DNA of 64,000 nucleotides from Bradymonadia bacterium. Lineage in GTDB: Bacteria; Myxococcota_A; Bradymonadia; UBA7976; UBA1532. Shown piece after piece: positions 1 through 64,000 of this stretch. The notes under the pieces were generated by a model. It was not told the origin of the DNA and made no database searches. It saw only the letters and a program-made list of their open reading frames with translations. The DNA is taken from positions 64,001-128,000 of the forward strand of contig JBKAGE010000075.1 of NCBI GenBank assembly GCA_046290225.1, in the 5' to 3' direction. A program made the translations under genes and the position numbers. Position 1 is the stretch's first letter. Every line of letters starts with the position of its first letter.

Positions 1-2
1 CC

Positions 3-1340
3 TTGAGTGGGCCGCCTCGAGTGGCGGTGGTGGGCGCTGGCCCTGCGGGCTTGTGGGCGGTGTGGCAGCTCGCTCGAGCGGGGGTGAAGCCGGTGGTCTT
101 CGAGCGGGGCCAGGCGGTGCGAGGGCGTCGGCGAGATCTGGCTGTGCTCAACCGCGAGGGGGTGCTCAACCCCGAGTCGAACTATTGCTTCGGCGAGGGT
201 GGGGCGGGGACCTTCAGCGACGGAAAACTCTACACCCGGGCCACGAAGCGAGGGCCCGTGCGGGCGGTGTTCAACCTGCTCGCCGCCTGTGGCGCCCCGG
301 GGCGGATCCTCGTCGACGCCCGGCCCCACATCGGGACCAACCGACTGCCCAAGGTCATCGGGGCGTTGAGGGCACGGCTCGAAGCTGCCGGCGCCGAGGT
401 GTGTTTCGACACCCGCGTCGATGATCTGGTCTTCGACGGGCGTACGCTCACGGGGGTGGTCCTTGGTGATGGCACGACTGTGCCCGTGGAGGCGGTGGTG
501 GTGGCCACGGGGCACTCCGCCAGAGACGTCTATCGCATGCTGCATCGACACGGCGTGGCCATGGAGGCCAAGGCTTTCGCCGCCGGCGTGCGCATCGAGC
601 ACCCGCAGGCCCACATCGATCGCATTCAGTATGGCCCCCTCGGGGGTCACCCCATGCTCGGCGCAGCGCCCTATGCCCTCAAGAGCACCCGATCAGGCAT
701 TGGCGTGTACAGCTTCTGCATGTGCCCAGGTGGCTTCATCGTCGCCGCGGCCACCGAAGATGACGGTGTGGTGGTCAACGGCATGAGCCCATACGCTCGG
801 GGATCACGCCACGCCAACTCCGGCATGGTGGTCACCATCGGGCCGGAAGACTTCGGCGAGGGCCCCTTGGACGGCCTCGCGTGGCAGGCCCGGTTGGAGC
901 AGATGGCCTTCACCGCCGGTGGGGGCAAGTTCAAAGCCCCCGCCCAACGCATCACGGACTTCCTCAGGGGTCGAGTCTCCACAGAGCTGCCCGTGTGCAG
1001 CTATCGACCGGGCCTCAACGCCGTCGATCTCAAAGAGGCGTTGCCTGAGCGGATCACCGGCCCCCTCGATCAGGCGCTCCGCTGGTTCGACAAGGCCCGT
1101 ATGCGCGGCTACGTCACCGACGAGGCGGTCATGGTGGGGGTGGAGAGCCGATCGAGCGCCCCGGTGCGGATCGTGCGCAGCCGCGAGAGTCTGGAGAGCC
1201 CGAGCCACTCGGGCGTGTTCCCCTGCGCCGAGGGGGCGGGCTATGCCGGGGGCATCGTCAGCGCCGCCCTCGACGGGATGCGGGTCGCCGATGGGGTGCT
1301 TCAAGCCCTGGGCGTGCCCGTACCACCACCTGCGGCCTGA
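3..1340 (+). CDS. NAD(P)/FAD-dependent oxidoreductase, probably 5'-truncated by the window edge
   Basis: Rossmann VVGAGPAG; GEGGAGTFSDGKL; SFCMCPGG; GYAGGIVSAALDG C-terminal motif. Confidence 0.85.
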   Translation: MSGPPRVAVVGAGPAGLWAVWQLARAGVKPVVFERGQAVRGRRRDLAVLNREGVLNPESNYCFGEGGAGTFSDGKLYTRATKRGPVRAVFNLLAACGAPGRILVDARPHIGTNRLPKVIGALRARLEAAGAEVCFDTRVDDLVFDGRTLTGVVLGDGTTVPVEAVVVATGHSARDVYRMLHRHGVAMEAKAFAAGVRIEHPQAHIDRIQYGPLGGHPMLGAAPYALKSTRSGIGVYSFCMCPGGFIVAAATEDDGVVVNGMSPYARGSRHANSGMVVTIGPEDFGEGPLDGLAWQARLEQMAFTAGGGKFKAPAQRITDFLRGRVSTELPVCSYRPGLNAVDLKEALPERITGPLDQALRWFDKARMRGYVTDEAVMVGVESRSSAPVRIVRSRESLESPSHSGVFPCAEGAGYAGGIVSAALDGMRVADGVLQALGVPVPPPAA

Positions 1341-4210
1341 GCCGCCCACTGCGCGGCCCGAATCCGGGCGTCTTCCAGCTCGACGCCGTGTCGTTGATCC
1401 CCTGCCTCGAGACGAGTGAGTACGTCGAGATGAGCGATCGCCTTCTCGCAGGCCTGAGCGGCTTTGTGCCATTGCCCCTTCGATGCTGCGAGATCCCCCT
1501 GGCGGCTCCAGGCCACCGCCCCTGCTCGGTGTTGGTGTGCAGGCAGACCCTCACCAAGGCCGTACCAGCGAAGCAGGCTCCGACACACCTTCAGGCAGGT
1601 GCCTTCGTGCCCCAAGGCCAGGGCTGCATCAGCGAGGGCGGCTGAGGTGTCGATCCAGGCATCGCGGGGATTAAGGCCGTCCAGAGGGGCATCACCATGA
1701 TCACTGGCGAGCCAGGCCATCCAGAGGCGCCAGCTCAACTGCAGGCGCTCGAAGGCCAGGGTGGGCTTCTGACGAGACTGGATCGCCAGGGCAAAGCGGA
1801 GGGCGCCAGCGAGCCTGAGGGCCCAGGCCCACCAGGGCACGAGCTGGGCGGCCATGCCGAGATCGCGCAGCAGCGTGAAGATCTCGGCCACATAGGCCAG
1901 ACCCTGATCGAGGCGCCGAGCAGCGAGCTCCACCTCCACCAGCAAGATCAAGCTGCGGACGGCCGCAGCGGCACCCCAGGGTCGGTGGGCCCAGCGCTCG
2001 GCGAGGTGGAGGGCCCCGGGCATCATCGACCGGGGGGTCTCCAGATCACCTGCCCCCAGAGAGAGGGTGCCCAGACGATGCTCAAGCTGCCAGGCCATCT
2101 GCGCGATGTGCTCGTCGAACGGCTGAGCGGTGAGCATGCGGCGGCCGATGGTTGCGGCCTCTCGGTAGGATCTCAGCCCGCTCGACCAGCCCCCACCGTG
2201 AATCTCGAGCTCGCCGAGCCGGGTCAGGGCCACGAGCAGATCGTTCACGAGGCGAGTGTCGTCAGGGTGGGCCTCGGCGAGGCCCGCGCGCATTTTACGT
2301 ACGGTGGTGAGGGCCTGGTGCGCAGAGGGGAGATCATCCTGTAAGAGGTACAGATCGCTCATGCGTTCGAGGGCGACGGTGAGATCTCGGGCATACACCA
2401 CTGCCTCTGGCCGGGCAGTGGCGAGGGATGATCTGATCTCCAGGGCCTCTTCGTGCACGCTCAGCGCTTCAGGGAAGGCGTCCAGCTCCAGGCAGAGATC
2501 CCCGAGCATCAGCAGCGCCCGGCTGAGCGTACGTGCAGGCTCAGGCTCTTCCGGGCGCAGGCGCACGAGGGCTCGGGCCACGTCCACCGCGCGCCGTGCC
2601 TGCCGGCGGGCCTCGTCGAGATCGTGTCGCCGGCGAGCCTGCTGGATCGCTTGCCAGTGACCATCGAAGGCCCCTGAGAGATGTCCACCCTCTGGATCGT
2701 CACCGAGGGCCTGGCGAAGAGTGATCAGGCTCTCTATGGCGCCTCGGAGTGTCGGGGCCTCGTGGGGCAGACGCGTGCGCAAGCGCACGAGCGCTGCGTG
2801 GGCGGCCTGAGCCAGCTCTTGAAGATGGCCCTCCGCAGGTGCAGGCTGCCCAGAGGCCAAGGCGGCGTCGCTGTGAAGTGTGGGCCAGAGTCGCCACCAC
2901 GACCAGTGATGATCGGCGAGCGGGGCCTCTGGCCGGCCCGGGCGCATACGGCCGCCACCCAGGGGCAACAAGGCGTTGTCTGCGAGGACGACCCGGGCCT
3001 GAGAGAGGGCCTCGGGCTCGATGTGGGCGCTGGGATCCGGGCCGCTCTCCGGGCCCCGACTCCGCCAGAGGCTCAAGCAGGCCCGCGCAGCTTTTCGGGG
3101 GAGCGCCTCAAGCCAGAGGTCGAGGGCTTCGGCGAGACAGGGGCTCTCTGGTCGCGGCAACACCCCTTCAGGCGTCACCCTGCGTTGGGCATTGTGGGTC
3201 AGCCATGCCAGCTCTGCGAGAGGGGCGGCGGTGCGCATGGCTTCAGTGACGATGTACTCCACTGCCCCGGGGGCCCACTTGAGGCCGGCGATCTGCGCTC
3301 GGTGTTCGAGGCTCGCTGCGAGGCCCTCTGAGCCAGGCGAGGGCATGAAGACAATGCGTTTTTGCAGCCACCGCCCGAGCTCACCCAGCTGTCCGAGGCG
3401 GGCGGCGTGGGCCACGTCGAGGGTGCCCACGACGGCGATGGGGCGCCCCGACTCCAGCCAGCCCGTGAGCGCTGCTGAGGCGGCGAGGCTCTGAGCGGGG
3501 TGAGCCAGCCAGCGGTCCAGGGCCTCGATGGCCACCAGGATCGGCCCTCGAGCGTCGCGTCGGGCAAAGGCCTCGTCCACAGCGGCGAATTCTGGCTTCA
3601 CTTTCAGGGCGCGGCCCAGGGCGGCCAACAAGGCCTCCATCGGGGGCAGGCCCGGCGTGCACACCGCCAGAGACCACGGGGGCCCGCCGCCAGGGGGGCA
3701 AAAGGCCATTCGAGGTAGGCATTTGCTGTAGAGCCAGGTGCTGCGGCCTGATGCCGGCGCACCGGCGACGAGGAGCCCTTCACCGAGCCCTGGCCAGCGA
3801 TCAGCGGGGGGCCACGCAGAGAGCGGATCATCCTGCACCCAGACGGTGTGAGCCCAAGAGGGCGTCGTGAGCCCCGAAAAGGGCGCGAGGCGCCAGTGTT
3901 GTGGAGGCGGGAGCGTCGCGAAGATGCTCTGCAGTTGAGTTGCAGAAGTAGAGAGTGGCAGGGCCGGGCAGGGTGAGGCCCACCGAGGCGGCACGGGCCC
4001 GCCGTCTTCGGTGAGGCAGATCGTAATCTGCGGTCGCTCGAGGTGATCACGGTAAGCCGCAGCGAGGGCGGCCCCCATCCACTGGTAGGCCGTACCCCTG
4101 GGCAGCGTGATCAGGCAGCGTGCAGGCCCCTCTGAGTCGTCATGAGAGGCGAGGGCCTGCGCGAGGGCAGGCCCGAGTCGGTCATGAGGCGGGTGAATCA
4201 GCTGGGGCAT
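1301..4210 (-). CDS. Large TPR protein with a degenerate STAND-like NTPase region
   Basis: Walker A-like LLVAGAPASGRSTW; C-terminal helical repeats (ARDLTVALERMSDL, VNDLLVALTRLGEL); start uncertain (ATG 4210 overlaps the end of the upstream BCCP gene); 3' end overlaps the oxidoreductase by 40 bp. Confidence 0.55.
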   Translation of the reverse strand: MPQLIHPPHDRLGPALAQALASHDDSEGPARCLITLPRGTAYQWMGAALAAAYRDHLERPQITICLTEDGGPVPPRWASPCPALPLSTSATQLQSIFATLPPPQHWRLAPFSGLTTPSWAHTVWVQDDPLSAWPPADRWPGLGEGLLVAGAPASGRSTWLYSKCLPRMAFCPPGGGPPWSLAVCTPGLPPMEALLAALGRALKVKPEFAAVDEAFARRDARGPILVAIEALDRWLAHPAQSLAASAALTGWLESGRPIAVVGTLDVAHAARLGQLGELGRWLQKRIVFMPSPGSEGLAASLEHRAQIAGLKWAPGAVEYIVTEAMRTAAPLAELAWLTHNAQRRVTPEGVLPRPESPCLAEALDLWLEALPRKAARACLSLWRSRGPESGPDPSAHIEPEALSQARVVLADNALLPLGGGRMRPGRPEAPLADHHWSWWRLWPTLHSDAALASGQPAPAEGHLQELAQAAHAALVRLRTRLPHEAPTLRGAIESLITLRQALGDDPEGGHLSGAFDGHWQAIQQARRRHDLDEARRQARRAVDVARALVRLRPEEPEPARTLSRALLMLGDLCLELDAFPEALSVHEEALEIRSSLATARPEAVVYARDLTVALERMSDLYLLQDDLPSAHQALTTVRKMRAGLAEAHPDDTRLVNDLLVALTRLGELEIHGGGWSSGLRSYREAATIGRRMLTAQPFDEHIAQMAWQLEHRLGTLSLGAGDLETPRSMMPGALHLAERWAHRPWGAAAAVRSLILLVEVELAARRLDQGLAYVAEIFTLLRDLGMAAQLVPWWAWALRLAGALRFALAIQSRQKPTLAFERLQLSWRLWMAWLASDHGDAPLDGLNPRDAWIDTSAALADAALALGHEGTCLKVCRSLLRWYGLGEGLPAHQHRAGAVAWSRQGDLAASKGQWHKAAQACEKAIAHLDVLTRLEAGDQRHGVELEDARIRAAQWAAQAAGGGTGTPRA

Positions 4211-4733
4211 CGTCGTCATCTGAACCCATCGGGCCGATTCGGACCAGTTTTGCCTGCCCCTCGACGAGATCACCTGCAGAGACCTCCACGGAGATCACCA
4301 CCCCGGCCTCTTCGGCGCGGAGCTCGTTCTCCATCTTCATGGCCTCGACGATGACCACGCCCTGGCCTGCCTCGACGGTCTGGCCGGGCTCCACCAGGAC
4401 CGCTACCACCTTGCCGGGCATCGGCGAGCTGATGAGCTGCTCGCCGGAGCTGCCACCGGCGCCGGTGGCGAGTCGGCGGCGCATGGTCTTGGGATCCACC
4501 ACTTGCACCACCTGATCGAAGCCTTCGCAGGTGACGTGGGTGCGATCACCCCGGGCGCCACGGCGCAGGGCCAGGGAGCGGTGCCCGATGACCACGTGGA
4601 TCTCGGTGGCGCCCACATGCACGTGAGCGTGCTTGGGGGGCGCGTCGCCGATCTGGATGAGGTGACCGCCCTCTGGGTGAGCGGAGAGCTGAACGTCGAC
4701 GGGGCCCTCGGGGCCTTCAATGGTGTAGCGCAT
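4182..4733 (-). CDS. Biotin carboxyl carrier subunit of an acyl-CoA carboxylase, with N-terminal extension
   Basis: SPMPGKVV...EAMKMENEL biotinylation motif; start taken at ATG 4733 (MRYTIE), just downstream of the biotin carboxylase stop. Confidence 0.9.
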   Translation of the reverse strand: MRYTIEGPEGPVDVQLSAHPEGGHLIQIGDAPPKHAHVHVGATEIHVVIGHRSLALRRGARGDRTHVTCEGFDQVVQVVDPKTMRRRLATGAGGSSGEQLISSPMPGKVVAVLVEPGQTVEAGQGVVIVEAMKMENELRAEEAGVVISVEVSAGDLVEGQAKLVRIGPMGSDDDDAPADSPAS

Positions 4734-4743
4734 CACCCCTCCC

Positions 4744-6237
4744 TCACAGCGCGCGGCGGCGGCCCTCGAGCCGCCAGGGGCTCGGGCCCCCTTCAGTGGA
4801 CGCAGGGCCTTGAGCCCCACGGGTGGACGCGGCCTGCTCCTGGGCCACGGCGAGGGCGCCGTACACAGCCTCGGGCCACTCCTCAGAAGGGGTGGCTGGA
4901 TCGGGCAGCTGCGTGTCGAGAATGCCCGTGTCGTACTGGCCGGCGACGAAGTCGGCGTGCTTCAGGATCCGATGGTGCAGCTCGATGTTCGTGGAGATAC
5001 CCAACACCACCGTCTCCGAGAGGGCGCGGTGCATGCGGCTGATGGACTGCGCGCGGGTACGACCGTACGTGCACAGCTTGGCCACCATGGGATCATACGC
5101 CATGGGCACCACGGAGTTCTCGTCGATGCCGGCGTCCACTCGGACCCCGGTCCCCTGCGGCCAGCGCACACCGGAGATGGGCCCCGGACTGGGCATGTAG
5201 GTGCGCGGATCTTCTGCGTAGAGGCGGCACTCGATGGCATGGCCCCGAGGCTGCAGATCGGCCTGGGTGTAGGGAAGCGGCTCCCCAGCAGCAACGCGGA
5301 CCTGAGCTTCGACGAGATCCACCCCGTACACCAGCTCGGTGACAGGGTGCTCCACCTGCAGGCGGGTGTTCATCTCGAGGAAGTAGAAGTTGCGATCAGC
5401 CCCCACCATGAATTCCACGGTGCCGGCGCCGCTGTAATTGCAGGCCCGGGCCGCGGCGACGGCCACCTCGCCCATCTGGGTGCGGAGGTCGTCGTCGATG
5501 AAGGGGCTGGGGCACTCCTCGATCACCTTCTGGTGACGGCGCTGCACCGAGCACTCGCGCTCCCCCACGTAGACCGCGTTGCCGTGATCGTCACACAACA
5601 GCTGGATCTCGATGTGGTGAGGGCCCACGACGAACTTCTCGATGTAGACCGCGTCGTTGCCGAAGGCCCCAGCGGCCTCGCGGCGGGCGGCCTCGAGGGC
5701 GGACATGAAGCGGCTGGGATCGTCGACGCGGCGCATGCCCTTGCCCCCGCCACCAGCGGAGGCCTTGATCATCACCGGGAAACCCACCTCGGTGGCCACA
5801 GCGAGGGCGTGCTCCGGATCTGCGACCGGATCAGAGGTGCCTGGGACCACAGGCACCCCAGCGGCGGTGACCGTGCGGCGGGCGAGCAGCTTGTCGCCCA
5901 TGGTCTCGATGGCTTCGGGGGGCGGCCCGATCCAGGCGAGGCCTGCCGCCTTCACCCGACGGGCGAAGGTGGCGTTCTCCGACAAGAAGCCGTACCCGGG
6001 GTGGATCGCCTCAGCGCCGACGGCCCGTGCGGCGTCGAGGATGGCGTCCATGTTCAGGTAGCTCTCGGAAGAAGCTTCGGGGCCTACACACACGGCCACG
6101 TCGGCCATTCGGACGTGGAGGGCGTGGCGGTCGGGCTCGGAGTAGATGGCCGCGGGGGAGATGCCCATGTCCCTGAGGGTGCGGGCGACCCGGACGGCGA
6201 TCTCTCCACGGTTGGCGATCAAGACGCGCTTGAACAT
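4744..6237 (-). CDS. accC: Biotin carboxylase subunit of acetyl/propionyl-CoA carboxylase
   Basis: MFKRVLIANRGEIAVRV, GGGGKGMR, ECSVQRRHQKVIEE, FLEMNTRLQVEHPVTE. Confidence 0.92.
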   Translation of the reverse strand: MFKRVLIANRGEIAVRVARTLRDMGISPAAIYSEPDRHALHVRMADVAVCVGPEASSESYLNMDAILDAARAVGAEAIHPGYGFLSENATFARRVKAAGLAWIGPPPEAIETMGDKLLARRTVTAAGVPVVPGTSDPVADPEHALAVATEVGFPVMIKASAGGGGKGMRRVDDPSRFMSALEAARREAAGAFGNDAVYIEKFVVGPHHIEIQLLCDDHGNAVYVGERECSVQRRHQKVIEECPSPFIDDDLRTQMGEVAVAAARACNYSGAGTVEFMVGADRNFYFLEMNTRLQVEHPVTELVYGVDLVEAQVRVAAGEPLPYTQADLQPRGHAIECRLYAEDPRTYMPSPGPISGVRWPQGTGVRVDAGIDENSVVPMAYDPMVAKLCTYGRTRAQSISRMHRALSETVVLGISTNIELHHRILKHADFVAGQYDTGILDTQLPDPATPSEEWPEAVYGALAVAQEQAASTRGAQGPASTEGGPSPWRLEGRRRAL

Positions 6238-6353
6238 CGGCGCTCCCTGGAGGTCAATCGGCGGGGACGTTAGACCAGGGCCGGCTCAAGGGCAAGGCGC
6301 AGTACGATCGCCGCGCGATCACTGCAAAAAGGAGGGGGCGGAGGCCGCTGGGA

Positions 6354-8885
6354 TCACTCCCCGCGGAAGCCGGCAAGGCAGTTGAGGTAGGCTTCGTTCG
6401 GGTCCCAGCCGCAGCTGCCGTCTGCCTGCACACCACAGCGGGTCAGCTCGAGGCACTCATACTCCGGCAGGAACACACAGAGCGAGTTCACGGGCTCAGG
6501 GGCACAGATCTCGCTGCTGCAGCCCGTGGCAATGCAGATGCCAGGCTCCGGGGGCGGAGGCGGCGGAGGGCCACCGGGGATGCATTCGCCGTCGATGCAG
6601 ATGAAGCCCTCCTCGCAGAGGACCGCCGCGCAGTCCCCACCAGGGGGCGGGAAGTCGTCGTCGGGCACGCACTGATCAGGGGCGCCGTCTTCGCACCAGC
6701 AGATTTCTTCGCCGTTCTCGTCGATCTCGCAGCCGCAGTCGCCGCCGCCGAAGCCCTCTTCCACGCGGCACTCGGGGTGCAGGTCGCACAGCGCCACGTC
6801 GAGGCCCCAGCAATCATCTACGGGCCAGCAGGCGAAGGCGCCCTCATCAGGGCCCTCGAGCGTGACGCAGGCGTCGTTCTCGGCGCAGGCCTCGGGATCG
6901 AGGTTCACGCAGCCATTGGGGGCCGCGACACACTGGCGCACCACCTCGCAACCACCGCCGAAGTCACAGTCCTCCTGACCCGGAGGGCAGGGGGGCACAG
7001 GCTCAGGGCAGTCCTCACCCTCAGGGCAGGGGAAGGGCAGATCGTTGCAGATCTCGAACTCTTCGAAGTTGCACCGAGGATCAGCCTCACAGGCGTCATC
7101 AGCGAGGTTCTGACAGAACTGCCAGACGGGCACACATTGGTCGATGGGGAAGGGCTCAGGGCAAGGCTCACCGGGAGGACAGTCGATGTCGCCAGGGCCT
7201 TCGAGCAGGGCACACTCGCCGTTCTGCTCACAGAGATCGGGGGGCAACTCGAAGCAGGGATCCACGGGAGGCTCGCGGCGCTCCTGGCAGAAGCCTTCAC
7301 CCGGGAAGGGCTCCTCACAGAAGCAGATCTCTTCGCCGTTCTCGTCGATGAAGCAGTCGCAGAAGCCGCCGCCACCGCCGCCCTCGAACCACTCACAGCT
7401 CGGATCGGACCAGCAGGCCTCGGCGTCGCCATAGTCCCAGCAACCCTCCACCACGGGGCGACCAGGCACGCAGATCAGCTGCACCTCGCAGCCACCGCGC
7501 TCGTCACAGATCTCGATGTCCTGAACCTCGCACTCGGGGCTGAACTCGCAGCGCTCGATGTCGAGGTCGAAGCAGTTCCCAGGATCGCGGACAGGCTCAC
7601 ACACCAGCTCCACAAAGCAGGGCTCGCCGGGCTCCACAGGCTCACCGGGCTCCCCAGGCTCACCAGGGAACGGCGGTGGGGGATCCTCACCGGGCACACC
7701 GCCCTCGCCGCCGTCTTCGCCGGCGCCCCCACCAGGGGCCGCGCCGCCACCACCCTGGCCAGGCTCATCGCCGCAAATCACGCGCTCGTTGAGCTGGCAG
7801 CGGGGGTTCTGGCCACAGAGGTTGGGGTCGAGATCGAAGCAGCCTTCAGGGTCTTGGCGCTCGACACACTGCAAGGGCACCTCGACGTCAGGGCAGTCAC
7901 ATTCGCAGTCGTCCTGGTCCGGAGCGCAGGGCAAGCAGTTGCAGGGATCTTCCCCGCCGATGAGTTCACAGCGGGGGTCCGCGCTGCAGGCCTCGGGCTC
8001 GAGATCTTCACAGTCACCCCCAGGCTGGTTCGGCTCACCGCACCCCACGAAGACCGGCTCGCATCCGTCACAGACGCAATCCTCTGCCTCGGGCTCACAG
8101 TCGCAGTTGCAGGGGGGCTCGGCGTACTCAGCTTCGCAGTCCGGGCGGGCGAGGCACTGGCTCTCGTCCAGCTCGGCGCAGGCGCCATCAGGGCGGTCGA
8201 CGCAGACGTCGTCCTGCCAGAGGCACCGGGCCATCATGGCGCAGTCGCGCATCTCGAGCTCGGCGCAGGGCAGGCCGCTGGGATCAGTCTCACAGGCCTG
8301 GTTGCGCCAGCGGCAGTCGTCGCGGGCGCCGCAGGCGGGCTCGGGGAGCTCTTCACAGGCAGGCTGGAAGGCGCGGCAGCCGTCGGGGGTCCACTCACAG
8401 CCCGCGGCGATGCAGAGATCGGCCCGGGGCTGATCACAGCCCATGGGCGGGGGCACATCCTGGCAGACCTCGGCCCACCAGTAGCAGCCATCTTGATCAG
8501 CGCAGCTCGCCTCGTCTTCGTGGGTGTTACACTGAGGGGTGATGGGCCGAGCGCACTCGTCGCCGGTCCATACGCACTCTGGGAGCGCCTCGCAGCTGTC
8601 CTGGCTCATGGCCTCTTCGCAGCTCTCGGGCACGACGCCACCGGCGCCGCCTTCACCGGCATTTCCGCCCTGACCGCCTTCACCGGCGTTGCCGCCCTGG
8701 CCGCCTTCGCCAGCGTTGCCACCGGCACCGGCCTCGCCGCCTGCGCCGCCTTCCACGCCGCCACCGGCGCCAGCGACTACACCGCCCTCTCCGCCGGCAC
8801 CGCCGCCGCCCTCGGACTCCTCGTCATCACAGCCGTAGGCGCTGAATGCCAGCGCCCCGACCACCATCAACCACTGCATCTTCAT
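6354..8885 (-). CDS. Cys-rich repeat lipoprotein with a C-terminal eight-cysteine-cluster-like domain
   Basis: GGAGG RBS before ATG 8885; lipobox FSAYG-C; Gly-rich GGNAGEGGQ repeats; many CxxLxxxxCxxxxxC modules; C-terminal GCSSEIC...PEYEC...CGVQADGSCGW. Confidence 0.8.
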   Translation of the reverse strand: MKMQWLMVVGALAFSAYGCDDEESEGGGGAGGEGGVVAGAGGGVEGGAGGEAGAGGNAGEGGQGGNAGEGGQGGNAGEGGAGGVVPESCEEAMSQDSCEALPECVWTGDECARPITPQCNTHEDEASCADQDGCYWWAEVCQDVPPPMGCDQPRADLCIAAGCEWTPDGCRAFQPACEELPEPACGARDDCRWRNQACETDPSGLPCAELEMRDCAMMARCLWQDDVCVDRPDGACAELDESQCLARPDCEAEYAEPPCNCDCEPEAEDCVCDGCEPVFVGCGEPNQPGGDCEDLEPEACSADPRCELIGGEDPCNCLPCAPDQDDCECDCPDVEVPLQCVERQDPEGCFDLDPNLCGQNPRCQLNERVICGDEPGQGGGGAAPGGGAGEDGGEGGVPGEDPPPPFPGEPGEPGEPVEPGEPCFVELVCEPVRDPGNCFDLDIERCEFSPECEVQDIEICDERGGCEVQLICVPGRPVVEGCWDYGDAEACWSDPSCEWFEGGGGGGFCDCFIDENGEEICFCEEPFPGEGFCQERREPPVDPCFELPPDLCEQNGECALLEGPGDIDCPPGEPCPEPFPIDQCVPVWQFCQNLADDACEADPRCNFEEFEICNDLPFPCPEGEDCPEPVPPCPPGQEDCDFGGGCEVVRQCVAAPNGCVNLDPEACAENDACVTLEGPDEGAFACWPVDDCWGLDVALCDLHPECRVEEGFGGGDCGCEIDENGEEICWCEDGAPDQCVPDDDFPPPGGDCAAVLCEEGFICIDGECIPGGPPPPPPPEPGICIATGCSSEICAPEPVNSLCVFLPEYECLELTRCGVQADGSCGWDPNEAYLNCLAGFRGE

Positions 8886-9087
8886 GGGCCAACCTCCAGG
8901 TGAGCAACATCGACGACCGGGGGGAATAGCAAAACTCGTGCTCATGTTCAAAAGGCCCCATCTGTTCACGAACGGGACAGATACCTGCAGCAGGCCTTCA
9001 AAAATGCGGGGTGGTGCTCAGAAATCTGAGCAGGGGCTGGCTGGAAAATCTGAACTGAGCAATCTGAAAAGTGAGAGCAGGCGGGCT

Positions 9088-9372
9088 TCAGCGCTCTCGC
9101 TTGAAGCGGTCAGCCTCTTCGAGGGCCGCTTGGATGCATTCGGACATGCAGATCCGGGCCATGCCTTCGAGCTGATACTCGTCGGAGGCCTCCTTGGCGT
9201 GGACCTTCGCCTTCTGGTTGCACTGGGTGTAGCACAGGCGATCCACCGCCCGACGCTGAGCGATATTGCTGCGTCCGGTCTTCGGCGGGTTGATCACCTT
9301 GGTATAGATGACCGCCCCCACCATCAGACCGCTCACCACCCCCATGAGGGTGAACAACATGCGCAGCGACAT
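9088..9372 (-). CDS. Small membrane-anchored hypothetical protein with two CxxxC motifs
   Basis: GGAGG RBS; N-terminal hydrophobic helix; CYTQC and CMSEC. Confidence 0.7.
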   Translation of the reverse strand: MSLRMLFTLMGVVSGLMVGAVIYTKVINPPKTGRSNIAQRRAVDRLCYTQCNQKAKVHAKEASDEYQLEGMARICMSECIQAALEEADRFKRER

Positions 9373-9387
9373 CTCGCCTCCGTCAGA

Positions 9388-9612
9388 TCAGGCCTCGGGC
9401 CAGACCTGCTCACCGGTCTCGTCATCGATGATGACGATGGCGTCGGTGGGGCAGCCCTGGGCGGCGGCAAGTATGTCGTCCGGCGTGTCACCGGCAGGAT
9501 CGGTGATGACGGCGATGTCTTCGTCATCGAGGTCGAAGGTGCTCGGCGCCTCGGCGACACAGGTGGCGGCGCCAATGCACATGTCCCGGAGGACCTTGAT
9601 CTGATAGCCCAT
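9388..9612 (-). CDS. Single-cluster ferredoxin, probably [3Fe-4S]
   Basis: GAGGAG RBS; CIGAATC (second Cys replaced by Ala) and GCPTDAI. Confidence 0.88.
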   Translation of the reverse strand: MGYQIKVLRDMCIGAATCVAEAPSTFDLDDEDIAVITDPAGDTPDDILAAAQGCPTDAIVIIDDETGEQVWPEA

Positions 9613-9707
9613 CAGTACTCCTCGGCCTGTCGGCCACATGCCGGTCACGGGCCGGCCCTATGGGGTGAGGATACCCGGTCGCTGCAGTGGTTGCAGCAGG
9701 GGTATGC

Positions 9708-10262
9708 TCAGGGAACCTCTACGTCGGGGATCTCCGCGTCGCCCAACTCTGCGTCAGGCGCCTCCATGTCGAGCAGCTCCGCATCGGGCAGCTCCGCGTC
9801 GGGGATCTCCATGTCAGGGATCGAAGCGTCACCAAGTGCTGCGTCGTCGAGGGCTGCGTCGTCGAGGGCTGCGTCGTCGATCTCCGCATCGGGCAGCTCG
9901 GCGTCGGGGATCTCCACATCGGGGATCTCCGCGTCAGCCATCTCTGCATCTGGGGCGGCGGCATCTTCAAGGCCAGCGTCAGAGGCCTCGGCGTCGACGG
10001 ACATGTTCATGTCCGACAACGCAGCGTCGGTGTCGGTCTGTAAAGGCGCCACACACTGTCGTTGAAAACACGTGGGCGTCTCTGCCGGGCATTCGCTGTC
10101 GTCGAAGCAGAGGATCACGCACGAGTTGGAGACACAGCGCGAACCGTTCTCGCAATCGCGATCGGCGATGCACTCGCTGATCTGGGAGCTCCCGAGGAAG
10201 TTGGTGCACCCCGCAATCAGGGCGGGGGCAGCACAAAACAACAGTGGGACGAGACGACGCAC
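9708..10262 (-). CDS. Lipoprotein with two short Cys-rich repeats and an acidic pentapeptide-repeat tail
   Basis: GTG start; ALIAG-C lipobox; CIADRDC and CFDDSEC modules; about 18 units of the [15 protein letters not shown] type. Confidence 0.7.
9711..9985 (-). repeat. Degenerate 15-bp tandem coding repeat ([15 protein letters not shown])
   Basis: Repeating gggatctccgcgtc / gggcagctccgcgtc / gagggctgcgtcgtc units on the + strand. Confidence 0.8.
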
Positions 10263-10353
10263 GGAGAAACCCTTCGAAAGGTGTCGCTGCCGGCGGGGAC
10301 AGCGCCAGGGGGGGTAGGTACACCAGACGACGGCCCAGCGTCTACCTCCAGAC

Positions 10354-10382
10354 TTGTGAATCGACCCCACCCCGGGCACAAT
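10354..10382 (+). promoter_or_regulatory. Possible sigma70 promoter of gltX
   Basis: TTGTGA-N17-CACAAT about 80 bp upstream of the gltX start. Confidence 0.3.
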
Positions 10383-10463
10383 CCGCCGCCCGAGCGAGAA
10401 GGGGACTCCTGGGGTGGATCCCCGAGTCCTTGCTTGAACGTCCAGCCCGAAGGAGGCCTTCAG

Positions 10464-11978
10464 ATGACCGTGCGTACTCGAGTTGCGCCATCACCCACCG
10501 GCGATCCCCACGTGGGCACCGCCTACATGGCCCTGTTCAACCTGGCCTTCGCCCGCAAGCACGGCGGCCAGTTCATCCTGCGCATCGAAGACACCGATCG
10601 CGCCCGCTCCACTCCGGAGTCGGAGGCCATGATCCTGGAGTCGCTGAAGTGGTTGGGCCTCGAGTGGGACGAAGGACCTGACGTCGGCGGCCCCCACGGC
10701 CCCTACCGCCAGAGCGAGCGGGGTGACATCTACGGGCAGTACGCTCAGCAACTGCTCGACGCGGGCCACGCCTTCCGGTGCTTCCACACGCCGGAGGAGC
10801 TGGCGGCGAAGCGCAACGCCAAGCACGACGGGCCCATCAGCCCCGATTCGGATTACGTCGATCTGTCTCGGGCTGAGTCGGACGCCAAGGCTGCGGCAGG
10901 TGAGCCCTTCGTGATTCGCATGAAGGTGCCCCGTGAAGGGGAGTGCGTCTTCGAAGACATGCTCCGGGGGGAGACCCGCATCGAGTGGCGTCAGGTGGAC
11001 ATGCAGGTGTTGCTCAAGAGCGACGGCATGCCCACATACCACCTGGCCAACGTGGTGGATGATCACCTGATGGGCATCACCCACGTGATCCGTGGTGAGG
11101 AGTGGATCAGCTCAGCGCCGAAGCACATGCTGCTCTACCAATACTTCGGCTGGGAAGCACCCAAGCTCTGTCACATGCCGCTGCTGCGGAACCAGGACAA
11201 GAGCAAGCTGAGCAAGCGGAAGAACCCGACGAGCATCATGTACTACCGGGATCTCGGCATTTTGCCCGAGGCCCTGATCAACTACCTGGGCATGATGGCG
11301 TGGTCGATGCCCGACGGTGAGGAGAAGTTCACCCTCGAGGCGATGAAGGCAGCCTTCACCCTCGATCGTATCTCGTTGGGTGGTCCGATCTTCGACATCG
11401 ACAAGCTCAGCTGGCTCAACGGTCGGTACATCCGTGAAGACTACGACGCCGCGGGGGTGGCCAAGCTGCTCATCGATTGGGCGTTCAACGCTGATCGTCT
11501 CGCCGCTCTGGCGCCGCTGGTGCAGACCCGTATGAACACGTTGGGCGAGTTCGGCCCCAAGGTGTCGCACTTCTTCGCTGGTAGCATCGCCCTCACCGCC
11601 GACGATCTGGTCGTGAAGGGGAAGACGCCCGACGAGGTGAAGCAGGCCCTCACCTGGGGGTGGTGGCGTCTCGAAGCGCTGCCGGCATGGAACGCCGATG
11701 CCATCAGCGAGAGCATGCGGGCCACGGCGGGCTTCTCGGAGATGAAGCTCCGTGATTTTCTGAAGCCATTCTTCGTGGCGCTGAGTGGTCAGGCCGTGTC
11801 CACCCCGCTCTTCGATACGATGGAGCTGCTGGGCAAGGACATCAGCCGCGCTCGGGTGAAGGCGGCCATCGATGCCCTCGGTGGGGTGGGGAAGAAGCTG
11901 GAGAAGCGGTGGCGGAAGGCGCTTGATGCTGCTGAGGTTGCGGCTGCTGCGGGCGCTGGCGCGGGCGCTGACGAGTAG
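10464..11978 (+). CDS. gltX: Glutamate--tRNA ligase
   Basis: [43 protein letters not shown]. Confidence 0.96.
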
Positions 11979-11990
11979 CCCTGCTCATCC

Positions 11991-12311
11991 CTCGCAGAGA
12001 GAGTTTGTCGGGCACGGGCACGGGCACGGGCACGGGCACGAGTTTTACGGGTGTTGACCCGTGGCCCAGCATGACTCCGCTCGTAGGCTTTTAGTGGTGG
12101 AGGCTTTCCTTGGCCTTGCACTGTTCTAAGCGAAGGCTCTGACCTCCTCCATACCCCCCAAGACCTGAATTCTCAGGCTGCGCTGAAGCGCATCAACTCA
12201 GCATCAATGACAACTGTCGTCCTGAGTTCAGGCAGGGCCACGGGTCCAGGGCCGAATCAACTCGTGCCCGTGCCCGTGCCCGTGCCCGTGCCCGAAAACT
12301 CTCTCTGCGAG
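11991..12311. repeat. Inverted-repeat element with (GGGCAC)5 arms (MITE/REPIN-like)
   Basis: Left arm 11991-12077 ctcgcagagagagtttgtc(gggcac)5gagtt...gacccgtggccc is close to the reverse complement of the right arm 12224-12311; lies between convergent gltX and the carboxyltransferase gene. Confidence 0.85.
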
Positions 12312-12357
12312 CGTCAGCGAGACCGCAGCGAGAGCACCGCAAGGCGAGCCACAAGCC

Positions 12358-13935
<1,578 letters not shown>

Positions 13936-13961
13936 GCGGATCTTTCCCTGTTCGAGTGCTT

Positions 13962-15401
13962 TCAAACGGAGCGCTTAACACCAGATGGGGCGCTCAGCAA
14001 CTCCGAATACAGACCGTGATAACTGCGGACCGGTCCGGCCCATGACCAGTCCTGGGCCATACAGCGGGCCTGCATGGCACGCCAGGCCGTGCGATCGCCG
14101 AAGTGTTTCACTGCGGCGTCGGTGGCGGAGAGCAGCGCCTCCGGGGTGGCGTCGTCGAAGGTGAAGCCGGTGACGCCGTGCTCCACTGTGTCGGCGAGGC
14201 CCCCCGTGGCCCGGACGATGGGCACCGAGCCATAGCGCATGCCGATGAGCTGCGTCAGGCCGCAAGGCTCGAAGCGGCTGGGCACCAGCACACAGTCAGA
14301 GCCTGCGTAGATGCGTCGCGCCAGCCCGTCGTCGAAGCCGACATAGAGGGCCACGGCGTCAGGGTGCTCCACTGCGAGACCCCGCACCCGCTCCACGAGG
14401 CTCGGCTCGCCGGCCGTGAGGACCACCAGCCGTACACCCTGAGCCACCAGCGTGGGCGCCGCGTCGACGAGGAGATCGAAACCTTTTTGATACGTGCCTC
14501 GGGCCACCACCCCCATGATGGGGCGCTGGAGCTGTGGATCCGGGCTGAAGGACATCATCTTCAGCAGGGTCTCACGACAGGTGGCGCGGCCCTCGGGGGC
14601 CTCGAGGCTGTAGGGCGCCGCCAGGGCTGCGTCGTTCGCCGGATCCCAGGCCACCTCGTCGATGCCGTTCAGGATGCCTCGCACCGCGGCGCCGCGGTGG
14701 GCCAGCAGCCCCGAGAGGCCCTGACCTCCGGGCTCACCCTGGATCTCCTGGGCATAGCGAGGGCTCACCGTGGTGATCATGTCAGCGCAGACCAGACCCG
14801 CCTTGAGCATGCTCAGTTGTCCGTGAAATTCCATGCCCTGCCAGCCGCGCAGGTGCTGGGGGATCTCCAGGCGGTCGGCCCAAGCGGGATCACACAGACC
14901 CAGGTAGGCCATGTTGTGAATCGTCTGGATGGTGGGCACCTTGCCCTGCAGATACGCCGCCGCCAGCCCCGCGTGCCAGTCGTGCAGGTGCACCACGTCG
15001 AAGTCGTCGGCGAGATCAGCGGCCACCTTGCACATCACTGCAAAGCGCAGCGGGTTGTCGGCGTAGGGTGGCTGGCCGGGGGCGCCGTAAGGCGTGGGGC
15101 GATCGAGCAGACCAGGGCAGTCGATGAACCAGGTGTGATCCTCGGCGTCGGCCCACAGCCGGGCCTTGAAGATCTGCCCACCGAGGCGGATGTAGCGCTC
15201 GGCAGATTTCACCTTCAGACCCCAGCGAGCAGGATCGATGAAGCCGTACAGCGGGGTGAGCACCCGAGCGTCGATGCGCTGATAGCCCTCGAGCCCGCGC
15301 TGCTCCGGGGGCAGGGCGCCAGCGACGTCGGCGAGGCCGCCGGTCTTGCTGAAGGGCACCACCTCGGCGCTGAGGTGCAGCACACGGATCGGGGCGGTCA
15401 T
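13962..15401 (-). CDS. glgA: Glycogen synthase
   Basis: [46 protein letters not shown]. Confidence 0.93.
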
Positions 15402-16423
15402 GGGCTCACTCCACGGAGAAACTGCGCCGCAGACTCTGGGGCCACAGGGTTGATGTAGGTCCCCGTGCCGCGCTCGAAGCCCGCCACCTGGGTCAGCTTG
15501 GGCTGGATCACCACATGCCAGCGGTACCAGGGCAGCGCCTGATCACCCGGACCCCTCAGGGCATAGGGGGTCGTGTGCAACATCAGGTTCCAGGCCGGAT
15601 CGCCGAGGCCCACCTCCAGCCGGCCGAGGGCCTGCTGGAGCGCGTCGGCGAGGCCCGACAGGTGGCCCTCGTCGGTGCAGTCGAAGTGGCTCTGGGGCGC
15701 CCGAGGGATCACCCACATGTCGAAGGGGTGCATGCTGGCGTAGGGCGTCACCACCACGAAGGTGCCGTTGTCGTAGACGAGACGATCGCCCTGGCTTACT
15801 TCCTGGCGGATCAGATCGTCGAAGACGTTCCGGCCGCGGACCTCGAACCACGACTTGCTGCCGTCGAGGCGCAGCTGCACCTCCGGGGGCACCACAGGGA
15901 GCGCCACCAGCTGGGCGTGGCCATGGGCCACCGAGGCCCCGGCGGCGGCGCCCTGGTTGCGAAAGAGGCAGCTGTACTTCAAGCGGAAGTCACCGCGCAG
16001 GTCCGCCATGCGATCGCGATACACCCGCAGCGCCGAAACCAGGTGCTCAGAGGGTAGACGATGCAGCTTGAAGGCCGGATCAGGCGACTCGATGATCACT
16101 TCGTGGGCGCCGAGGCCGTTCATACGGTCGTACAGGCCCTCGGGCTGGGGGTCGAGGCCACCCTCTACGGCGAGCACTGGATACTTGTTGGGGATCACCC
16201 GCACCTGCCAGCCCGGCGTGTTCGGCGCCGAGCCGTCGGGGCGCAGGGCGTAGATCTCTTCCGGCGTCAGGTGCTCATTGCCCGGGGCAAAGGGGGAGGG
16301 GCGGCGCGTGTCGACCTCGGCGGTCCCTCTCGGGTCGTGCACGAAGTCTCTGGGCCGCCAGGCCCGCTCGGTGGCGATGATGGTCCACCGTCGAGTGATG
16401 GGGTCCCGCCGAAGCTCTGGCAT
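15398..16423 (-). CDS. galT: GalT-family (HIT superfamily) hexose-1-phosphate nucleotidyltransferase
   Basis: MPELRRDP, VRVIPNKYP, GAHEVIIESP, GASVAHGHAQ (HxHxQ); stop overlaps the glgA start (ATGA). Confidence 0.8.
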   Translation of the reverse strand: MPELRRDPITRRWTIIATERAWRPRDFVHDPRGTAEVDTRRPSPFAPGNEHLTPEEIYALRPDGSAPNTPGWQVRVIPNKYPVLAVEGGLDPQPEGLYDRMNGLGAHEVIIESPDPAFKLHRLPSEHLVSALRVYRDRMADLRGDFRLKYSCLFRNQGAAAGASVAHGHAQLVALPVVPPEVQLRLDGSKSWFEVRGRNVFDDLIRQEVSQGDRLVYDNGTFVVVTPYASMHPFDMWVIPRAPQSHFDCTDEGHLSGLADALQQALGRLEVGLGDPAWNLMLHTTPYALRGPGDQALPWYRWHVVIQPKLTQVAGFERGTGTYINPVAPESAAQFLRGVSP

Positions 16424-16590
16424 GCGTGCTCCTCGCCTGGAGTGGGCCGGCGGGGCTCAGAGCGAACCTCGACGGCCGACAGCGTGTTCGGAGCGGTTGT
16501 TATAGGGGGAGGCAGGGGGGGGTGGGAAGCCCCAATCGACGTTGTGTACGTCGGGGCGTCCAGGGAGGTGGGCTCAGGTGAGCGCCGTGA

Positions 16591-17154
16591 TTACTCGGCG
16601 TTGCGCTCGGACTCGGCGTCGAGCTCCTCGAAGGCCTTCTTGGCGTTGGCGCGGATGATCTGCTTGGCGCGGTTGCTCAGCTTGGCCATGCGGTCGAGCT
16701 GGGCCTCGAAGGCGTCGGGATCGAGACGGGACAGGCTGTACTGCACGCCCTGCTCGTTGTCGTAGTAGCGGTCGACGATCTGGGCGCCGGTGAGCTCCAT
16801 CTCGGTGAAGGCCTTGGTGGCCTCCTGGCGGTGGGCCTCGTAGGCCTCCTTCTCACCGTCGTTGGTGCTGGCCTCGTAGCTCTTGATGAGGTTCTTCACC
16901 TTGGTGGTGAACACCTTGGCGAGCTCGGTGCGGGCCGAGGCGTCGGCGGTGGAGCGGCGCAGGCTGATGGAGCTCACGCCCTGGGCCACGCCAACCCCAT
17001 AGAAAGCCTTGTCCTTCATGGCGCCGCCGCCCTGGTTGACCCAAGCGGGGGTGCCATCTTTGCCACCTTCGTAGACCTTGCCGCCGCCGCAGCCAGCGAA
17101 GGCGAAGAGGGAGATCGAGACGAGAATGGCGAACATCTGTGCGCGCTTGAACAT
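16591..17154 (-). CDS. LPP20-family lipoprotein
   Basis: GGAGGAG RBS; lipobox FAG-C; PAWV, FYGVGVA, ADASARTELAK pattern. Confidence 0.8.
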   Translation of the reverse strand: MFKRAQMFAILVSISLFAFAGCGGGKVYEGGKDGTPAWVNQGGGAMKDKAFYGVGVAQGVSSISLRRSTADASARTELAKVFTTKVKNLIKSYEASTNDGEKEAYEAHRQEATKAFTEMELTGAQIVDRYYDNEQGVQYSLSRLDPDAFEAQLDRMAKLSNRAKQIIRANAKKAFEELDAESERNAE

Positions 17155-17421
17155 GGTGTACTCCTCCTGGCGGTGTGCGCCAAAAACCCCACGTCAGTTC
17201 AATCCGTGGGCCGTGGGGCGTTCGGGATCCGCGATCCCCCTGGGTAGAAAATTCAGTCTGCGCTTATGCCCACGGTCAATTCAAGGTGAGGGCATGAGCG
17301 AAAGTGAAAGGTCATCTTCCTCGCAGCCTCAAACGCTCCGGGAAGGGGACCATTCAAAGAATCGACGGAGAAGCGCACAAAACGTCGAAGGGCGCTTCAC
17401 GTCGACCCGTGTCGAGATGAA

Positions 17422-17583
17422 TTACATCTCTTCTTTGTTGCGGTCGGACTCGCGATCGATGTCGCGATCGGCAGCATCGGCGTTGTCGCGGATGCTCTCT
17501 TTGTCCATCTGCTTCGGGGCACTGCCGCAGCCGATCATGGGGAGCATCAGGGCGGCGGCGATCATCATGGCCAGCAATTTCAT
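17422..17583 (-). CDS. 53-aa lipoprotein (not in the ORF track)
   Basis: Own translation MKLLAMMIAAALMLPMIGCGSAPKQMDKESIRDNADAADRDIDRESDRNKEEM*; hydrophobic signal with lipobox MIG-C; GC3-rich codons. Confidence 0.75.
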   Translation of the reverse strand: MKLLAMMIAAALMLPMIGCGSAPKQMDKESIRDNADAADRDIDRESDRNKEEM

Positions 17584-17900
17584 GGAGCTTACCTTAGCCT
17601 CTGTCAGTGGGCCTCTGTCAGTGGCACCGCGGCCGAGTTCGGCTCGGTCGAATGCCGGTGATTGAGCGGTCGAACGTTGTTGACCTGATCCTCATGGACG
17701 CCCCGTCGACGCCCTGGATCGGGGGCATATTCCCAGAGATTGCACTTCGGCGCATTTTCTGGGCATCGCCGGGCTGCACTGCTGCATCTGCCACATCGTT
17801 CCAGGGCAACGCAACACACACGTCGAGTCCTCGCTACAACTCAAAAGAATCTTGCGTCTCGAGTGGCGTCGAAGGCAACGTCTCGGCGCCGGAGGTGATC

Positions 17901-19007
17901 ATGCACAGCTCGCTCGTACAGTCCTTCAAAGCAAACCGCTTCAAATCGACCCGTCCGCTGCTCTCGGCGGCGCTCTTCACTGCTGTAGCCCTGGTCTCTG
18001 CAGGGTGCGGCGGTGCCGCTGGCGGTGGTGGAGGCGGTCAGGGCGTACAGTCGAGCAACACCATCCCCGAGGACAAGCTGCCCCCGGCACCGAGCGGCAG
18101 CCTGTGGGGTGACGGCTTCGGCGACACCCAACAGCGGGCCGTGCTCGACGCCCGCCGGGCGGTGTCGGAGCAGATCACGGCCAAGGTCACGGCCACCGTC
18201 GAAGCGCAGACCAGCGAAGACGCCACGGGCATCGACCAGAAGATCGACCAGAAGATCAAATCCCAGACCGACTTCGAGCACGCCGAGCTGATCAAGGTGA
18301 TCGGGTTCCGCCGCGAAGAGGGTGGCTGGACGGCACGGGCGGCTCTGGATCGCCGTGAGGCCGCCGACGTGTACGAGAAAGAGCTCCAGGCGGATCTCGA
18401 GCGTTTGAAGAAGCTCTCTCCGGTGGTCTCCGAGTCCCTCAAGACCTTCGACACCTCGATCCTGCTGTCCAGCGAGCAGTCCCCCGGCGTGCTCATGGCG
18501 GAGATGTCCCGCAAGGCCCGCATCCTGGCCATCCTCGGCGGTCGCGGTGACGCCTCGGGCGGCCAGCAGGTGAAGTCGGTGGAGCGCAAGGCCTCTGCTG
18601 CCCGCCGACGGGCGGTGCTGCGGCTCTCGGTGACGGGCTCGGCGAGCGAGGGCCTCAAGCGCGCCGCGGTGCAGCACGTGGCCCGCATGTTCAAGCAGCG
18701 GGGCTGCACCCTCAGCGAGGGCCTCTCCGGAGCCCCCAAGGCGAAGGTGCCCACGGCAGACGTCAAGCTGAAGGTGGTGAGCCGGGATCACAAAGAGGGC
18801 GACGTGAAGTATCGCTACGTGGGCCTCGAGGTGGTGGCCGCCGACGCCCGGAGCAAGCGCAACATCTTCCGCTTCAGCGCCATGCCCGACTTCGCTCACG
18901 GCGGCGGGGCCACCTGGGCTCAGGCTGACAAGAGCGCGGCTCGGAAGATGGGCAAGAAGCTCAAGGGGGCCGGTGGGAAGGCCTTCGAAGGCATTACGTG
19001 CCGTTGA
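17901..19007 (+). CDS. Lipoprotein with an LPP20-like N-terminal domain
   Basis: GGAGG RBS before ATG 17901; lipobox VSAG-C; WGDGFG...AVLDARRAVSEQITAKV. Confidence 0.7.
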   Translation: MHSSLVQSFKANRFKSTRPLLSAALFTAVALVSAGCGGAAGGGGGGQGVQSSNTIPEDKLPPAPSGSLWGDGFGDTQQRAVLDARRAVSEQITAKVTATVEAQTSEDATGIDQKIDQKIKSQTDFEHAELIKVIGFRREEGGWTARAALDRREAADVYEKELQADLERLKKLSPVVSESLKTFDTSILLSSEQSPGVLMAEMSRKARILAILGGRGDASGGQQVKSVERKASAARRRAVLRLSVTGSASEGLKRAAVQHVARMFKQRGCTLSEGLSGAPKAKVPTADVKLKVVSRDHKEGDVKYRYVGLEVVAADARSKRNIFRFSAMPDFAHGGGATWAQADKSAARKMGKKLKGAGGKAFEGITCR

Positions 19008-19034
19008 GCGGACGATCGCCCGCGCCCCACACGC

Positions 19035-20444
19035 TCAATCCGGCAACGTCTCGTCGTCCCCCCGTACCACCTCTTCAGGCTGAGGACTCCCACACTCCGA
19101 GCAGAACTTCGCCTTGAGGGAGATGCTCGCGCCGCAGCGGACACAGGGCCGCTTCAAGTTGTGACCACAGTTGCTGCAGAACCGCGCTGACATTGGCACC
19201 GGGTGACTACATTGCGGACAGGGATAGAGCGCCTGACCCGTGGTGCGCTTCGACGTCGTCGTGCCGAGGCTCGAGCCTGTGAGGGCCGCCAGCTGACCGT
19301 GGGTGGCGTGGGTCATGGGCTGGATAGCCACCCGTTGCTGCACGCTCGCCGGGGCGGTGATGTTCTCGAGGTAGAGGCGGCTCAGGGTGAGCCCTGCGTC
19401 GGCGAGGCGGGCGTCCATGAGGGGCTTCGTCGATGCCACCACATGTTGAGGATCACTGAGCAGCTCGATGAGATCGCCATGATCTTTGAGGACCTGCTTG
19501 AACGCTTCGCCGAAGCGGCCCGCGACGATGCGCCGGATGCGGCGTTCGAACTCTTCCGCGGGCAGTGGCCCCTGGCGACCGAAGCGGCGCCAAGCGGCGA
19601 GGGGATCTTTGATGCGGAGGCTGAAGCGGCCGAAGGCCCGCAGCGGCACCACACCATGATCAGCGTCACTCACCTGAATCGGATCAGTGGTGCCCCAGCG
19701 CATCAGCGAGGATGACATCATCGAGAGGAAGATGAAGTCGGGGCGGATCGGGCCACCCTGCCATTGAACGCGGGCGCTCAGGCCCGGGAGGTGGGCAGGG
19801 GTGGCGTGGTAGTCACCGGCTTCGAGTACATCGGTGATCTCCCCTTCGTGAAGGACCAGCACGCCCTGACCGCGGCTCACCTCGATGCGGGCATCGTAGG
19901 CCAGCAGGTGGTCCGAGTGAGGGAACACCCAGAAATAGCCTGGCTGAGCCTCGTCGTCCCAGCTCACATGATCGACAGGTTGCTCGGCGATCCAGCGGGC
20001 GAGATCCGGGTCCGCCTCGCCGTGCTCGGGGATGCGGGGGAGAGCCTCCTGGGTGATGAGCTGCTCCCCGAGGCCCAGAGCCGCGGCGATGGAGCGCATG
20101 CAGTCCCGCTCAGCCTCGGTGATCTTGCCGTCGGCGAGGACCACGGCGCGGCACGCGCTGAGGAACATGCGCCGCAGCCACATACTGTTCAGGCCGCGGG
20201 CGGCCTCGGCATAGTCGAAGGTGGCGTTGGCGAGGGGGGTGAGGTCGTCTGGTAGCCCCACCTGACGCAGGAACTGACGGATGACCTCTTCTTCACGTGG
20301 GTCGACGCCGTCGCAGGCGGCCACGTGATACAGACCCCGAGCGAAGAGCTGGGTGCGCTCCGGCGTCCAGGTCCGGCGGTCGAGCAGGGGCGGAGGTGTG
20401 GGCACTGTCTCGGGTGTCGTCTTGGGTGCTGTGTCGTCGCTCAT
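19035..20444 (-). CDS. TerB-like + SPFH (YdjI-like) + double zinc ribbon fusion protein
   Basis: VAACDG...VLADGKITEAER (TerB-like); RWGTTDPI...PLRAFGRFSLRIKDP (SPFH-like); four CxxC at the C-terminus. Confidence 0.75.
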   Translation of the reverse strand: MSDDTAPKTTPETVPTPPPLLDRRTWTPERTQLFARGLYHVAACDGVDPREEEVIRQFLRQVGLPDDLTPLANATFDYAEAARGLNSMWLRRMFLSACRAVVLADGKITEAERDCMRSIAAALGLGEQLITQEALPRIPEHGEADPDLARWIAEQPVDHVSWDDEAQPGYFWVFPHSDHLLAYDARIEVSRGQGVLVLHEGEITDVLEAGDYHATPAHLPGLSARVQWQGGPIRPDFIFLSMMSSSLMRWGTTDPIQVSDADHGVVPLRAFGRFSLRIKDPLAAWRRFGRQGPLPAEEFERRIRRIVAGRFGEAFKQVLKDHGDLIELLSDPQHVVASTKPLMDARLADAGLTLSRLYLENITAPASVQQRVAIQPMTHATHGQLAALTGSSLGTTTSKRTTGQALYPCPQCSHPVPMSARFCSNCGHNLKRPCVRCGASISLKAKFCSECGSPQPEEVVRGDDETLPD

Positions 20445-20550
20445 CGGGTTTTAAGCATACCTGATTCCCTGTCGTGGCCCAGAATCGTACCGTGACACGG
20501 TACACAGAGTGTACGTGGACCATCGGCACAGCCCCCCAGGAGAGATGAGC

Positions 20551-22758
20551 ATGGTGAGAGCAGCGGCGTCGTGGATCGCGCTGTGGTGCGGATTTTTCTT
20601 CACCTCGGCCGTGGCCTCGGCCCAGCCCCTCGTGGTGGTGGATCCCGGTCACGGCGGGCGTGATCCAGGCGCCGTGGGGTGTGGCCTGCAAGAGGCCGAC
20701 GTGGTGCTCGATCTCTCCCTCCGCTTCTCGGAAGCCTTGAGGGCCCGGGGGGCTGCGACGGCCCTCACCCGAGAAGACGACCGCTTCATCGAGTTGAGAT
20801 CCCGGGCCGCTTTTGCCAACGAGCGCGGCGCTGAAGCCTTTGTGAGCGTGCACGCCAACGCCAACGAGGGTCAGCCAGCCACGGGCTCGGAGACCTATGT
20901 GTCCTTCGGCGCTGGTGCCGCGGCACGAACTCTGGCGCAGGCTGTTCAAAACGCTCTGCTGCAGACGTGGGGACTTCGAGATCGAGGGGTGAAGCAGGCG
21001 AACTTCTCGGTGCTGGTGAACACGGCTATGCCCGCGGCCCTGTTGGAGCTGGGCTTCATCAACCGGTGTGACATCGACGCGACCCTGCTTGCCGATGCCC
21101 AAGCGCGACAACGTATGGCAGAGGCCCTCGCTGACGCCGTGGCTGTCGAGGTCGGGGCGATCCCGCAGGAGGCCGAGCCTGGCGGGCTTGTGGGGGTGGT
21201 TTTCGAAGACAGAGGGGCCGGCCTCGCTGATCCCTCAGTGCGGGTGCATGGGGCCACTGTGCGGGTGGTCGAGACGGGCGACATGAGCGCCGCCGATGGC
21301 GCAGAAGCCATCTGGCGCTTCGATGTTGCCCCAGGGGCCTACACCGTGGAGGCCCGGGCCCCAGGCTTTGAAGTCGCTCAGAGGCGCTGTGACGTGAGAG
21401 CCGGCCAGCGGGTGTGGTGCTCTGTGGGCATGATGCGGGCCCAGGAGGGCGCTGAAGACGCCGGGGTGCCCCCCGATATGTCTCTCGCAGACGCAGAGGT
21501 GTCAGACATGGGCGTCGAAGAGCCCGTGCCTGTAGACATGGGCCTCGAGCAGATCGACGCAGAGACGCCAGAGGTGACAGACATGGGGGCAGAGATGCCA
21601 GATGCTGTCGCGCCTGAAGATGCGGAAGTCAGCGAAGTCGATGGTGGGGCGATCAGCGATGCTCAGATGCAGATGCCTGCGCCTGATGATGAGGGGGTGC
21701 CTGCAGATATGTACCCCGAGCCACAACCTGATGATGGCGGCCCCACGAACCCGTTCCACTCAGACGGCGGGCTCGTAGGAGCTGATGGCGGCAGCCTCGG
21801 GGCCCTGACGCCGGGCTCAGTGACGCGAAAATCCACCACAAGCAGCGGGTGCGGCGTCGGGCAGCGGGCGGGCACCATGGGCTGGCTGTGGGTGCTGGTG
21901 GTGTGCATGGGCTTCTTCATGAGCCGGCGGTCTGCAGAGGGCCACACCCCAGACGCACCTTCAGAGGGCACCACGGCGGTGGGTCAGGAGGTCGCTGAGC
22001 CCTGGGCTCGCCTCGGCAAGCCCGAGCCCCTCGTCGCCGGCGCCTTCGACCACCCGCTGCTCTCACCTGATGGCGCCCATGTGGCGCTCTCCGGGCCTGG
22101 AGGACGCGGGCTCTCAGTCATGGCCAATACACCGGGCGCACCTGTGCGCGTGCTCTCCACCACACCGGGGGCTGGGATACGGCCGGAGTGGTCGCCCGAT
22201 GGTGGCGTTCTCGGGTGGAGATCACCCGAGCAACCCGTCGGCGCTGTGCCCATGCTGGGCCAGCGGGTCGTCGATGGTGAGGCTGTCGTACCGCATAAGA
22301 TCTCCGCGGGTCATGTCTGGGTAGAGGGGGACGCGATCTTCTGGCGGGGGGCGTCAGGCCCTGTCCAGGTGAGCCCCGCCGATCTGAGCGATCGGTTCTT
22401 CGGGCCGCAAATCGCTCCGGATGGCGCCCACGTGGTCTTCTCGGGGTTGCGGACGGGCCTCTTCATCTATCGCGTGGTGGACGGCACGCTCATGGCCCTG
22501 GGATCGGGGGCGCATCCCACCTTCGGCCCCACAGGGCGCTACCTGCTCTTTGAGCGCACCACGGATGAAGGCGCCACCCTCACCGGGGGCGATCTCTTCA
22601 TCACAGATCTACAGGGTGCGTTCCTGCCGACGATCCCGCTCACCCACACCGACGATCGCATCGAGCTGTCACCGACGATGGCGGGCGGGTGGGTGGTCTA
22701 CGTCGCCGACGGCGTGGTCTACCGGGCCCCCATCCGCTTCACCGCACAAACCCCTTGA
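20551..22758 (+). CDS. N-acetylmuramoyl-L-alanine amidase with beta-sandwich, acidic linker, internal MYXO-CTERM-like segment and TolB-like propeller
   Basis: Signal peptide; VVVDPGHGGRDPGA, FVSVHAN, PAALLELGFI; SSGCGVG...WLWVLVVCMGFFMSRR; PLLSPDG, PEWSPDG, PQIAPDG repeats. Confidence 0.85.
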   Translation: MVRAAASWIALWCGFFFTSAVASAQPLVVVDPGHGGRDPGAVGCGLQEADVVLDLSLRFSEALRARGAATALTREDDRFIELRSRAAFANERGAEAFVSVHANANEGQPATGSETYVSFGAGAAARTLAQAVQNALLQTWGLRDRGVKQANFSVLVNTAMPAALLELGFINRCDIDATLLADAQARQRMAEALADAVAVEVGAIPQEAEPGGLVGVVFEDRGAGLADPSVRVHGATVRVVETGDMSAADGAEAIWRFDVAPGAYTVEARAPGFEVAQRRCDVRAGQRVWCSVGMMRAQEGAEDAGVPPDMSLADAEVSDMGVEEPVPVDMGLEQIDAETPEVTDMGAEMPDAVAPEDAEVSEVDGGAISDAQMQMPAPDDEGVPADMYPEPQPDDGGPTNPFHSDGGLVGADGGSLGALTPGSVTRKSTTSSGCGVGQRAGTMGWLWVLVVCMGFFMSRRSAEGHTPDAPSEGTTAVGQEVAEPWARLGKPEPLVAGAFDHPLLSPDGAHVALSGPGGRGLSVMANTPGAPVRVLSTTPGAGIRPEWSPDGGVLGWRSPEQPVGAVPMLGQRVVDGEAVVPHKISAGHVWVEGDAIFWRGASGPVQVSPADLSDRFFGPQIAPDGAHVVFSGLRTGLFIYRVVDGTLMALGSGAHPTFGPTGRYLLFERTTDEGATLTGGDLFITDLQGAFLPTIPLTHTDDRIELSPTMAGGWVVYVADGVVYRAPIRFTAQTP

Positions 22759-22893
22759 CCCTCGGCTCTTCTGGGGGCATTCTTCCGCGCCGCCTGTCTC
22801 GTGATGTCTCTACTCCGGGACCGCTCACCGCAACAGCCGTCAGATGGCGGTGTTGCAGAGAAGACAGCGCACTCAAACTGGAAGGAGTCCCCC

Positions 22894-23568
22894 ATGAAGG
22901 GCATTCTCGGCCGCAAGATCGGCATGACCTCGATTTTCCGCGAAGATGGCACCCAGGTCCCCGTGACCGTGCTCGACGTCACCGGCAACACCGTCGTGGG
23001 CAAGCGCACCCAGGAGACCGACGGCTACACCGCCGTGACCCTCGGCTTCGGCGAGCAGCGCATCAGCCGCATGAACAAGCCCCGCCGCGGCTTCTTCGAG
23101 AAGGCCGGCCTCGTGGAGGAGCGTGACGGCAAGCAGTACGCCAAGCGTCACATCCAGGAGTTCCGCGTCTCCGGTGAAGAGCTCGACGGCTTCGAGACCG
23201 GCAACGGCATCAAGGCCTCCGACGTGTTCATGGAGAACGAGCGGGTCGACGTGACCGGCACCTCCAAGGGTAAGGGCTTCTCCGGTGTCATGAAGCGTCA
23301 CAACTTCAAGGGCACCAAGGCCAGCCACGGTGTGCACGAGTACTTCCGTCACGGTGGTTCGATCGGTATGTGCGCCTGGCCTGCCCGCGTCTTCAAGAAC
23401 AAGAAGATGCCCGGTCAGTACGGCAACGAGCGCTCCACCGTGCAGAACGTGCAGGTCATCGAGATCATGGAAGAGGAAGGCCTCATGCTCATCAAGGGCG
23501 GCCTCCCCGGTGCCAACGGCGCCATCGTCCGCATCCAGCACGCCGCCAAGGGCCGCAAGACTCGTTAA
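22894..23568 (+). CDS. rplC: 50S ribosomal protein L3
   Basis: AAGGAG RBS; MKGILGRKIGMT, VDVTGTSKGKGFSGVMKRH, KKMPGQYG. Confidence 0.97.
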   Translation: MKGILGRKIGMTSIFREDGTQVPVTVLDVTGNTVVGKRTQETDGYTAVTLGFGEQRISRMNKPRRGFFEKAGLVEERDGKQYAKRHIQEFRVSGEELDGFETGNGIKASDVFMENERVDVTGTSKGKGFSGVMKRHNFKGTKASHGVHEYFRHGGSIGMCAWPARVFKNKKMPGQYGNERSTVQNVQVIEIMEEEGLMLIKGGLPGANGAIVRIQHAAKGRKTR

Positions 23569-23585
23569 TTTTGCTCCGGCGCTCC

Positions 23586-23725
23586 GGCTCTGTGGCCCGC
23601 ACTCAGGGCGGCGATTTGGCGCACATCTGCGGCGCTTCCGTCCTCGACGATGCCATGGCATCGCCTGCGGGTGAATCACCACAGCTGCACACCAACTCAC
23701 CACCCTGAGCACGAGCCCCAGAGCC
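23586..23725 (-). repeat. Long imperfect hairpin repeat, copy 1 (core ccgtcctcgacgatgcNNtggcatcgcctgcgggtg)
   Basis: 49-nt arms 23586-23634 and 23677-23725; core shared with 63035-63070. Confidence 0.8.
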
Positions 23726-23953
23726 TCCACACCTCCGCGGGGCACGTGCACGACACTTCTCTGACTTATATGACGGCAGTGTTGGGGCCCTCGTTCTTCT
23801 GGCCTTCGGTTACGACTACGCGTTCTTCACGACGTCTGCACCAAGGCTCATGAACCTCACGACGGCTGTACTACTGCGTGAACACGCTTCGCTGCCCAAT
23901 ACACCCCAGGCCCGACGCGCCTGAACACTCATCCCAGAATTCAGGACTGTACG

Positions 23954-24001
23954 ACTCGTGCCCGTGCCCGTGCCCGAAACTCTCTCGCGAGCGACAGCGA
24001 G
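23954..24001. repeat. Solo arm of the (GTGCCC)n repeat family
   Basis: actc(gtgccc)3gaaactctctcgcgagcgacagcgag matches 12260-12321; abuts the dapF stop codon. Confidence 0.8.
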
Positions 24002-24844
24002 TCAGCCATCCTTCCCCCAACACCCGCTGAACACGTACTCCGCAGGCCCGGTCATCCAGACCGGGTACAGCCCCGCCTCTGACTCCACCTCGATCACCAA
24101 GTCTCCCCCCGGCTGTCGAAGCGTCAGCGTGCCCGAGGTGCGCTCCTCTGCGATCAGCTGAGCTACGGCACCCGCGCAAGCACCCGTGCCGCAGGCCCCC
24201 GTGAGCCCGCTCCCGCGCTCCCAGACCACAAAGGGCTGCGGATCGAGATCCCGCGCTCCGAGGAAGCCCACGTTCGTGCGGTGGGGGAACGCCTCGTGTA
24301 CCTCGAGCCCCGGACCGTGCGTGCAGGCCAGATCGGTCAGATCGCCTTCACCGAAGGCCATAGACCACTCAGAAGTCGTCATCACAAAGTGAGGGTTGCC
24401 CACGCTCAACCGCCGACCGGAGATCGAGCGCCCTGCGTGCTCGATCGTCAGGGCACCATGATCGGTTACGGCGCCCATCTGCACCCGCACCCGGCGATCA
24501 GCTGCAGGATGAATCGTGAGCACCCCGGCGCCGGTCTCCACTGCGGTGGGTGCCTCCTCGACGCCGCCCAGATCCCACGCATAACGCGCCACGCACCGCA
24601 GCCCGTTTCCGCACATTTCTGACACAGAGCCGTCGGCATTGAACACTTTCATGCCGATGGGGGAAACGTCAGAGTTTTCAGGTGTGTAGACGAGCAGCAC
24701 GCCGTCGGCACCCACCCCTGTGGCCCGATTACATATCCGGCGAGTCGTTTCTTGGTTCAAGGTCTGCGTATCGAATGCCGACCCAAGACGTGCATCGACA
24801 ATTACGAAGTCGTTGCCCAGGCCATGGTACTTCACGAAATCCAT
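24002..24844 (-). CDS. dapF: Diaminopimelate epimerase
   Basis: FVKYHGLGNDF, GVGADG, NADGSVSEMCGNG, GNPH, WERGSGLTGACGTGA. Confidence 0.95.
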   Translation of the reverse strand: MDFVKYHGLGNDFVIVDARLGSAFDTQTLNQETTRRICNRATGVGADGVLLVYTPENSDVSPIGMKVFNADGSVSEMCGNGLRCVARYAWDLGGVEEAPTAVETGAGVLTIHPAADRRVRVQMGAVTDHGALTIEHAGRSISGRRLSVGNPHFVMTTSEWSMAFGEGDLTDLACTHGPGLEVHEAFPHRTNVGFLGARDLDPQPFVVWERGSGLTGACGTGACAGAVAQLIAEERTSGTLTLRQPGGDLVIEVESEAGLYPVWMTGPAEYVFSGCWGKDG

Positions 24845-24906
24845 GGCCCGAACACTAGCCGAGGGCGCCTCGAAATGGCCAGCTCTCGACCATGTTGAGG
24901 GAGCAG

Positions 24907-25902
24907 ATGGCGCTTGACCCCATGGCACTCGACCGGCCGATCATCGGCGCTGATCCCGCCATCCGTCGGGTATTCAAGCTGATCGACAAGGTGGCCCCCA
25001 CCGACAGCACCGTGCTGGTCCTCGGTGAGAGCGGGACTGGTAAAGAGCTCGTGGCCCGGGCGATTCACCACGCCAGCGATCGACACAAGAAGCCGCTGAT
25101 CCCGGTGAACTGTGGAGCGATCCCCGCCAATTTGCTCGAGAGCGAGCTCTTCGGCCACGTGAAGGGGGCCTTCACCGGCGCCTCCGGCAGCCGCCAGGGG
25201 CGCTTCGAACTCGCCCACGGGGGCACCATCTTCCTCGACGAGGTCGGTGAGATGGAGCCGCAGCTGCAGGTGAAGTTGCTGCGCGTGTTGCAGGAGCGCT
25301 GCTTCGAGCCTGTGGGCGGCAGCCGCAGCATCGAGGTGGACGTGCGGGTCATCGCCGCCACCAATCGCGAGCTCGAAGAAGAGGTCGCCGCAGGGCGCTT
25401 CCGCGAAGATTTGTACTACCGACTCAACGTCGTACCCGTGGAGCTGCCGGCGCTGCGAGAGCGTCAGCAGGACATCCCCGTGTTGATCCATCACTTCAAC
25501 GATCGCCTCGCGCAGAAGCGCGGTCGCTGTGTAGAGGGCTTCAGCGACGACGCCATGCGTCGGCTGACGGCCTACCCCTGGCCCGGCAACGTCCGGGAGC
25601 TGGAGAACATCGTCGAGCGACTCTCGGTGTTCTGCCAGGACGAGGTGGTCCAACTCGACGACCTGCCCAGCAAGATCTTGAACCGCGCCCGCAAGCAAGA
25701 TGGCTTCTGCCTCGACCTGCCCGACGAAGGCCTCGACCTCAAGGGCATGCTCACCGACATCGAAGATCATCTGATCCGACAGGCCCTGGAGCGCACCGCC
25801 TGGAACAAGAACCAGGCGGCGAGTCTGCTCGGGCTCAACCGGACCACCCTGGTGGAGAAGCTGAAGAAGCGCGGCATGCTCTCCCCAGGGGATGCTGCCT
25901 GA
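24907..25902 (+). CDS. Sigma54-dependent activator (FleQ/FlrA-like) with no N-terminal regulatory domain
   Basis: [48 protein letters not shown]; the AAA+ domain begins about 10 aa after the start. Confidence 0.9.
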
Positions 25903-25904
25903 TC

Positions 25905-28397
25905 GTGGCCACTTCGGGGCCGCAGCAGGGTCCCATCTGGCGATCGAGCCTGTGGGTGTTGCTCGCGGTGTGTCTTCTGCCCGCGGCGTCGCACGGCCAG
26001 GGGCTCACCCGACCCGTCGACATCTTCGAAGCGCCCTTGCGCGACTACCGACGCCTCGAGCTGGTGGTCCCCGCAGACTTCCAATCCACGTGTACGCCGA
26101 ACCTGCCCCCTGACGCCCTGCGTCCGCTGGGCCCCAACCCGGTGTGTGCCATCACGGGGGCGCCCAGAGGGCTGTACCGGTTGTTGGGCCCGCTCCACGA
26201 CGGCCTGCTCGCCGAGGTCTCCATGGGCAAGGCCGATGGCAAGGACACGGTGACCTTCACCCTCACCGCTGAAGATCTCATCTTCCGATCCGCGGTCTTC
26301 GATCTGCCCCGACGATGGGTCATCGAGATCGGCCGCCCCACCACCATGAGCGCCACCATCGAGGATGAGCTGCCGTTTCGGCCGTATCCGATGAAGATGG
26401 GGGAGTTCAACCCGCCGCTCCCAGTGAGTCAGATCTCGGGGCTGGACGAAGAGGAAGACACCCTGGGCGAAGCGTTCAATGCCTGCCTCGACGAGTGGCG
26501 TCAGGGCAGGGTGGTGAAGGCTATGCGCATGTGCGAAGCCCTCATTGCCAGATGGCCTGTGAAACGCGCCCCCGTCGAAGCCGTGCATCGCGCGTGGCGG
26601 GTGGTGGCCGAGGCGCGATATCGCTTGTCCCTGAGGGGGCGTGGCAAGGAGGAGGCGCTGCTCAAGGCGTTGCTGCAGGCCGAGGCCAGCCACGACGATC
26701 CTCAGGCGTCGTTTCGCTATGTGGCCATGGCCATCCGGTTCATGGCCAACCGCACCCCGGGCAAAGCCACCAAGTGGCTCAGGGAGCGGGAGAAGAAGTA
26801 CATGAAGACCGCCGCAGAGCCTGACTTTCGAGCCTCTCGCGCGGGGTTGTTCATTCAGAACGACGAGTTCGACAAGGCGCTGCCCGTTCTCGAAGAAGCA
26901 GGCAGGGCCTCCTTCGACGATCCCCATCGTCGTCGTTTTGTAGGGTACGCCAAGCTGTCTCTCGCGGCGCTGGCCTACGAGTCCCGACGGTATGGCAAGA
27001 GCCTGATGATTTATGAGCGCCTCTCCAAGGACTGGCCGGGGCTGCTCATGGAAGACGCAGCCTCGATCTTTCGTTTCGCTGAGCTGCTCAATCAGGTGGG
27101 GCGTCACGACCAGGCCCGCAGGCTTTACGAGGCCTTCCTGGAGCACACGCCGGAGGCCCATCCGTTCTTCATGGTGCGGGTGAGGCTCGCGCAGATGATC
27201 GGCCTCACCGACATCGAGGCTTCAGAGGAGGCCCTCAACGCGCTGAAGACCACCCTGCCGGGCACCCAGGCCCAGAACCTGGCCTTGTTGCACCAGAGCC
27301 GGCTGACCAACAGGCCCGAGTGGCGGAAGCGGATTCTGCGTAGGGTGAGTCGCACGGCACAGACGGACTATATCCGTGGGGCCGTACTCGTGGAGCAGGC
27401 GCGCCAGGCCATCAAGGAAGGGGATCTGCGGCAGCACTATGAGGTGCTCAAGACCCTGCGTAAGCAGATCCCCGAAGAGCCCACGCTGTTGAGTGCACCG
27501 TATATGTGGCCTCGAGCGGTGTACCTGCTGCTGACCAACTATATCTACCATGACCGCCCGTTGGCAGCTCTGAGCCTCTTCTATTCGGAGCGCAAGGTCA
27601 TCGAAGGCCACCCTCAACGGGCGGAGCTTCACCTCAGGGTGGGGCAGGCGCTCCGGGGCCTTGGTGCTCTGGAAGAAGCCCTCGTGGTCTTGCAGGGCGG
27701 GCTGAGCCCTGACAGCGAGATCGCCGAGAAAGATGCCGTGGCGCGGATCTACCTCGAGATGGCTGGGGTGCTGCGCGACTCTGGCGATCAGTTCCGCACG
27801 GCCCGAGCCCTCGACTACCTCGATCGCAGCTACCCCAACCGCTTTGACAACTTCGAGTACTGGATGTCCCAGGGCACTCGGGCTCGGTGGGAGGGCCGGC
27901 TGGAGGAAGCCAGAGACATCTTCCGCTATGCCATCAACGGCCCGGTCTCCGTGAAGGAGCGCACGGATCTCACCGAGGCGCTGGCTGAGGTCTACGAAGA
28001 GATGGAGGCCTGGGCCCTCGCCGTGAGAGCCTGGGACGCCGTGGCCGCGTTCCACGACGAGGGGCAAGGTAAAAAGGCGGACCCACGCCGCCGAGGTGCC
28101 CGATGGCGGGTGGCAGAGATCGAGTTCGAGCAGGGTGAATGGCTCAGCGCCGTCGCCGCCCTCGATCGCTTCGTACAGGAGTACCCCACCGATTATGCCG
28201 TGCAGGAGGCCCGCTTCCTCATGGCGAAGTCCCTGATGAAGATCGGGAGCACCCGCTCCGCTGTGGAGGTCCTCGACGGGTTGAGCCGTCAGCGGCCACA
28301 GGGACCCTACAACCGCATGGCCCAGCAAGAGCTCGACTTGCTGGCGTGGTCCAAAGGCTCACGGGGCGACATCTTGAAGGCCGCCGGCCTCGACTGA
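25905..28397 (+). CDS. Exported TPR protein associated with the flagellar cluster
   Basis: Signal peptide; N-terminal beta region ending AVFDLPRRWVIEIG; TPR helices ending FVQEYP...EARFLMAKSL. Confidence 0.8.
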   Translation: MATSGPQQGPIWRSSLWVLLAVCLLPAASHGQGLTRPVDIFEAPLRDYRRLELVVPADFQSTCTPNLPPDALRPLGPNPVCAITGAPRGLYRLLGPLHDGLLAEVSMGKADGKDTVTFTLTAEDLIFRSAVFDLPRRWVIEIGRPTTMSATIEDELPFRPYPMKMGEFNPPLPVSQISGLDEEEDTLGEAFNACLDEWRQGRVVKAMRMCEALIARWPVKRAPVEAVHRAWRVVAEARYRLSLRGRGKEEALLKALLQAEASHDDPQASFRYVAMAIRFMANRTPGKATKWLREREKKYMKTAAEPDFRASRAGLFIQNDEFDKALPVLEEAGRASFDDPHRRRFVGYAKLSLAALAYESRRYGKSLMIYERLSKDWPGLLMEDAASIFRFAELLNQVGRHDQARRLYEAFLEHTPEAHPFFMVRVRLAQMIGLTDIEASEEALNALKTTLPGTQAQNLALLHQSRLTNRPEWRKRILRRVSRTAQTDYIRGAVLVEQARQAIKEGDLRQHYEVLKTLRKQIPEEPTLLSAPYMWPRAVYLLLTNYIYHDRPLAALSLFYSERKVIEGHPQRAELHLRVGQALRGLGALEEALVVLQGGLSPDSEIAEKDAVARIYLEMAGVLRDSGDQFRTARALDYLDRSYPNRFDNFEYWMSQGTRARWEGRLEEARDIFRYAINGPVSVKERTDLTEALAEVYEEMEAWALAVRAWDAVAAFHDEGQGKKADPRRRGARWRVAEIEFEQGEWLSAVAALDRFVQEYPTDYAVQEARFLMAKSLMKIGSTRSAVEVLDGLSRQRPQGPYNRMAQQELDLLAWSKGSRGDILKAAGLD

Positions 28398-28417
28398 CGC
28401 TTCCCTGACACGCCCAT

Positions 28418-28431
28418 GTCAACGCCCTGAC
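28418..28431. promoter_or_regulatory. Candidate upstream activator site GTCA-N6-TGAC
   Basis: gtca-acgccc-tgac about 55 bp upstream of the sigma54 -24 box; more TGAC half-sites nearby. Confidence 0.4.
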
Positions 28432-28484
28432 GATCCTCTGACGACATCGACGGTTTCTGGCGCTTCTTCAGGCGAACACAGGGC

Positions 28485-28500
28485 TGGCACGGTCCATGCT
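28485..28500 (+). promoter_or_regulatory. Sigma54 -24/-12 promoter of the flgB operon
   Basis: TGGCAC-ggtcc-ATGCT with exact GG-N10-GC spacing. Confidence 0.75.
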
Positions 28501-28574
28501 CCTTACGCGAGGCAGGGCCCCTGGCGCTCGCTGCGAAGGTGCAGCGCGTCGCTCGAGGCGAGAGGAGACCGCGT

Positions 28575-28988
28575 ATGACCATCTTGTTCGACAACCTGGA
28601 TCGCACTCTCGAGGCCCACCTCGACTACCGCCTCGAGAACCAGAACCTCATCGCCGGGAACATCGCCAACGTCGACACCCCGGGATACACCCCCGTCACT
28701 CTGAAGTTCGAGCGACAGCTCAACGAGGTGCTTCAGGGCGAGACTCCACCGGAGTACGCCGGAGGCGCCACGGCCGGGTCGAAGATGTCCTGGCGAGGCC
28801 CGGCTTATCCCAGAGCAGACGTGGAGTTCGATCCTCGCGTGCTCCCCGACGCCGACGGCAACAGCGTCGATCTCGACCACGAGATGGCCAAGCTCGCGGA
28901 AAACACCCTGATCTATCAGGCGGTCACCAAGGCCTACACCCGTCGGGCCGCCATGATGAAGTACGCGATTCTGGAGGGTAACGGCTGA
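28575..28988 (+). CDS. flgB: Flagellar basal body rod protein FlgB
   Basis: GAGGAG RBS; IAGNIANVDTPGY, DGNSVDLDHEM. Confidence 0.95.
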   Translation: MTILFDNLDRTLEAHLDYRLENQNLIAGNIANVDTPGYTPVTLKFERQLNEVLQGETPPEYAGGATAGSKMSWRGPAYPRADVEFDPRVLPDADGNSVDLDHEMAKLAENTLIYQAVTKAYTRRAAMMKYAILEGNG

Positions 28989-29425
28989 TGGACTTCTTCT
29001 CTGCCATGCGCATCAGCGCCTCGGGCCTGACGGCCCAGCGCACTCGGATGAACGTCACCGCGAGCAACCTCGCCAACGTGGACACCACGGCCCCCAATGG
29101 CGAGCTCGGTTACAAGCGCCGCTCGCCGGTGATGAGCGCCGTGCCCCTCAGTCAGGCCTTCGGTGAAGTGCTCGGGGATCAGATTCACGAGCAGACCCAC
29201 ACCGTCGAGGTCTCGGAGATCGCCGAGCTGGACGTCGAGCGCCTCGAATACCAGCCTGACCACCCCCACGCAGACGAGCAGGGCTATGTGCACAAGCCCG
29301 ACATCAGCGTGATCCAGGAGATGGTGAACATGGTGACCTCGTCGAGAGGGTACGAGGCCAACGTCACCGCCATCCAGACCATCAAGAACATGGCCAATCA
29401 GGCCCTCACCATCGGGGAACGGTGA
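28988..29425 (+). CDS. flgC: Flagellar basal body rod protein FlgC
   Basis: ISASGLTAQRTRMNV, PDHPHAD, SRGYEANV. Confidence 0.96.
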   Translation: MDFFSAMRISASGLTAQRTRMNVTASNLANVDTTAPNGELGYKRRSPVMSAVPLSQAFGEVLGDQIHEQTHTVEVSEIAELDVERLEYQPDHPHADEQGYVHKPDISVIQEMVNMVTSSRGYEANVTAIQTIKNMANQALTIGER

Positions 29426-29808
29426 TGTCGGGCCTGATGTTCCCAGATATGCGGGGTGTGGGCGCCGCGGTGAGCGGTGTCGCCGGCGCCCGCGTCAACA
29501 GCGGGGTGAACGGCGCGCTGAACAACGTCGTCGGCGCGCGCTTCAACGGTGGTGTGGGCCCCGCCTCCATCAACCCCGGGAGCACCGGCAAGCCCTTCGC
29601 CGAGTTCCTCTCGGAGCAGATCGACACGGTGAACCAGGCACAGATCGACGCCGACACTGCCGTGGCCGCCGTGGCCACCGGAAAGAGCAAGAACCTGCAC
29701 GAGATGATGATCGCCCTCGAGAAGGCCGACATCAGCCTCAAGGCCCTCACCAAAGTGCGCAGCAAGGTGATCGAGGCCTACCAGGAAGTCATGCGGATGA
29801 ACCTCTAG
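29422..29808 (+). CDS. fliE: Flagellar hook-basal body protein FliE
   Basis: LHEMMIALEKADISL...VRSKVIEAYQEVMRM. Confidence 0.93.
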   Translation: MMSGLMFPDMRGVGAAVSGVAGARVNSGVNGALNNVVGARFNGGVGPASINPGSTGKPFAEFLSEQIDTVNQAQIDADTAVAAVATGKSKNLHEMMIALEKADISLKALTKVRSKVIEAYQEVMRMNL

Positions 29809-29820
29809 GCCTGGTTGTAG

Positions 29821-31452
29821 ATGAACACCCTACTCTCACGGATCAAGCAGCAGCTCGCGAAGCTGAACCAACGCCTGACGGGCCCGCAGAAGACGGCCAT
29901 CGGCATGATGTTCTTTTTGCTGCTGCTCATGGTGGGCTTCCTGGCCTACGACGCCTACGACGCCGACTACAAGGCCCTGCCGGCGGAGTACGCCGCGGAG
30001 CAGCTGGGCGGCATCGAGAGCTTCCTGCAGGACAAGGGCATCGACTATCAGATGAGCACCGACGGCACCATCAAGGTGCCGGCCCACATGAGAGACACGG
30101 TGGTGGCGGGCCTCGCCAGCGAGGGCATCATCGGCCGCATCAGCTACGACATCAATCAGATGAGCACCTCGCTCTCGGCGAAGGCACAGGCCGAGTTCCT
30201 GCGGCGTCACCGCGAAGAGGTCCTCGGCCACACCATCGCCGCCTTCGAGCCCGTGCGCAAAGCCCGGGTGAGCCTCGCCCTGCCGAAGGAGAGCGTGTTC
30301 CTCAAGGAAACCCGGCCCCCCTCGGCCTCGGTCATGGTGACGCTGAAATCGAACCAGTCGCTCAGTCAGGCCCAGGTGAAGGGCATCACGCGGCTGGTCT
30401 CCGGTGCGGTGCCCAACCTCAACCCCGACAACGTCGTGGTCATCGACCAGCACTCCAACATCCTCACCGAGACCACCGACAACGTCTTCGGTGTCGGCGG
30501 TGACATCCAGAGCTTCCGGGCGAAAGAAGAGGCCCGCCTGATTCAGGCCATCAGCCGCCAGCTGGAGCGCATCGTAGGCCCCGGGAACTACGAGGTGGCG
30601 GTGCAGGCGGAGATGGACACCCGAACCCTCGAGATCGAACACAAAGACGTGGATCCCAAGCGGGTGGTCTCGGTGAACGAGCAGAGCGTGGTGGAGACCC
30701 AGAGCAACAAGGCCCCCAACGTGGGCGGCAACGCTGGGGCGGCGGCCAACGCCGGCGCCAACGGCGTGGTGCGGACCGGGAGCGCCAGCGATCGCAACCG
30801 CGAAGCCACCTCGACGGTCTCGGAGCCCAGCCGCAAGACCACCCGGACCAAGCGCACCCAGCCCGAGCTCAACCGCCTGTCGGTCTCGGTGCTGGTGAAC
30901 GGTCGCTACGAGGTGCCCAAGCTCAAGCCCGGAGAGAAAGAGCCCAAGGTCGACGACGACGGCAACCCCATCAAGGCCTACACCCCGCTCACCCAGGCTG
31001 AGCTCGACAACATCCGCAAGGTGGTCATCGCCGCGGCGAGCATCGATCTCAAGCGCGGTGATCGTCTCGAGCTGGTGAACTCCAAGTTCACCGAGCCCGC
31101 CATGGCCTCGGAGGACGAGCCCCTCGACGTGATCAGTCGAGAGCGCCTCATGGACAACGCCTTCAAGTACGGCGTCATCGGTGCCATCTCGCTGATGCTG
31201 ATTCTCTTCGTGTTCCGCCCCGGCGTGAAGTGGCTGGTGGCGCCCCCAGAAGACGTGGAGATCCTCGCCGAGGGCGCCCTGCCGGCCCCTGACGAAGACG
31301 AGGCCGCCCTGCCGGGCAACGAAGAGGTGACCAAGTACATCGCCGAGGGCACCCCCCTCGAGCAGGTGAGACAGATCGCCGTCGAAGACCCAGAAGCTGC
31401 CGCCGCCGTGCTCAGAGCCTGGCTGCGGACCGCCTCGGGCAAGATGGTCTAG
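29821..31452 (+). CDS. fliF: Flagellar MS-ring protein FliF
   Basis: Two TM segments; KARVSLALPKESVF...PSASV; RLSVSVLVNG; RGDRLELVN. Confidence 0.93.
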   Translation: MNTLLSRIKQQLAKLNQRLTGPQKTAIGMMFFLLLLMVGFLAYDAYDADYKALPAEYAAEQLGGIESFLQDKGIDYQMSTDGTIKVPAHMRDTVVAGLASEGIIGRISYDINQMSTSLSAKAQAEFLRRHREEVLGHTIAAFEPVRKARVSLALPKESVFLKETRPPSASVMVTLKSNQSLSQAQVKGITRLVSGAVPNLNPDNVVVIDQHSNILTETTDNVFGVGGDIQSFRAKEEARLIQAISRQLERIVGPGNYEVAVQAEMDTRTLEIEHKDVDPKRVVSVNEQSVVETQSNKAPNVGGNAGAAANAGANGVVRTGSASDRNREATSTVSEPSRKTTRTKRTQPELNRLSVSVLVNGRYEVPKLKPGEKEPKVDDDGNPIKAYTPLTQAELDNIRKVVIAAASIDLKRGDRLELVNSKFTEPAMASEDEPLDVISRERLMDNAFKYGVIGAISLMLILFVFRPGVKWLVAPPEDVEILAEGALPAPDEDEAALPGNEEVTKYIAEGTPLEQVRQIAVEDPEAAAAVLRAWLRTASGKMV

Positions 31453-31504
31453 TGACTGCTGAGAGCGCGCTCGGAGCGCACGTTGAGTCGAGAGAGGAGC
31501 CCTG

Positions 31505-32530
31505 ATGCCACCCCCAGGCAAGACCGTCGACATGGAGCCAGACGCCAAGGCCGCCATGGTGTTGATCATGCTCGGCGAGGAGATCGCCAGCGAGCTCTTC
31601 AAGCATCTCAGCGTCGATGAGATCAAAGCCCTCAACGACGGTATGGGCAAGGTGAGGCTCTCCGAGGTGGACGACGACACCCAGGAGCTGATCATCGAGG
31701 AGTATCACGAGATGCTCCAAGGCGACGATCCGCTCATGCTCTCCGACGGCCGGGCCTACCTGCGCAACCTCGTGGAGCGGGCCATGGCGGAAGACGAGGC
31801 CAAGCGGCTCATCGAAGAACTCAACGCCGAGCAGGATCTCAAGATCACCGTGCTCGACCCCATCGATCCCAAGACCATCGCCAACGTGGTGGCCAAGGAG
31901 CACCCGCAGACCATCGCCCTCATTCTGGCTTACACGCAGCCCGACAAGAGCGCCCAGGTGCTCTCGCAGCTGCCCCTGGAGACCCAGGTGGAGGTCTGCT
32001 TGCGCATGGCCAGCCTCGAGTCGGTGAACCCTCAGGTGCTCCGCGACATCGAAGAGGCTCTCAAGACCGAGATGAAGGGCCTCGTGACGAGCCGCGGCCA
32101 GGAGACCTCTGGCGTGCTCATGGTGGCGGAGATTTTGAATAGCATCGAGAAGAGCCAGGAGGAGGTCATCTTCGAGCAGTTGCAGGAAATCGACCCCGAT
32201 CTCGCCGACGAGATCCGCAGCAACATGTTCGTCTTCGAGGACCTGCTCAAGATCGACGACCGCGGCATTCAAGCCCTGCTCAAGGAGGTGGACAACAACA
32301 CCTTGCTGTACGCCCTGAAGATGGCCGCCGACGAATTGAAGAACAAGATCTTCGGCAACCTGTCGAGCCGCGCCGCGGAGATGATCCAGGAAGACATGGA
32401 GGTCATGGGCCCCACCAAGCTGAGCGAGGTGGAGAAGGCCCAGGGCGAGATCACCGCCCTGGCCATGAAGCTCGAGGCCGAGGGCAAGATCGTCATCGCC
32501 AAGGGCGGCGGCGACGAGCAGTATGTGTAA
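31505..32530 (+). CDS. fliG: Flagellar motor switch protein FliG
   Basis: EHPQTIALIL, MFVFEDL, NLSSRAAEMIQED. Confidence 0.96.
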   Translation: MPPPGKTVDMEPDAKAAMVLIMLGEEIASELFKHLSVDEIKALNDGMGKVRLSEVDDDTQELIIEEYHEMLQGDDPLMLSDGRAYLRNLVERAMAEDEAKRLIEELNAEQDLKITVLDPIDPKTIANVVAKEHPQTIALILAYTQPDKSAQVLSQLPLETQVEVCLRMASLESVNPQVLRDIEEALKTEMKGLVTSRGQETSGVLMVAEILNSIEKSQEEVIFEQLQEIDPDLADEIRSNMFVFEDLLKIDDRGIQALLKEVDNNTLLYALKMAADELKNKIFGNLSSRAAEMIQEDMEVMGPTKLSEVEKAQGEITALAMKLEAEGKIVIAKGGGDEQYV

Positions 32531-32543
32531 GGGGCGACGCTGA

Positions 32544-33287
32544 ATGGCGATTCTTCGACCAGAAGAGCAAGGACACATCTCCTCGGCGGTCTTTGGCGTC
32601 GGGGGGCTCACCGATGCCCCCGCAGGCGATGTGCGCCCCTGGAGTCCCGCGGCGCCGGCGGCCCCCGAACCAGAGCCTGCGCCGGAGCCTGTGGTGGAGC
32701 CCGAGAGTGCGCCGCCCGAGCAAGCGGCCCCCGCCGAGCCTCCACCCCCACCGGTCTTTGAGATCCCTGAAGAGCTGTTGGGGGCGCTGTACCAGGAGGT
32801 GTTCCAGCAGGGCCTCGTCGACGGCAGGGCGCAAGGGGTGGCGGAGCTCGAGCCCTACAAGGCGAAGTACCTCAACGCGCTCACGGCCCTCGAAGGCCTC
32901 AGCGAGGCCCTCGTGGAGCGCAACCGGGTGAGCGTGATCACCCTGGCATGCAAGGTGGCGGAGCAGGTGCTCCGTGCCCATCTGCGGCTGAGCCCGGCAG
33001 ATCTCATCGCCCAGGTGCAGTCGGTCATCGCCGAGATGGAGCCCGTGGAAGAGGTGATCGTGAGCGCCTCTGCCGATGACTTCGAGTACCTCACGGCTCA
33101 GAAAGAAGAGCTGGCGCAGGGTGTAGGCGCTGCCTTCACGGTGCAGGTGGTGCAGGACAACACCCTGGAGACAGGCGATTTTCAAGTGGCGACTCAGGGC
33201 ATCACCGCCGACGCCCGTATTCGCCAGCGCATCGCCACCCTCGAAGGGGCCATGCTTCAGGCGGCCTTGGAGGAGGGGACCTCATGA
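32544..33287 (+). CDS. fliH: Flagellar export protein FliH
   Basis: Between fliG and fliI; GxxxG repeats (QQGLVDGRAQG); DNTLETGDFQV. Confidence 0.85.
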   Translation: MAILRPEEQGHISSAVFGVGGLTDAPAGDVRPWSPAAPAAPEPEPAPEPVVEPESAPPEQAAPAEPPPPPVFEIPEELLGALYQEVFQQGLVDGRAQGVAELEPYKAKYLNALTALEGLSEALVERNRVSVITLACKVAEQVLRAHLRLSPADLIAQVQSVIAEMEPVEEVIVSASADDFEYLTAQKEELAQGVGAAFTVQVVQDNTLETGDFQVATQGITADARIRQRIATLEGAMLQAALEEGTS

Positions 33288-34654
33288 GCGCCTCCCTGCT
33301 CGATCGCTTCGCCCCGGACTGGGAGACCCTGAGCCGAGGCATCGCCACCCTCGGCCGGCCCGATCAGGCCCTGGGGGTGAGCCTCACCGGCCGCGTAGAG
33401 CAGGTGGTAGGTCTGGTCATCGAGGCCGTGGTGCCTGAGGCTCGCATCGGCGCGCTGTACCATGTGGACATCCCCGGTCGAGTACCGTTGGTGGCCGAGG
33501 TGGTGGGCTTTCGGGCCAAGACGGCGTTGATGATGCCCCTCGGTGAGATCGAAGGCGTGCGCCAGGGTTGCCCTGTGCGCCCCATGAAGTCTCGCGCCGT
33601 GGCTCCGGTGGGCCCAGCGTTCCTCGGTCGAGCCATCGACGGGCTCGGCAGACCCCTCGACGGTGGCCCCATGCCCGAGGTGGCCGAGCTGGCCCCGCTG
33701 TACGCCAACCCCCCGAACCCCATGCTCAGAGCGCCGGTGCGTCAGCCGCTGTCGCTGGGTGTGCGGGCCATCGACGCCATGCTCACCTGCGGTCGCGGTC
33801 AGCGCCTGGGCATCATGGCGGGCTCCGGCGTGGGTAAGTCGACGTTGCTGGGCATGATGGCCCGCCAGACCGAAGCAGACGTGAACGTCATCGCCCTCAT
33901 CGGGGAGCGAGGCCGAGAGGTGCGCAACTTCGTAGAGCGCGATCTGGGCCCCGAGGGCATGAAGCGCTCGGTGCTGGTGGTGGCCACCAGCGACACCGCG
34001 CCCTTGATCCGGATCCGGGCTGCCTGGCTCGCCACCACCCTTGCGGAGTACTTCAGGCGTCAGGGCCAGCACGTACTGCTCATGATGGACTCCCTCACCC
34101 GCTTCGCCATGGCGCAGCGCGAGGTGGGCCTCGCCGTGGGTGAGCCCCCCACCACCCGCGGGTACACCCCCAGCGTCTTCACCCTGTTGCCTCGCTTGCT
34201 CGAGCGGGCAGGGAACGACGACGGCGAAGGCACCCTCACCGGGCTCTACACCGTGCTCGTCGAGGGGGACGACATGAACGATCCCGTGGGTGACGCTTCC
34301 CGAGCCATCCTCGACGGGCACATCGTGCTCAGCCGCGCCCTCGCCGCTCGGGCCCACTATCCCAGCATCGACATCCTCGAGAGCGCCAGCCGCTGCATGA
34401 ACGAGGTGACCACCAAGGCGCACCAGCAAGCAGCGGGCAAGGTGCGTCGGCTCATGGCCACCTGGGCGAAGGTGGAAGATCTCATTCGGATCGGCGCCTA
34501 TCAGCAGGGGAGTGATCCCGCTGCGGATGCTGCGGTGGCCCACATCGAATCCATCAACATGTTGCTGCAGCAGGGGGTGGAAGAGAACGCCACCTTCGAG
34601 AGAGCCGAGCAACAGCTCACGGCCATCGCCCGCAGGGCAGGAGGTGGGGCATGA
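33284..34654 (+). CDS. fliI: Flagellar export ATPase FliI
   Basis: AGSGVGKST, LIGERGREV, MDSLTRFA, LDGHIVLSR. Confidence 0.95.
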   Translation: MSASLLDRFAPDWETLSRGIATLGRPDQALGVSLTGRVEQVVGLVIEAVVPEARIGALYHVDIPGRVPLVAEVVGFRAKTALMMPLGEIEGVRQGCPVRPMKSRAVAPVGPAFLGRAIDGLGRPLDGGPMPEVAELAPLYANPPNPMLRAPVRQPLSLGVRAIDAMLTCGRGQRLGIMAGSGVGKSTLLGMMARQTEADVNVIALIGERGREVRNFVERDLGPEGMKRSVLVVATSDTAPLIRIRAAWLATTLAEYFRRQGQHVLLMMDSLTRFAMAQREVGLAVGEPPTTRGYTPSVFTLLPRLLERAGNDDGEGTLTGLYTVLVEGDDMNDPVGDASRAILDGHIVLSRALAARAHYPSIDILESASRCMNEVTTKAHQQAAGKVRRLMATWAKVEDLIRIGAYQQGSDPAADAAVAHIESINMLLQQGVEENATFERAEQQLTAIARRAGGGA

Positions 34655-35358
34655 CACGCATCGCGTTGTTGGCGCTCCTCGTGGCGGCGCCCGCCATGGC
34701 CCAGGACAAGACGGAGCCACCGAAGGCGGCGGAGTCGAAGCCGGCCAAGACTGCCAAGGCGTCTAAAAAAATGGCCAAAAAAGACGAGGTGCCCGAGGTG
34801 CCTTACGAGCTGCCAGTCATGCCCAAGCCGGGCTCACCCCTGGACACCGTCGACACGCTCGACCCCGCCAACCTCATGGATCAAGGCCAGGTGCTCCGGT
34901 TCTTCCGTCAGGCCCGGGCCCGAGAGCGCGCCGCGAACCGGAAGTCTCTCGAGGCTGATCGTCGCATCGAGCGGCTGGGCAAGATGACCGCCGATCTCGA
35001 GTCTCGCTACGCCGCCTTGAGGGTGGTGCAAGAAGAGCTCTCCGCCAGCATGGAGAAAGAGCAGGCTCGGGTGGCTGCGGAGAAAAAGCGCGCTCAAGAA
35101 GAAGCAGACAATCAGAAGAAGGTTGCAGAGGGTCCCGAGCACGAGGCCAACATCGAGCGGCTGGCGTCGGTCTTCAACAAGATGAAGCCGGCGAAGGCGG
35201 GCAAGGTGGTGGCCCGCATGGACAAGAGCCTGGTGGTGGAGGTGCTCATGCGCCTCAAAGATCGTCAGGCTGCGAAGATTCTCGCCGAGGTGGAGCCCTC
35301 GGTGGCGGCGCGGCTGTCCCAGATGATGGCGGCCCGCAAGGCCAGACAGACCAACTGA
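34651..35358 (+). CDS. MotE/FlbB/YlxF-like flagellar protein (coiled coil + MgtE_N-like domain)
   Basis: Signal peptide; coiled coil; LASVFNKMKPAKAG...AAKILAEV. Confidence 0.75.
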   Translation: MTRIALLALLVAAPAMAQDKTEPPKAAESKPAKTAKASKKMAKKDEVPEVPYELPVMPKPGSPLDTVDTLDPANLMDQGQVLRFFRQARARERAANRKSLEADRRIERLGKMTADLESRYAALRVVQEELSASMEKEQARVAAEKKRAQEEADNQKKVAEGPEHEANIERLASVFNKMKPAKAGKVVARMDKSLVVEVLMRLKDRQAAKILAEVEPSVAARLSQMMAARKARQTN

Positions 35359-35416
35359 TCTACGATCTCCCCGAACAATGGGGACACAGCATCGCTTTGG
35401 AAGATAGGAGACAGTC

Positions 35417-36949
35417 ATGCAGACAGTCCTCGGTGGCGGGGTGCGCCCTGCTGGGGCTCAAAGTGGCCAGCCTTCATCGGCACAGAGCGGTGAGTCGCTC
35501 GGAGGTGAGGGCTTCGAGGCGCTGCTCACAGGCGCTGTGGCCCCAGCGTCGTCCAAGTCGATTGAGGGGGCCCCACACAGTGGTGAAGACGCCACCGAGC
35601 AAGCTGGCGAGAGTCAGGACGAGACGGTCGACATGGCCTCGGTGATGGCTTTCAACGCCTCAGCTCTGGTCAATGAACAACTGTCGATGAGCACTCCTCC
35701 TCAGGTCACCGGGGGCATGCCTCAAGCAGGGCAGGGGAAGCATCACTCTCTCGGACATGGGCCTCTCGGCTCTCAAACTGTGCTGCAGCCCGTCGGTGTG
35801 CAATTGCCCGTTGGGCAGAGTGGTGAAGTCAGCGGTGATGAGATGGGGACGCCCCAAGTCAAGGCTCCGCAGGTCGTAGCTGCGGAGGTGACCGTCTCGG
35901 AGATCGCTGCATCAACCCGAAGCGTTGGCGCCGCTGGGACGCAAGGCTCTGGAGCTCCAGGCTGGTCAGGTCAGGCCCCAAGTGTCCAAATCGCTACGCA
36001 GCAGCCCTCCGTACGCATCGATGCGCTGGCGCTCAAGAGCAGAGACATGGACTCGAGCGTCATCCTCGAAGTTCAAGACGACATGGTGTTGGAGTCCATC
36101 GAGCTGAGCGTGCCCAAGGCGGTTCGATTCGAGATGCCTGCTGTGGTGCAGGGGGCACGCACACCAGCAGCTCCGTCAATCGAGCCGCCCGCCGTGGACC
36201 TCGCCGCAGAGCCAAAACAGGAGATCGCTTCCGAAAAGGCCGGCTTCGAGTCGGAGTCCGCCTCTGATGATGGGGCAGAGGCTGACGCTCGTTCCCAACA
36301 ACAGGGTCAGCGACAGAGCCACAGCGAGGGCCGATTCGCCAACACGACCCGGCTCACGGCTCAGGGCGCGGCGCCAGCGTCGATCAACGCCCCCGCTGCA
36401 TCGATCAACGCCCCTGTGGAGGTGACCTCACCTCTACCCAACAACGCACCCGCCCAGACCTCGACCCCGGGACGGCCGACCATGCCCGACACGGAGTCGA
36501 TCATGCGTCAGATCACCGACGGACTGCGGGTGAAGACTGACGGTGGGATCCGCCGAGCGGAGATGGTCCTGCAGCCCGAAGCCCTGGGCAAAGTGCAGAT
36601 GGAGATGGAGATCGAGGGCCAGAACGTACGTCTCAGGCTGATCACCGAGCGATCTGACGTGCAGGCCCTCGCCCGAGCGCAAGAAGGCCAGCTGCGCTCG
36701 GCACTCATGGCACAGGGCCTGCAGATAGAGAGCATCACCATCGAAACCGCCGAGCCACCCGTGGGGCAACAGCACCATGAGGGGCAACAGCCGGGCAATG
36801 GCTTCGGACAGACGGCGAGTGGTCAGGGAGACGGCAGGCGTCACAGCCAGGCCCTCGACCACGGACCAGAAGATCGATGGGGTGAGGTTCAACCCGAGGC
36901 CTCGGAGGCGCCGGTGACGGCCCCCGGGCGCTTGCGTTTGAAGGCATAG
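35417..36949 (+). CDS. fliK: Flagellar hook-length control protein FliK
   Basis: Low-complexity N-terminus; AEMVLQPEALGKVQ...LRSALMAQGL; directly upstream of flgD. Confidence 0.88.
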   Translation: MQTVLGGGVRPAGAQSGQPSSAQSGESLGGEGFEALLTGAVAPASSKSIEGAPHSGEDATEQAGESQDETVDMASVMAFNASALVNEQLSMSTPPQVTGGMPQAGQGKHHSLGHGPLGSQTVLQPVGVQLPVGQSGEVSGDEMGTPQVKAPQVVAAEVTVSEIAASTRSVGAAGTQGSGAPGWSGQAPSVQIATQQPSVRIDALALKSRDMDSSVILEVQDDMVLESIELSVPKAVRFEMPAVVQGARTPAAPSIEPPAVDLAAEPKQEIASEKAGFESESASDDGAEADARSQQQGQRQSHSEGRFANTTRLTAQGAAPASINAPAASINAPVEVTSPLPNNAPAQTSTPGRPTMPDTESIMRQITDGLRVKTDGGIRRAEMVLQPEALGKVQMEMEIEGQNVRLRLITERSDVQALARAQEGQLRSALMAQGLQIESITIETAEPPVGQQHHEGQQPGNGFGQTASGQGDGRRHSQALDHGPEDRWGEVQPEASEAPVTAPGRLRLKA

Positions 36950-36961
36950 AAAGGAGGTCGT

Positions 36962-37627
36962 GTGTCGATCAGCGTCGTCGATCAGGCCGATCAGCTCGCC
37001 GCGCAGACGGTTTCAGCAGATCGCCAGCAGGCCAGCATGGACAAAGAGGCCTTCCTCACCCTGCTGGTGGCTCAGATCTCCAATCAAGATCCGATGAACG
37101 CTCAGGGCAGTGAGCAGTTCATGGAGCAGATCAGCCAGTTCTCCATGCTCGAGCAGATGATGAATCTGAACGAGGGGGTGAACCGCCTGGCCCTGGGCCA
37201 GATCAGCAACAACAACCAGGAGGCCCTGACCTTCGTGGGTCGGGACATCGTCTCCGGCAGTGATCAGATCGAGCGCATCGACGGCGCCCCGGTGGAGTTC
37301 CAGGTGCGCCCTGGCGGTCCGGCGTCGGAGCTGACGGTGCGCATCTATGACAGCGAGGGCGAGTTGGTCCGCACGATGGACGGTGCTTCGTCCCCAGATG
37401 GTGCCCCGGTGGATCTCACCTGGGACGGCCTGGACGAGGAGGGCGGCCCCACACCGGATGGTCGCTATCGCATCGAGGTGGAGGGCGCCAGCGCCGACGG
37501 CGAGGTGGTGTTGTCTCAAGTGCGGACCCGCGGTCGAGTGACCGGGGTGCGCTTCGACGAAGGTTATCCAGAGCTCCTGGTGGGCGACCGCCGGGTGAAG
37601 ATGTCCGAGGTGGTGGAGGTGGAGTGA
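36962..37627 (+). CDS. flgD: Flagellar hook capping protein FlgD
   Basis: AGGAGG RBS; DKEAFLTLLVAQISNQDPMN, WDGLDEEG. Confidence 0.94.
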   Translation: MSISVVDQADQLAAQTVSADRQQASMDKEAFLTLLVAQISNQDPMNAQGSEQFMEQISQFSMLEQMMNLNEGVNRLALGQISNNNQEALTFVGRDIVSGSDQIERIDGAPVEFQVRPGGPASELTVRIYDSEGELVRTMDGASSPDGAPVDLTWDGLDEEGGPTPDGRYRIEVEGASADGEVVLSQVRTRGRVTGVRFDEGYPELLVGDRRVKMSEVVEVE

Positions 37628-37664
37628 ACCACCTCCCTGAAATCCCTCAAGAAAGGAAGATGAG

Positions 37665-38951
37665 ATGAGCAGTTTGCTGGGATCGATGTACACCGGAAAC
37701 TCGGGCATCCAGGTCAACGGGATCGGGGTGTCGGTGGTGGGCGACAACATCGCCAACACGAACACCACGGGTTTCAAGGCCTCCCGAGCGCACTTTCAAG
37801 AGACGTTCTCCCAGATGATGGTGAACACCCGCGGCTCGGATCAGCTGGGCAAGGGGGCTACGCTGCAACGCATCGAGAAGATGTTCTCTGCGGGCAGCTT
37901 CAAGGCCACGGGGGTGCCCACGGACATGGCGATCAACGGGGATGGCTTCTTCATCACCAATGATCCACAGCAGCCGGGGGCGAACATGTACACCCGCGCT
38001 GGGGCCTTCCGCTTCGACAACGAGAACTACCTGGTAGACCCTGGGGGCAACCGCGTGCAGGGCTTCTCCGCAGGCACGGATGGCACGGTGAACACCGCCC
38101 TGGGCGACATTCAGCTCGACGCCTCGATGATGCCGCCCTCGGCGACGACGACGGTGGAGATGCAGGCGAACCTGAACCCCGAGCCTTCGGAGGCGGGCCA
38201 GCCCCCGGACACCTTCCGCCAGGGCATGACCATCTACGACAGCACGGGGGTGAGCCGTCAGGTGACGGCGGTGTTCACGCCGAACGCCGGGAACGCGGGT
38301 CAGTGGGACGTGACGCTGGAGGTGCCCACCTCAGATCTGGCGGCGCCTGCTGATCCGAACGCCGAGTTCGAGTCGATCAACGTGGGCTCGATCACCTTCA
38401 ACGACTCCGGACGCCTGGATCAGCAGAACCTGAACAACCCGGTGGCCATCGGCTGGAACAACGCCGCCGCGGGTGCGGTGAGCTTCGACTTCGGCGATGA
38501 CATCCAGGGGGGTGGCACGGGGGCCTCGGGGGTGACGCAATACGCCCTGCAGCCGAGCCAGCTCTCTGATCTGCAGACGGACGGCAACGCCCCAGGCAGC
38601 CTCGACGGCGTCATCATCGACGATCAAGGCCGCATCAACATGGCCTACACCAACGGCGAGACCCGCATCGCCGGCCAGGTGGCCCTGGCCCGCTTCAATG
38701 ATCCCACCGAGCTGGTCTCGGTGGGCGGCAACGGCTTCATCGCCTCGCCCGCCAGTGGCGAAGCTGTGGTGGGCAACCCGGGCACTGGCGGCCGCGGCGC
38801 GGTGCAGTCGGGGGCCCTGGAAATGTCGAACGTAGAGCTCTCCGAGCAGTTCGTGGATCTGATCGCCTTCCAGCGTGGCTATCAGGGGAACGCACGAACG
38901 ATCACCACCGCCGATAATCTGCTTCAGGAGGTGATCCAGCTCGTCCGATAG
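37665..38951 (+). CDS. flgE: Flagellar hook protein FlgE
   Basis: GDNIANTNTTGFK, YTRAGAF, LEMSNVEL...QRGYQGNARTI. Confidence 0.96.
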   Translation: MSSLLGSMYTGNSGIQVNGIGVSVVGDNIANTNTTGFKASRAHFQETFSQMMVNTRGSDQLGKGATLQRIEKMFSAGSFKATGVPTDMAINGDGFFITNDPQQPGANMYTRAGAFRFDNENYLVDPGGNRVQGFSAGTDGTVNTALGDIQLDASMMPPSATTTVEMQANLNPEPSEAGQPPDTFRQGMTIYDSTGVSRQVTAVFTPNAGNAGQWDVTLEVPTSDLAAPADPNAEFESINVGSITFNDSGRLDQQNLNNPVAIGWNNAAAGAVSFDFGDDIQGGGTGASGVTQYALQPSQLSDLQTDGNAPGSLDGVIIDDQGRINMAYTNGETRIAGQVALARFNDPTELVSVGGNGFIASPASGEAVVGNPGTGGRGAVQSGALEMSNVELSEQFVDLIAFQRGYQGNARTITTADNLLQEVIQLVR

Positions 38952-38961
38952 ATTGTAGAGT

Positions 38962-38998
38962 GGGGCGCCCGCGTTATGGTGCGGGCGCGCTCTTTTTT
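38962..38998 (+). terminator. Intrinsic terminator after flgE
   Basis: gcgcccgc/gcgggcgc stem followed by ctctttttt. Confidence 0.7.
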
Positions 38999-39020
38999 CA
39001 TCTAACTGTGTACCTGGCCC

Positions 39021-39186
39021 GGTGGATGTCGACCCATGTCCGCCAGAGCGCTGTGTGCACGCCTATTTATCAAGCTCGCCTGATCATTGGGCGCGACCCA
39101 CGCCTTCTGATCCTCGACAGGCCCCTGGTTATCTGAGAGACCCCATCTGGCCACCTGACGCGACCCACGTCAGGTGGCTTTTTTTT
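39021..39186 (+). ncRNA. Candidate small RNA with three CGACCCA-loop hairpins, the last a terminator
   Basis: Hairpins 39021-39044, 39082-39112 and 39150-39178, each with CGACCCA at the apex; T8 tail; 5' end not defined. Confidence 0.55.
39150..39186 (+). terminator. Strong intrinsic terminator
   Basis: Perfect 11-bp stem gccacctgacg/cgtcaggtggc followed by 8 T. Confidence 0.85.
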
Positions 39187-39216
39187 ATGGCTCCATCACA
39201 CATGTGAGGGGGGCAT

Positions 39217-39759
39217 CGAATTGGGGGTCGACGGAGGTGGTGGCTGGGCCTTTGTAGGCAGTTATCGCTTCGCTCTGACTGCGTAGGCGCCGGGCCTTCG
39301 GCAGCCCTGCGGGCCGCCTCGTCTGGCGCGTACACGTTCAGGCACCTGCTGACGCAGGCACCTTCCCGGGTAGGCAGGGTCGCTCAATGCTGACGCATTG
39401 ATTGCTCGCTCCCCTGCGTAAAGAGCTTCTTCTGTATCTCGTTGCTTAACCCCGCCGGGGTTCGGCCTACCGCGAACCTGAAAGCCTCTGAGTATGAACG
39501 CTAGGCGTAAGCCCCAACAGCGTTGGAAGCAGCACAAAGCCACACCAAAAGTGACTTTTTACGCAGGGGAGCGAGCGAATAAGGCGAAGCCTTGAGCGAC
39601 CCTGCCTACCCGGAGGCCTGCTCGCGCCAGCGAGCGTGCCGACGTGTACGCAGCTCCAAGGCGGGCCGCAGGCCGGCCGACAGAGCTGCCTACGCAGGCG
39701 GAGCGAAGCGACGACTGCCTACAAAGGCCCAGCCACCACCTCCATCACTCCCCAATTCG
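39217..39759. mobile_element. Long palindromic REP/REPIN-like element, copy 1
   Basis: About 200-bp imperfect inverted arms containing GTAGGC motifs, around a 135-bp core (39423-39557); homologous to 54298-54811; no transposase in the window, so mobility is inferred. Confidence 0.7.
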
Positions 39760-39782
39760 GCACTTGGCCAGTTCTCTCGTTC

Positions 39783-40517
39783 TCAGATGCGGGTGAGCAC
39801 CATCGTCCTCGGACCATCGAGGCTCTCCGGGCGGGGATCGCCTGGGCCACCGCTGGCGAAGTAGAGCTGATCACCTTCGATGTGCATGAGCGCGCCGGAG
39901 GCGATGCCCAGAGCAGGACCACAGACAGGGGTGATGTCTACGGGGAAGGGGGACTGTCCGCCGTGTACGGTGAGCTGGGCAGCGGAAATGGTGTCGAAAC
40001 CCTTGCGCACCACCATGAAGCCGTTGCCGAACAAGAAGCTCATCTTGCCCTGAGGGGTGTCCATGCTCCAGGCGCCAGCAAGGCCCGGTAGATCGGCGCT
40101 GGTGGCCTCGGGCTTGACGCCGGCGGGGCCCAAAGCGGTGAAGACAAAGGGATAGTCCGCAGGCCACCAGAGGGCCTCGTCTTCGCCAATGGAGACGCAG
40201 GCGACGACCCGGGCGTCCCCATGGGCATCGAGCACATCGCAGATGGCCTGCTTGCCTGCCTCGAGGTTGTGGATCGCGAAGAACAGGTTCATGGCTCCGG
40301 AGCCGAAATCAGAGCCATCCCCACTGCCAGCGGCGGATGTCTTCAGGGCTTGCTGAAGCTGGCCATAGAGCTGCTCGGCGAAGGCTTGATCGGCTTCGCT
40401 GTGCACCAGAATCTGCACACACAGATTCCCACTCTCACCGGTGGGGGCGGCCTGTGGTTCGCTCGGTGTCTCGGCAGGCTGTGCTTTGCCTTTGAGGAGG
40501 CGTGATAAAAAGCCCAT
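39783..40517 (-). CDS. Hypothetical two-domain protein
   Basis: MGFLSRLLK amphipathic start; C-terminal beta-rich domain (HIEGDQLYF...PRPESL); family not established. Confidence 0.65.
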   Translation of the reverse strand: MGFLSRLLKGKAQPAETPSEPQAAPTGESGNLCVQILVHSEADQAFAEQLYGQLQQALKTSAAGSGDGSDFGSGAMNLFFAIHNLEAGKQAICDVLDAHGDARVVACVSIGEDEALWWPADYPFVFTALGPAGVKPEATSADLPGLAGAWSMDTPQGKMSFLFGNGFMVVRKGFDTISAAQLTVHGGQSPFPVDITPVCGPALGIASGALMHIEGDQLYFASGGPGDPRPESLDGPRTMVLTRI

Positions 40518-40606
40518 TGCTTCAGTTCTCCCAATTCATCCGGTGTGCTGAGAGGCAGATAGGGCCATGAGTCAGTGGTTGAATCAACCTGAACTGTCAG
40601 GGGTTC

Positions 40607-42112
40607 CTACTGCACATCCACGTCGAAGCGGTCCCCCACGACGCCGCGCACGCGCAGCCAACTCACCCCGGGCTCCAACATCGCCTCGAAGCTGCATTGC
40701 TCCTCTGTGGTGCACGTGGCCAGCCCAACCTGCTCCACCTCTCGATTGCGGATCAGCGTCGCCTGAATCAGGCCGTCTCTTGCGCTCACTGTGAAGGTCA
40801 GCATCGTGGGTGTGTCCACGAACACGGGGATGTCGTGTATCCCTTCTTCGCAGTCCCAGATCACTGCCTCTGTGAGCGTCGACGGGGGCTCCAGTCGAGG
40901 TGTCTCTGCGTTCTCCGGGCAGTTCGGAGAGATCGAACGTGTCACCGCCAGGGTGTATGGCCCCTCGAAGAGCGGCTTCGTCGTCGCCACCACCGTATAG
41001 AGGCCCCCCTCGAGGTTCAGGGCCAGCTCGGGTCCGCTGCCGAAATACATCTCGTCGTCACCGAGCGGCGTCATGGGATCTCCGTCGACGTCGAGCACCG
41101 TAAGCCGGAGCTCTGTCCCGGGCTCGGCGCTCAGGTCGAAGCGGTGAAAGCCTGCTCTGCGGGTGGCAAAGGTGAAGACGTCTGCCCGGGCATCAGGGAA
41201 GCCCTCGTTGAACTGTAGCTCTGACGGATCACAGTCGTTGAGGTCGAAGCTGCCCATGATGGGGGTGTCCACCAGCACGTCACCATCGATGCCGCAGTCG
41301 GTGCGCCTCAGCTCAGCCTGGTACGCGTAAGCGCCGATGCCGCCGGCGAGCATCACCACATAGGGCCCTGGCATCAGGTCGAGCACCAGATCGTCACCCG
41401 CTTCGGCGATCCGTTGTCCGTCGTTGGCGGAGAACACCTGCGCTGTGGCCGCGAAGGCCTCCGAGCGAGTCGTGAGGGCGAGGGTGGAGAACTCCGCGGC
41501 GTCGAAGCGATACAGATCGACCGGGCCGCCGAGGAAGCAGCTCTCCGCCGTCAACATGCCCGATTGGAACTGGTCCGCTTCAGAGAGCACGAGATCGGGG
41601 AAGGGGGCGGCGCAGGGCTGCTCGAGGGCGAACGTGCCGCTCAAGGTGGAGCCTCCGGGGGTGCCCACCTGCAAACGGAACATCCCCGGACGTACACGCT
41701 CGAGCACGTGCACCAGGGCACCATCGTCACCGGCGACGCCCTCAGCGAAGACGTTGTCTCCGTCCAGCGCGAGCACAAAGGGGGTGCCCGGCGGCAGCCC
41801 CTCGCCGCGGATCACCAGGGTGGCCTCGCCGGTGATCAAGAAGTCACGTTGGATGCAGTCACCCATCAACTCGAAGGGGGTCTCGAAGGTGCCTATCTCG
41901 GGGCGCTCACACTCCAAACCCATGTCGGGTGTCAGCATCATGTCGCTCGGTGTCGGATTCATGTCGCTCGGCAGCCGGGCGTCGAGGGGGCCGGCATCTG
42001 CCGGGCCTGTGTCTGCGCTGGGCGCCGTGGCCGAGGTGTTGCTGTCGTCGCCACAGGCTGCGAGCAAGGTGAGCAGACCGCTCAGGGCCAGGGTGGGTCG
42101 CACGTTCGTCAT
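40607..42112 (-). CDS. Lipoprotein with repeated PPC-like beta-sandwich domains
   Basis: Lipobox LLAA-C; acidic Pro/Asp linker; DLYRF/DVFTF...PGPYVV/GLYTVV...YTL patterns. Confidence 0.7.
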   Translation of the reverse strand: MTNVRPTLALSGLLTLLAACGDDSNTSATAPSADTGPADAGPLDARLPSDMNPTPSDMMLTPDMGLECERPEIGTFETPFELMGDCIQRDFLITGEATLVIRGEGLPPGTPFVLALDGDNVFAEGVAGDDGALVHVLERVRPGMFRLQVGTPGGSTLSGTFALEQPCAAPFPDLVLSEADQFQSGMLTAESCFLGGPVDLYRFDAAEFSTLALTTRSEAFAATAQVFSANDGQRIAEAGDDLVLDLMPGPYVVMLAGGIGAYAYQAELRRTDCGIDGDVLVDTPIMGSFDLNDCDPSELQFNEGFPDARADVFTFATRRAGFHRFDLSAEPGTELRLTVLDVDGDPMTPLGDDEMYFGSGPELALNLEGGLYTVVATTKPLFEGPYTLAVTRSISPNCPENAETPRLEPPSTLTEAVIWDCEEGIHDIPVFVDTPTMLTFTVSARDGLIQATLIRNREVEQVGLATCTTEEQCSFEAMLEPGVSWLRVRGVVGDRFDVDVQ

Positions 42113-42227
42113 GCCTTTGTCTCCCGAGAAGCGCTCGCACATCGCAGAGCATTGCTGTCGAACTGGTCATACCACCACGGAGCACTCAGTGGCTCACGCT
42201 TCGGCCTGCCGACGCCGATGTAGAACT

Positions 42228-42243
42228 TGGAACACAATTCGCA
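42228..42243 (+). promoter_or_regulatory. Sigma54 -24/-12 promoter of the fliL operon
   Basis: TGGAAC-acaat-TCGCA with exact GG-N10-GC spacing, about 85 bp before fliL. Confidence 0.55.
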
Positions 42244-42326
42244 TCAGAAGATGTCATCAGAAGATGTCACCAAAAGTCGGCATCGATTCAGGTGTCGAGA
42301 CTGAGCAGGACATCGTTGGAGAGAAC

Positions 42327-42869
42327 ATGGCCGCGGACGAGACAGTAGAGAACGAAGAGGAAGGTGGGGGCAAAGGCGGGGGCAGCAAGCTCCTCATGAT
42401 CATGCTCCTGGTGAATACCCTGGGCCTCGGTGGCCTCGCTGCGTACGTCGTATTGGGTGGGGGCGGTGACGCCAGCGCCGCCGCGGAGACCGGTGACGTC
42501 GCCGAAGAGGCCCTTGAGCCTCCTGAAGAGATGGAGGACATGCCTGCGGCTGCCCCCGGGGCCACAGGCTTCGAGTACACCGATATGAAGGAGCTCGTGA
42601 TCAACCTCAACGAGCCCAGTGGTGATCGGTACCTCAAGACCAAGATCAACCTGCAACTCGACAGCGAAGAGACCAAAGCCGAGATCGACCTGCGCAAGAG
42701 CCAGATCAGATATCAGCTCAACGTGCTGCTCTCGGGCCAGCGCGTCGTCGACGTGCAGGGGCCCGAGAACATGGAGTCTCTGCGCAAGGCCATGGTGCGC
42801 CGGATCAACGCCAGCCTGTCGAAGGGGCGGGTTACGGGCGTTTGGATGGTGGACTGGATCGTTCAGTGA
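42327..42869 (+). CDS. fliL: Flagellar basal body protein FliL
   Basis: ATG 42327 (MAADETV); single TM; LVINLNEPSGDRYLK; upstream of fliM. Confidence 0.9.
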   Translation: MAADETVENEEEGGGKGGGSKLLMIMLLVNTLGLGGLAAYVVLGGGGDASAAAETGDVAEEALEPPEEMEDMPAAAPGATGFEYTDMKELVINLNEPSGDRYLKTKINLQLDSEETKAEIDLRKSQIRYQLNVLLSGQRVVDVQGPENMESLRKAMVRRINASLSKGRVTGVWMVDWIVQ

Positions 42870-42923
42870 CAGGTTCGAGGCTGTCAGTGCCTCTGATTTC
42901 ACCCTACGAAGACGAGAGGGCTC

Positions 42924-44024
42924 ATGTCTGAGCAGCTGCTGTCGCAGAACGAGATCGATGCTCTGCTCTCGGCGGTCAACGACGGCCAGATCGAGGATGA
43001 TCTCGACGGCGGAGATATGGGGGCCATGGGTGGCGGAGGCATGGAAGCCTCTGCCCCGGCCCTCGACGTGGTCAAATACGACCTGCTCAGCCAGGACCGC
43101 ATCATCCGCGGTCGCATGCCCACCCTCGACATCATCAATGATCGCTTCGCCCGCCAGCTGCGGGTGACGCTGTCGAACATGCTGCGCAAGATGATTCAGG
43201 TCTCGGTGGAGTCCACCAGCCTGATGAAGTACGGCGAGTTCCTGAACTACCTGCCCATCCCCAGCTGCCTGAACGTGGTGAAGATGGCCCCGCTGCGAGG
43301 GGCCTGCATCCTCGCCATGGAGGCCAAGCTCGTCTTCGCCTTTTTGAACAACTTCTTCGGAGGCAGCACCAACGCCCAGGAGCGTGTGGAAGGCCGAGAC
43401 TTCACAGCGATCGAGCTGATGGTCATCCGCAAGGTGGTGAAGTTCCTGCTCTCCGATCTCGAGAAGGCATGGAACCCGGTGTTTCCCCTGAAGGGGGAGC
43501 ACATCCGTACCGAGATCAACCCTCAGTTCCTCGCTGTGGTGCCACCCACCGAAGTGGTGGTGCTCACCAGCTACGAGCTCGACCTCGAAGACCTGCGGGG
43601 CACCCTGCAGGTGGTGGTGCCCTACAGCACCGTGGAGCCGATCCGGCACAACTTGTCGAGTGGTGCACAGGGTGAGGCCGAGGAGGAGGACGACTCCTGG
43701 CGGGATCAGATCGAGTACAACCTCGACGAGGTGCCCGTCGATGGCCGCGTGGAGCTCGGCCAGACCCAGATCACCGTGAGCGAGCTGCTCGAACTCGACG
43801 TGGGCCATGTCATCCCTTTGACGCAAGACGTCAACGCACCGTTGACCATGAAGGTGGCGGGACACCGCAAGTTCGAGGTAGAGCCTATGGTGAAGGGTGG
43901 CCACCTCGCGGCCCGGATCGTACGCCCTGTCTTGCCTCGGCCCGATCCAAAGGCCGAGCTAGCCCTGGAACACGACCCCAGCTTGAATGCTGGCACACCC
44001 CCTGCAATTCCACCCCCCCAGTGA
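42924..44024 (+). CDS. fliM: Flagellar motor switch protein FliM
   Basis: LSQNEIDALL CheY-binding motif; RDFTAIE; EINPQF. Confidence 0.96.
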   Translation: MSEQLLSQNEIDALLSAVNDGQIEDDLDGGDMGAMGGGGMEASAPALDVVKYDLLSQDRIIRGRMPTLDIINDRFARQLRVTLSNMLRKMIQVSVESTSLMKYGEFLNYLPIPSCLNVVKMAPLRGACILAMEAKLVFAFLNNFFGGSTNAQERVEGRDFTAIELMVIRKVVKFLLSDLEKAWNPVFPLKGEHIRTEINPQFLAVVPPTEVVVLTSYELDLEDLRGTLQVVVPYSTVEPIRHNLSSGAQGEAEEEDDSWRDQIEYNLDEVPVDGRVELGQTQITVSELLELDVGHVIPLTQDVNAPLTMKVAGHRKFEVEPMVKGGHLAARIVRPVLPRPDPKAELALEHDPSLNAGTPPAIPPPQ

Positions 44025-44040
44025 AGGAGGGATGCCTCAG

Positions 44041-44319
44041 ATGAGCCAGGAGCAGGTACAAGACATCGACTTTCTCTTCGATGTCGAACTCGAGGTGACG
44101 GTGGTGCTCGGCACCACTCGCATGCTCATCAGCGATCTGCTCAAGCTGGCAAACGGCTCGGTGGTGGAGCTCGACAAGCTCGCCGGCGAGTCTCTCGACA
44201 TTCTCGTGAACGACAAGGTCATCGCCCGAGGCGAGGCCGTCACCGTCAACGAGAAGTTCGGGGTCAGGCTCACTGAGATCATCTCCCCCATGGAGCGTAT
44301 CCGACAGCTCAAGGGCTGA
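44041..44319 (+). CDS. fliN: Flagellar motor switch protein FliN
   Basis: GSVVELDKLAGE...IARGEAVTVNEKFGVRLTEII; AGGAGG RBS; alternative start 44032. Confidence 0.95.
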   Translation: MSQEQVQDIDFLFDVELEVTVVLGTTRMLISDLLKLANGSVVELDKLAGESLDILVNDKVIARGEAVTVNEKFGVRLTEIISPMERIRQLKG

Positions 44320-44425
44320 TGCCCGAGCCCGGCGCGCTCGCAACCTGAACAACTGACGAATCGCCGAGGCGCCCCGGAACAGGGGAGCGCTCACCGGCGA
44401 GGTGCGACCTGCGGAGGTGAGGGTG

Positions 44426-46009
44426 ATGTCTGTGCGGCACAATGTGAGCGTAGCCCTGGGGGCGATGATGATGCTGCTCGCCGGTCTGGCGAGCGCCGAA
44501 GGCACCCTGCCCATGATCGACGGCGTCGATCATGTGGTGCACGCCGAGGGACGGACCTTCCGCTTCACGGCGGACCATCCCCTCACCGCAGAAGGGGCCG
44601 AGGCCTTCACCGATGGGGTGGTCCTCGGTCTGCGCTTGACCTCGGCGAAGGTCCGCAAGAGCTGGCCCGAGTTCGAAGACGCCCGCATCAACCGCACCCT
44701 GATGTTCCAGTCTCATCAGAAGGCCGACTCGGTGGTGCTCCGCGTGCGCTTCACCGACATCAAGGGGCTGCCCAAGTCCTTCGCGAAGAAGGTGCGCTTC
44801 GAGGTGCGCAAGGGGGCGGTGCTGGCCCACGTGCCCCCGCTGCCCGGTGAAGATCTCGCCGGCCTGGGGGTCTCGTCTGCCCGTGCCGTAGCCCACGTGA
44901 TGCCCGCCCCGGAGGTGGAGCCCGCGCTGCTGGTGAAAGCCCCTGAGCCCGCTGCGCCGGCGGTGGCGGTGAAAGCCGTCGATCCGGGGCCTGATCCGCT
45001 GCGGACCGAGAGTCGACCCACGATCAAGCCTGCTGTCGCCCCCACCGCTGGGGCCACGTTCCTCGCCCAGATCGACGCCCCGGAGCCGAAGGCGCCTGAG
45101 GCTGCCGACCCCGCACCGGTGGCTGAGGATGTACCTGCGAAGCCTGTGGTCGAGGTGCCCTCTGCGGAGACTCTTGCTGCAGAAGCATTGGAGACGCCCG
45201 CCGCTGCACCTGAGCTGGAGACCGCTGCGCCGGTGCGCCTCGAAGAGGCCCTCATCACCGAGCCGGAGACCCCTGCGAAGCTGCACGCCAACAACATCGG
45301 GGCCCAAGGGGAAGACCTGCCCTTCGACTGGTCCCTCATCGGGGTGCTCGCCTTTGCCCTCTTCGGCCTGTGGGGGGTGAAGAAGCTGCGCCGGCGTCAG
45401 CCCGGAGCCATCGATGGCCGCCTCATCAAGCCGCTGAGCAGCCATCTGCTCGGCCCCCGCCACGGGCTGCTCCTCGTGGACGTCGCCGGGGAGCACGTGT
45501 TGCTGGGCACCAGCGACAAGGGGGTGCAGATGCTCACCAAGATCAACCCCAACACCGACTCGGTGCGGGCCCTCGAGGCTGACTCCATCATGGTGGACCA
45601 CCCCACGCCCAAGGCCATCACTGACAAGCGCTCTGGCAAGGGGACCGCCAGCAAAGCCCGGGCGGCCTTCAGCCAGGTGCTCAACAGCGTCACCGGCCGG
45701 GTGCCCATGCTCGAAGACGACGAAGTGCCTGTGACCGAGCGCCCCGAGCGCCGGCCTCGGGCCACGGCGCCTCAGGTGTCGAAGGTGACCTCCACTGGGG
45801 GCAACACGACCCGCAGCGAGGACGATGCCCTGCTGGCCATGGCCGCCCAGGTTCAAGATGGTCTGACCAGCTCACAGAGCCGCAACACCGTCACCCGGGG
45901 GCCTCACACCCGCCCCATCGATCCCGTGGAGCTCCCCGAGGCCAACGGTGAAGAAGAGGGCGTCGCCGCCGATCTGCTCACCCGTATCCGCCAGTTGCAG
46001 GGCGCCTGA
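44426..46009 (+). CDS. fliO: Extended FliO-like protein
   Basis: Between fliN and fliP; TM followed by LGPRHGLLLVDVAGEHVLLGTS; large N-terminal exported domain and Pro/Ala linker. Confidence 0.8.
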   Translation: MSVRHNVSVALGAMMMLLAGLASAEGTLPMIDGVDHVVHAEGRTFRFTADHPLTAEGAEAFTDGVVLGLRLTSAKVRKSWPEFEDARINRTLMFQSHQKADSVVLRVRFTDIKGLPKSFAKKVRFEVRKGAVLAHVPPLPGEDLAGLGVSSARAVAHVMPAPEVEPALLVKAPEPAAPAVAVKAVDPGPDPLRTESRPTIKPAVAPTAGATFLAQIDAPEPKAPEAADPAPVAEDVPAKPVVEVPSAETLAAEALETPAAAPELETAAPVRLEEALITEPETPAKLHANNIGAQGEDLPFDWSLIGVLAFALFGLWGVKKLRRRQPGAIDGRLIKPLSSHLLGPRHGLLLVDVAGEHVLLGTSDKGVQMLTKINPNTDSVRALEADSIMVDHPTPKAITDKRSGKGTASKARAAFSQVLNSVTGRVPMLEDDEVPVTERPERRPRATAPQVSKVTSTGGNTTRSEDDALLAMAAQVQDGLTSSQSRNTVTRGPHTRPIDPVELPEANGEEEGVAADLLTRIRQLQGA

Positions 46010-46024
46010 GCCTCGGAGCCATCC

Positions 46025-46831
46025 ATGTACGCCCTCTCCCGGCGGCCGGCCATCTGGCTCGGCGCTCTGATTCTGGTCATGGTCGGCGTGAGCTTCGCCT
46101 TCGGGCAGGCCCCGGCGAACCCACCCCTCGAAGCCCCGGCGGGCACCATGAACCCCATGAGCTTCCCCGAGTTCGAACTCAAGATGGGCGGCGGCGAAGG
46201 GGACTGGGTGAGCACCCTGCGCATGTTGGGGCTCATCACCATACTCACCCTCGCCCCGGGCATCCTGCTCACCATGACCTGCTTTACCCGCATCGTCATC
46301 GTGATGAGCTTCATCCGCCAGGCCCTTGGTACTCAGCAGACTCCGCCGAACCAGGTGCTCATGGGGCTCTCGCTCTTCATGACCGTCTTCATCATGAGTC
46401 CGGTGATCTCCAAGGTGCATCAAGACGCCCTGGTGCCGTACATGGCGGAGACCATCTCTCAAGGTGAGGCCCTCGACCGGGCCGTGGCGCCTCTCAAGAG
46501 CTTCATGATGAAGGAGACCCGAGAGAAGGATCTCGCCCTCTTCGTCCAGGCCAGCGGGGCTCAATACCCACAGACCGTCAACGACGTGGGCATGATGCAG
46601 CTCGTGCCCGCCTTCGTGATCAGCGAGCTCAAGACCGCGTTCCAGATGGGCTTCATGATCTTCGTGCCGTTTCTGGTGCTCGACATGGTGGTGGCCTCGG
46701 TGCTCATGGCCATGGGCATGATGATGCTGCCCCCGGTGCTCATCTCGCTGCCCTTCAAGCTCATGCTCTTCGTGCTCGTCGACGGCTGGAATCTGCTCGC
46801 CGGCAGCCTCATCCGCAGCTTCACGGGATAA
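46025..46831 (+). CDS. fliP: Flagellar export gate protein FliP
   Basis: FTRIVIV, QQTPPNQV, PAFVISELKTAF, LPFKLMLFVLVDGW. Confidence 0.97.
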   Translation: MYALSRRPAIWLGALILVMVGVSFAFGQAPANPPLEAPAGTMNPMSFPEFELKMGGGEGDWVSTLRMLGLITILTLAPGILLTMTCFTRIVIVMSFIRQALGTQQTPPNQVLMGLSLFMTVFIMSPVISKVHQDALVPYMAETISQGEALDRAVAPLKSFMMKETREKDLALFVQASGAQYPQTVNDVGMMQLVPAFVISELKTAFQMGFMIFVPFLVLDMVVASVLMAMGMMMLPPVLISLPFKLMLFVLVDGWNLLAGSLIRSFTG

Positions 46832-46834
46832 ACC

Positions 46835-47104
46835 ATGACCATCGACTATGTGGTGGGGTTCTTCTACGAGGCCCTCAAGGTGGCCGCTCAGTTGTCCATG
46901 CCTGCATTGTTGCTGGGCCTCAGCGTGGGCCTGATGGTGTCGATCTTCCAGGCGGTCACCCAGATCAACGAGCAGACCCTGACCTTGATCCCCAAGATCG
47001 TGGCCATCGTCACGGGGTTGATGGTCTTCGGCCACTGGATGCTCCAGCGCCTGATCACCTTTGCCGGCGACGTCATCGGCAACCTGCACACCCTGCCGGG
47101 CTGA
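46835..47104 (+). CDS. fliQ: Flagellar export gate protein FliQ
   Basis: FQAVTQINEQTLTLIPK. Confidence 0.96.
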   Translation: MTIDYVVGFFYEALKVAAQLSMPALLLGLSVGLMVSIFQAVTQINEQTLTLIPKIVAIVTGLMVFGHWMLQRLITFAGDVIGNLHTLPG

Positions 47105-47108
47105 GCTG

Positions 47109-47921
47109 TTGAGCACGCTGGAGGCGATTACCCCCTTTGCCACGGCGTTGGGGCTGGCCACCACCCGCATCGGGGCCTTGATGATGGCCTCGCCGATCTT
47201 TCAGTCCGCCAGCATCCCCAGCAGGCTCAAGGGGGCCCTCACCATGGTGCTGGCCATCCTGGTGGTGCTCAAGTCCGGGCCGCTGTATCCGGTGACCCCC
47301 AGCGGCGTGCTCGTCGATTCGATGGACGGCGCGTTCCTGCTGTCGGCGGTGGCTCGTGAGCTGATGGCTGGCGCCCTCATGGGCCTCGCGGCGACGGTGA
47401 CCTTCTCGGCGATCCAGATGACCGGTGAGACCATGGGTGTGCAGATGGGCTTCTCGGTGGCCAACGTCATCGATCCCACCACGCGCCAGCAGAACGGTCT
47501 CATCACTCAGCTGCTCAACCTCATGGCGGTGCTGATCTTCCTCGCCGTCGATGGTCACCTGTTCCTGCTCAAGGCCTTGTTCGACAGCTTCGACGTGGTG
47601 CCCCTCGCTCAGGTTGCGCCCGATCTCGGCGCCCTCATGGAGATCTTCCTCACCATGGGCACACGGCTGTTCTCGCTGGGTTTGAACATGGCCCTGCCGG
47701 TGATCTGCGTGGTGCTCTTCGTGAATGTGGGCTTGGCCCTCTCGATGCGGGCGGTGCCCCAGATCAACATCTTCGCCGTGGGCTTCATCTTGTCCATCGG
47801 CCTGGGCCTCGTGGTCCTGATGCAAGCCCTGCCCTCTGAAGGCGGGGCCATCGCCCACGTCATCGAAGAGGCCGTGTCATCGGCCGCTCAGGTGGTGCCG
47901 CTCCTCGGAGAGCAGCGGTGA
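47109..47921 (+). CDS. fliR: Flagellar export gate protein FliR
   Basis: QMGFSVANVIDP, DGHLFLL, RAVPQINIF; TTG start assumed. Confidence 0.93.
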   Translation: MSTLEAITPFATALGLATTRIGALMMASPIFQSASIPSRLKGALTMVLAILVVLKSGPLYPVTPSGVLVDSMDGAFLLSAVARELMAGALMGLAATVTFSAIQMTGETMGVQMGFSVANVIDPTTRQQNGLITQLLNLMAVLIFLAVDGHLFLLKALFDSFDVVPLAQVAPDLGALMEIFLTMGTRLFSLGLNMALPVICVVLFVNVGLALSMRAVPQINIFAVGFILSIGLGLVVLMQALPSEGGAIAHVIEEAVSSAAQVVPLLGEQR

Positions 47922-48988
47922 GCGAAGGCGGCGGGGGAGAACGCACAGAAAAGGCGACGCCCAAGCGTCGGGAGGACGCACGAAAAAAAGGTGATGTGGC
48001 CCGATCACGCGATGTGGCCACGGTGCTCATCGTCTTCGCGGGCTTCACCTACCTGACCCTCTTCGGAGGCCGACTGCGAGAAGGGGTCTCGTCGCTGATT
48101 CGAAGGTGTTTTGGCGAGCTCGAGGGCCCATTGAAGTCCTCGGATGCATTCATCGAGTTCACTGGGGAGATCGTGGCCCTCATGGCGGGCTGGCTGGCGC
48201 CGCTCTTCGGCGGGGTGGTTTTGCTGGCGATCCTGGGCAACGTGGCCCAGGTGGGCTGGCTGATCACCTTCGAGCCCCTCAAGCCCGATCTCACCAAGCT
48301 CAACCCGCTGCCGAACCTGAAGAACATTTTCTTCAGCAAGCGCACCCTCGGGAACCTCGTGACCAACGTGGCCAAGGTGACGGTGGTGGCCTCGGTGGTG
48401 GCCCTCACCATCCGCTCCGACGCTGAGAGCATCGCGGTGCTCTCGCAGATGCCCCTCATGGCGGGCATGGAGACGATCTTGTCCACGGTGCTGCAGCTCA
48501 TGCTCAACACGGGCCTGGCCCTCATCGCCATCGCTGGGGCTGACTTCGCGTGGAACAAGTACCTCTACGAAGAGAAGCTCAAGATGAGCAAACACGACGT
48601 GAAGGAGGAGGCGAAGGAGCAGGAAGGCAACCCGCTCATGAAGGGCGCCCGCATGCGCCGGGCCCGGGAGCTTTCCAACAACCGCATGATGCAGGCGGTG
48701 CCCGAGGCCGACGTCGTGCTCAACAACCCCACCCACCTGTCAATCGCCCTGCGCTACCGCCAAGGGGTTGACGCTGCACCGGTGGTGGTGGCGAAGGGGG
48801 CCGACCTCGTGGCGATGCGGATTCGCCGCATTGCCGCAGCGAACGACGTGCCCATGCTCGAGGACAAACCCCTGGCACGGTTGTTGTTTAAGAGATGTGA
48901 GGTCGGTCAGGCGGTGCCCGAAGAGGTGTACCGGGCTGTGGCCGAAGTTCTCGCGTACGTGTACCAGCTGAAAGGCAAGACCGGCTGA
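47918..48988 (+). CDS. flhB: Flagellar export protein FlhB
   Basis: TEKATPKR, EGNPLMK, NPTH autocleavage motif. Confidence 0.96.
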   Translation: MSEGGGGERTEKATPKRREDARKKGDVARSRDVATVLIVFAGFTYLTLFGGRLREGVSSLIRRCFGELEGPLKSSDAFIEFTGEIVALMAGWLAPLFGGVVLLAILGNVAQVGWLITFEPLKPDLTKLNPLPNLKNIFFSKRTLGNLVTNVAKVTVVASVVALTIRSDAESIAVLSQMPLMAGMETILSTVLQLMLNTGLALIAIAGADFAWNKYLYEEKLKMSKHDVKEEAKEQEGNPLMKGARMRRARELSNNRMMQAVPEADVVLNNPTHLSIALRYRQGVDAAPVVVAKGADLVAMRIRRIAAANDVPMLEDKPLARLLFKRCEVGQAVPEEVYRAVAEVLAYVYQLKGKTG

Positions 48989-51138
48989 TGGCAGCAGTGG
49001 AAAGCACGGGCATTCGCCAACAACTCTCCGGCATGTGGTTTGCCGGCGGGGTGGTGGGATTGCTCTTGCTGATGGTGGTCGAGCTGCCCACCTTCCTGCT
49101 CGACGCACTGCTCGCCCTCAACCTCACCATCGCCCTCGTAGTGCTCGTGGTCGCCATCTACCTGAAGCGGCCCCTCGACTTCTCTGGCTTCCCCGCTGTG
49201 TTGTTGCTCACCACCTTGTTCAGGCTGTGTTTGAACGTGGCGTCGACCCGCTTGATTCTGCTCAAGGGCAAGGATCAGGGAGAGGCCGCAGGGCAGATCA
49301 TCCAGGCCTTCGGAGAAAAGGTTGTGGGTGGTAACTATGTGGTGGGCATCATCATCTTCATCGTGCTGATCATCATCAACTTCATGGTCATCACCAAAGG
49401 CTCTGGCCGCATCGCCGAGGTGGGGGCCCGCTTCACCCTCGACGCCATGCCCGGCAAGCAGATGGCCATCGACGCCGATCTCAACGCCGGCCTCATCACC
49501 GAAGACGAAGCCAAGCAGCGGCGCCGCGACGTGGAGCGCGAGGCGGACTTCTACGGGGCGATGGACGGTGCCTCGAAGTTCGTGCGCGGTGACACCATCG
49601 CCGGCATCTTGATCACCTTCATCAACATCATCGGCGGCTTCATCGTGGGCACTGCCCAGCTCGGCATGGACGCCGGCGACGCCGCCGAGACCTTCACCAT
49701 GCTCACCGTGGGTGACGGCCTCGTGAGCCAGATCCCCTCGCTGGTCATCTCCACCGCCGCGGGCATCATCGTCACCCGCGCCGCAGGCACCGCCGATCTG
49801 GGCTCGGAGCTCGGCAAGCAGCTCACGGGAAACGACAAGGTGCTCAAGCTGGTGGCGGGCATCTTGTTGCTCATGATCTTTGCGGGTGGCATGCCCTTCT
49901 TCACCTTCGGTGCCATCGCTGCGGGCCTCTTCTGGCTCGCGACCCGCATGAACAAGCCCACTGAAGAAGAGGCTGCTGGCTCTACTGGTGGCGGTGAAGG
50001 CGCTGCTGCCCTGGGTGGCACCACTGAAGAGGCGCCCCAGGTGAGCGACGAGGAGCGCATCGCTGGCATGCTGCCCATCGACCAGCTCGAGCTGCACGTG
50101 GGCTATGGCCTCATCGGCATCGTCGATCCCGCTCAGGGCGGCGACATGGTGGAGCGCATCCGGCGGATGCGGGAGCAGTTCGCCCTGGAGATGGGTGTGA
50201 TTCTGCCTCCGGTGCACATCCGCGACGACCTGCAGCTCGCCCCCGACGAGTACCGCCTGCTCATCAAGGGGGTCTCCGCCGCCGAGGGTGAGCTGATGCC
50301 CAGCAAGATGATGATGCTGGTGCCTGATCCTGCAGAGGCCCCTCAAATCGAAGGGGTGCCCACCATGGAGCCGGCCTTCGGCATGGCCGCTCGCTGGATC
50401 GATCCCCAAGATCAGGAAGAGGCCGAGGGCATGGGCTACACGGTGGTGGAAGGCACCACCGTCGTGGCCACCCACATCGGCGAGGTGCTGCGCAAGAACG
50501 CCCACGAGCTCGTGGGCCGCACCGAGGCACAGCGCCTGGTGGACATCCTCTCGGAGCGGCACCCCAAGCTGGTTGAGGCCCTGATCCCCAACAAGGTGGA
50601 CCTGGGCGATCTGGTGAAGGTCATCAAGAACCTGCTCATCGAGCAGGTGAGCGTGCGAGATCTGCGCACGATCCTCGAGGCCATGGCGGACTTCCCCAAC
50701 ATCAAGAGCCCCGAGGTCCTCGCAGAGTGTGTGCGCCAGCGCCTGAACAAGGTGCTCTCCGCCACGTTGCGGGGCCCCGACGGTGTGGTGCACGTGCTCC
50801 AGATGGACGGCGCCATGGAGGGCCACCTGCGGGGGGCCCTGAAGCAAATCGACAACGATCTGCACTTTGTGATCGACCCGGCGATTCATCAGGCGGTGGT
50901 GGAGCAGGCCGCCGAGGGCGCCGGGCACATGCAGGCCTGCGACTGGATGCCGGTGTTGATCACCGCCCCAGAGCTGCGGCGGGCCATGAGCAACCTGCTC
51001 ACCCCCTACATCGACGGGCTGAGGGTGATCTCCACTCGGGAGATCGCGCCGGGGGTCGAGGTGAACAGTGAAGGCATCATCGGTGGCGGCATCCCCCTGC
51101 CGCCCATGGCAGAGGGCATGCCCCAAGGGCTGAGGTAA
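48988..51138 (+). CDS. flhA: Flagellar export protein FlhA
   Basis: ARFTLDAMPGKQMAIDADL, FYGAMDGASKFVRGD, SVRDLRTILE. Confidence 0.97.
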   Translation: MAAVESTGIRQQLSGMWFAGGVVGLLLLMVVELPTFLLDALLALNLTIALVVLVVAIYLKRPLDFSGFPAVLLLTTLFRLCLNVASTRLILLKGKDQGEAAGQIIQAFGEKVVGGNYVVGIIIFIVLIIINFMVITKGSGRIAEVGARFTLDAMPGKQMAIDADLNAGLITEDEAKQRRRDVEREADFYGAMDGASKFVRGDTIAGILITFINIIGGFIVGTAQLGMDAGDAAETFTMLTVGDGLVSQIPSLVISTAAGIIVTRAAGTADLGSELGKQLTGNDKVLKLVAGILLLMIFAGGMPFFTFGAIAAGLFWLATRMNKPTEEEAAGSTGGGEGAAALGGTTEEAPQVSDEERIAGMLPIDQLELHVGYGLIGIVDPAQGGDMVERIRRMREQFALEMGVILPPVHIRDDLQLAPDEYRLLIKGVSAAEGELMPSKMMMLVPDPAEAPQIEGVPTMEPAFGMAARWIDPQDQEEAEGMGYTVVEGTTVVATHIGEVLRKNAHELVGRTEAQRLVDILSERHPKLVEALIPNKVDLGDLVKVIKNLLIEQVSVRDLRTILEAMADFPNIKSPEVLAECVRQRLNKVLSATLRGPDGVVHVLQMDGAMEGHLRGALKQIDNDLHFVIDPAIHQAVVEQAAEGAGHMQACDWMPVLITAPELRRAMSNLLTPYIDGLRVISTREIAPGVEVNSEGIIGGGIPLPPMAEGMPQGLR

Positions 51139-51142
51139 CGAG

Positions 51143-52528
51143 ATGGAGTCGACCCACAACTTCCGTGGCCGCACCATGAGCGAGGCGGTGGCCCGCCTCA
51201 AGGCGTCTCTGGGCCCCGAGGCCGTGATCATCCAGACCCGACGCGGTCGAGACACGGATGGCACCTTCGTGGAGATCACCGCGAGAGGCCCCCAGGAGCC
51301 GGCGATGGCCGGCCCGGGCTCCGGCGCTGCGGCCTATCGGCGCATGGAGAAGGTCACCGCCCCCGCGGCGACCCCTCGTCGCCAGCCTGGCCGGGAGGCG
51401 GCCCGCACGTCGGACCAGAGCATCGGCCTGGCCAAGGCCCGGGAGATGGCCGCCCGCATCGCCCCCGAGGTGAGCGCCCGCAACCCCGAGCTCGCTCGAC
51501 GCCTCGAGGCCCTCAAGGGGGGCGCGCCCACCGGCGTGCCCGGCCCGCTCAGCCGAGCTGCAGGCATCACTGAAGCCGCAGCGGCGCCTCAGCCCACAGC
51601 CCAGCACGCACCCTCTCGTAATGTCGCCGCCGTGAGCAGCGGAGAGACCGATCGCCTCAAGGCCCTGGTCGATGTCTTCGCCAGCAAAGTAGAGGCCTTC
51701 GAGGCCCGCCTGGCGGAGCAGGAGGGGGGTACGGTGAAGCGTCTGGCCCACATGCTCAACGAGGTGGGCATCAGCCGGGCCCACGCCGAGGCCCTCGCCC
51801 GGCGAGCCAGCGAGCGTTGCCCGGGCTGCACGCCCGAAGACGGCGCACTGCTCGCAGCCCTTGGCCGCGAGATGGCCGACAGCATGCCCGTGAGCGGCGA
51901 TCTGCTGCCGGCACCGGGTGCCCGCCGCGTGCTGGCCTTCGTGGGCCCCACGGGGGTGGGCAAGACCACCACCATCGCCAAGATCGCCGCTCGGGCGGCT
52001 TTGATGGAGGGCCGCACCGTGGCCCTCATCACCGTGGACACGTTCCGCATGGCCGCTGTGGAGCAGCTCGCCAGCTACGCACGGATTCTCGAGTGCCCAC
52101 TGCGCATTGCCCGCGACGCCGGAGAGCTGAAGGCCGCCCTCGAGGCATTCTCTGATCGCGATCTGGTCCTCGTGGACACCACGGGGCGCAGCCCCAGGGA
52201 TACCGAGCACGTGAGCGCCCTCGGCGGCTTCTTCCCCGAAGGGTGGGGGGGCTCGCTGGTGCTCACGGTGTCGAGCAGTACGCGAGAGCGCGACATGTTC
52301 GCCGCCGTCGACGCCTATGGCCAGCTGGGGGTGGAGACTCTGTGCGTCACCAAGCTCGACGAGACCGACGCCCCCGGCGCGGTCTACAGCGCCGTGCGCC
52401 GCGCCGGCCGCCCTCTGGCGTGGGTCACCACCGGCCAGCGCGTGCCCGAAGATCTCGAGCAGGCCGAGGCGGCTCCGCTCTCTGCCCGCATCGTCGCGCG
52501 GGCGTCCACGTTGAGGCAGGCAGCATGA
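51143..52528 (+). CDS. flhF: SRP-type GTPase FlhF
   Basis: GPTGVGKTTT, DTFR, DTTGR, TKLDE, GQRVPEDL. Confidence 0.93.
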   Translation: MESTHNFRGRTMSEAVARLKASLGPEAVIIQTRRGRDTDGTFVEITARGPQEPAMAGPGSGAAAYRRMEKVTAPAATPRRQPGREAARTSDQSIGLAKAREMAARIAPEVSARNPELARRLEALKGGAPTGVPGPLSRAAGITEAAAAPQPTAQHAPSRNVAAVSSGETDRLKALVDVFASKVEAFEARLAEQEGGTVKRLAHMLNEVGISRAHAEALARRASERCPGCTPEDGALLAALGREMADSMPVSGDLLPAPGARRVLAFVGPTGVGKTTTIAKIAARAALMEGRTVALITVDTFRMAAVEQLASYARILECPLRIARDAGELKAALEAFSDRDLVLVDTTGRSPRDTEHVSALGGFFPEGWGGSLVLTVSSSTRERDMFAAVDAYGQLGVETLCVTKLDETDAPGAVYSAVRRAGRPLAWVTTGQRVPEDLEQAEAAPLSARIVARASTLRQAA

Positions 52529-52598
52529 AGGCGTTACCAGGACTTCGTCATACGGCTTCGTCTGTACGTTCAGTTCACGTTGACTGCCAGAGGGACCG

Positions 52599-53516
52599 AT
52601 GAACAACCATAAGGCAAACGTGATCCCCTTATGGGGCCACACAACAGATCAGGCATCGACGCTCCGACGGCTCGCCGGCGGGGCCTCGGCGCCTGTGGGA
52701 GACAGACGCAGGATGCGCATTCTCTCGGTCACCAGCGGAAAGGGTGGGGTGGGCAAGACCAGCCTCACCTGCAACCTCGCGACCCGTCTCGGTCAGATGG
52801 GCCAGAAGGTGCTCGTCGTCGACGCCGACATGGGCCTCGCCAACGTCGACATCGTCATGGGCATCAAGCCCAAGGCCACCTTGGAGCAGCTCTTCAGCGA
52901 TGAAGAGCGGCGCCTCGAAGACATCCTCGTTGACGGGCCGCCGAACGTCACGGTGCTGCCTGCAGGCTCCGGCGTGCGAGATCTCGTACATCTGAGCGAA
53001 GGGCAGGTGCTGAAGTTCCTCGAGGCCTTCGACACCCTCGAGGAGACCTTCGACTTCACCCTCATCGACACCGGGGCGGGCATCGGCAGCAACGTGCTGT
53101 ACTTCAACGCCGCAGCTCAGGACGTCCTCGTGGTGGCCACCCCGGAGCCCACCTCGATGACCGACGCCTACGCCACGATGAAGGTGCTCCACCAGACCCA
53201 CGGCCTGAAGCGTTTCACCTTGTTGGTGAACGCCGTGGAAGATCGCAAGGAGGCCCTCGACGTCTACCGCCGCCTCACCGGTGTGGCCGACAAGTACCTC
53301 GACATCTCCATCGACTATCTGGGCCACGTGCTCCGCGACAACCGCGTGGGCCGGGCCATCATGGAGCGAGGTCTCTTCATCGATCGCTACCCCGACAGCG
53401 AGTCCGCCCGGTGCATCGCCGAGATCGCCGAGCGTCTGATGGAAGACACCGAGGCCCGGCCGCCCACGGGGAACCTGCAGTTCTTCTGGCGACGCCTCTT
53501 GTCTGCGGGAGCGTGA
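52599..53516 (+). CDS. flhG: MinD-like ATPase FlhG/FleN
   Basis: DQASTLR; SGKGGVGKT; DADMGLANVD; PEPTSMTDAYA. Confidence 0.93.
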   Translation: MNNHKANVIPLWGHTTDQASTLRRLAGGASAPVGDRRRMRILSVTSGKGGVGKTSLTCNLATRLGQMGQKVLVVDADMGLANVDIVMGIKPKATLEQLFSDEERRLEDILVDGPPNVTVLPAGSGVRDLVHLSEGQVLKFLEAFDTLEETFDFTLIDTGAGIGSNVLYFNAAAQDVLVVATPEPTSMTDAYATMKVLHQTHGLKRFTLLVNAVEDRKEALDVYRRLTGVADKYLDISIDYLGHVLRDNRVGRAIMERGLFIDRYPDSESARCIAEIAERLMEDTEARPPTGNLQFFWRRLLSAGA

Positions 53517-53523
53517 GTCAGCC

Positions 53524-54285
53524 GTGAACCCTGCCCTGCGCCGATACGGCTCCAAGGCCTACCAGAAAGGTCGCCAGGAGAGCCGCCGGGATGCCCTGCT
53601 GAGGGCCCACGCGCCCTTGGTCCGCAAGGTGGCGTGGCGCATGATCCACCGCGTGCCCAGCTCGGTGGACATCGACGATCTGATCTCGGTGGGTACTCTG
53701 GGCCTCCTGCAGGCCATCGATCACTTCGACGAGTCGAAGGGCACCCGCTTCGAGTCCTTTGCGGAGTTCCGCATCAAGGGGGCGATGCTCGACGAGCTGC
53801 GATCTTGTGATCACATGTCTCGTACGGCCCGCGGTCGCATCAACCAGATCGAGAAGGCCCGAGCAAAGCTCGAGGCAGACCTGGGGCGCGCGCCAAAGGT
53901 GACGGAGATCGCCGAGGTGGTGGAGCTGCCCGCGGACGAGGTGGCCCGCCTGCTGGCAGAAGACGAGAACACCACCTTCATGACGCTCGACGACATGACG
54001 CCGGTGGCTGCAGAGCAGACCGAGTCGCTCTCGGAGCTGGCGGCCCAGGGTGGCAGCCACGGAGATCCCTTCGGCACCCACCTGGCGCGGGAGCTCAAGG
54101 CGGCCCTGGCTGCGGAGATCGGCAAGCTGCCGGATCGTCTGCAGCTGGTCCTGTCGCTGTACTACGAGCAGAGCCTCAATCAGAAAGAGATCGCCGCAGT
54201 GCTCGACCTGACGGAGTCGCGCATCAGCCAGCTGCACAGCGAGGCGGTGAAGATTCTCCGGCGTCGGATGCAGCGCCTCGTTTGA
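53524..54285 (+). CDS. fliA: Flagellar sigma factor sigma28
   Basis: DDLISVG, RIKGAMLDELR, LSLYY...TESRISQLH. Confidence 0.95.
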   Translation: MNPALRRYGSKAYQKGRQESRRDALLRAHAPLVRKVAWRMIHRVPSSVDIDDLISVGTLGLLQAIDHFDESKGTRFESFAEFRIKGAMLDELRSCDHMSRTARGRINQIEKARAKLEADLGRAPKVTEIAEVVELPADEVARLLAEDENTTFMTLDDMTPVAAEQTESLSELAAQGGSHGDPFGTHLARELKAALAAEIGKLPDRLQLVLSLYYEQSLNQKEIAAVLDLTESRISQLHSEAVKILRRRMQRLV

Positions 54286-54297
54286 CCTTCAGAGTGT

Positions 54298-54811
54298 GTC
54301 TGTTGTGGCTGGGCCTTGGTAGGCAGTCATCGCTTCGCTCCGCCTGCGTAGGCGCCGGGCCTTCGGCAGTCCTTCGGACCGCCTCGTCTGGCGCGTACAC
54401 GTTCAGGCATCCGCTTGCGCGGACACCCTTCCGGGTAGGCAGGGTCGCTCAATGCTGACGCATTGATTGCTCGCTCCCCTGCGTAAAAAGTCAGTTTTGG
54501 TGTGGCTCTGCACTGATTCCGGTGCTGCTGGGGCTTTCGCCGAGCCTTGGGGCTCAGAGGCTTGCAGGTTCGCGGTAGGTCGAATCCCGGCGGGGTTCAG
54601 CAACGAGATACAGAAGAAGCTCTTTACGCAGGGGAGCGAGCGAACAGGGCGAAGCCTTGAGCGACCCTGCCTACCCGGAGACCTGCTCGCGCCAGCGAGT
54701 ACGTCGACGTGTACGCGCCAGACGAGGCGGTCCGAAGGACTGCCGAAGGCCCGGCGCCTACGCAGGCGGAGCGCAGCGACGACTGCCTACCAAGGCCCAG
54801 CCACAACAGAC
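54298..54811. mobile_element. Long palindromic REP/REPIN-like element, copy 2 (core inverted relative to copy 1)
   Basis: Arms collinear with 39217-39759; core 54488-54622 is the reverse-complement homolog of 39423-39557; lies between convergent fliA and fliJ. Confidence 0.7.
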
Positions 54812-54832
54812 GCTACAGATGATTTTCGATGT

Positions 54833-55258
54833 TCAGCCAGATTTCCCGAACCGCAGTGTGGCCATCTCGTCGAGCATGGACTGCTCCGCCTTCTGGCGCT
54901 CGAACAGCCACTCCGCCTTCTGTTTCGCTTCGAGGCTGTTGAGCGACTCGAGCGATTGCTGCGCCTGCTGCAGCTGCTTTCGAGCCACGTGCATGGCTTC
55001 CTCTGCAGCCGTCAGCTCCTTCTGGTGCTCGGCGAGCAGCTCGGTGAGGTGAGCGCGGTAGCGGTTGTGGTTGATTTGCCCCTGGGGGTCGAGCGGTCGA
55101 CGGGCGTCGAGCATGCTCAGATGGGCAGTGAGGTCCTGATGCCGGCTCAGCGCGCTTTGATACTGCGCTGTCGCTTGCTGCATCGCACGCTGTTGCTCGT
55201 CTACGTCGAGCTGGCGCAGCGTCTGGACCGGGGCGAGTGGGAAGTGAAAACGAGCCAT
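54833..55258 (-). CDS. fliJ: Flagellar export protein FliJ
   Basis: MARFHFPLAPV start; 141-aa coiled coil; EQSMLDEMA C-terminus. Confidence 0.8.
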   Translation of the reverse strand: MARFHFPLAPVQTLRQLDVDEQQRAMQQATAQYQSALSRHQDLTAHLSMLDARRPLDPQGQINHNRYRAHLTELLAEHQKELTAAEEAMHVARKQLQQAQQSLESLNSLEAKQKAEWLFERQKAEQSMLDEMATLRFGKSG

Positions 55259-55265
55259 ACCTCGA

Positions 55266-55293
55266 TCATCGGCACTTGAGCTGAGCGGCTTGA
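55266..55293 (-). promoter_or_regulatory. Possible sigma28 promoter of fliJ
   Basis: TCAA-N16-GCCGATGA ending 7 nt before the ATG. Confidence 0.35.
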
Positions 55294-55343
55294 TGACCGA
55301 TTTGAGTCAAAAGTGGTGCAGACCTTCGCCCGCCCGTGCGGCC

Positions 55344-55372
55344 TTGACACCGAGGACCATCGAGTCCATCAT
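55344..55372 (+). promoter_or_regulatory. Sigma70 promoter of rpoZ
   Basis: TTGACA-N17-CATCAT. Confidence 0.55.
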
Positions 55373-55451
55373 TTCGCCCCTGTATCTTTGATGCAGTGGG
55401 GGTGTGTACCCCGCATCAAAAAATGACCATCAGGTTCAAAAGGAGCCCTCT

Positions 55452-55766
55452 GTGGCACGCGTCACCGTAGAAGATTGCCTGGACCACTGCTTCGATCAGT
55501 TCGCTCTGGTGCATCTGGCTTCCAGCCGCTACCGCCACCTGAGCAAGGGGGCGCCCTCCCTCGTGCCTCAGGGCAAGAACAAGCTCATCGTCACCTCGCT
55601 GCGCGAGATCGCTTCGGGCAAGGTGAAGTTCCGCGACGACATCGAGGCCGCTCTGCTCAAGGCCCGCCAGGAAGAGTCCATGCGGCGTCAGCAGGCCCTC
55701 GAGGCCGCCCGCGCCGCCGACGAGGCCGGCAACGATGCTGATCCCAAGGCCCTCATGGCCTTCTGA
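55452..55766 (+). CDS. rpoZ: RNA polymerase omega subunit
   Basis: AGGAG RBS, GTG start; ARVTVEDCL...F.LV..AS.R...L; SLREIASG. Confidence 0.92.
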   Translation: MARVTVEDCLDHCFDQFALVHLASSRYRHLSKGAPSLVPQGKNKLIVTSLREIASGKVKFRDDIEAALLKARQEESMRRQQALEAARAADEAGNDADPKALMAF

Positions 55767-55870
55767 TAAGGGATCGCAAAGGGAGGCCCCCTCGAGAGAG
55801 GGCGGTCACCCGCCCACTCACACTTCAACCCAATGTGTTGAGGTCATCCCCGATGCGTCGGGGAGAGGAT

Positions 55871-56290
55871 TCAGCCCTCGCCGTCGGCGGGGGCTTCGTC
55901 TTTTTTGGCGGGTGTCTTCTTGCGGCGACCGCGGGTGGGCTTCTTCTCTTCCGCAGGTGCGGCGTCCTCAGCTGCTTCTTCCGCGGGGGCCTCTTCCGCA
56001 GGGGCCTCTTCCGCAGGGGCTTCGTCCTTCTTGGCAGCAGGCTTTGCGGTGGCCTTTGCTGTGGCTTTACCACCACCTGCGGCTGCGGCCTTGAGAGCCT
56101 CCACCAGCGTGGAGACGCGGCTGCCGTTGGCTTCGATGTAAGCGGCGATGGCCTCGACGCCCTTGCCGTCGAAGGGCCCCTCGGCGCTCAGGCCCGATTT
56201 GCTCGCGGCGGTCTTGAGGACCACACGGGCAGCCAGATAGTCGTACCGCTGCTCCAGGATTCGCGTGACCGCGTCTGCGGTGAGGCTCAC
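55871..56290 (-). CDS. Hypothetical protein with an Ala/Lys/Glu low-complexity tail
   Basis: GGAGG RBS, GTG start; about 70-aa helical domain, then KATAKATAK, (APAEE)n and RGRRKK. Confidence 0.75.
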   Translation of the reverse strand: MSLTADAVTRILEQRYDYLAARVVLKTAASKSGLSAEGPFDGKGVEAIAAYIEANGSRVSTLVEALKAAAAGGGKATAKATAKPAAKKDEAPAEEAPAEEAPAEEAAEDAAPAEEKKPTRGRRKKTPAKKDEAPADGEG

Positions 56291-56378
56291 ATCGCCCTCC
56301 TTCTCAATCGTGGAATGTCAGAAACTCGACCCGTTGGCGGCCATCCTGGCACAGGGGCAAGGGGTGGGCAAGAAGCCG

Positions 56379-57119
56379 TCACAACCCCACGCCGCCGTCG
56401 ACGCCGATGACCTGCCCGGTGAGGTATCCGGCGTCGGGGCCCACCAGAAAGCTCACCAGTCCGGCGATCTCTCCAGGCTGCCCGAAGCGGCGCATCGGCA
56501 CGGCTTTCTTGAGGTCTTTGCCCGCCTTGTCGCGGACGAAGGCGCTCATCTCGGTCTCGATGATGCCCGGGGCCACGGCGTTCACGGTGATGCCCTTGGG
56601 CGCAAGCTCTACAGCGAGGGCGCGGGTGAAGGCCTCTACGGCGCCCTTGCTCGCAGCGTAGTTCGCCTGGCCGCGGTTGGGGCGTCTCGCCGAGACGCTG
56701 CTCAGGTGCACGATGCGGCCGTGGCGGTTGAGCAACATGGGTCGGGCTGCGGCCCGGGCCATTTCGAAGGCAGAGGTGACGTTCACCGCCATCACCCGAG
56801 ACCAGGCCTCGTCACCCATCTGCAAGACCAGAGTGTCGTCGGTGATGCCCGCGTTGTGCACCACGGCGTCGATGCCGCCCAGTTGATCCAGACAGGCCTC
56901 CACCACCGCAGTACCTGCACCGGCCTCAGCGAGATCGCATTGATGCAGAATCACCTCGGCCCCGGCTGCTTCGCAGGTGGCCTTGACTGCCTCGGCCTCT
57001 TCGACGCGGCTGCGGTAGGTGAGCAGCAGCTTGGCTTCGTAGTCGGTGGCGAGGCGCTCGGCGATGGCTCTGCCGATGCCTCGGCTGGCGCCGGTGATCA
57101 CTGCTGTGATGGCCGTCAT
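56379..57119 (-). CDS. fabG: 3-oxoacyl-ACP reductase
   Basis: TGASRGIG, NAGITDD, YAASK, NAVAPG; ATGA overlap with the upstream gene. Confidence 0.9.
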   Translation of the reverse strand: MTAITAVITGASRGIGRAIAERLATDYEAKLLLTYRSRVEEAEAVKATCEAAGAEVILHQCDLAEAGAGTAVVEACLDQLGGIDAVVHNAGITDDTLVLQMGDEAWSRVMAVNVTSAFEMARAAARPMLLNRHGRIVHLSSVSARRPNRGQANYAASKGAVEAFTRALAVELAPKGITVNAVAPGIIETEMSAFVRDKAGKDLKKAVPMRRFGQPGEIAGLVSFLVGPDAGYLTGQVIGVDGGVGL

Positions 57120-58396
57120 GCTGTCTCCTGAGCCCGCTCCACGGCGAGCCACGCGGTCTGACCGCCGAGGCCCGCAGCATGGACCAGCAGGCGGGTGGGC
57201 TGAGCTGCCCGAGGGGTGCCAGAGACGAAGTCCAGTCCGCCGTGGATCGGATCTTCGAGGTGAGCGATGGCGGGCAGCTGCCCGCGGGCGCTGCAGGCGA
57301 GCAGCCCCAGCAAGCTGAGCGGGCCTGCTGCTGCCACTGTGTGGCCCTGCAAGCTCTTGTCGCCGATGATGGGGGGGCTGTGATCGCCGAAGAGGGTCGC
57401 CAGAGCCTCGGCCTCGAGGGCGTCGAAGCGGGGGTTTCCGTTGCCGTGGGTGGCGACGGCGTCGACGTCAGAGGGCGACCAGCCAGCCACTTCGAGGGCC
57501 CGTTGCGCTGCCCGCAGCACAACGGCGCCGTCAGGGCTCATGAGTCGGGCCGCGGCCTGCCCCTGACCGAAGCCACGGACATAGGCCAGGATCTGCGCCC
57601 CACGTGCCCGGGCATGATCTGCCCGCTCGAGGGCGACGAAGCCAGCGCCCTCACCAGGGCAGAAGCCCTGAGCGCGGCGATCGAAGGGCCGCATGTGGTG
57701 CGCCTCGTCGGCTTCGAGGAGCAGGCCCAGGCGACCGAAGCCCGTGAGGCGGGCAGGGGTCACGGCATTGTCGGCCCCCCCGGCGATGATGAGATCAGCC
57801 CGCCCCTCGTCGAGGGCCCAGGCGGCCTCACCGATGGCCAACAGGCCGCCGGCGCCGGAGTGGCAGTAGTTCTGGTTGATGCCCTGAGCGTCGAGGGCCG
57901 CGGAGGCAAAGCCCAGAACGTTGTTGCTCAGCCCCTTGAGCAGCCAGAGGGGGTTGATGAGCGGCACGCCCTCGTGGCCGAAGCGCACGGTGTCGAAGCC
58001 CTCGCCGTCGTTCACCACACCCTTCTCGAGGGCCGGCAACAGGTCGCGGGTGTCACCAAAGGCGGTCCCGGCACCGACGAAGATGCCGAGCCGATCTGGT
58101 GCGACCTGCTCCCCGGCAGTCACCGCGGCGTCGAGGGCGGCTCGGCGTACGGCGGCGAGGCCGTACCGGACCGCGTCGGACATCAGCTTCAGGTTCTTGC
58201 GGTTGCTCACCCAGTCCCGGGCCCGAAAGTCGGTCACGCGGGCGCCGATGCCGCAGGGGAAGGGGGTGGTGTCGAAGTGCTCGATGGGCTTCAGGGCCGT
58301 GGCACCCTCGAGCAGGCCCGCGGCGAGGGCCTCGAGATCATGGCCCAGAGGGGCCACCACCCCAGCGCCGGTGAGGGCGATTTCGGCGTGCTTCAT
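57116..58396 (-). CDS. Ketosynthase-fold protein lacking the catalytic Cys (CLF-like)
   Basis: KS fold (NPLWLLKGLSN, RPFD, PGEGAG, THGNGN, QGHTVAAAG); active-site loop reads HSGAGG rather than TACxSG. Confidence 0.75.
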   Translation of the reverse strand: MKHAEIALTGAGVVAPLGHDLEALAAGLLEGATALKPIEHFDTTPFPCGIGARVTDFRARDWVSNRKNLKLMSDAVRYGLAAVRRAALDAAVTAGEQVAPDRLGIFVGAGTAFGDTRDLLPALEKGVVNDGEGFDTVRFGHEGVPLINPLWLLKGLSNNVLGFASAALDAQGINQNYCHSGAGGLLAIGEAAWALDEGRADLIIAGGADNAVTPARLTGFGRLGLLLEADEAHHMRPFDRRAQGFCPGEGAGFVALERADHARARGAQILAYVRGFGQGQAAARLMSPDGAVVLRAAQRALEVAGWSPSDVDAVATHGNGNPRFDALEAEALATLFGDHSPPIIGDKSLQGHTVAAAGPLSLLGLLACSARGQLPAIAHLEDPIHGGLDFVSGTPRAAQPTRLLVHAAGLGGQTAWLAVERAQETA

Positions 58397-59349
58397 GTCG
58401 AGGGGCTCCCAAGCAGGTTCAAGATGCCGTCGAGATCGGCGGTGGTGTCGAGCGAGGCCACAGGGGTCCGGCGCTTGATGCGCTTGACGTGGCTCAGATT
58501 GGATCGGCCCGGCCCCAGGTGCCAGAAGCGCTCGATGCCGTGATCGAACAGCTGCTGCAGGCTCTCTCGCCAGCGGACCGGGGCGGTGATTTGAGCCACA
58601 AGGCGTGCCTTGAGGGCCTCTGGGGTGATCTCCGTCGTCCAGGTGGCGCTCACGTTGTCGACGTAGGGCACCTGGAGCGGTCGCAGCGTGATGGCGTCGA
58701 GTGCTTCGCCGAGGCCCGCTGCCGCCGGGGCCAGGTAGGGGCTGTGGAAGGGGGCAGAGACGGGCAAGGGGGTCACCCGAGCGCTCAAGCGCTCCAGGCG
58801 ATCATTCGCCTCGGCCACAGCTTCGGCAGCGCCGCTGATCACCACGAGGCCTGGCGCGTTGTCGGCGGCGATGCCGACGATGCCGCTCACCGACTCGACC
58901 ACCGGGGTGATCTCCACAGGGCCCAGGCCACCGATGGCTGACATGGCCCCGACGCCGGGATCCACCGCGCGCTGCATCAGCTCGCCGCGGCGGCGGCACA
59001 GCCGAATGGCGTCGGAGAAGTCGAGGGCCCCTGAGGCAACGAGGGCGCCGAACTCCCCGAGGGAGTGCCCGGCGACGGCAGAGGGCACAAAGCCACGGGC
59101 CCGAAGCACGGCCCACCCGGCCACGGCCACTGTGAGCACCGCCGGCTGCGTGTTCGCCGTGAGGGTCAGTTGATCTTCGGGGCCTTCGAAGATCAGACGA
59201 GAGAGGGGCTCACCGAGTGCTGCATCAGCCTGCTCGAAGACGTCGCGGGCCTCGGGGAAGCGATCGCGGAGGATGCGCCCCATGCCCACGTATTGGGTGC
59301 CCTGGCCGGCGAAGAGCAGAGCCGTCGGGGGAGATGTCGGGGCGATCAA
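58393..59349 (-). CDS. fabD: Malonyl-CoA:ACP transacylase
   Basis: FAGQGTQ, TQPA, GHSLGE, VSAPFHS. Confidence 0.93.
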   Translation of the reverse strand: MIAPTSPPTALLFAGQGTQYVGMGRILRDRFPEARDVFEQADAALGEPLSRLIFEGPEDQLTLTANTQPAVLTVAVAGWAVLRARGFVPSAVAGHSLGEFGALVASGALDFSDAIRLCRRRGELMQRAVDPGVGAMSAIGGLGPVEITPVVESVSGIVGIAADNAPGLVVISGAAEAVAEANDRLERLSARVTPLPVSAPFHSPYLAPAAAGLGEALDAITLRPLQVPYVDNVSATWTTEITPEALKARLVAQITAPVRWRESLQQLFDHGIERFWHLGPGRSNLSHVKRIKRRTPVASLDTTADLDGILNLLGSPST

Positions 59350-61580
59350 TTCAGGCTCCCATGGCCGTCGACGGCTTCGGGATGGGCCAGGGCGAGGCAG
59401 GCGTTCTGCCCCCCGAACCCAAAGGAGTTGCTTAAGAGCGCCGCTGGCGCCCCTGGGCGACCCACTGGGCCCACCAGGTCGAGATCTATGGCTGGGTCGA
59501 CGTGCTCGGTGTGCGGGTTCGGTGGCAGCGCGTCACCGGCGAAGGCCGCTAGGCAGGCGGTGAGCTCCACGGCCCCTGCGGCTGCGATGGCGTGACCCAC
59601 CTGTGCCTTGCTGCTGCTCACTGGGGGGGGCGCGTCGCCAAAGACCGAGCGGATGGCGAGGCTCTCGGCGACGTCGTTGAGCGCAGTGCCCGTGCCGTGG
59701 GCGTTCACGTACTCCACACGGTCGGGCGCCCAGCGGGCATGGCTCAGAGCGGCTTGCATGGCCTGTGATGCCCCTGCACCCTCCGGGTGTGGGGCGGTGA
59801 CGTTGTAGGCGTCGAGGCTCGCGCCCCAACCGGACAGCACACCGTAGATCCGGCGCCCTGCTGCCCGCGCTGCTGCATAGGGCTCGAGCGCGAAGAAAGC
59901 CGCGCCCTCGCCCATGACGAAGCCGCTGCGGTCCACGTCGAAGGGTCGGCCGGCGCGAGCGGGATCAGGCTCTTCGGTGGTGGCGCCCAGTCGGATGAAG
60001 GGCAACAGCCCGAAGGGGTGCACCATGCTGTCGGCCCCCCCGGCGAGGACCATGGGGGCGGCCCCACGTCGGATGAGATCTGCACCATGACCCACCGCCG
60101 CCGAGCCGGCAGCGCAGGCGCTGAAGTGACACCCCCAAGGGCCAGTGAGCCCGAGATGAGTGCGGAGCAGACGCGCCGGTCGATCGACGCGGTGTCGCCA
60201 GGGCGACTGGGGTCGCTCGGAGAACCTGTGAGCCCCGAGGCCCTTCAGATCGAGCACACCATCGCGCAGCCAGGGGGCGTAGTCCTGATTCAGCTCTGTG
60301 GCGGTGGCGCTGGACAACCCCGTGGCATACACGAGGCCCGCATCGACTGGCAGACCACCCACGGAGGCCACAGCGTCGAGGGCCGCGGTGAGGGCCAGCT
60401 CGCCCTTTCGATCTTCGAGGCCGGCCATGGCCGCCTCGAGGGGGTCGGGCAAGGTGAGGGGGCCATCGACCTCACAGGCGACCTTCACTGGGAAACGCCG
60501 AGCGTCGAAGCGCGTGATGGTGCGACTGCCACAGCGCCCTGCGAGCAACGCCTCAGTGAAGGCGCCGAAGGTGTGCCCCAGGGGGGTTCTCAGGCCGATG
60601 CCCGTGATGGCCACCGCCTGTCCGTCGATGCCCCGTCGAGTATGGGCCGCAGGGGCGCGCGGTGTCTCTGATGAAGGCCTGGCGGTCAACGTCAGCGTGC
60701 CGTGCTGAGCACGGCCCTTGAGCGCGAAGGTGCTCACGAGGTTCATCGCCGAGGTGGCTGCGCCACAGTCACCCCAAGGTCCCGCAGTTGTCGATCCGTC
60801 GTCAGCGTGTCGGCGGATCACCCCCTTGATCTGCGCACCACGGGCCCGCGCAGCATCGATGGGCTCGAGGACCAGGATCGCAGCCCCTTCGCCGAGGCGG
60901 GTGGGCTCTTCGGCGCCGGCTTGCAGAGCACGGGCTGCGCTGATGCGATCGGTGAGATCCACCCGGCTGTCGGCTGCGCCGGCGAAGGCCATCTGCACGC
61001 GGCCTTCTTCGAGGGCCACCAGGGCCTCCTCGAGGGCCGTGACCCCCGACTCTGCTTCAGCGCAGAGGGCGTGGTTGTGTCCGGTGATGCCGAGGGTGAT
61101 GGCCACGTGGGCCGGACTCATGTTGGGCAGCGTCTTGAGTGATGACAGAGGGTTCATCCACCCCATGCCCTCGTCGATGAGCCGATCGAGATCGACCTGA
61201 CCTGTATCACCAAGGCTGTGGCTCAGCATGGGGAGGAGATCATCAAGGTTGCCAGGCTCACGGCCCACACCGATGAACAGGCCCGCAGCCCTCAGTGTGT
61301 CACCCTCTTCGAGGCCCGCGTCACGGGCAGCGAGGGCTGAAGCCACCACGGCGATGCGGTTGGCCCGGGCCATGAGCTTGAGATCTTTGCGCCGGCGCAG
61401 AAAGGGCTTGGGGTTGAACCCTTCGGGGAGAGGGCACACCTCTATCCCCGGGGCCGCCGCACCCTCGTCTTCCGTGGGTGTGCGGCGAGGGTCATGACCA
61501 GCCTTGAGGCCTTCGAGGGTGGCCTCGAGGCTCAAGCCCAGTGGGGTGAGCAGGCCCACACCTGTGATGGCGATCTCCAT
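59346..61580 (-). CDS. Tandem KS fusion: N-terminal truncated inactive KS/CLF-like domain + C-terminal intact KS
   Basis: Two IAITG/VAITG starts; N-domain loop CAEAESG without the His motifs; C-domain SACAAGS, NAHGTGT, VGHAIAAAG; start MEIAIT at 61580. Confidence 0.8.
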   Translation of the reverse strand: MEIAITGVGLLTPLGLSLEATLEGLKAGHDPRRTPTEDEGAAAPGIEVCPLPEGFNPKPFLRRRKDLKLMARANRIAVVASALAARDAGLEEGDTLRAAGLFIGVGREPGNLDDLLPMLSHSLGDTGQVDLDRLIDEGMGWMNPLSSLKTLPNMSPAHVAITLGITGHNHALCAEAESGVTALEEALVALEEGRVQMAFAGAADSRVDLTDRISAARALQAGAEEPTRLGEGAAILVLEPIDAARARGAQIKGVIRRHADDGSTTAGPWGDCGAATSAMNLVSTFALKGRAQHGTLTLTARPSSETPRAPAAHTRRGIDGQAVAITGIGLRTPLGHTFGAFTEALLAGRCGSRTITRFDARRFPVKVACEVDGPLTLPDPLEAAMAGLEDRKGELALTAALDAVASVGGLPVDAGLVYATGLSSATATELNQDYAPWLRDGVLDLKGLGAHRFSERPQSPWRHRVDRPARLLRTHLGLTGPWGCHFSACAAGSAAVGHGADLIRRGAAPMVLAGGADSMVHPFGLLPFIRLGATTEEPDPARAGRPFDVDRSGFVMGEGAAFFALEPYAAARAAGRRIYGVLSGWGASLDAYNVTAPHPEGAGASQAMQAALSHARWAPDRVEYVNAHGTGTALNDVAESLAIRSVFGDAPPPVSSSKAQVGHAIAAAGAVELTACLAAFAGDALPPNPHTEHVDPAIDLDLVGPVGRPGAPAALLSNSFGFGGQNACLALAHPEAVDGHGSLN

Positions 61581-61584
61581 GGGA

Positions 61585-62853
61585 TCAGCCCTCGTAGCGC
61601 GCCACTGCGAGGGTGCCGTTGCTGCCCCCGAAGCCAAAGGCGTTGGTCAGCGCCACTTTGACGTCGCAGGTGCGTGGGGTCTTGGGCACATAGTCGAGAT
61701 CACAGGCTGGATCCGGGTGCTCGTAGTTGAGCGTGGGTGGCAGGATCCCGTGGGCGATGGCCTTCACGCACACGATCAGCTCCACCGCACCACAGGCTGC
61801 GACGAGGTGCCCCATCATCGACTTCGTCGACGACACGGGGGTGGTGTCAGCTGCGGCACCGAGTGCGCCGCGGATGCCTGCGGTCTCCGAGGCGTCGTTC
61901 TGTTGAGTGCTCGTCCCGTGGGCGTTGATGTAGTCCACCTCGTCAGGGTTGAGCCGGGCGTCGGTGAGGGCCTGCATCATCGACTGCCGCGCCCCGCGGC
62001 CGTCCGGGGGGCTGTCGGTGATCCGCCACGCATTGGCTGAGCAGCCGTAACCGAGCAGCTCTGCATGAATGCGGGCACCTCGGGCCCTGGCATGGGACAG
62101 GCGCTCTAAGATCACGAAGCCGGCGCCCTCGCCCAGGACGAAGCCGTCTCGGGTGCGATCGAAGGGGCGGCAGGCCTCGGTGGGCGCCTCGTTCCGGGTG
62201 GACAATGCCCCCAACAGGCCAAAGCCCACCACCATGAACTCTTCAACGAGGCGATCGGTGCCCCCGGTGATCATGACGTCGACTTCACCGCGGCGGAGCA
62301 GCCGCATGGCGTCGCCGATGGCCTGAGCGCTCGAGGTGCACGCGGTGCTGGTGGTGAGCGTGGGCCCTTCTGCACCTACGCGCTCGGCGAGGTGGCTCGC
62401 CGGGAACCAGGGGGCCATGACCACGAAGTCCCGGGGCTCGACGGAGCGATAGACTTCGCTGGGGCTGCTGGTCTTGAGCGTGCGCACGCGGCCGGCGAGG
62501 GTGTGCAGGTCAGGTCGGCTGATCTCGGCGCCCACGCTGATGCCCATACGATGGGGGGCAATCTGACCGCGCTCGAGGCCCGCGTCGGCGAGGGCTTCGT
62601 CCACAGCGGCGCTGGCAAAGGCGGCCTTGTCGTCGGACCACTTCACGTGGTGCCCGCTCAGCGGTGACGTGAACCCCTTGATCTCGGCGGCGAAGGTGGT
62701 GCCGAAGCCGCTGGGATCGAACCGGGTGATGGGGGCCATGGCCGACTGCCCGCCCAGGATCGCATCCCAGGTCTGGGTCACGGTGTGACCGAGGGGGGTG
62801 ACACACCCGATGCCGGTGATGACCACCCGATCCTCTTCTGGGTGTCGACTCAT
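61585..62853 (-). CDS. fabF: Beta-ketoacyl-ACP synthase (FabF-like)
   Basis: TACTSS, NAHGTST, KSMMGHL, NAFGFGG: complete Cys-His-His triad. Confidence 0.85.
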   Translation of the reverse strand: MSRHPEEDRVVITGIGCVTPLGHTVTQTWDAILGGQSAMAPITRFDPSGFGTTFAAEIKGFTSPLSGHHVKWSDDKAAFASAAVDEALADAGLERGQIAPHRMGISVGAEISRPDLHTLAGRVRTLKTSSPSEVYRSVEPRDFVVMAPWFPASHLAERVGAEGPTLTTSTACTSSAQAIGDAMRLLRRGEVDVMITGGTDRLVEEFMVVGFGLLGALSTRNEAPTEACRPFDRTRDGFVLGEGAGFVILERLSHARARGARIHAELLGYGCSANAWRITDSPPDGRGARQSMMQALTDARLNPDEVDYINAHGTSTQQNDASETAGIRGALGAAADTTPVSSTKSMMGHLVAACGAVELIVCVKAIAHGILPPTLNYEHPDPACDLDYVPKTPRTCDVKVALTNAFGFGGSNGTLAVARYEG

Positions 62854-62974
62854 GAAGGTGTGGCCTCCGTAGCAATGACCGTGAGCCGCACTGTGTCCTG
62901 TACGGCACGGGCACTATAGGGGAAACGGTCCTGTACTGGGAAGCCCGCGATTCGCGGCGTGAAAATGTATAAGC

Positions 62975-63129
62975 GATCCTCACAAAACAGCTCCCGTCGT
63001 CAGTGCCGCGATGTACTTCGCGAGACGCGAGAAACCGTCCTCGACGATGCTTTGGCATCGCCTGCGGGTGTTTCTCACGTCTCACTCGTGCCTCGCGGCC
63101 CTGTCTCGGTCCGCTGTTGGGTGAGAATC
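62975..63129. repeat. Long imperfect hairpin repeat, copy 2
   Basis: Core 63035-63070 differs from 23638-23673 at 2 nt; arms are complementary to each other but unrelated to the copy 1 arms. Confidence 0.75.
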
Positions 63130-63161
63130 TCCAAGTGCCCAGATCGGTGAGACAGTTCTCG

Positions 63162-63190
63162 TTGACCCTGGGGTGGGCTTCGTTTAGGCT
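63162..63190 (+). promoter_or_regulatory. Sigma70 promoter of the small basic protein gene
   Basis: TTGACC-N17-TAGGCT. Confidence 0.65.
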
Positions 63191-63227
63191 GCCGGCCGCT
63201 CAAGGCTCTATCAAAAAGGACTCTGTC

Positions 63228-63353
63228 ATGAAGACTCGTAAGCAGCGCAACAACACCGCCCGTTACAAGGCCGCCCGCAAGGCCAAGCTCCGCAAGGCCC
63301 GCAAGCGCGCCGCTGGCCTGCTCAAGAAGAAGGCCAACCGCCGCCTCGCTTGA
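63228..63353 (+). CDS. 41-aa Lys/Arg-rich protein
   Basis: Promoter, AAGGA RBS and ATG; MKTRKQRNNTARYKAARKAKLRKARKRAAGLLKKKANRRLA; codon choice resembles rplC (AAG, CGC/CGT, GCC). Confidence 0.75.
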   Translation: MKTRKQRNNTARYKAARKAKLRKARKRAAGLLKKKANRRLA

Positions 63354-63356
63354 GCC

Positions 63357-63398
63357 CTGCCTGGGCTGCACTGCCCGGACTGCACTGCCTGGGCTGTC
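63357..63398. repeat. 3 x 14-bp tandem repeat
   Basis: ctgcctgggctgca / ctgcccggactgca / ctgcctgggctgtc. Confidence 0.65.
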
Positions 63399-63553
63399 CT
63401 CTCTGAGAGCCCGCCCACACCACGCCTCTCCAGGTGTATCGGCTTTTGCCGAGCACACCGCGTACATCTACAACGCTGATGCAGACAACTGGATATGGGT
63501 GAAGTGCGCCTGAGCGCAGGAGTGCGCTCGGCGTGGGGAGAGCAGGCGCCTGC

Positions 63554-64000
63554 TCAGGGCAGGGTGACCTCGCTCCAGCTGTTGAGGGGGAGACTGGTGA
63601 GCGGGTCGACGGGCTGCGGGTTGTCTACGGGGCTGAGCAGATCACACTCGCCGTCGGGGTTGGCGTCGAGATCGGTCTCCACCACGTAGAGCGAGTAGTC
63701 CACACGCTGCTCTTCGTCGGGCACCCGGCCTACGTTGAAGGCGTTGATGAGCACCGACTCGTTCAACTGGCCGCCTCGGATGTTGAGACAGGTCATGTTG
63801 GTCGAGCGGGAGGCGAAGACCGTCTGGGGCAGCACGTCATCGTCGGGGTTGCGGGCCACTGCGGTGATCCGGACCTCGCCGTCGGTGGCTTCGAGGTAGG
63901 TCACCGCCACAGTGCGGTGGGCGCCCGGCGGCACCTCAAGCTCGAACCAGTCACCGACGTTGGGGCCGCGCTCGCCGAAGGTCTCGTTGGTGTTGCCGCC
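63554..64000 (-). CDS. 3' end of a hypothetical beta-rich protein (starts beyond the window)
   Basis: The frame stays open from the window edge to the stop at 63554; GC3-rich codons. Confidence 0.6.
   Translation of the reverse strand, partial: GGNTNETFGERGPNVGDWFELEVPPGAHRTVAVTYLEATDGEVRITAVARNPDDDVLPQTVFASRSTNMTCLNIRGGQLNESVLINAFNVGRVPDEEQRVDYSLYVVETDLDANPDGECDLLSPVDNPQPVDPLTSLPLNSWSEVTLP

Follow-up and report, generated by a model that had tools for sequence, protein, structure and literature searches.

A conserved element behind flgE in a family of Bradymonadia: a candidate antisense RNA for flagellin mRNAs

Behind the flagellar hook gene flgE of a Bradymonadia bacterium lie three hairpins with different stems, each of which displays the same CGACCCA at its apex. 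What could such a set of identical loops serve for, and does it belong to the flagellum? In the preliminary description of the window (the whole stretch of 64,000 nucleotides that was analysed) the hairpins were taken for a multi-loop small RNA, perhaps linked to the flagellum, and both a multi-seed RNA and a protein sponge were considered.

The element and its surroundings

The three copies of CGACCCA (39030, 39094 and 39161) were found again, as were the variant GACCCCA at 39139 and TTATC at 39067 and 39129. The arms of the stems (Table 1) were likewise borne out, and the T8 that follows the last of them ends at 39186.

Table 1. Features of the hook operon and of the element that follows it
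Feature	Position	Strand	Remarks
Sigma-54-like promoter site before the flgB-like ORF that opens the flgE-terminated operon	28485..28499	+	10/11 match
flgE, flagellar hook protein	37665..38951	+	Pfam
Terminator-like hairpin between flgE and the RNA	38965..38998	+	U tract weak, C-interrupted
Candidate small RNA, ACCCA module of the family-wide flgE-linked RNA	39021..39186	+	
Hairpin 1	39021..39044	+	arms 39021-39029/39036-39044; loop and 3' arm = GACCCAUGU
Hairpin 2	39082..39115	+	arms 39082-39093/39101-39112; in competition with another fold
Variant site GACCCCA	39136..39146	+	
Hairpin 3, intrinsic-terminator-like stem	39149..39186	+	arms 39149-39160/39168-39179; CGACCCA loop, U8

Folded separately, hairpins 1, 2 and 3 have energies of -11.6, -12.5 and -22.7 kcal/mol. 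When the whole RNA is folded, hairpins 1 and 3 hold and hairpin 2 is rivalled by an alternative structure; the probability that GACCC is unpaired amounts to 0.76-0.94, 0.03-0.44 and 0.54 in the three loops, respectively. The folding z-score is -1.78, with equally good folds in 12 of 200 shuffled sequences. The window has no excess of CGACCCA as such (12 copies observed against 14.5 expected), and although three copies within 250 nt form the single such cluster in the 8.58-Mb genome, the cluster alone is modest evidence, because about 0.08 of its kind are expected by chance. The real support for the element is its conservation in relatives, not the motif statistics. An overlapping ORF of 61 aa (39022-39207) is probably not coding: a Shine-Dalgarno (SD) sequence is absent in front of it and the alignment of relatives is filled with gaps. 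Comparison with Rfam 15 gave no match at the gathering threshold for the window (best score below threshold: FsrA, 18.1 of 80 bits) and no family for 14 flgE loci (best score 26.5 of 46 bits).

The run that ends in flgE reads fliF-fliG-fliH-fliI-(MgtE_N protein)-fliK-flgD-flgE on the basis of Pfam matches, the names flgB, flgC and fliE for other ORFs of the operon being our own reading of the translations. The promoter site in front of the operon was scored against what we take to be the sigma-54 consensus, and rpoN is encoded in this genome. A sigma-70-type promoter, TTGTAG-N16-TATGGT, had been proposed within the flgE terminator; the sequence is present, but it matches at 8 of 12 positions and failed in the promoter scan. 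Neither that scan nor a search for sigma-54-like sites recognised an own promoter for the RNA in this genome. Six relatives from three genera carry a sigma-54-like site 4-9 nt past the flgE stop, which is absent here. Transcription from the operon would pass the hairpin that separates flgE from the RNA by read-through, or the RNA would be released by processing.

Immediately behind the RNA lies an imperfect inverted repeat (39217-39759, arms of about 220 nt). It is dispersed over 54 genomic loci, 36 of which measure at least 450 nt, with about 80-90% identity, and it is MITE-like and has no match in Rfam. Two ORFs without Pfam match are found on the minus strand between the RNA and fliL (39783-40517 and 40607-42142; 244 and 511 aa).

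Conservation behind flgE in one family

A DNA similarity search of 40 relatives yielded short chance matches only, and homologues were therefore sought via flgE synteny. FlgE matches were obtained in 17 of the 24 family genomes, in all three genomes of the sister family and in none of the 13 others. All 17 flgE-bearing relatives within the family keep the loops behind the orthologous gene. Together with this genome, 18 of 18 have 2-6 copies of ACCCA behind flgE, 66 in total. Stems of at least 5 pairs carry 44 of the 66, against a mean of 4.5 in shuffled sequences, a contrast that is inflated by the hand-set segment ends around the clusters. In the terminal hairpin, aligned for 14 genomes, ACCCA is invariant, double changes occur at 8 of the 12 pairs, and none of 500 shuffles scores as high; the alignment omits four genomes, one in which the contig ends early and three with an altered terminal loop. 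The conservation behind flgE supports the early proposal of a multi-loop, flagellum-linked element outside Rfam.

Homologues of the RNA were found in one family only. A covariance model of the terminal hairpin has strong matches at its 14 training loci alone, and its matches elsewhere among 41 and 151 genomes reach at most 37 bits and resemble generic terminators. Scans of sequence collections for the exact pattern returned 185 loci, 171 of them without sign of homology; the remaining 14 are homologues, 3 of which are new, and they derive from 11 of 116 genome loci (full flanks for 80) and 3 of 69 metagenome loci. The titles shown for these records are Bradymonadia, Myxococcota, Myxococcales or 'bacterium'. 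The three flgE loci of the sister family have no ACCCA module within 1000 nt; as these genomes are 88-91% complete, they may nevertheless carry the RNA. Directly past the flgE stop of one of them (L043, G027), at the place that the RNA holds in the other family, there is a tandem 12-nt repeat with GACCAAGG-like cores.

Two further observations concern similar hairpins elsewhere. A possible second, stand-alone RNA lies between genes and distant from flgE in one genome (L189, G019:C23:305969-306017, minus strand), where a terminator with a CGACCCA loop is preceded by a CUCCUUG stretch. L243, L252-L254 and some 20 similar loci, in many records titled Rhizobium, show a terminator-like hairpin with an ACCCAC loop, without upstream repeats and without flgE.

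The gene that follows directly on the 3' side of the RNA is fliL in 13 of the 18 genomes, though not in this one, and the last hairpin is a terminator. Such an order would suit a cis element of the operon, either an attenuator or a processing or stability signal between flgE and fliL. The element is kept, however, in four genomes that lack fliL inside 1.5 kb, this genome among them, and a role in cis would leave unexplained the matches of 20-24 nt to distant flagellin starts that are described below. We regard such a role as very improbable.

The relatives have a second module upstream, between flgE and the ACCCA module. It contains 2-4 CANGGANG sites in 15 of the 17 and one site in one relative; none was found in G006, nor in the element of this genome. 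These sites, presumably of the CsrA type, hardly vary, and the scaffold that carries them has compensatory changes at 26 of its 44 pairs. The relatives also have a covarying upstream helix of about 30 pairs, a possible RNase III substrate, that is absent here. To judge from its sequence, the upstream module would act as a CsrA sponge, GGA hairpins having been described as CsrA sites (PMC10729762); this genome has lost it. With their several GGA hairpin loops the relatives, and only they, are reminiscent of CsrB/RsmZ-type sponges; the element in the window has no such loops, and the GGA sites of the relatives, unlike those of CsrB/RsmZ, stand on a long-stem scaffold that is fused to an antisense module, in bacteria that encode FliW. 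Of the 17 RNA-bearing relatives, 16 have csrA with an adjacent fliW, as does this genome. A csrA gene without adjacent fliW was also seen in 8 of 13 genomes of the same class that have no flagellin or FlgE match at the thresholds used (L044-L049, L070, L071). In this genome, which is 99.4% complete, Hfq gave no match, and neither did ProQ (PF04352).

Flagellin starts and leaders as the predicted target

The loop sequence GACCCA is complementary to the beginning of the flagellin reading frame, AUG GGU CUN, and a scan for UGGGUC, which had been proposed as a check, picks out flagellin mRNAs. Among the eight Flagellin_N matches of this genome the four canonical flagellins all begin with ATG GGT CTN, and NTGGGTC starts are found in 24 of its 5667 genes (crude gene calls). 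The flagellin gene C75:238169-239593 contains three TGGGTC sites in the region -200..+12, which is matched by only 3 of the 5667 genes; in its leader, TGGGTCG occurs at -178 and -153, each time on a predicted hairpin. On the side of the RNA, GACCCAUGU is complementary over 9 nt to one flagellin start and over 8 nt to three others, positions 39108-39115 form an 8-nt complement to the SD region of G000:C75:238169-239593, and positions 39136-39143 one to codons 2-4 of G000:C75:241774-243204. Another flagellin leader (G000:C75:243200-243440, minus strand) is A/C-rich and weakly structured and has three copies of ACCCA itself; these could pair in cis with their own start or compete with the RNA.

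The comparison across genomes began with 179 flagellin matches in 21 genomes. Of the 137 matches in the family 92 yielded a distinct start, as did 19 of the 42 in the sister family, which makes 111 altogether; 12 rows were dropped at the motif search, and the others were left unfetched. Most of the recovered starts have CANGGAG across the SD region, followed by ATG GGT. UGGGUC lies on a hairpin in 14 of the 92 family leaders, often near -93. For this genome as a whole the count is 55 of 5649 genes, and it is zero for the 19 leaders of the sister family. GGT is the second codon of 58 of the 83 family flagellins that have Gly-2, and of 11 of 15 in the sister family; in the GC-rich genomes its share within gene bodies is 4-28%. 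Since GC-rich G027, in which the RNA was not found, shows the same bias (3 of 4, against 8% in gene bodies), the preference for GGT is not specific to the RNA. One clade of flagellins, as read off the tree, begins mostly with ATG GGA and would escape the GACCCA seed.

Alternatively, a protein might bind the ACCCA loops, the RNA being a CsrB-like sponge whose motif is new; the complementarity to flagellins would then be incidental. In favour of such a function, the motif is short and invariant, sits on variable stems and recurs 2-6 times beside a GGA-loop module, and the seeds of 6-9 nt are short, with weak single-site energies in this genome. A sponge mimics the target of its protein, yet the flagellin leaders are enriched in hairpins with the complement (the 14 of 92 given above) and not in GACCCA hairpins (1 of 92); moreover, the flanks of the loops covary with the flagellin starts. 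We therefore consider this explanation rather improbable: of the two options raised initially, the multi-seed RNA is the better one, in view of the flagellin mRNAs found by the UGGGUC scan, and a sponge acting through CGACCCA loops is not supported.

Longer complementarity is found in the relatives. Many of their RNAs carry CUCCAUGA or CUCCUUGAAG, which are complements of flagellin SD regions, and the stretches antisense to the SD and start of their own flagellins extend over 11-24 nt. In G002, 24 nt are paired (23 Watson-Crick pairs and one G-U) and span both the SD and the AUG; the corresponding values are 20 of 21 nt in G020 and 13 of 13 in G003 and G018. An ungapped Watson-Crick score of at least 10 was reached by 16 of 92 pairs of an RNA with its own flagellins, against 39 of 2160 pairs with background starts. 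For 12 of the 18 RNAs the best own match had an uncorrected p below 0.05 (9 after correction), as compared with 4 of 18 reversed RNAs, the background being 2100 SD-bearing starts from a single genome, namely this one. The RNAs also match flagellin starts from within their genus better than starts from outside it (p 0.0002 with Watson-Crick pairs and 0.0005 with G-U included, labels permuted over 12 genera). Taken one by one, 3-4 of the 12 genera are significant, and relatedness and base composition may exaggerate the combined value. By full duplex energy, cognate flagellins had no advantage over foreign ones.

In this genome the ungapped match to flagellins is not significant (corrected p 0.3; own-genus p 0.36-0.56). 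When single sites were ranked with accessibility taken into account, its four flagellins came 422nd, 485th, 805th and 1099th among 2919 starts (of 5667), and in C75:238169-239593, probably the main target, the start-codon site is predicted to lie within a stem (probability of being unpaired 0.01-0.02). As these tests are unsupportive, what is claimed for this genome is based on its homology with the relatives together with the repeated short seeds. Could the copy in this genome be a decaying, unexpressed remnant of an otherwise functional family RNA? It stands behind a terminator-like hairpin, has no recognisable promoter, and has lost the GGA module as well as the long anti-SD stretches. Its three loops are nevertheless exact, the stem of its terminator has been rebuilt through compensatory changes, and one flagellin leader of the same genome holds the matching sites in hairpins, so that we give decay little credence.

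A test of strand on the duplexes, in which G-U was set against A-C, came out even (7 vs 7), and the minus strand folds more stably in this genome (-74.4 vs -67.7). Both would be compatible with a functional transcript from the minus strand, a decoy that mimics the flagellin leaders with CANGGAG and UGGGUC. Against this, the U tracts, the GGA loops and the sigma-54 sites of the six relatives are all on the plus strand, which is also the better fold in 14 of the 18 genomes, and a minus-strand decoy is hardly credible.

Proposed function and comparison with known RNAs

Position, conserved loops, covarying stems, complementarity to flagellin starts and leaders, and a genus-specific antisense fit are the observed parts. 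From these sequence data we propose, with a probability of roughly 0.65, that the flgE-linked RNA acts in trans as an antisense small RNA: its GACCCA loops would be directed against the AUGGGUC starts of flagellins and block their translation. A brake on flagellin translation is likely because the repeated loops exactly complement the flagellin start region; that the RNA pairs with flagellin mRNA, whichever the sign of the effect, appears highly probable on the same data. The RNA would be made together with the sigma-54-type hook operon, in this genome through read-through and processing and in the six relatives from their own sigma-54 site. Loop-loop contacts with UGGGUC may initiate pairing at the start, without Hfq or ProQ, and in the relatives the duplex would extend over the SD and the AUG. 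Repression of translation may thereby delay flagellin during hook assembly, and the RNA may also set the mix among the 4-11 flagellin paralogues. This genome would have a reduced form with three seeds of 7-9 nt, and its main target would probably be flagellin C75:238169-239593, which bears three UGGGUC sites.

The RNA might pair with flagellin mRNAs and do something other than simply repress them: it could displace CsrA from CANGGAG, open or stabilise the leader, or be titrated in its turn by these mRNAs. The anti-SD stretches indeed overlie the CsrA-type site CANGGAG, two of the three matching sites in this genome lie 153-178 nt upstream of the start, and FlaX of Vibrio cholerae is described as repressing four flagellar targets and inducing one (PMC11879080). 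The longest duplexes of the relatives, however, span SD and AUG, which in known cases blocks initiation, and these alternatives to repression are in our view unlikely.

FlaX is also a close precedent for the proposed repression. It is a 3'-end RNA of an RpoN-dependent flagellar transcript, cut by RNase E from the flaA 3'UTR and bound by ProQ, and it pairs with flagellin mRNAs at several sites. On flaB there are three of them, one at the SD and two further upstream; FlaX thereby represses translation and influences the make-up of the filament (PMC11879080). For the present RNA, multi-site pairing with flagellin mRNAs is a prediction from complementarity and genus-level covariation, with a weak single-site rank in this genome. 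Its place in all 18 genomes is behind flgE and not in a flagellin 3'UTR, and it repeats one loop seed that is aimed at the start codon, in a genome without ProQ or Hfq match. The position behind flgE is shared with FlmE (CJnc230), an RNA of 98 nt reported in Campylobacter species, which in Campylobacter jejuni is co-transcribed from an RpoN promoter, depends on RNase III for its processing, pairs at ribosome-binding sites and represses flgM and Cj1387c, thereby raising flagellin, in a host that uses CsrA-FliW (PMC11187230). The present RNA likewise follows flgE in an operon preceded by a sigma-54-like site, with rpoN in the genome; its predicted targets, unlike those of FlmE, are the flagellins themselves. 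In a comparison by published description, no homology to either RNA was found.

In design the element resembles sX13 of Xanthomonas, which has three stems with C-rich apical loops, represses without Hfq via G-rich motifs near translation starts, and has a regulon of 63 genes (PMC3771888). The likeness, three stems with C-rich loops and no Hfq match, is one of design only, as loop motif, locus and regulon differ and Rfam gives no match. Pxr of the myxobacteria, with three stem-loops downstream of nla19, was considered and rejected, the locus here being another one and a match in Rfam lacking; 'accc' has no occurrence in the main text of the paper used for this comparison (PMC5568312). A literature search, mainly of non-subscription main texts, gave no description of the present RNA, though supplementary motif catalogues could hold one.

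More tentatively, and as a possibility that we do not yet favour, the full-length family RNA could be a two-module switch for the transition from hook to filament, in which a CsrA-binding GGA scaffold is joined to antisense seeds that coevolve with the flagellin paralogues, in bacteria with FliW. Such a switch might free all flagellins from repression by CsrA and at the same time silence particular paralogues, or the CsrA dimer might serve as the matchmaker instead of Hfq and ProQ; the form found in this genome would then be a seed-only end state. McaS is a dual RNA, a ligand of CsrA that also pairs with mRNAs (PMC10729762), and in Bacillus subtilis CsrA promotes the pairing of SR1 with ahrC mRNA (PMC6546359), an RNA and a target that are unrelated to the present ones but set a precedent for what the GGA module might do in the relatives.

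The best reading of the sequences is that the element is real and conserved, and that it represents a new family of flgE-linked antisense RNA of an already known kind. If so, it would add to the flagellar small RNAs a family from an uncultured lineage with a target that can be read from the sequence, the repeated loop mirroring the flagellin start. Species known for CsrA-inhibiting small RNAs have been reported to lack fliW, and whether bacteria that use FliW also employ RNA antagonists of CsrA was left open in the same paper (PMC4682653); the GGA module of the FliW-encoding relatives bears on this question. Finally, the RNA would unite an FlmE-like position with a FlaX-like action, which points to convergence in the control of the step from hook to filament.

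What the first reader, a model, noticed from the sequence alone, without database searches (positions are those of the whole stretch)
39217..54811. Two ~0.5-kb palindromic elements whose 135-bp core is flipped relative to the arms
Seen: copies at 39217-39759 and 54298-54811 have distinguishable arms. The left arm carries caatgctgacgcattgattg and the right arm carries gcgaa..ggcgaagccttg, and both copies keep this left-right order. The cores (39423-39557 and 54488-54622) are both 135 bp and about 85% identical by manual count, but they are in opposite orientation. The switch points fall in a perfect 19-bp inner inverted repeat, GCTCGCTCCCCTGCGTAAA (39404-39422/39558-39576 and 54469-54487/54623-54641). 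Whole-element inversion cannot produce this, because it would swap the arms too. Established: GTAG-initiated palindromes (GTAGGC occurs three times per arm) are typical of REP sequences handled by RAYT HUH transposases. Inference: this is a non-autonomous element with two isomers, made by site-specific inversion or by hairpin-based replication/repair like parvoviral flip/flop termini. It is the strongest candidate in the window for an undescribed system. No recombinase or transposase is encoded here.
Basis: partly seen in the sequence, partly recalled or inferred. Interest (0 to 1): 0.85.

Follow-up and report, generated by a model that had tools for sequence, protein, structure and literature searches.

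The report
Shuffled-hairpin palindrome family, not a switch
The two mirror-image stretches are real, but they are two of about 50 copies of a gene-less bacterial repeat whose arms are built from interchangeable small DNA hairpins; the flipped middle is a minority arrangement that likely came from ordinary exchange between the arms, not from a dedicated on/off switch, and the enzyme that spreads the repeat was not found.

Summary
Observation confirmed: cores are 85% alike and in opposite orientation inside a perfect 19-bp inverted repeat. The two-isomer reading is not supported. The genome holds about 50 copies (35 complete ones typed). Each arm is four GTAG/GTAC-led hairpin units with interchangeable alleles. 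Against the two outer modules the core is canonical 22:5 and 23:4, not 1:1. A sister family with a homologous core shows 0 of 27 reversed. Linkage breaks between all modules and inside the core, so the 19-bp repeat is no special site. What stays odd: facing modules of one copy differ far more often than chance (86 of 105 against 68), while the outer ends are homogenised. Loops are mostly GNA/GNNA DNA mini-hairpins. One copy encloses a frameshifted four-helix-bundle gene. No RAYT/Y1 or IS110 transposase was found, and no recombinase sits within the arms. Verdict: an oversized REPIN/BIME-like variant; mobiliser unknown. The scan noted this family, its sisters and four-helix-bundle cassettes before, on other DNA.

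The parts
39217..39759 (.). Element A: long imperfect palindrome between convergent genes (flgE and an unknown ORF); module code A-P-T | core | A-R-B (canonical polarity)
39217..39253 (+). A left outer end (U0): degenerate, ragged terminal tract, matched to the right end of the same copy
39254..39282 (+). A left unit 1 (GTAG-led; GNA mini-hairpin on the opposite strand)
39283..39329 (+). A left unit 2, allele class A
39330..39369 (+). A left unit 3 (GTAC-led), allele P
39370..39422 (+).
39423..39557 (+). A core, 135 bp, non-coding, itself a mosaic; homologous to the core of a sister family with unrelated arms
39558..39609 (-). A right unit 4, allele A; includes the 19-bp inner repeat 39558-39576
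39610..39649 (-). A right unit 3, allele R
39650..39693 (-). A right unit 2, allele class B
39694..39759 (-). A right unit 1 (39694-39722) and outer end
54298..54811 (.). Element B: between convergent fliA and fliJ; read along the core its code is A-R-A | core | T-Q-A (unit 3 reversed, unit 2 the same on both arms)
54298..54487 (+). B left arm: outer end 54298-54318, U1 54319-54347, U2 54348-54394 (A), U3 54395-54434 (Q), U4 54435-54487 (T; 19-bp repeat 54469-54487)
54488..54622 (-). B core, reversed relative to A; 96% identical to the core of another reversed copy (C70:43785)
54623..54811 (-). B right arm: U4 54623-54674 (A; 19-bp repeat 54623-54641), U3 54675-54714 (R), U2 54715-54761 (A, identical to the left U2), U1 54762-54790, outer end to 54811

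Best explanation
The two elements are copies of a genome-wide, gene-less palindromic repeat family whose arms are strings of four hairpin modules with interchangeable alleles, and the flipped core of copy B is a minority arrangement that likely arose by host-mediated exchange between the inverted arms (template switching at the fork or homologous crossover), not by a dedicated invertase. SHOWN: about 50 copies; modular mosaic arms and core; one dominant core polarity; facing inner modules differ more often than chance; outer ends of one copy are matched; loops are mostly GNA/GNNA; collapsed core-less derivatives exist; one copy encloses a frameshifted four-helix-bundle (PF05635/TIGR02436) gene. 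INFERRED: the working form is a folded single strand, a rod with a paired terminal stem and mini-hairpins pushed out where facing modules differ. Copies with unlike facing modules are favoured, while arm-to-arm copying keeps the ends complementary. The family likely spreads as such a folded single strand, as proposed for REPINs/BIMEs. The enzyme is not identified: it is either a lost or unassembled RAYT, or whatever moves four-helix-bundle cassettes, of which this may be the emptied form.
For: Copy number: 45 core hits, 54 arm loci, 41 facing GTAG pairs of which 35 are 466-474 bp. Modules: 80 of 82 arms typed, 35 complete elements; 14 three-module combinations seen; unit 4 independent of side and of units 2 and 3. 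Four-gamete incompatibility between neighbouring units at 11-22 bp. Distance matrices of the segments are nearly uncorrelated, the two core halves included (rho -0.06), except the two outer ends of one copy (rho 0.50). Polarity 22:5 and 23:4; sister family 21 of 27 canonical, 0 reversed. Unlike facing modules at 86 of 105 junctions against 68.2 permuted, reached in 0 of 20000 permutations. Perfect outer extension of 20 bp or more in 10 of 35 copies against 0.2% of between-copy pairs. GNA/GNNA loops: 77 of 77 matched in U1, 65 of 80 in U3, 75 of 79 in U4; four different stems stay paired in 67 of 70 U2 hairpins. Such loops give very stable DNA mini-hairpins, less stable as RNA (PMC13037366, passages). 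Template switching gives both arm homogenisation and spacer inversion (PMC8604942, passages). All intergenic by a crude gene caller; 19 of 41 between convergent genes against 9% background. Four-helix-bundle cargo.
Against: One assembly, no reads of the source strain: no event was observed, and no empty site was seen. Copies are related, so the p-values overstate independent events (two reversed copies share a 179-bp tract). Reversed pairs are enriched (p=0.004 for unit 2, 0.043 for unit 3), but inversion and a filter for unlike modules both predict that. The spacer inversions in PMC8604942 are 2-5 bp, in yeast, against 135 bp or more here. The longest perfect stem in units 2-4 is not shorter than in permuted pairs (31.1 against 31.1), so simple avoidance of long palindromes does not explain the unlike-module rule. 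Side hairpins in both arms appear in the predicted fold of only 28 of 35 copies; a lone arm folds no better than shuffles (z -0.18). No mobilising enzyme was found, and the core shows no four-helix-bundle remnant. No leading/lagging bias by local GC skew (19 against 18).
Confidence: 0.62

Rival explanations
1. RAYT (TnpA-REP)-driven cut-and-join: an HUH Y1 transposase, lost or missing from this assembly, cleaves and rejoins the GTAG-led single-stranded units, which makes the mosaics, the flips and new copies. The family would then be an orthodox, oversized REPIN/BIME.
For: GTAG-led bulged palindromes in inverted pairs, heterodimers and intergenic placement match REP dimers (PMC3733652, passages). 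TnpA-REP exchanges strands between REP substrates in vitro and may capture genes (PMC3333891, passages). Y1 genes occur in 9 of 27 same-family genomes.
Against: No PF01797 or NF047646 match in a 99.4% complete assembly (controls rang in 6 and 8 of 14 genomes). No tblastn hit with 25 Y1 proteins from relatives. The 12 relative Y1 loci checked show no arms of this design. Exchange also occurs inside units and inside the GTAG-free core.
Confidence: 0.2
2. One reading: a site-specific invertase, or hairpin-primed flip/flop replication, turns the core at the 19-bp repeat and gives two isomers.
For: The 19-bp repeat is perfect in both window copies and highly conserved. Reversed copies recur in at least three core lineages. 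The genome has 7 tyrosine-recombinase genes (8 matches) and 1 serine recombinase. By the unit 4 marker alone orientation looks even.
Against: Core orientation is far from 1:1 against units 2 and 3. Core-only inversion cannot explain copies in which unit 3 is reversed against both unit 2 and the core (C34:110052), nor three unit 4 alleles in all pairings. The sister family with a homologous core shows 0 of 27 reversed. None of the recombinases lies within arms; the nearest, 2.7 kb away, is XerC-like. Core orientation is unrelated to flanking gene direction (9 same, 8 opposite).
Confidence: 0.08
3. Assembly artefact: short-read assembly mixed parts of different copies.
For: Draft of 83 contigs; several copies sit at contig ends; 25 of 41 copies share an exact stretch of 100 bp or more with another place, 6 of 41 share 150 bp or more. 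Read length and assembler are unknown.
Against: Allele combinations are incompatible at 11-22 bp spacing, which single reads span. Longest exact repeats are 117 bp in A and 92 bp in B. B's flanks are both flagellar genes of one cluster. Reversal recurs in several copies. Random chimeras would not give the excess of unlike facing modules or locus-private matched ends.
Confidence: 0.04
4. RNA-level element: kept as a transcript hairpin (terminator or stabiliser) at gene 3' ends; shuffling and flips are neutral by-products.
For: Strong bias to convergent gene ends, depletion between divergent genes (4 of 41 against 26%). The core has a GNRA-type loop on one strand.
Against: Arm loops are three-base GNA loops suited to DNA. 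The core folds no better than shuffles as RNA (z 0.26). No Rfam match over the element. flgE already has two T-tailed hairpins before element A. The placement bias is also what tolerated insertions give.
Confidence: 0.06

Closest known systems
REPINs / BIME-1 / GTAG REP heterodimers with RAYT (TnpA-REP) (PMC3116915, PMC3733652, PMC3333891, PMC8266576; passages read)
   Same: GTAG 5' of bulged palindromes; inverted pair round a conserved-length spacer; intergenic, multi-copy, lineage-specific; unlike partners common; internal deletions give collapsed palindromes.
   Different: About 470-540 bp with four nested units per arm, where REPs are 20-50 nt; discrete interchangeable hairpin alleles; ragged, locus-homogenised ends up to about 60 bp beyond the first GTAG; no RAYT found; the only cargo seen is a four-helix-bundle gene.
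Four-helix-bundle (PF05635 / TIGR02436, 23S rRNA IVS-type) genes enclosed by inverted repeats
   Same: One family copy and one sister-family copy enclose the genome's only two PF05635 genes; 18 of 27 tested loci in other genomes of the class are also enclosed by inverted repeats.
   Different: In relatives the arms are mostly inverted runs of short tandem repeats, not hairpin modules; most copies here are empty, and the core is not a recognisable remnant of the gene. No paper found.
Quasi-palindrome template switching (PMC8604942, passages read)
   Same: Gives arm homogenisation and spacer inversion without a dedicated enzyme.
   Different: Documented there for spacers of 2-5 bp in yeast; it does not by itself explain spread or the excess of unlike inner modules.
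Invertons (FimB/E, Hin) and parvoviral flip/flop termini (recalled, no call)
   Same: A segment between inverted repeats occurs in two orientations.
   Different: No linked recombinase or Rep gene; not 1:1; the arms are not fixed; elements are internal chromosomal repeats, not genome termini.
Bacterial MITEs (definition in PMC3733652, passage read)
   Same: Non-coding, terminal inverted repeats, multi-copy.
   Different: Arms of about 170-200 bp against 15-30 bp; ragged ends without a fixed terminus; no matching autonomous IS found.

Membership tests
REPIN/BIME with RAYT | GTAG tetranucleotide 5' of an imperfect palindrome | tested here: met
   Three GTAG-led units and one GTAC-led unit per arm
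REPIN/BIME with RAYT | Mostly inverted pairs round a spacer of conserved length | tested here: met
   82 of 96 unit 1 starts are in 41 facing pairs; 35 of 41 are 466-474 bp
REPIN/BIME with RAYT | Multi-copy and extragenic | tested here: met
   41 of 41 pairs overlap no called gene; crude caller, which also missed the broken cargo gene
REPIN/BIME with RAYT | Cognate RAYT (Y1 HUH) gene flanked by the repeats in the same genome | tested here: not met
   No match; draft assembly 99.4% complete, so loss from the assembly is not excluded
REPIN/BIME with RAYT | ssDNA binding, cleavage and strand transfer by TnpA-REP | not testable with these tools
   Needs biochemistry
Site-specific inverton | Fixed flanks with one segment in two orientations, crossover confined to the inverted repeat | tested here: not met
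   Arms are mosaics; exchange at every module boundary and inside the core
Site-specific inverton | Linked or cognate recombinase | tested here: inconclusive
   None adjacent or enclosed; XerD, an XerC-like gene and six other recombinases exist and could act in trans
Site-specific inverton | Both orientations at one locus within a population | not testable with these tools
   Only contigs of two other samples were offered; none bridges either site
Parvovirus-like flip/flop termini (recalled) | Two isomers at about 1:1 | tested here: not met
   22:5 and 23:4; sister family 0 of 27 reversed
Four-helix-bundle inverted-repeat cassette | PF05635/TIGR02436 gene enclosed by the arms | tested here: met
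   Met for 1 of 41 pairs (C77:107024-107840, frameshifted); not for the two window copies
Four-helix-bundle inverted-repeat cassette | Empty core derived from the cassette interior | tested here: not met
   A profile of 19 four-helix proteins hits only the two cargo copies; the core profile hits none of 65 loci from other genomes
MITE (DDE-mobilised) | Short fixed terminal repeats and target-site duplication | tested here: inconclusive
   Ends are ragged, so no fixed terminus; target duplication was not scored and no empty site was available

The most novel reading that the evidence does not exclude
These are the emptied, amplified forms of four-helix-bundle gene cassettes: an undescribed class of mobile DNA that travels as a branched single-stranded rod, needs unlike mini-hairpins facing each other at its junctions, rebuilds its arms from a shared module pool, and moves without an HUH, DDE or site-specific recombinase of its own.
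Probability: 0.2. Interest if true: 0.8.

Novelty: new variant of a known kind. Interest (0 to 1): 0.45.

Why it matters
It removes a tempting false lead: a 'flipped core' seen in two copies is not a phase-variation switch. What remains is a measurable rule inside a repeat family: matched outer ends, unlike inner modules, free shuffling. That is a natural mutagenesis map of what a folded ssDNA substrate must look like. If the four-helix-bundle link holds, it ties a large protein family of unknown function to mobile palindromes and makes testable how REP-like repeats spread in a genome with no RAYT.

Tried and rejected
Rfam over 38900-40000: 4 weak matches, none on the element. Wider distribution: blastn in 30 relatives gave only 28-43 bp hits in 3; unit 1 pattern in 0 of 112 other genomes of the class. 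A 19-mer gave 1 hit in genome contigs (L023, not read), 2 in metagenome contigs that are not elements on reading, 0 in viral contigs. No match in plasmids or phages; no relative of the cargo protein in viral contigs. Enzymes: IS110 PF02371 absent with controls ringing; IS91 PF04986 rang nowhere, so uninformative. The two reverse transcriptases are type XIII retron RTs; a collapsed copy lies between them, which I read as the convergent-gap preference, not a link. Sequencing runs: no RNA holder listed; two DNA runs of one study with small shares, contigs only; they hold short contigs like the right arm with other module letters, and no contig bridges either site. Idea that the outer tract is a pre-existing genomic target: rejected, 65 of 69 profile hits adjoin a family arm (62 directly, 3 one base off). 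Idea that the core's 5' side keeps longer ends: not significant (19 of 35, p=0.14). Strand bias: none. Core as a coding remnant: no hit. The control for (0 of 200 random windows) used a stricter cut-off (40 bits) than the test (E 1e-3) and came from the own genome, so the contrast is overstated for the weakest hits; only the best locus per genome was tested and 2 of 31 were dropped at contig ends. Literature searches for four-helix-bundle genes with repeats gave 0 papers and 2 listed (one passage of PMC10907252 read, unrelated). 10.1101/119735 passages added nothing specific. No supplements were read.
Full report
1. Observation. The cores match at 85.2% over 135 bp in opposite orientation. The 19-bp inner repeat occurs exactly four times in the window, and 0 of 100 shuffles give that. 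Element A lies between flgE and an unknown ORF, element B between fliA and fliJ; both gaps are convergent and lie in a flagellar gene cluster.

2. The family. The window is G000:C75:64001-128000 of an 8.58-Mb, 83-contig assembly, 99.4% complete. The core has 45 hits and the arms 54 loci. There are 96 outermost GTAG units; 82 form 41 facing pairs, 35 of which are 466-474 bp long. The six others are collapsed forms (109, 129, 308, 444 bp), one with an insertion in the core (644 bp) and one with a different cargo (817 bp). None overlaps a gene called by my crude caller; 19 of 41 lie between convergent genes against 9% of background gaps. The unit 1 pattern is absent from 112 other genomes of the class. 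Short contigs in two runs of one study resemble the right arm but carry other module letters.

3. Anatomy. Each arm has a ragged, degenerate outer tract of up to about 60 bp (U0), then four units led by GTAG, GTAG, GTAC and GTAG, ending in the 19-bp repeat. Units 2, 3 and 4 come in discrete alleles (A/B; P/Q/R; T/A/G). I aligned 82 arms, typed 80, and kept the 35 elements with both arms typed; two arms were dropped, one foreign and one deleted. Each allele keeps its own small hairpin: four different stems stay paired in 67 of 70 unit 2 hairpins. On the strand ending in CTAC the loops are GNA or GNNA in 77 of 77 matched U1, 65 of 80 U3 and 75 of 79 U4 hairpins. GCGNAGC and GCGNNAGC are very stable DNA mini-hairpins and are less stable as RNA (PMC13037366, listing and passages). 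I infer selection on a single-stranded DNA fold. Element A folds as a rod with side hairpins at unit 4 (z -17.6); 28 of 35 copies show side hairpins in both arms on at least one strand. A lone arm, and the core as RNA, fold no better than shuffles.

4. Is the core a switch? It has three alleles, spread 11/12/12 on the core's 5' side and 8/13/14 on its 3' side (p=0.72), and is unlinked to units 2 and 3 (p=0.39, 0.81). Only 10 of 35 copies have the T/A pair, split 4 to 6, so by that marker both orientations are common; but the marker is not an arm label. Units 2 and 3 are polar: 22 canonical to 5 reversed, and 23 to 4, with 8 uninformative each (p=0.0015 and 0.0003 against 1:1). Copy A is canonical. 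Copy B is reversed at unit 3 and has the same unit 2 on both arms. One copy has unit 3 reversed against both unit 2 and the core, which no single inversion gives. A sister family of GTAG-led arrays has a homologous core (profile hits; shared boxes visible); its innermost module is canonical in 21 of 27 oriented copies and reversed in none. Linkage is near background across each module boundary and decays with distance inside the core too; the two core halves give uncorrelated distances. So the 19-bp repeat is one of several constant stretches, not a special site. Copies are related, so these tests overstate independent events: B and C70:43785 have 96% identical cores, and two reversed copies share 179 bp. 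Reversals still fall in at least three core lineages of a weakly supported tree.

5. The pattern that remains. Within one copy the outer ends are more alike than chance: a perfect extension of 20 bp or more in 10 of 35 against 0.2% between copies (column-wise). The inner modules are less alike than chance: 86 of 105 junctions unlike, against 68.2 in permutations that keep each side's allele counts, reached in 0 of 20000; unit 4 alone is alike in 4 of 35 against 11.7. The longest perfect inner stem is not shortened, so plain avoidance of palindromes is not enough. No two copies are identical; the best pair is 97%.

6. Artefact check. Longest exact repeats are 117 bp in A and 92 bp in B; 6 of 41 copies have one of 150 bp or more. 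Chimeras between copies cannot be excluded without reads, but incompatible allele combinations at 11-22 bp spacing, locus-private matched ends and the unlike-module excess are not what mis-joins make.

7. Enzyme. No Y1/RAYT by two profiles, with controls ringing, nor by tblastn with 25 Y1 proteins from relatives (one of 26 could not be extracted). No IS110. The eight recombinase genes include XerD and an XerC-like gene; none is enclosed by arms. The two RTs are type XIII retron enzymes. The genome's only two PF05635 genes are both enclosed by long palindromic arms: one, frameshifted near residue 45, by this family, the other by a sister family. In other genomes of the class 18 of 27 tested PF05635 loci are enclosed by inverted repeats, mostly short tandem runs; 0 of 200 random windows were, at a stricter cut-off. 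The empty core is not a detectable remnant of that gene.

8. Mechanism. Shown: mosaic modules, polar core, matched ends, unlike inner modules, DNA-type loops. Established: template switching between inverted arms homogenises them and inverts spacers (PMC8604942, passages); REP doublets are proposed to move as hairpins (PMC3116915, passages); TnpA-REP needs GTAG plus a bulge and exchanges strands in vitro (PMC3333891 and PMC8266576, passages); heterodimers are common among GTAG repeats (PMC3733652, passages). Inferred: arms exchange modules within and between copies by host processes; nested inversions such as B's are an occasional outcome; the folded single strand with a paired end and branched inner junctions is what is selected and probably what moves. 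Confidence 0.62. Rivals: a missing RAYT does the shuffling (0.2), a dedicated switch (0.08), an RNA role (0.06), artefact (0.04).

9. Novelty. It works like a REPIN/BIME but fails the cognate-RAYT test in this assembly, so I do not file it as a member. It is not an inverton. My searches found no paper on four-helix-bundle genes in repeat arms, in an open-access library only. Earlier scan notes describe this family or its sisters in the same genome and four-helix-bundle cassettes in other genomes; I take them as leads, not support. One note names the host as an uncultured Bradymonadia bacterium; I did not check this. Verdict: new variant of a known kind, interest 0.45; most novel reading (emptied four-helix-bundle cassettes moving without a known transposase) probability 0.2, interest 0.8 if true.

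Noticed in passing
window 11999-12310: A copy of a second palindrome family with (GGGCAC)n arms round a core of about 190 bp; 44 members in the strict inverted-repeat survey.
   Followed up: partly
window 23575-24000: Composite stretch: a hairpin of a third family (23586-23725) followed by a single (GGGCAC)n arm at 23954-23990.
   Followed up: no
L022 (G000:C72:82266-83361): Sister-family arms of 316 bp, 96% complementary, with an internally duplicated unit, enclosing a four-helix-bundle gene with no stop inside the match.
   Followed up: partly
L096 (G000:C79:178175-181443): Two type XIII retron RT genes, convergent, at least one preceded by a SWIM-domain gene, with a collapsed 50-bp copy of this family in the gap.
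   Followed up: partly
L097 (G000:C36:153145-154952): Inverted arms of another family enclose three small genes, one of the small multidrug resistance family (PF00893), and a part-duplicate of the downstream gene end.
   Followed up: partly
L099 (G000:C50:55559-57127): A DDE transposase (PF01609) sits inside a (GGGCAC)n element; probably an IS that landed in the core, not the family's mobiliser; ends not mapped.
   Followed up: partly
G000:C75:188936-189255 and C82:48468-48787: Hybrid elements: one arm of this family, the core, and an arm of a different family on the other side.
   Followed up: partly
G000:C34:360948-361130: About 175 bp inserted in a core, with its own terminal inverted repeats (MITE-like).
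   Followed up: no
G000:C14:29027-29224: A truncated arm closed by an inverted copy of its own outer tract, a direct sign of fold-back copying of the ends.
   Followed up: no
L028:1402-2786: In a relative, a Y1 transposase gene between 30-bp terminal inverted repeats starting GGGGTC, like the TIRtrons of PMC3733652.
   Followed up: no
window 38960-39190: Two T-tailed hairpins between the flgE stop and element A, so A is not needed as the terminator.
   Followed up: no
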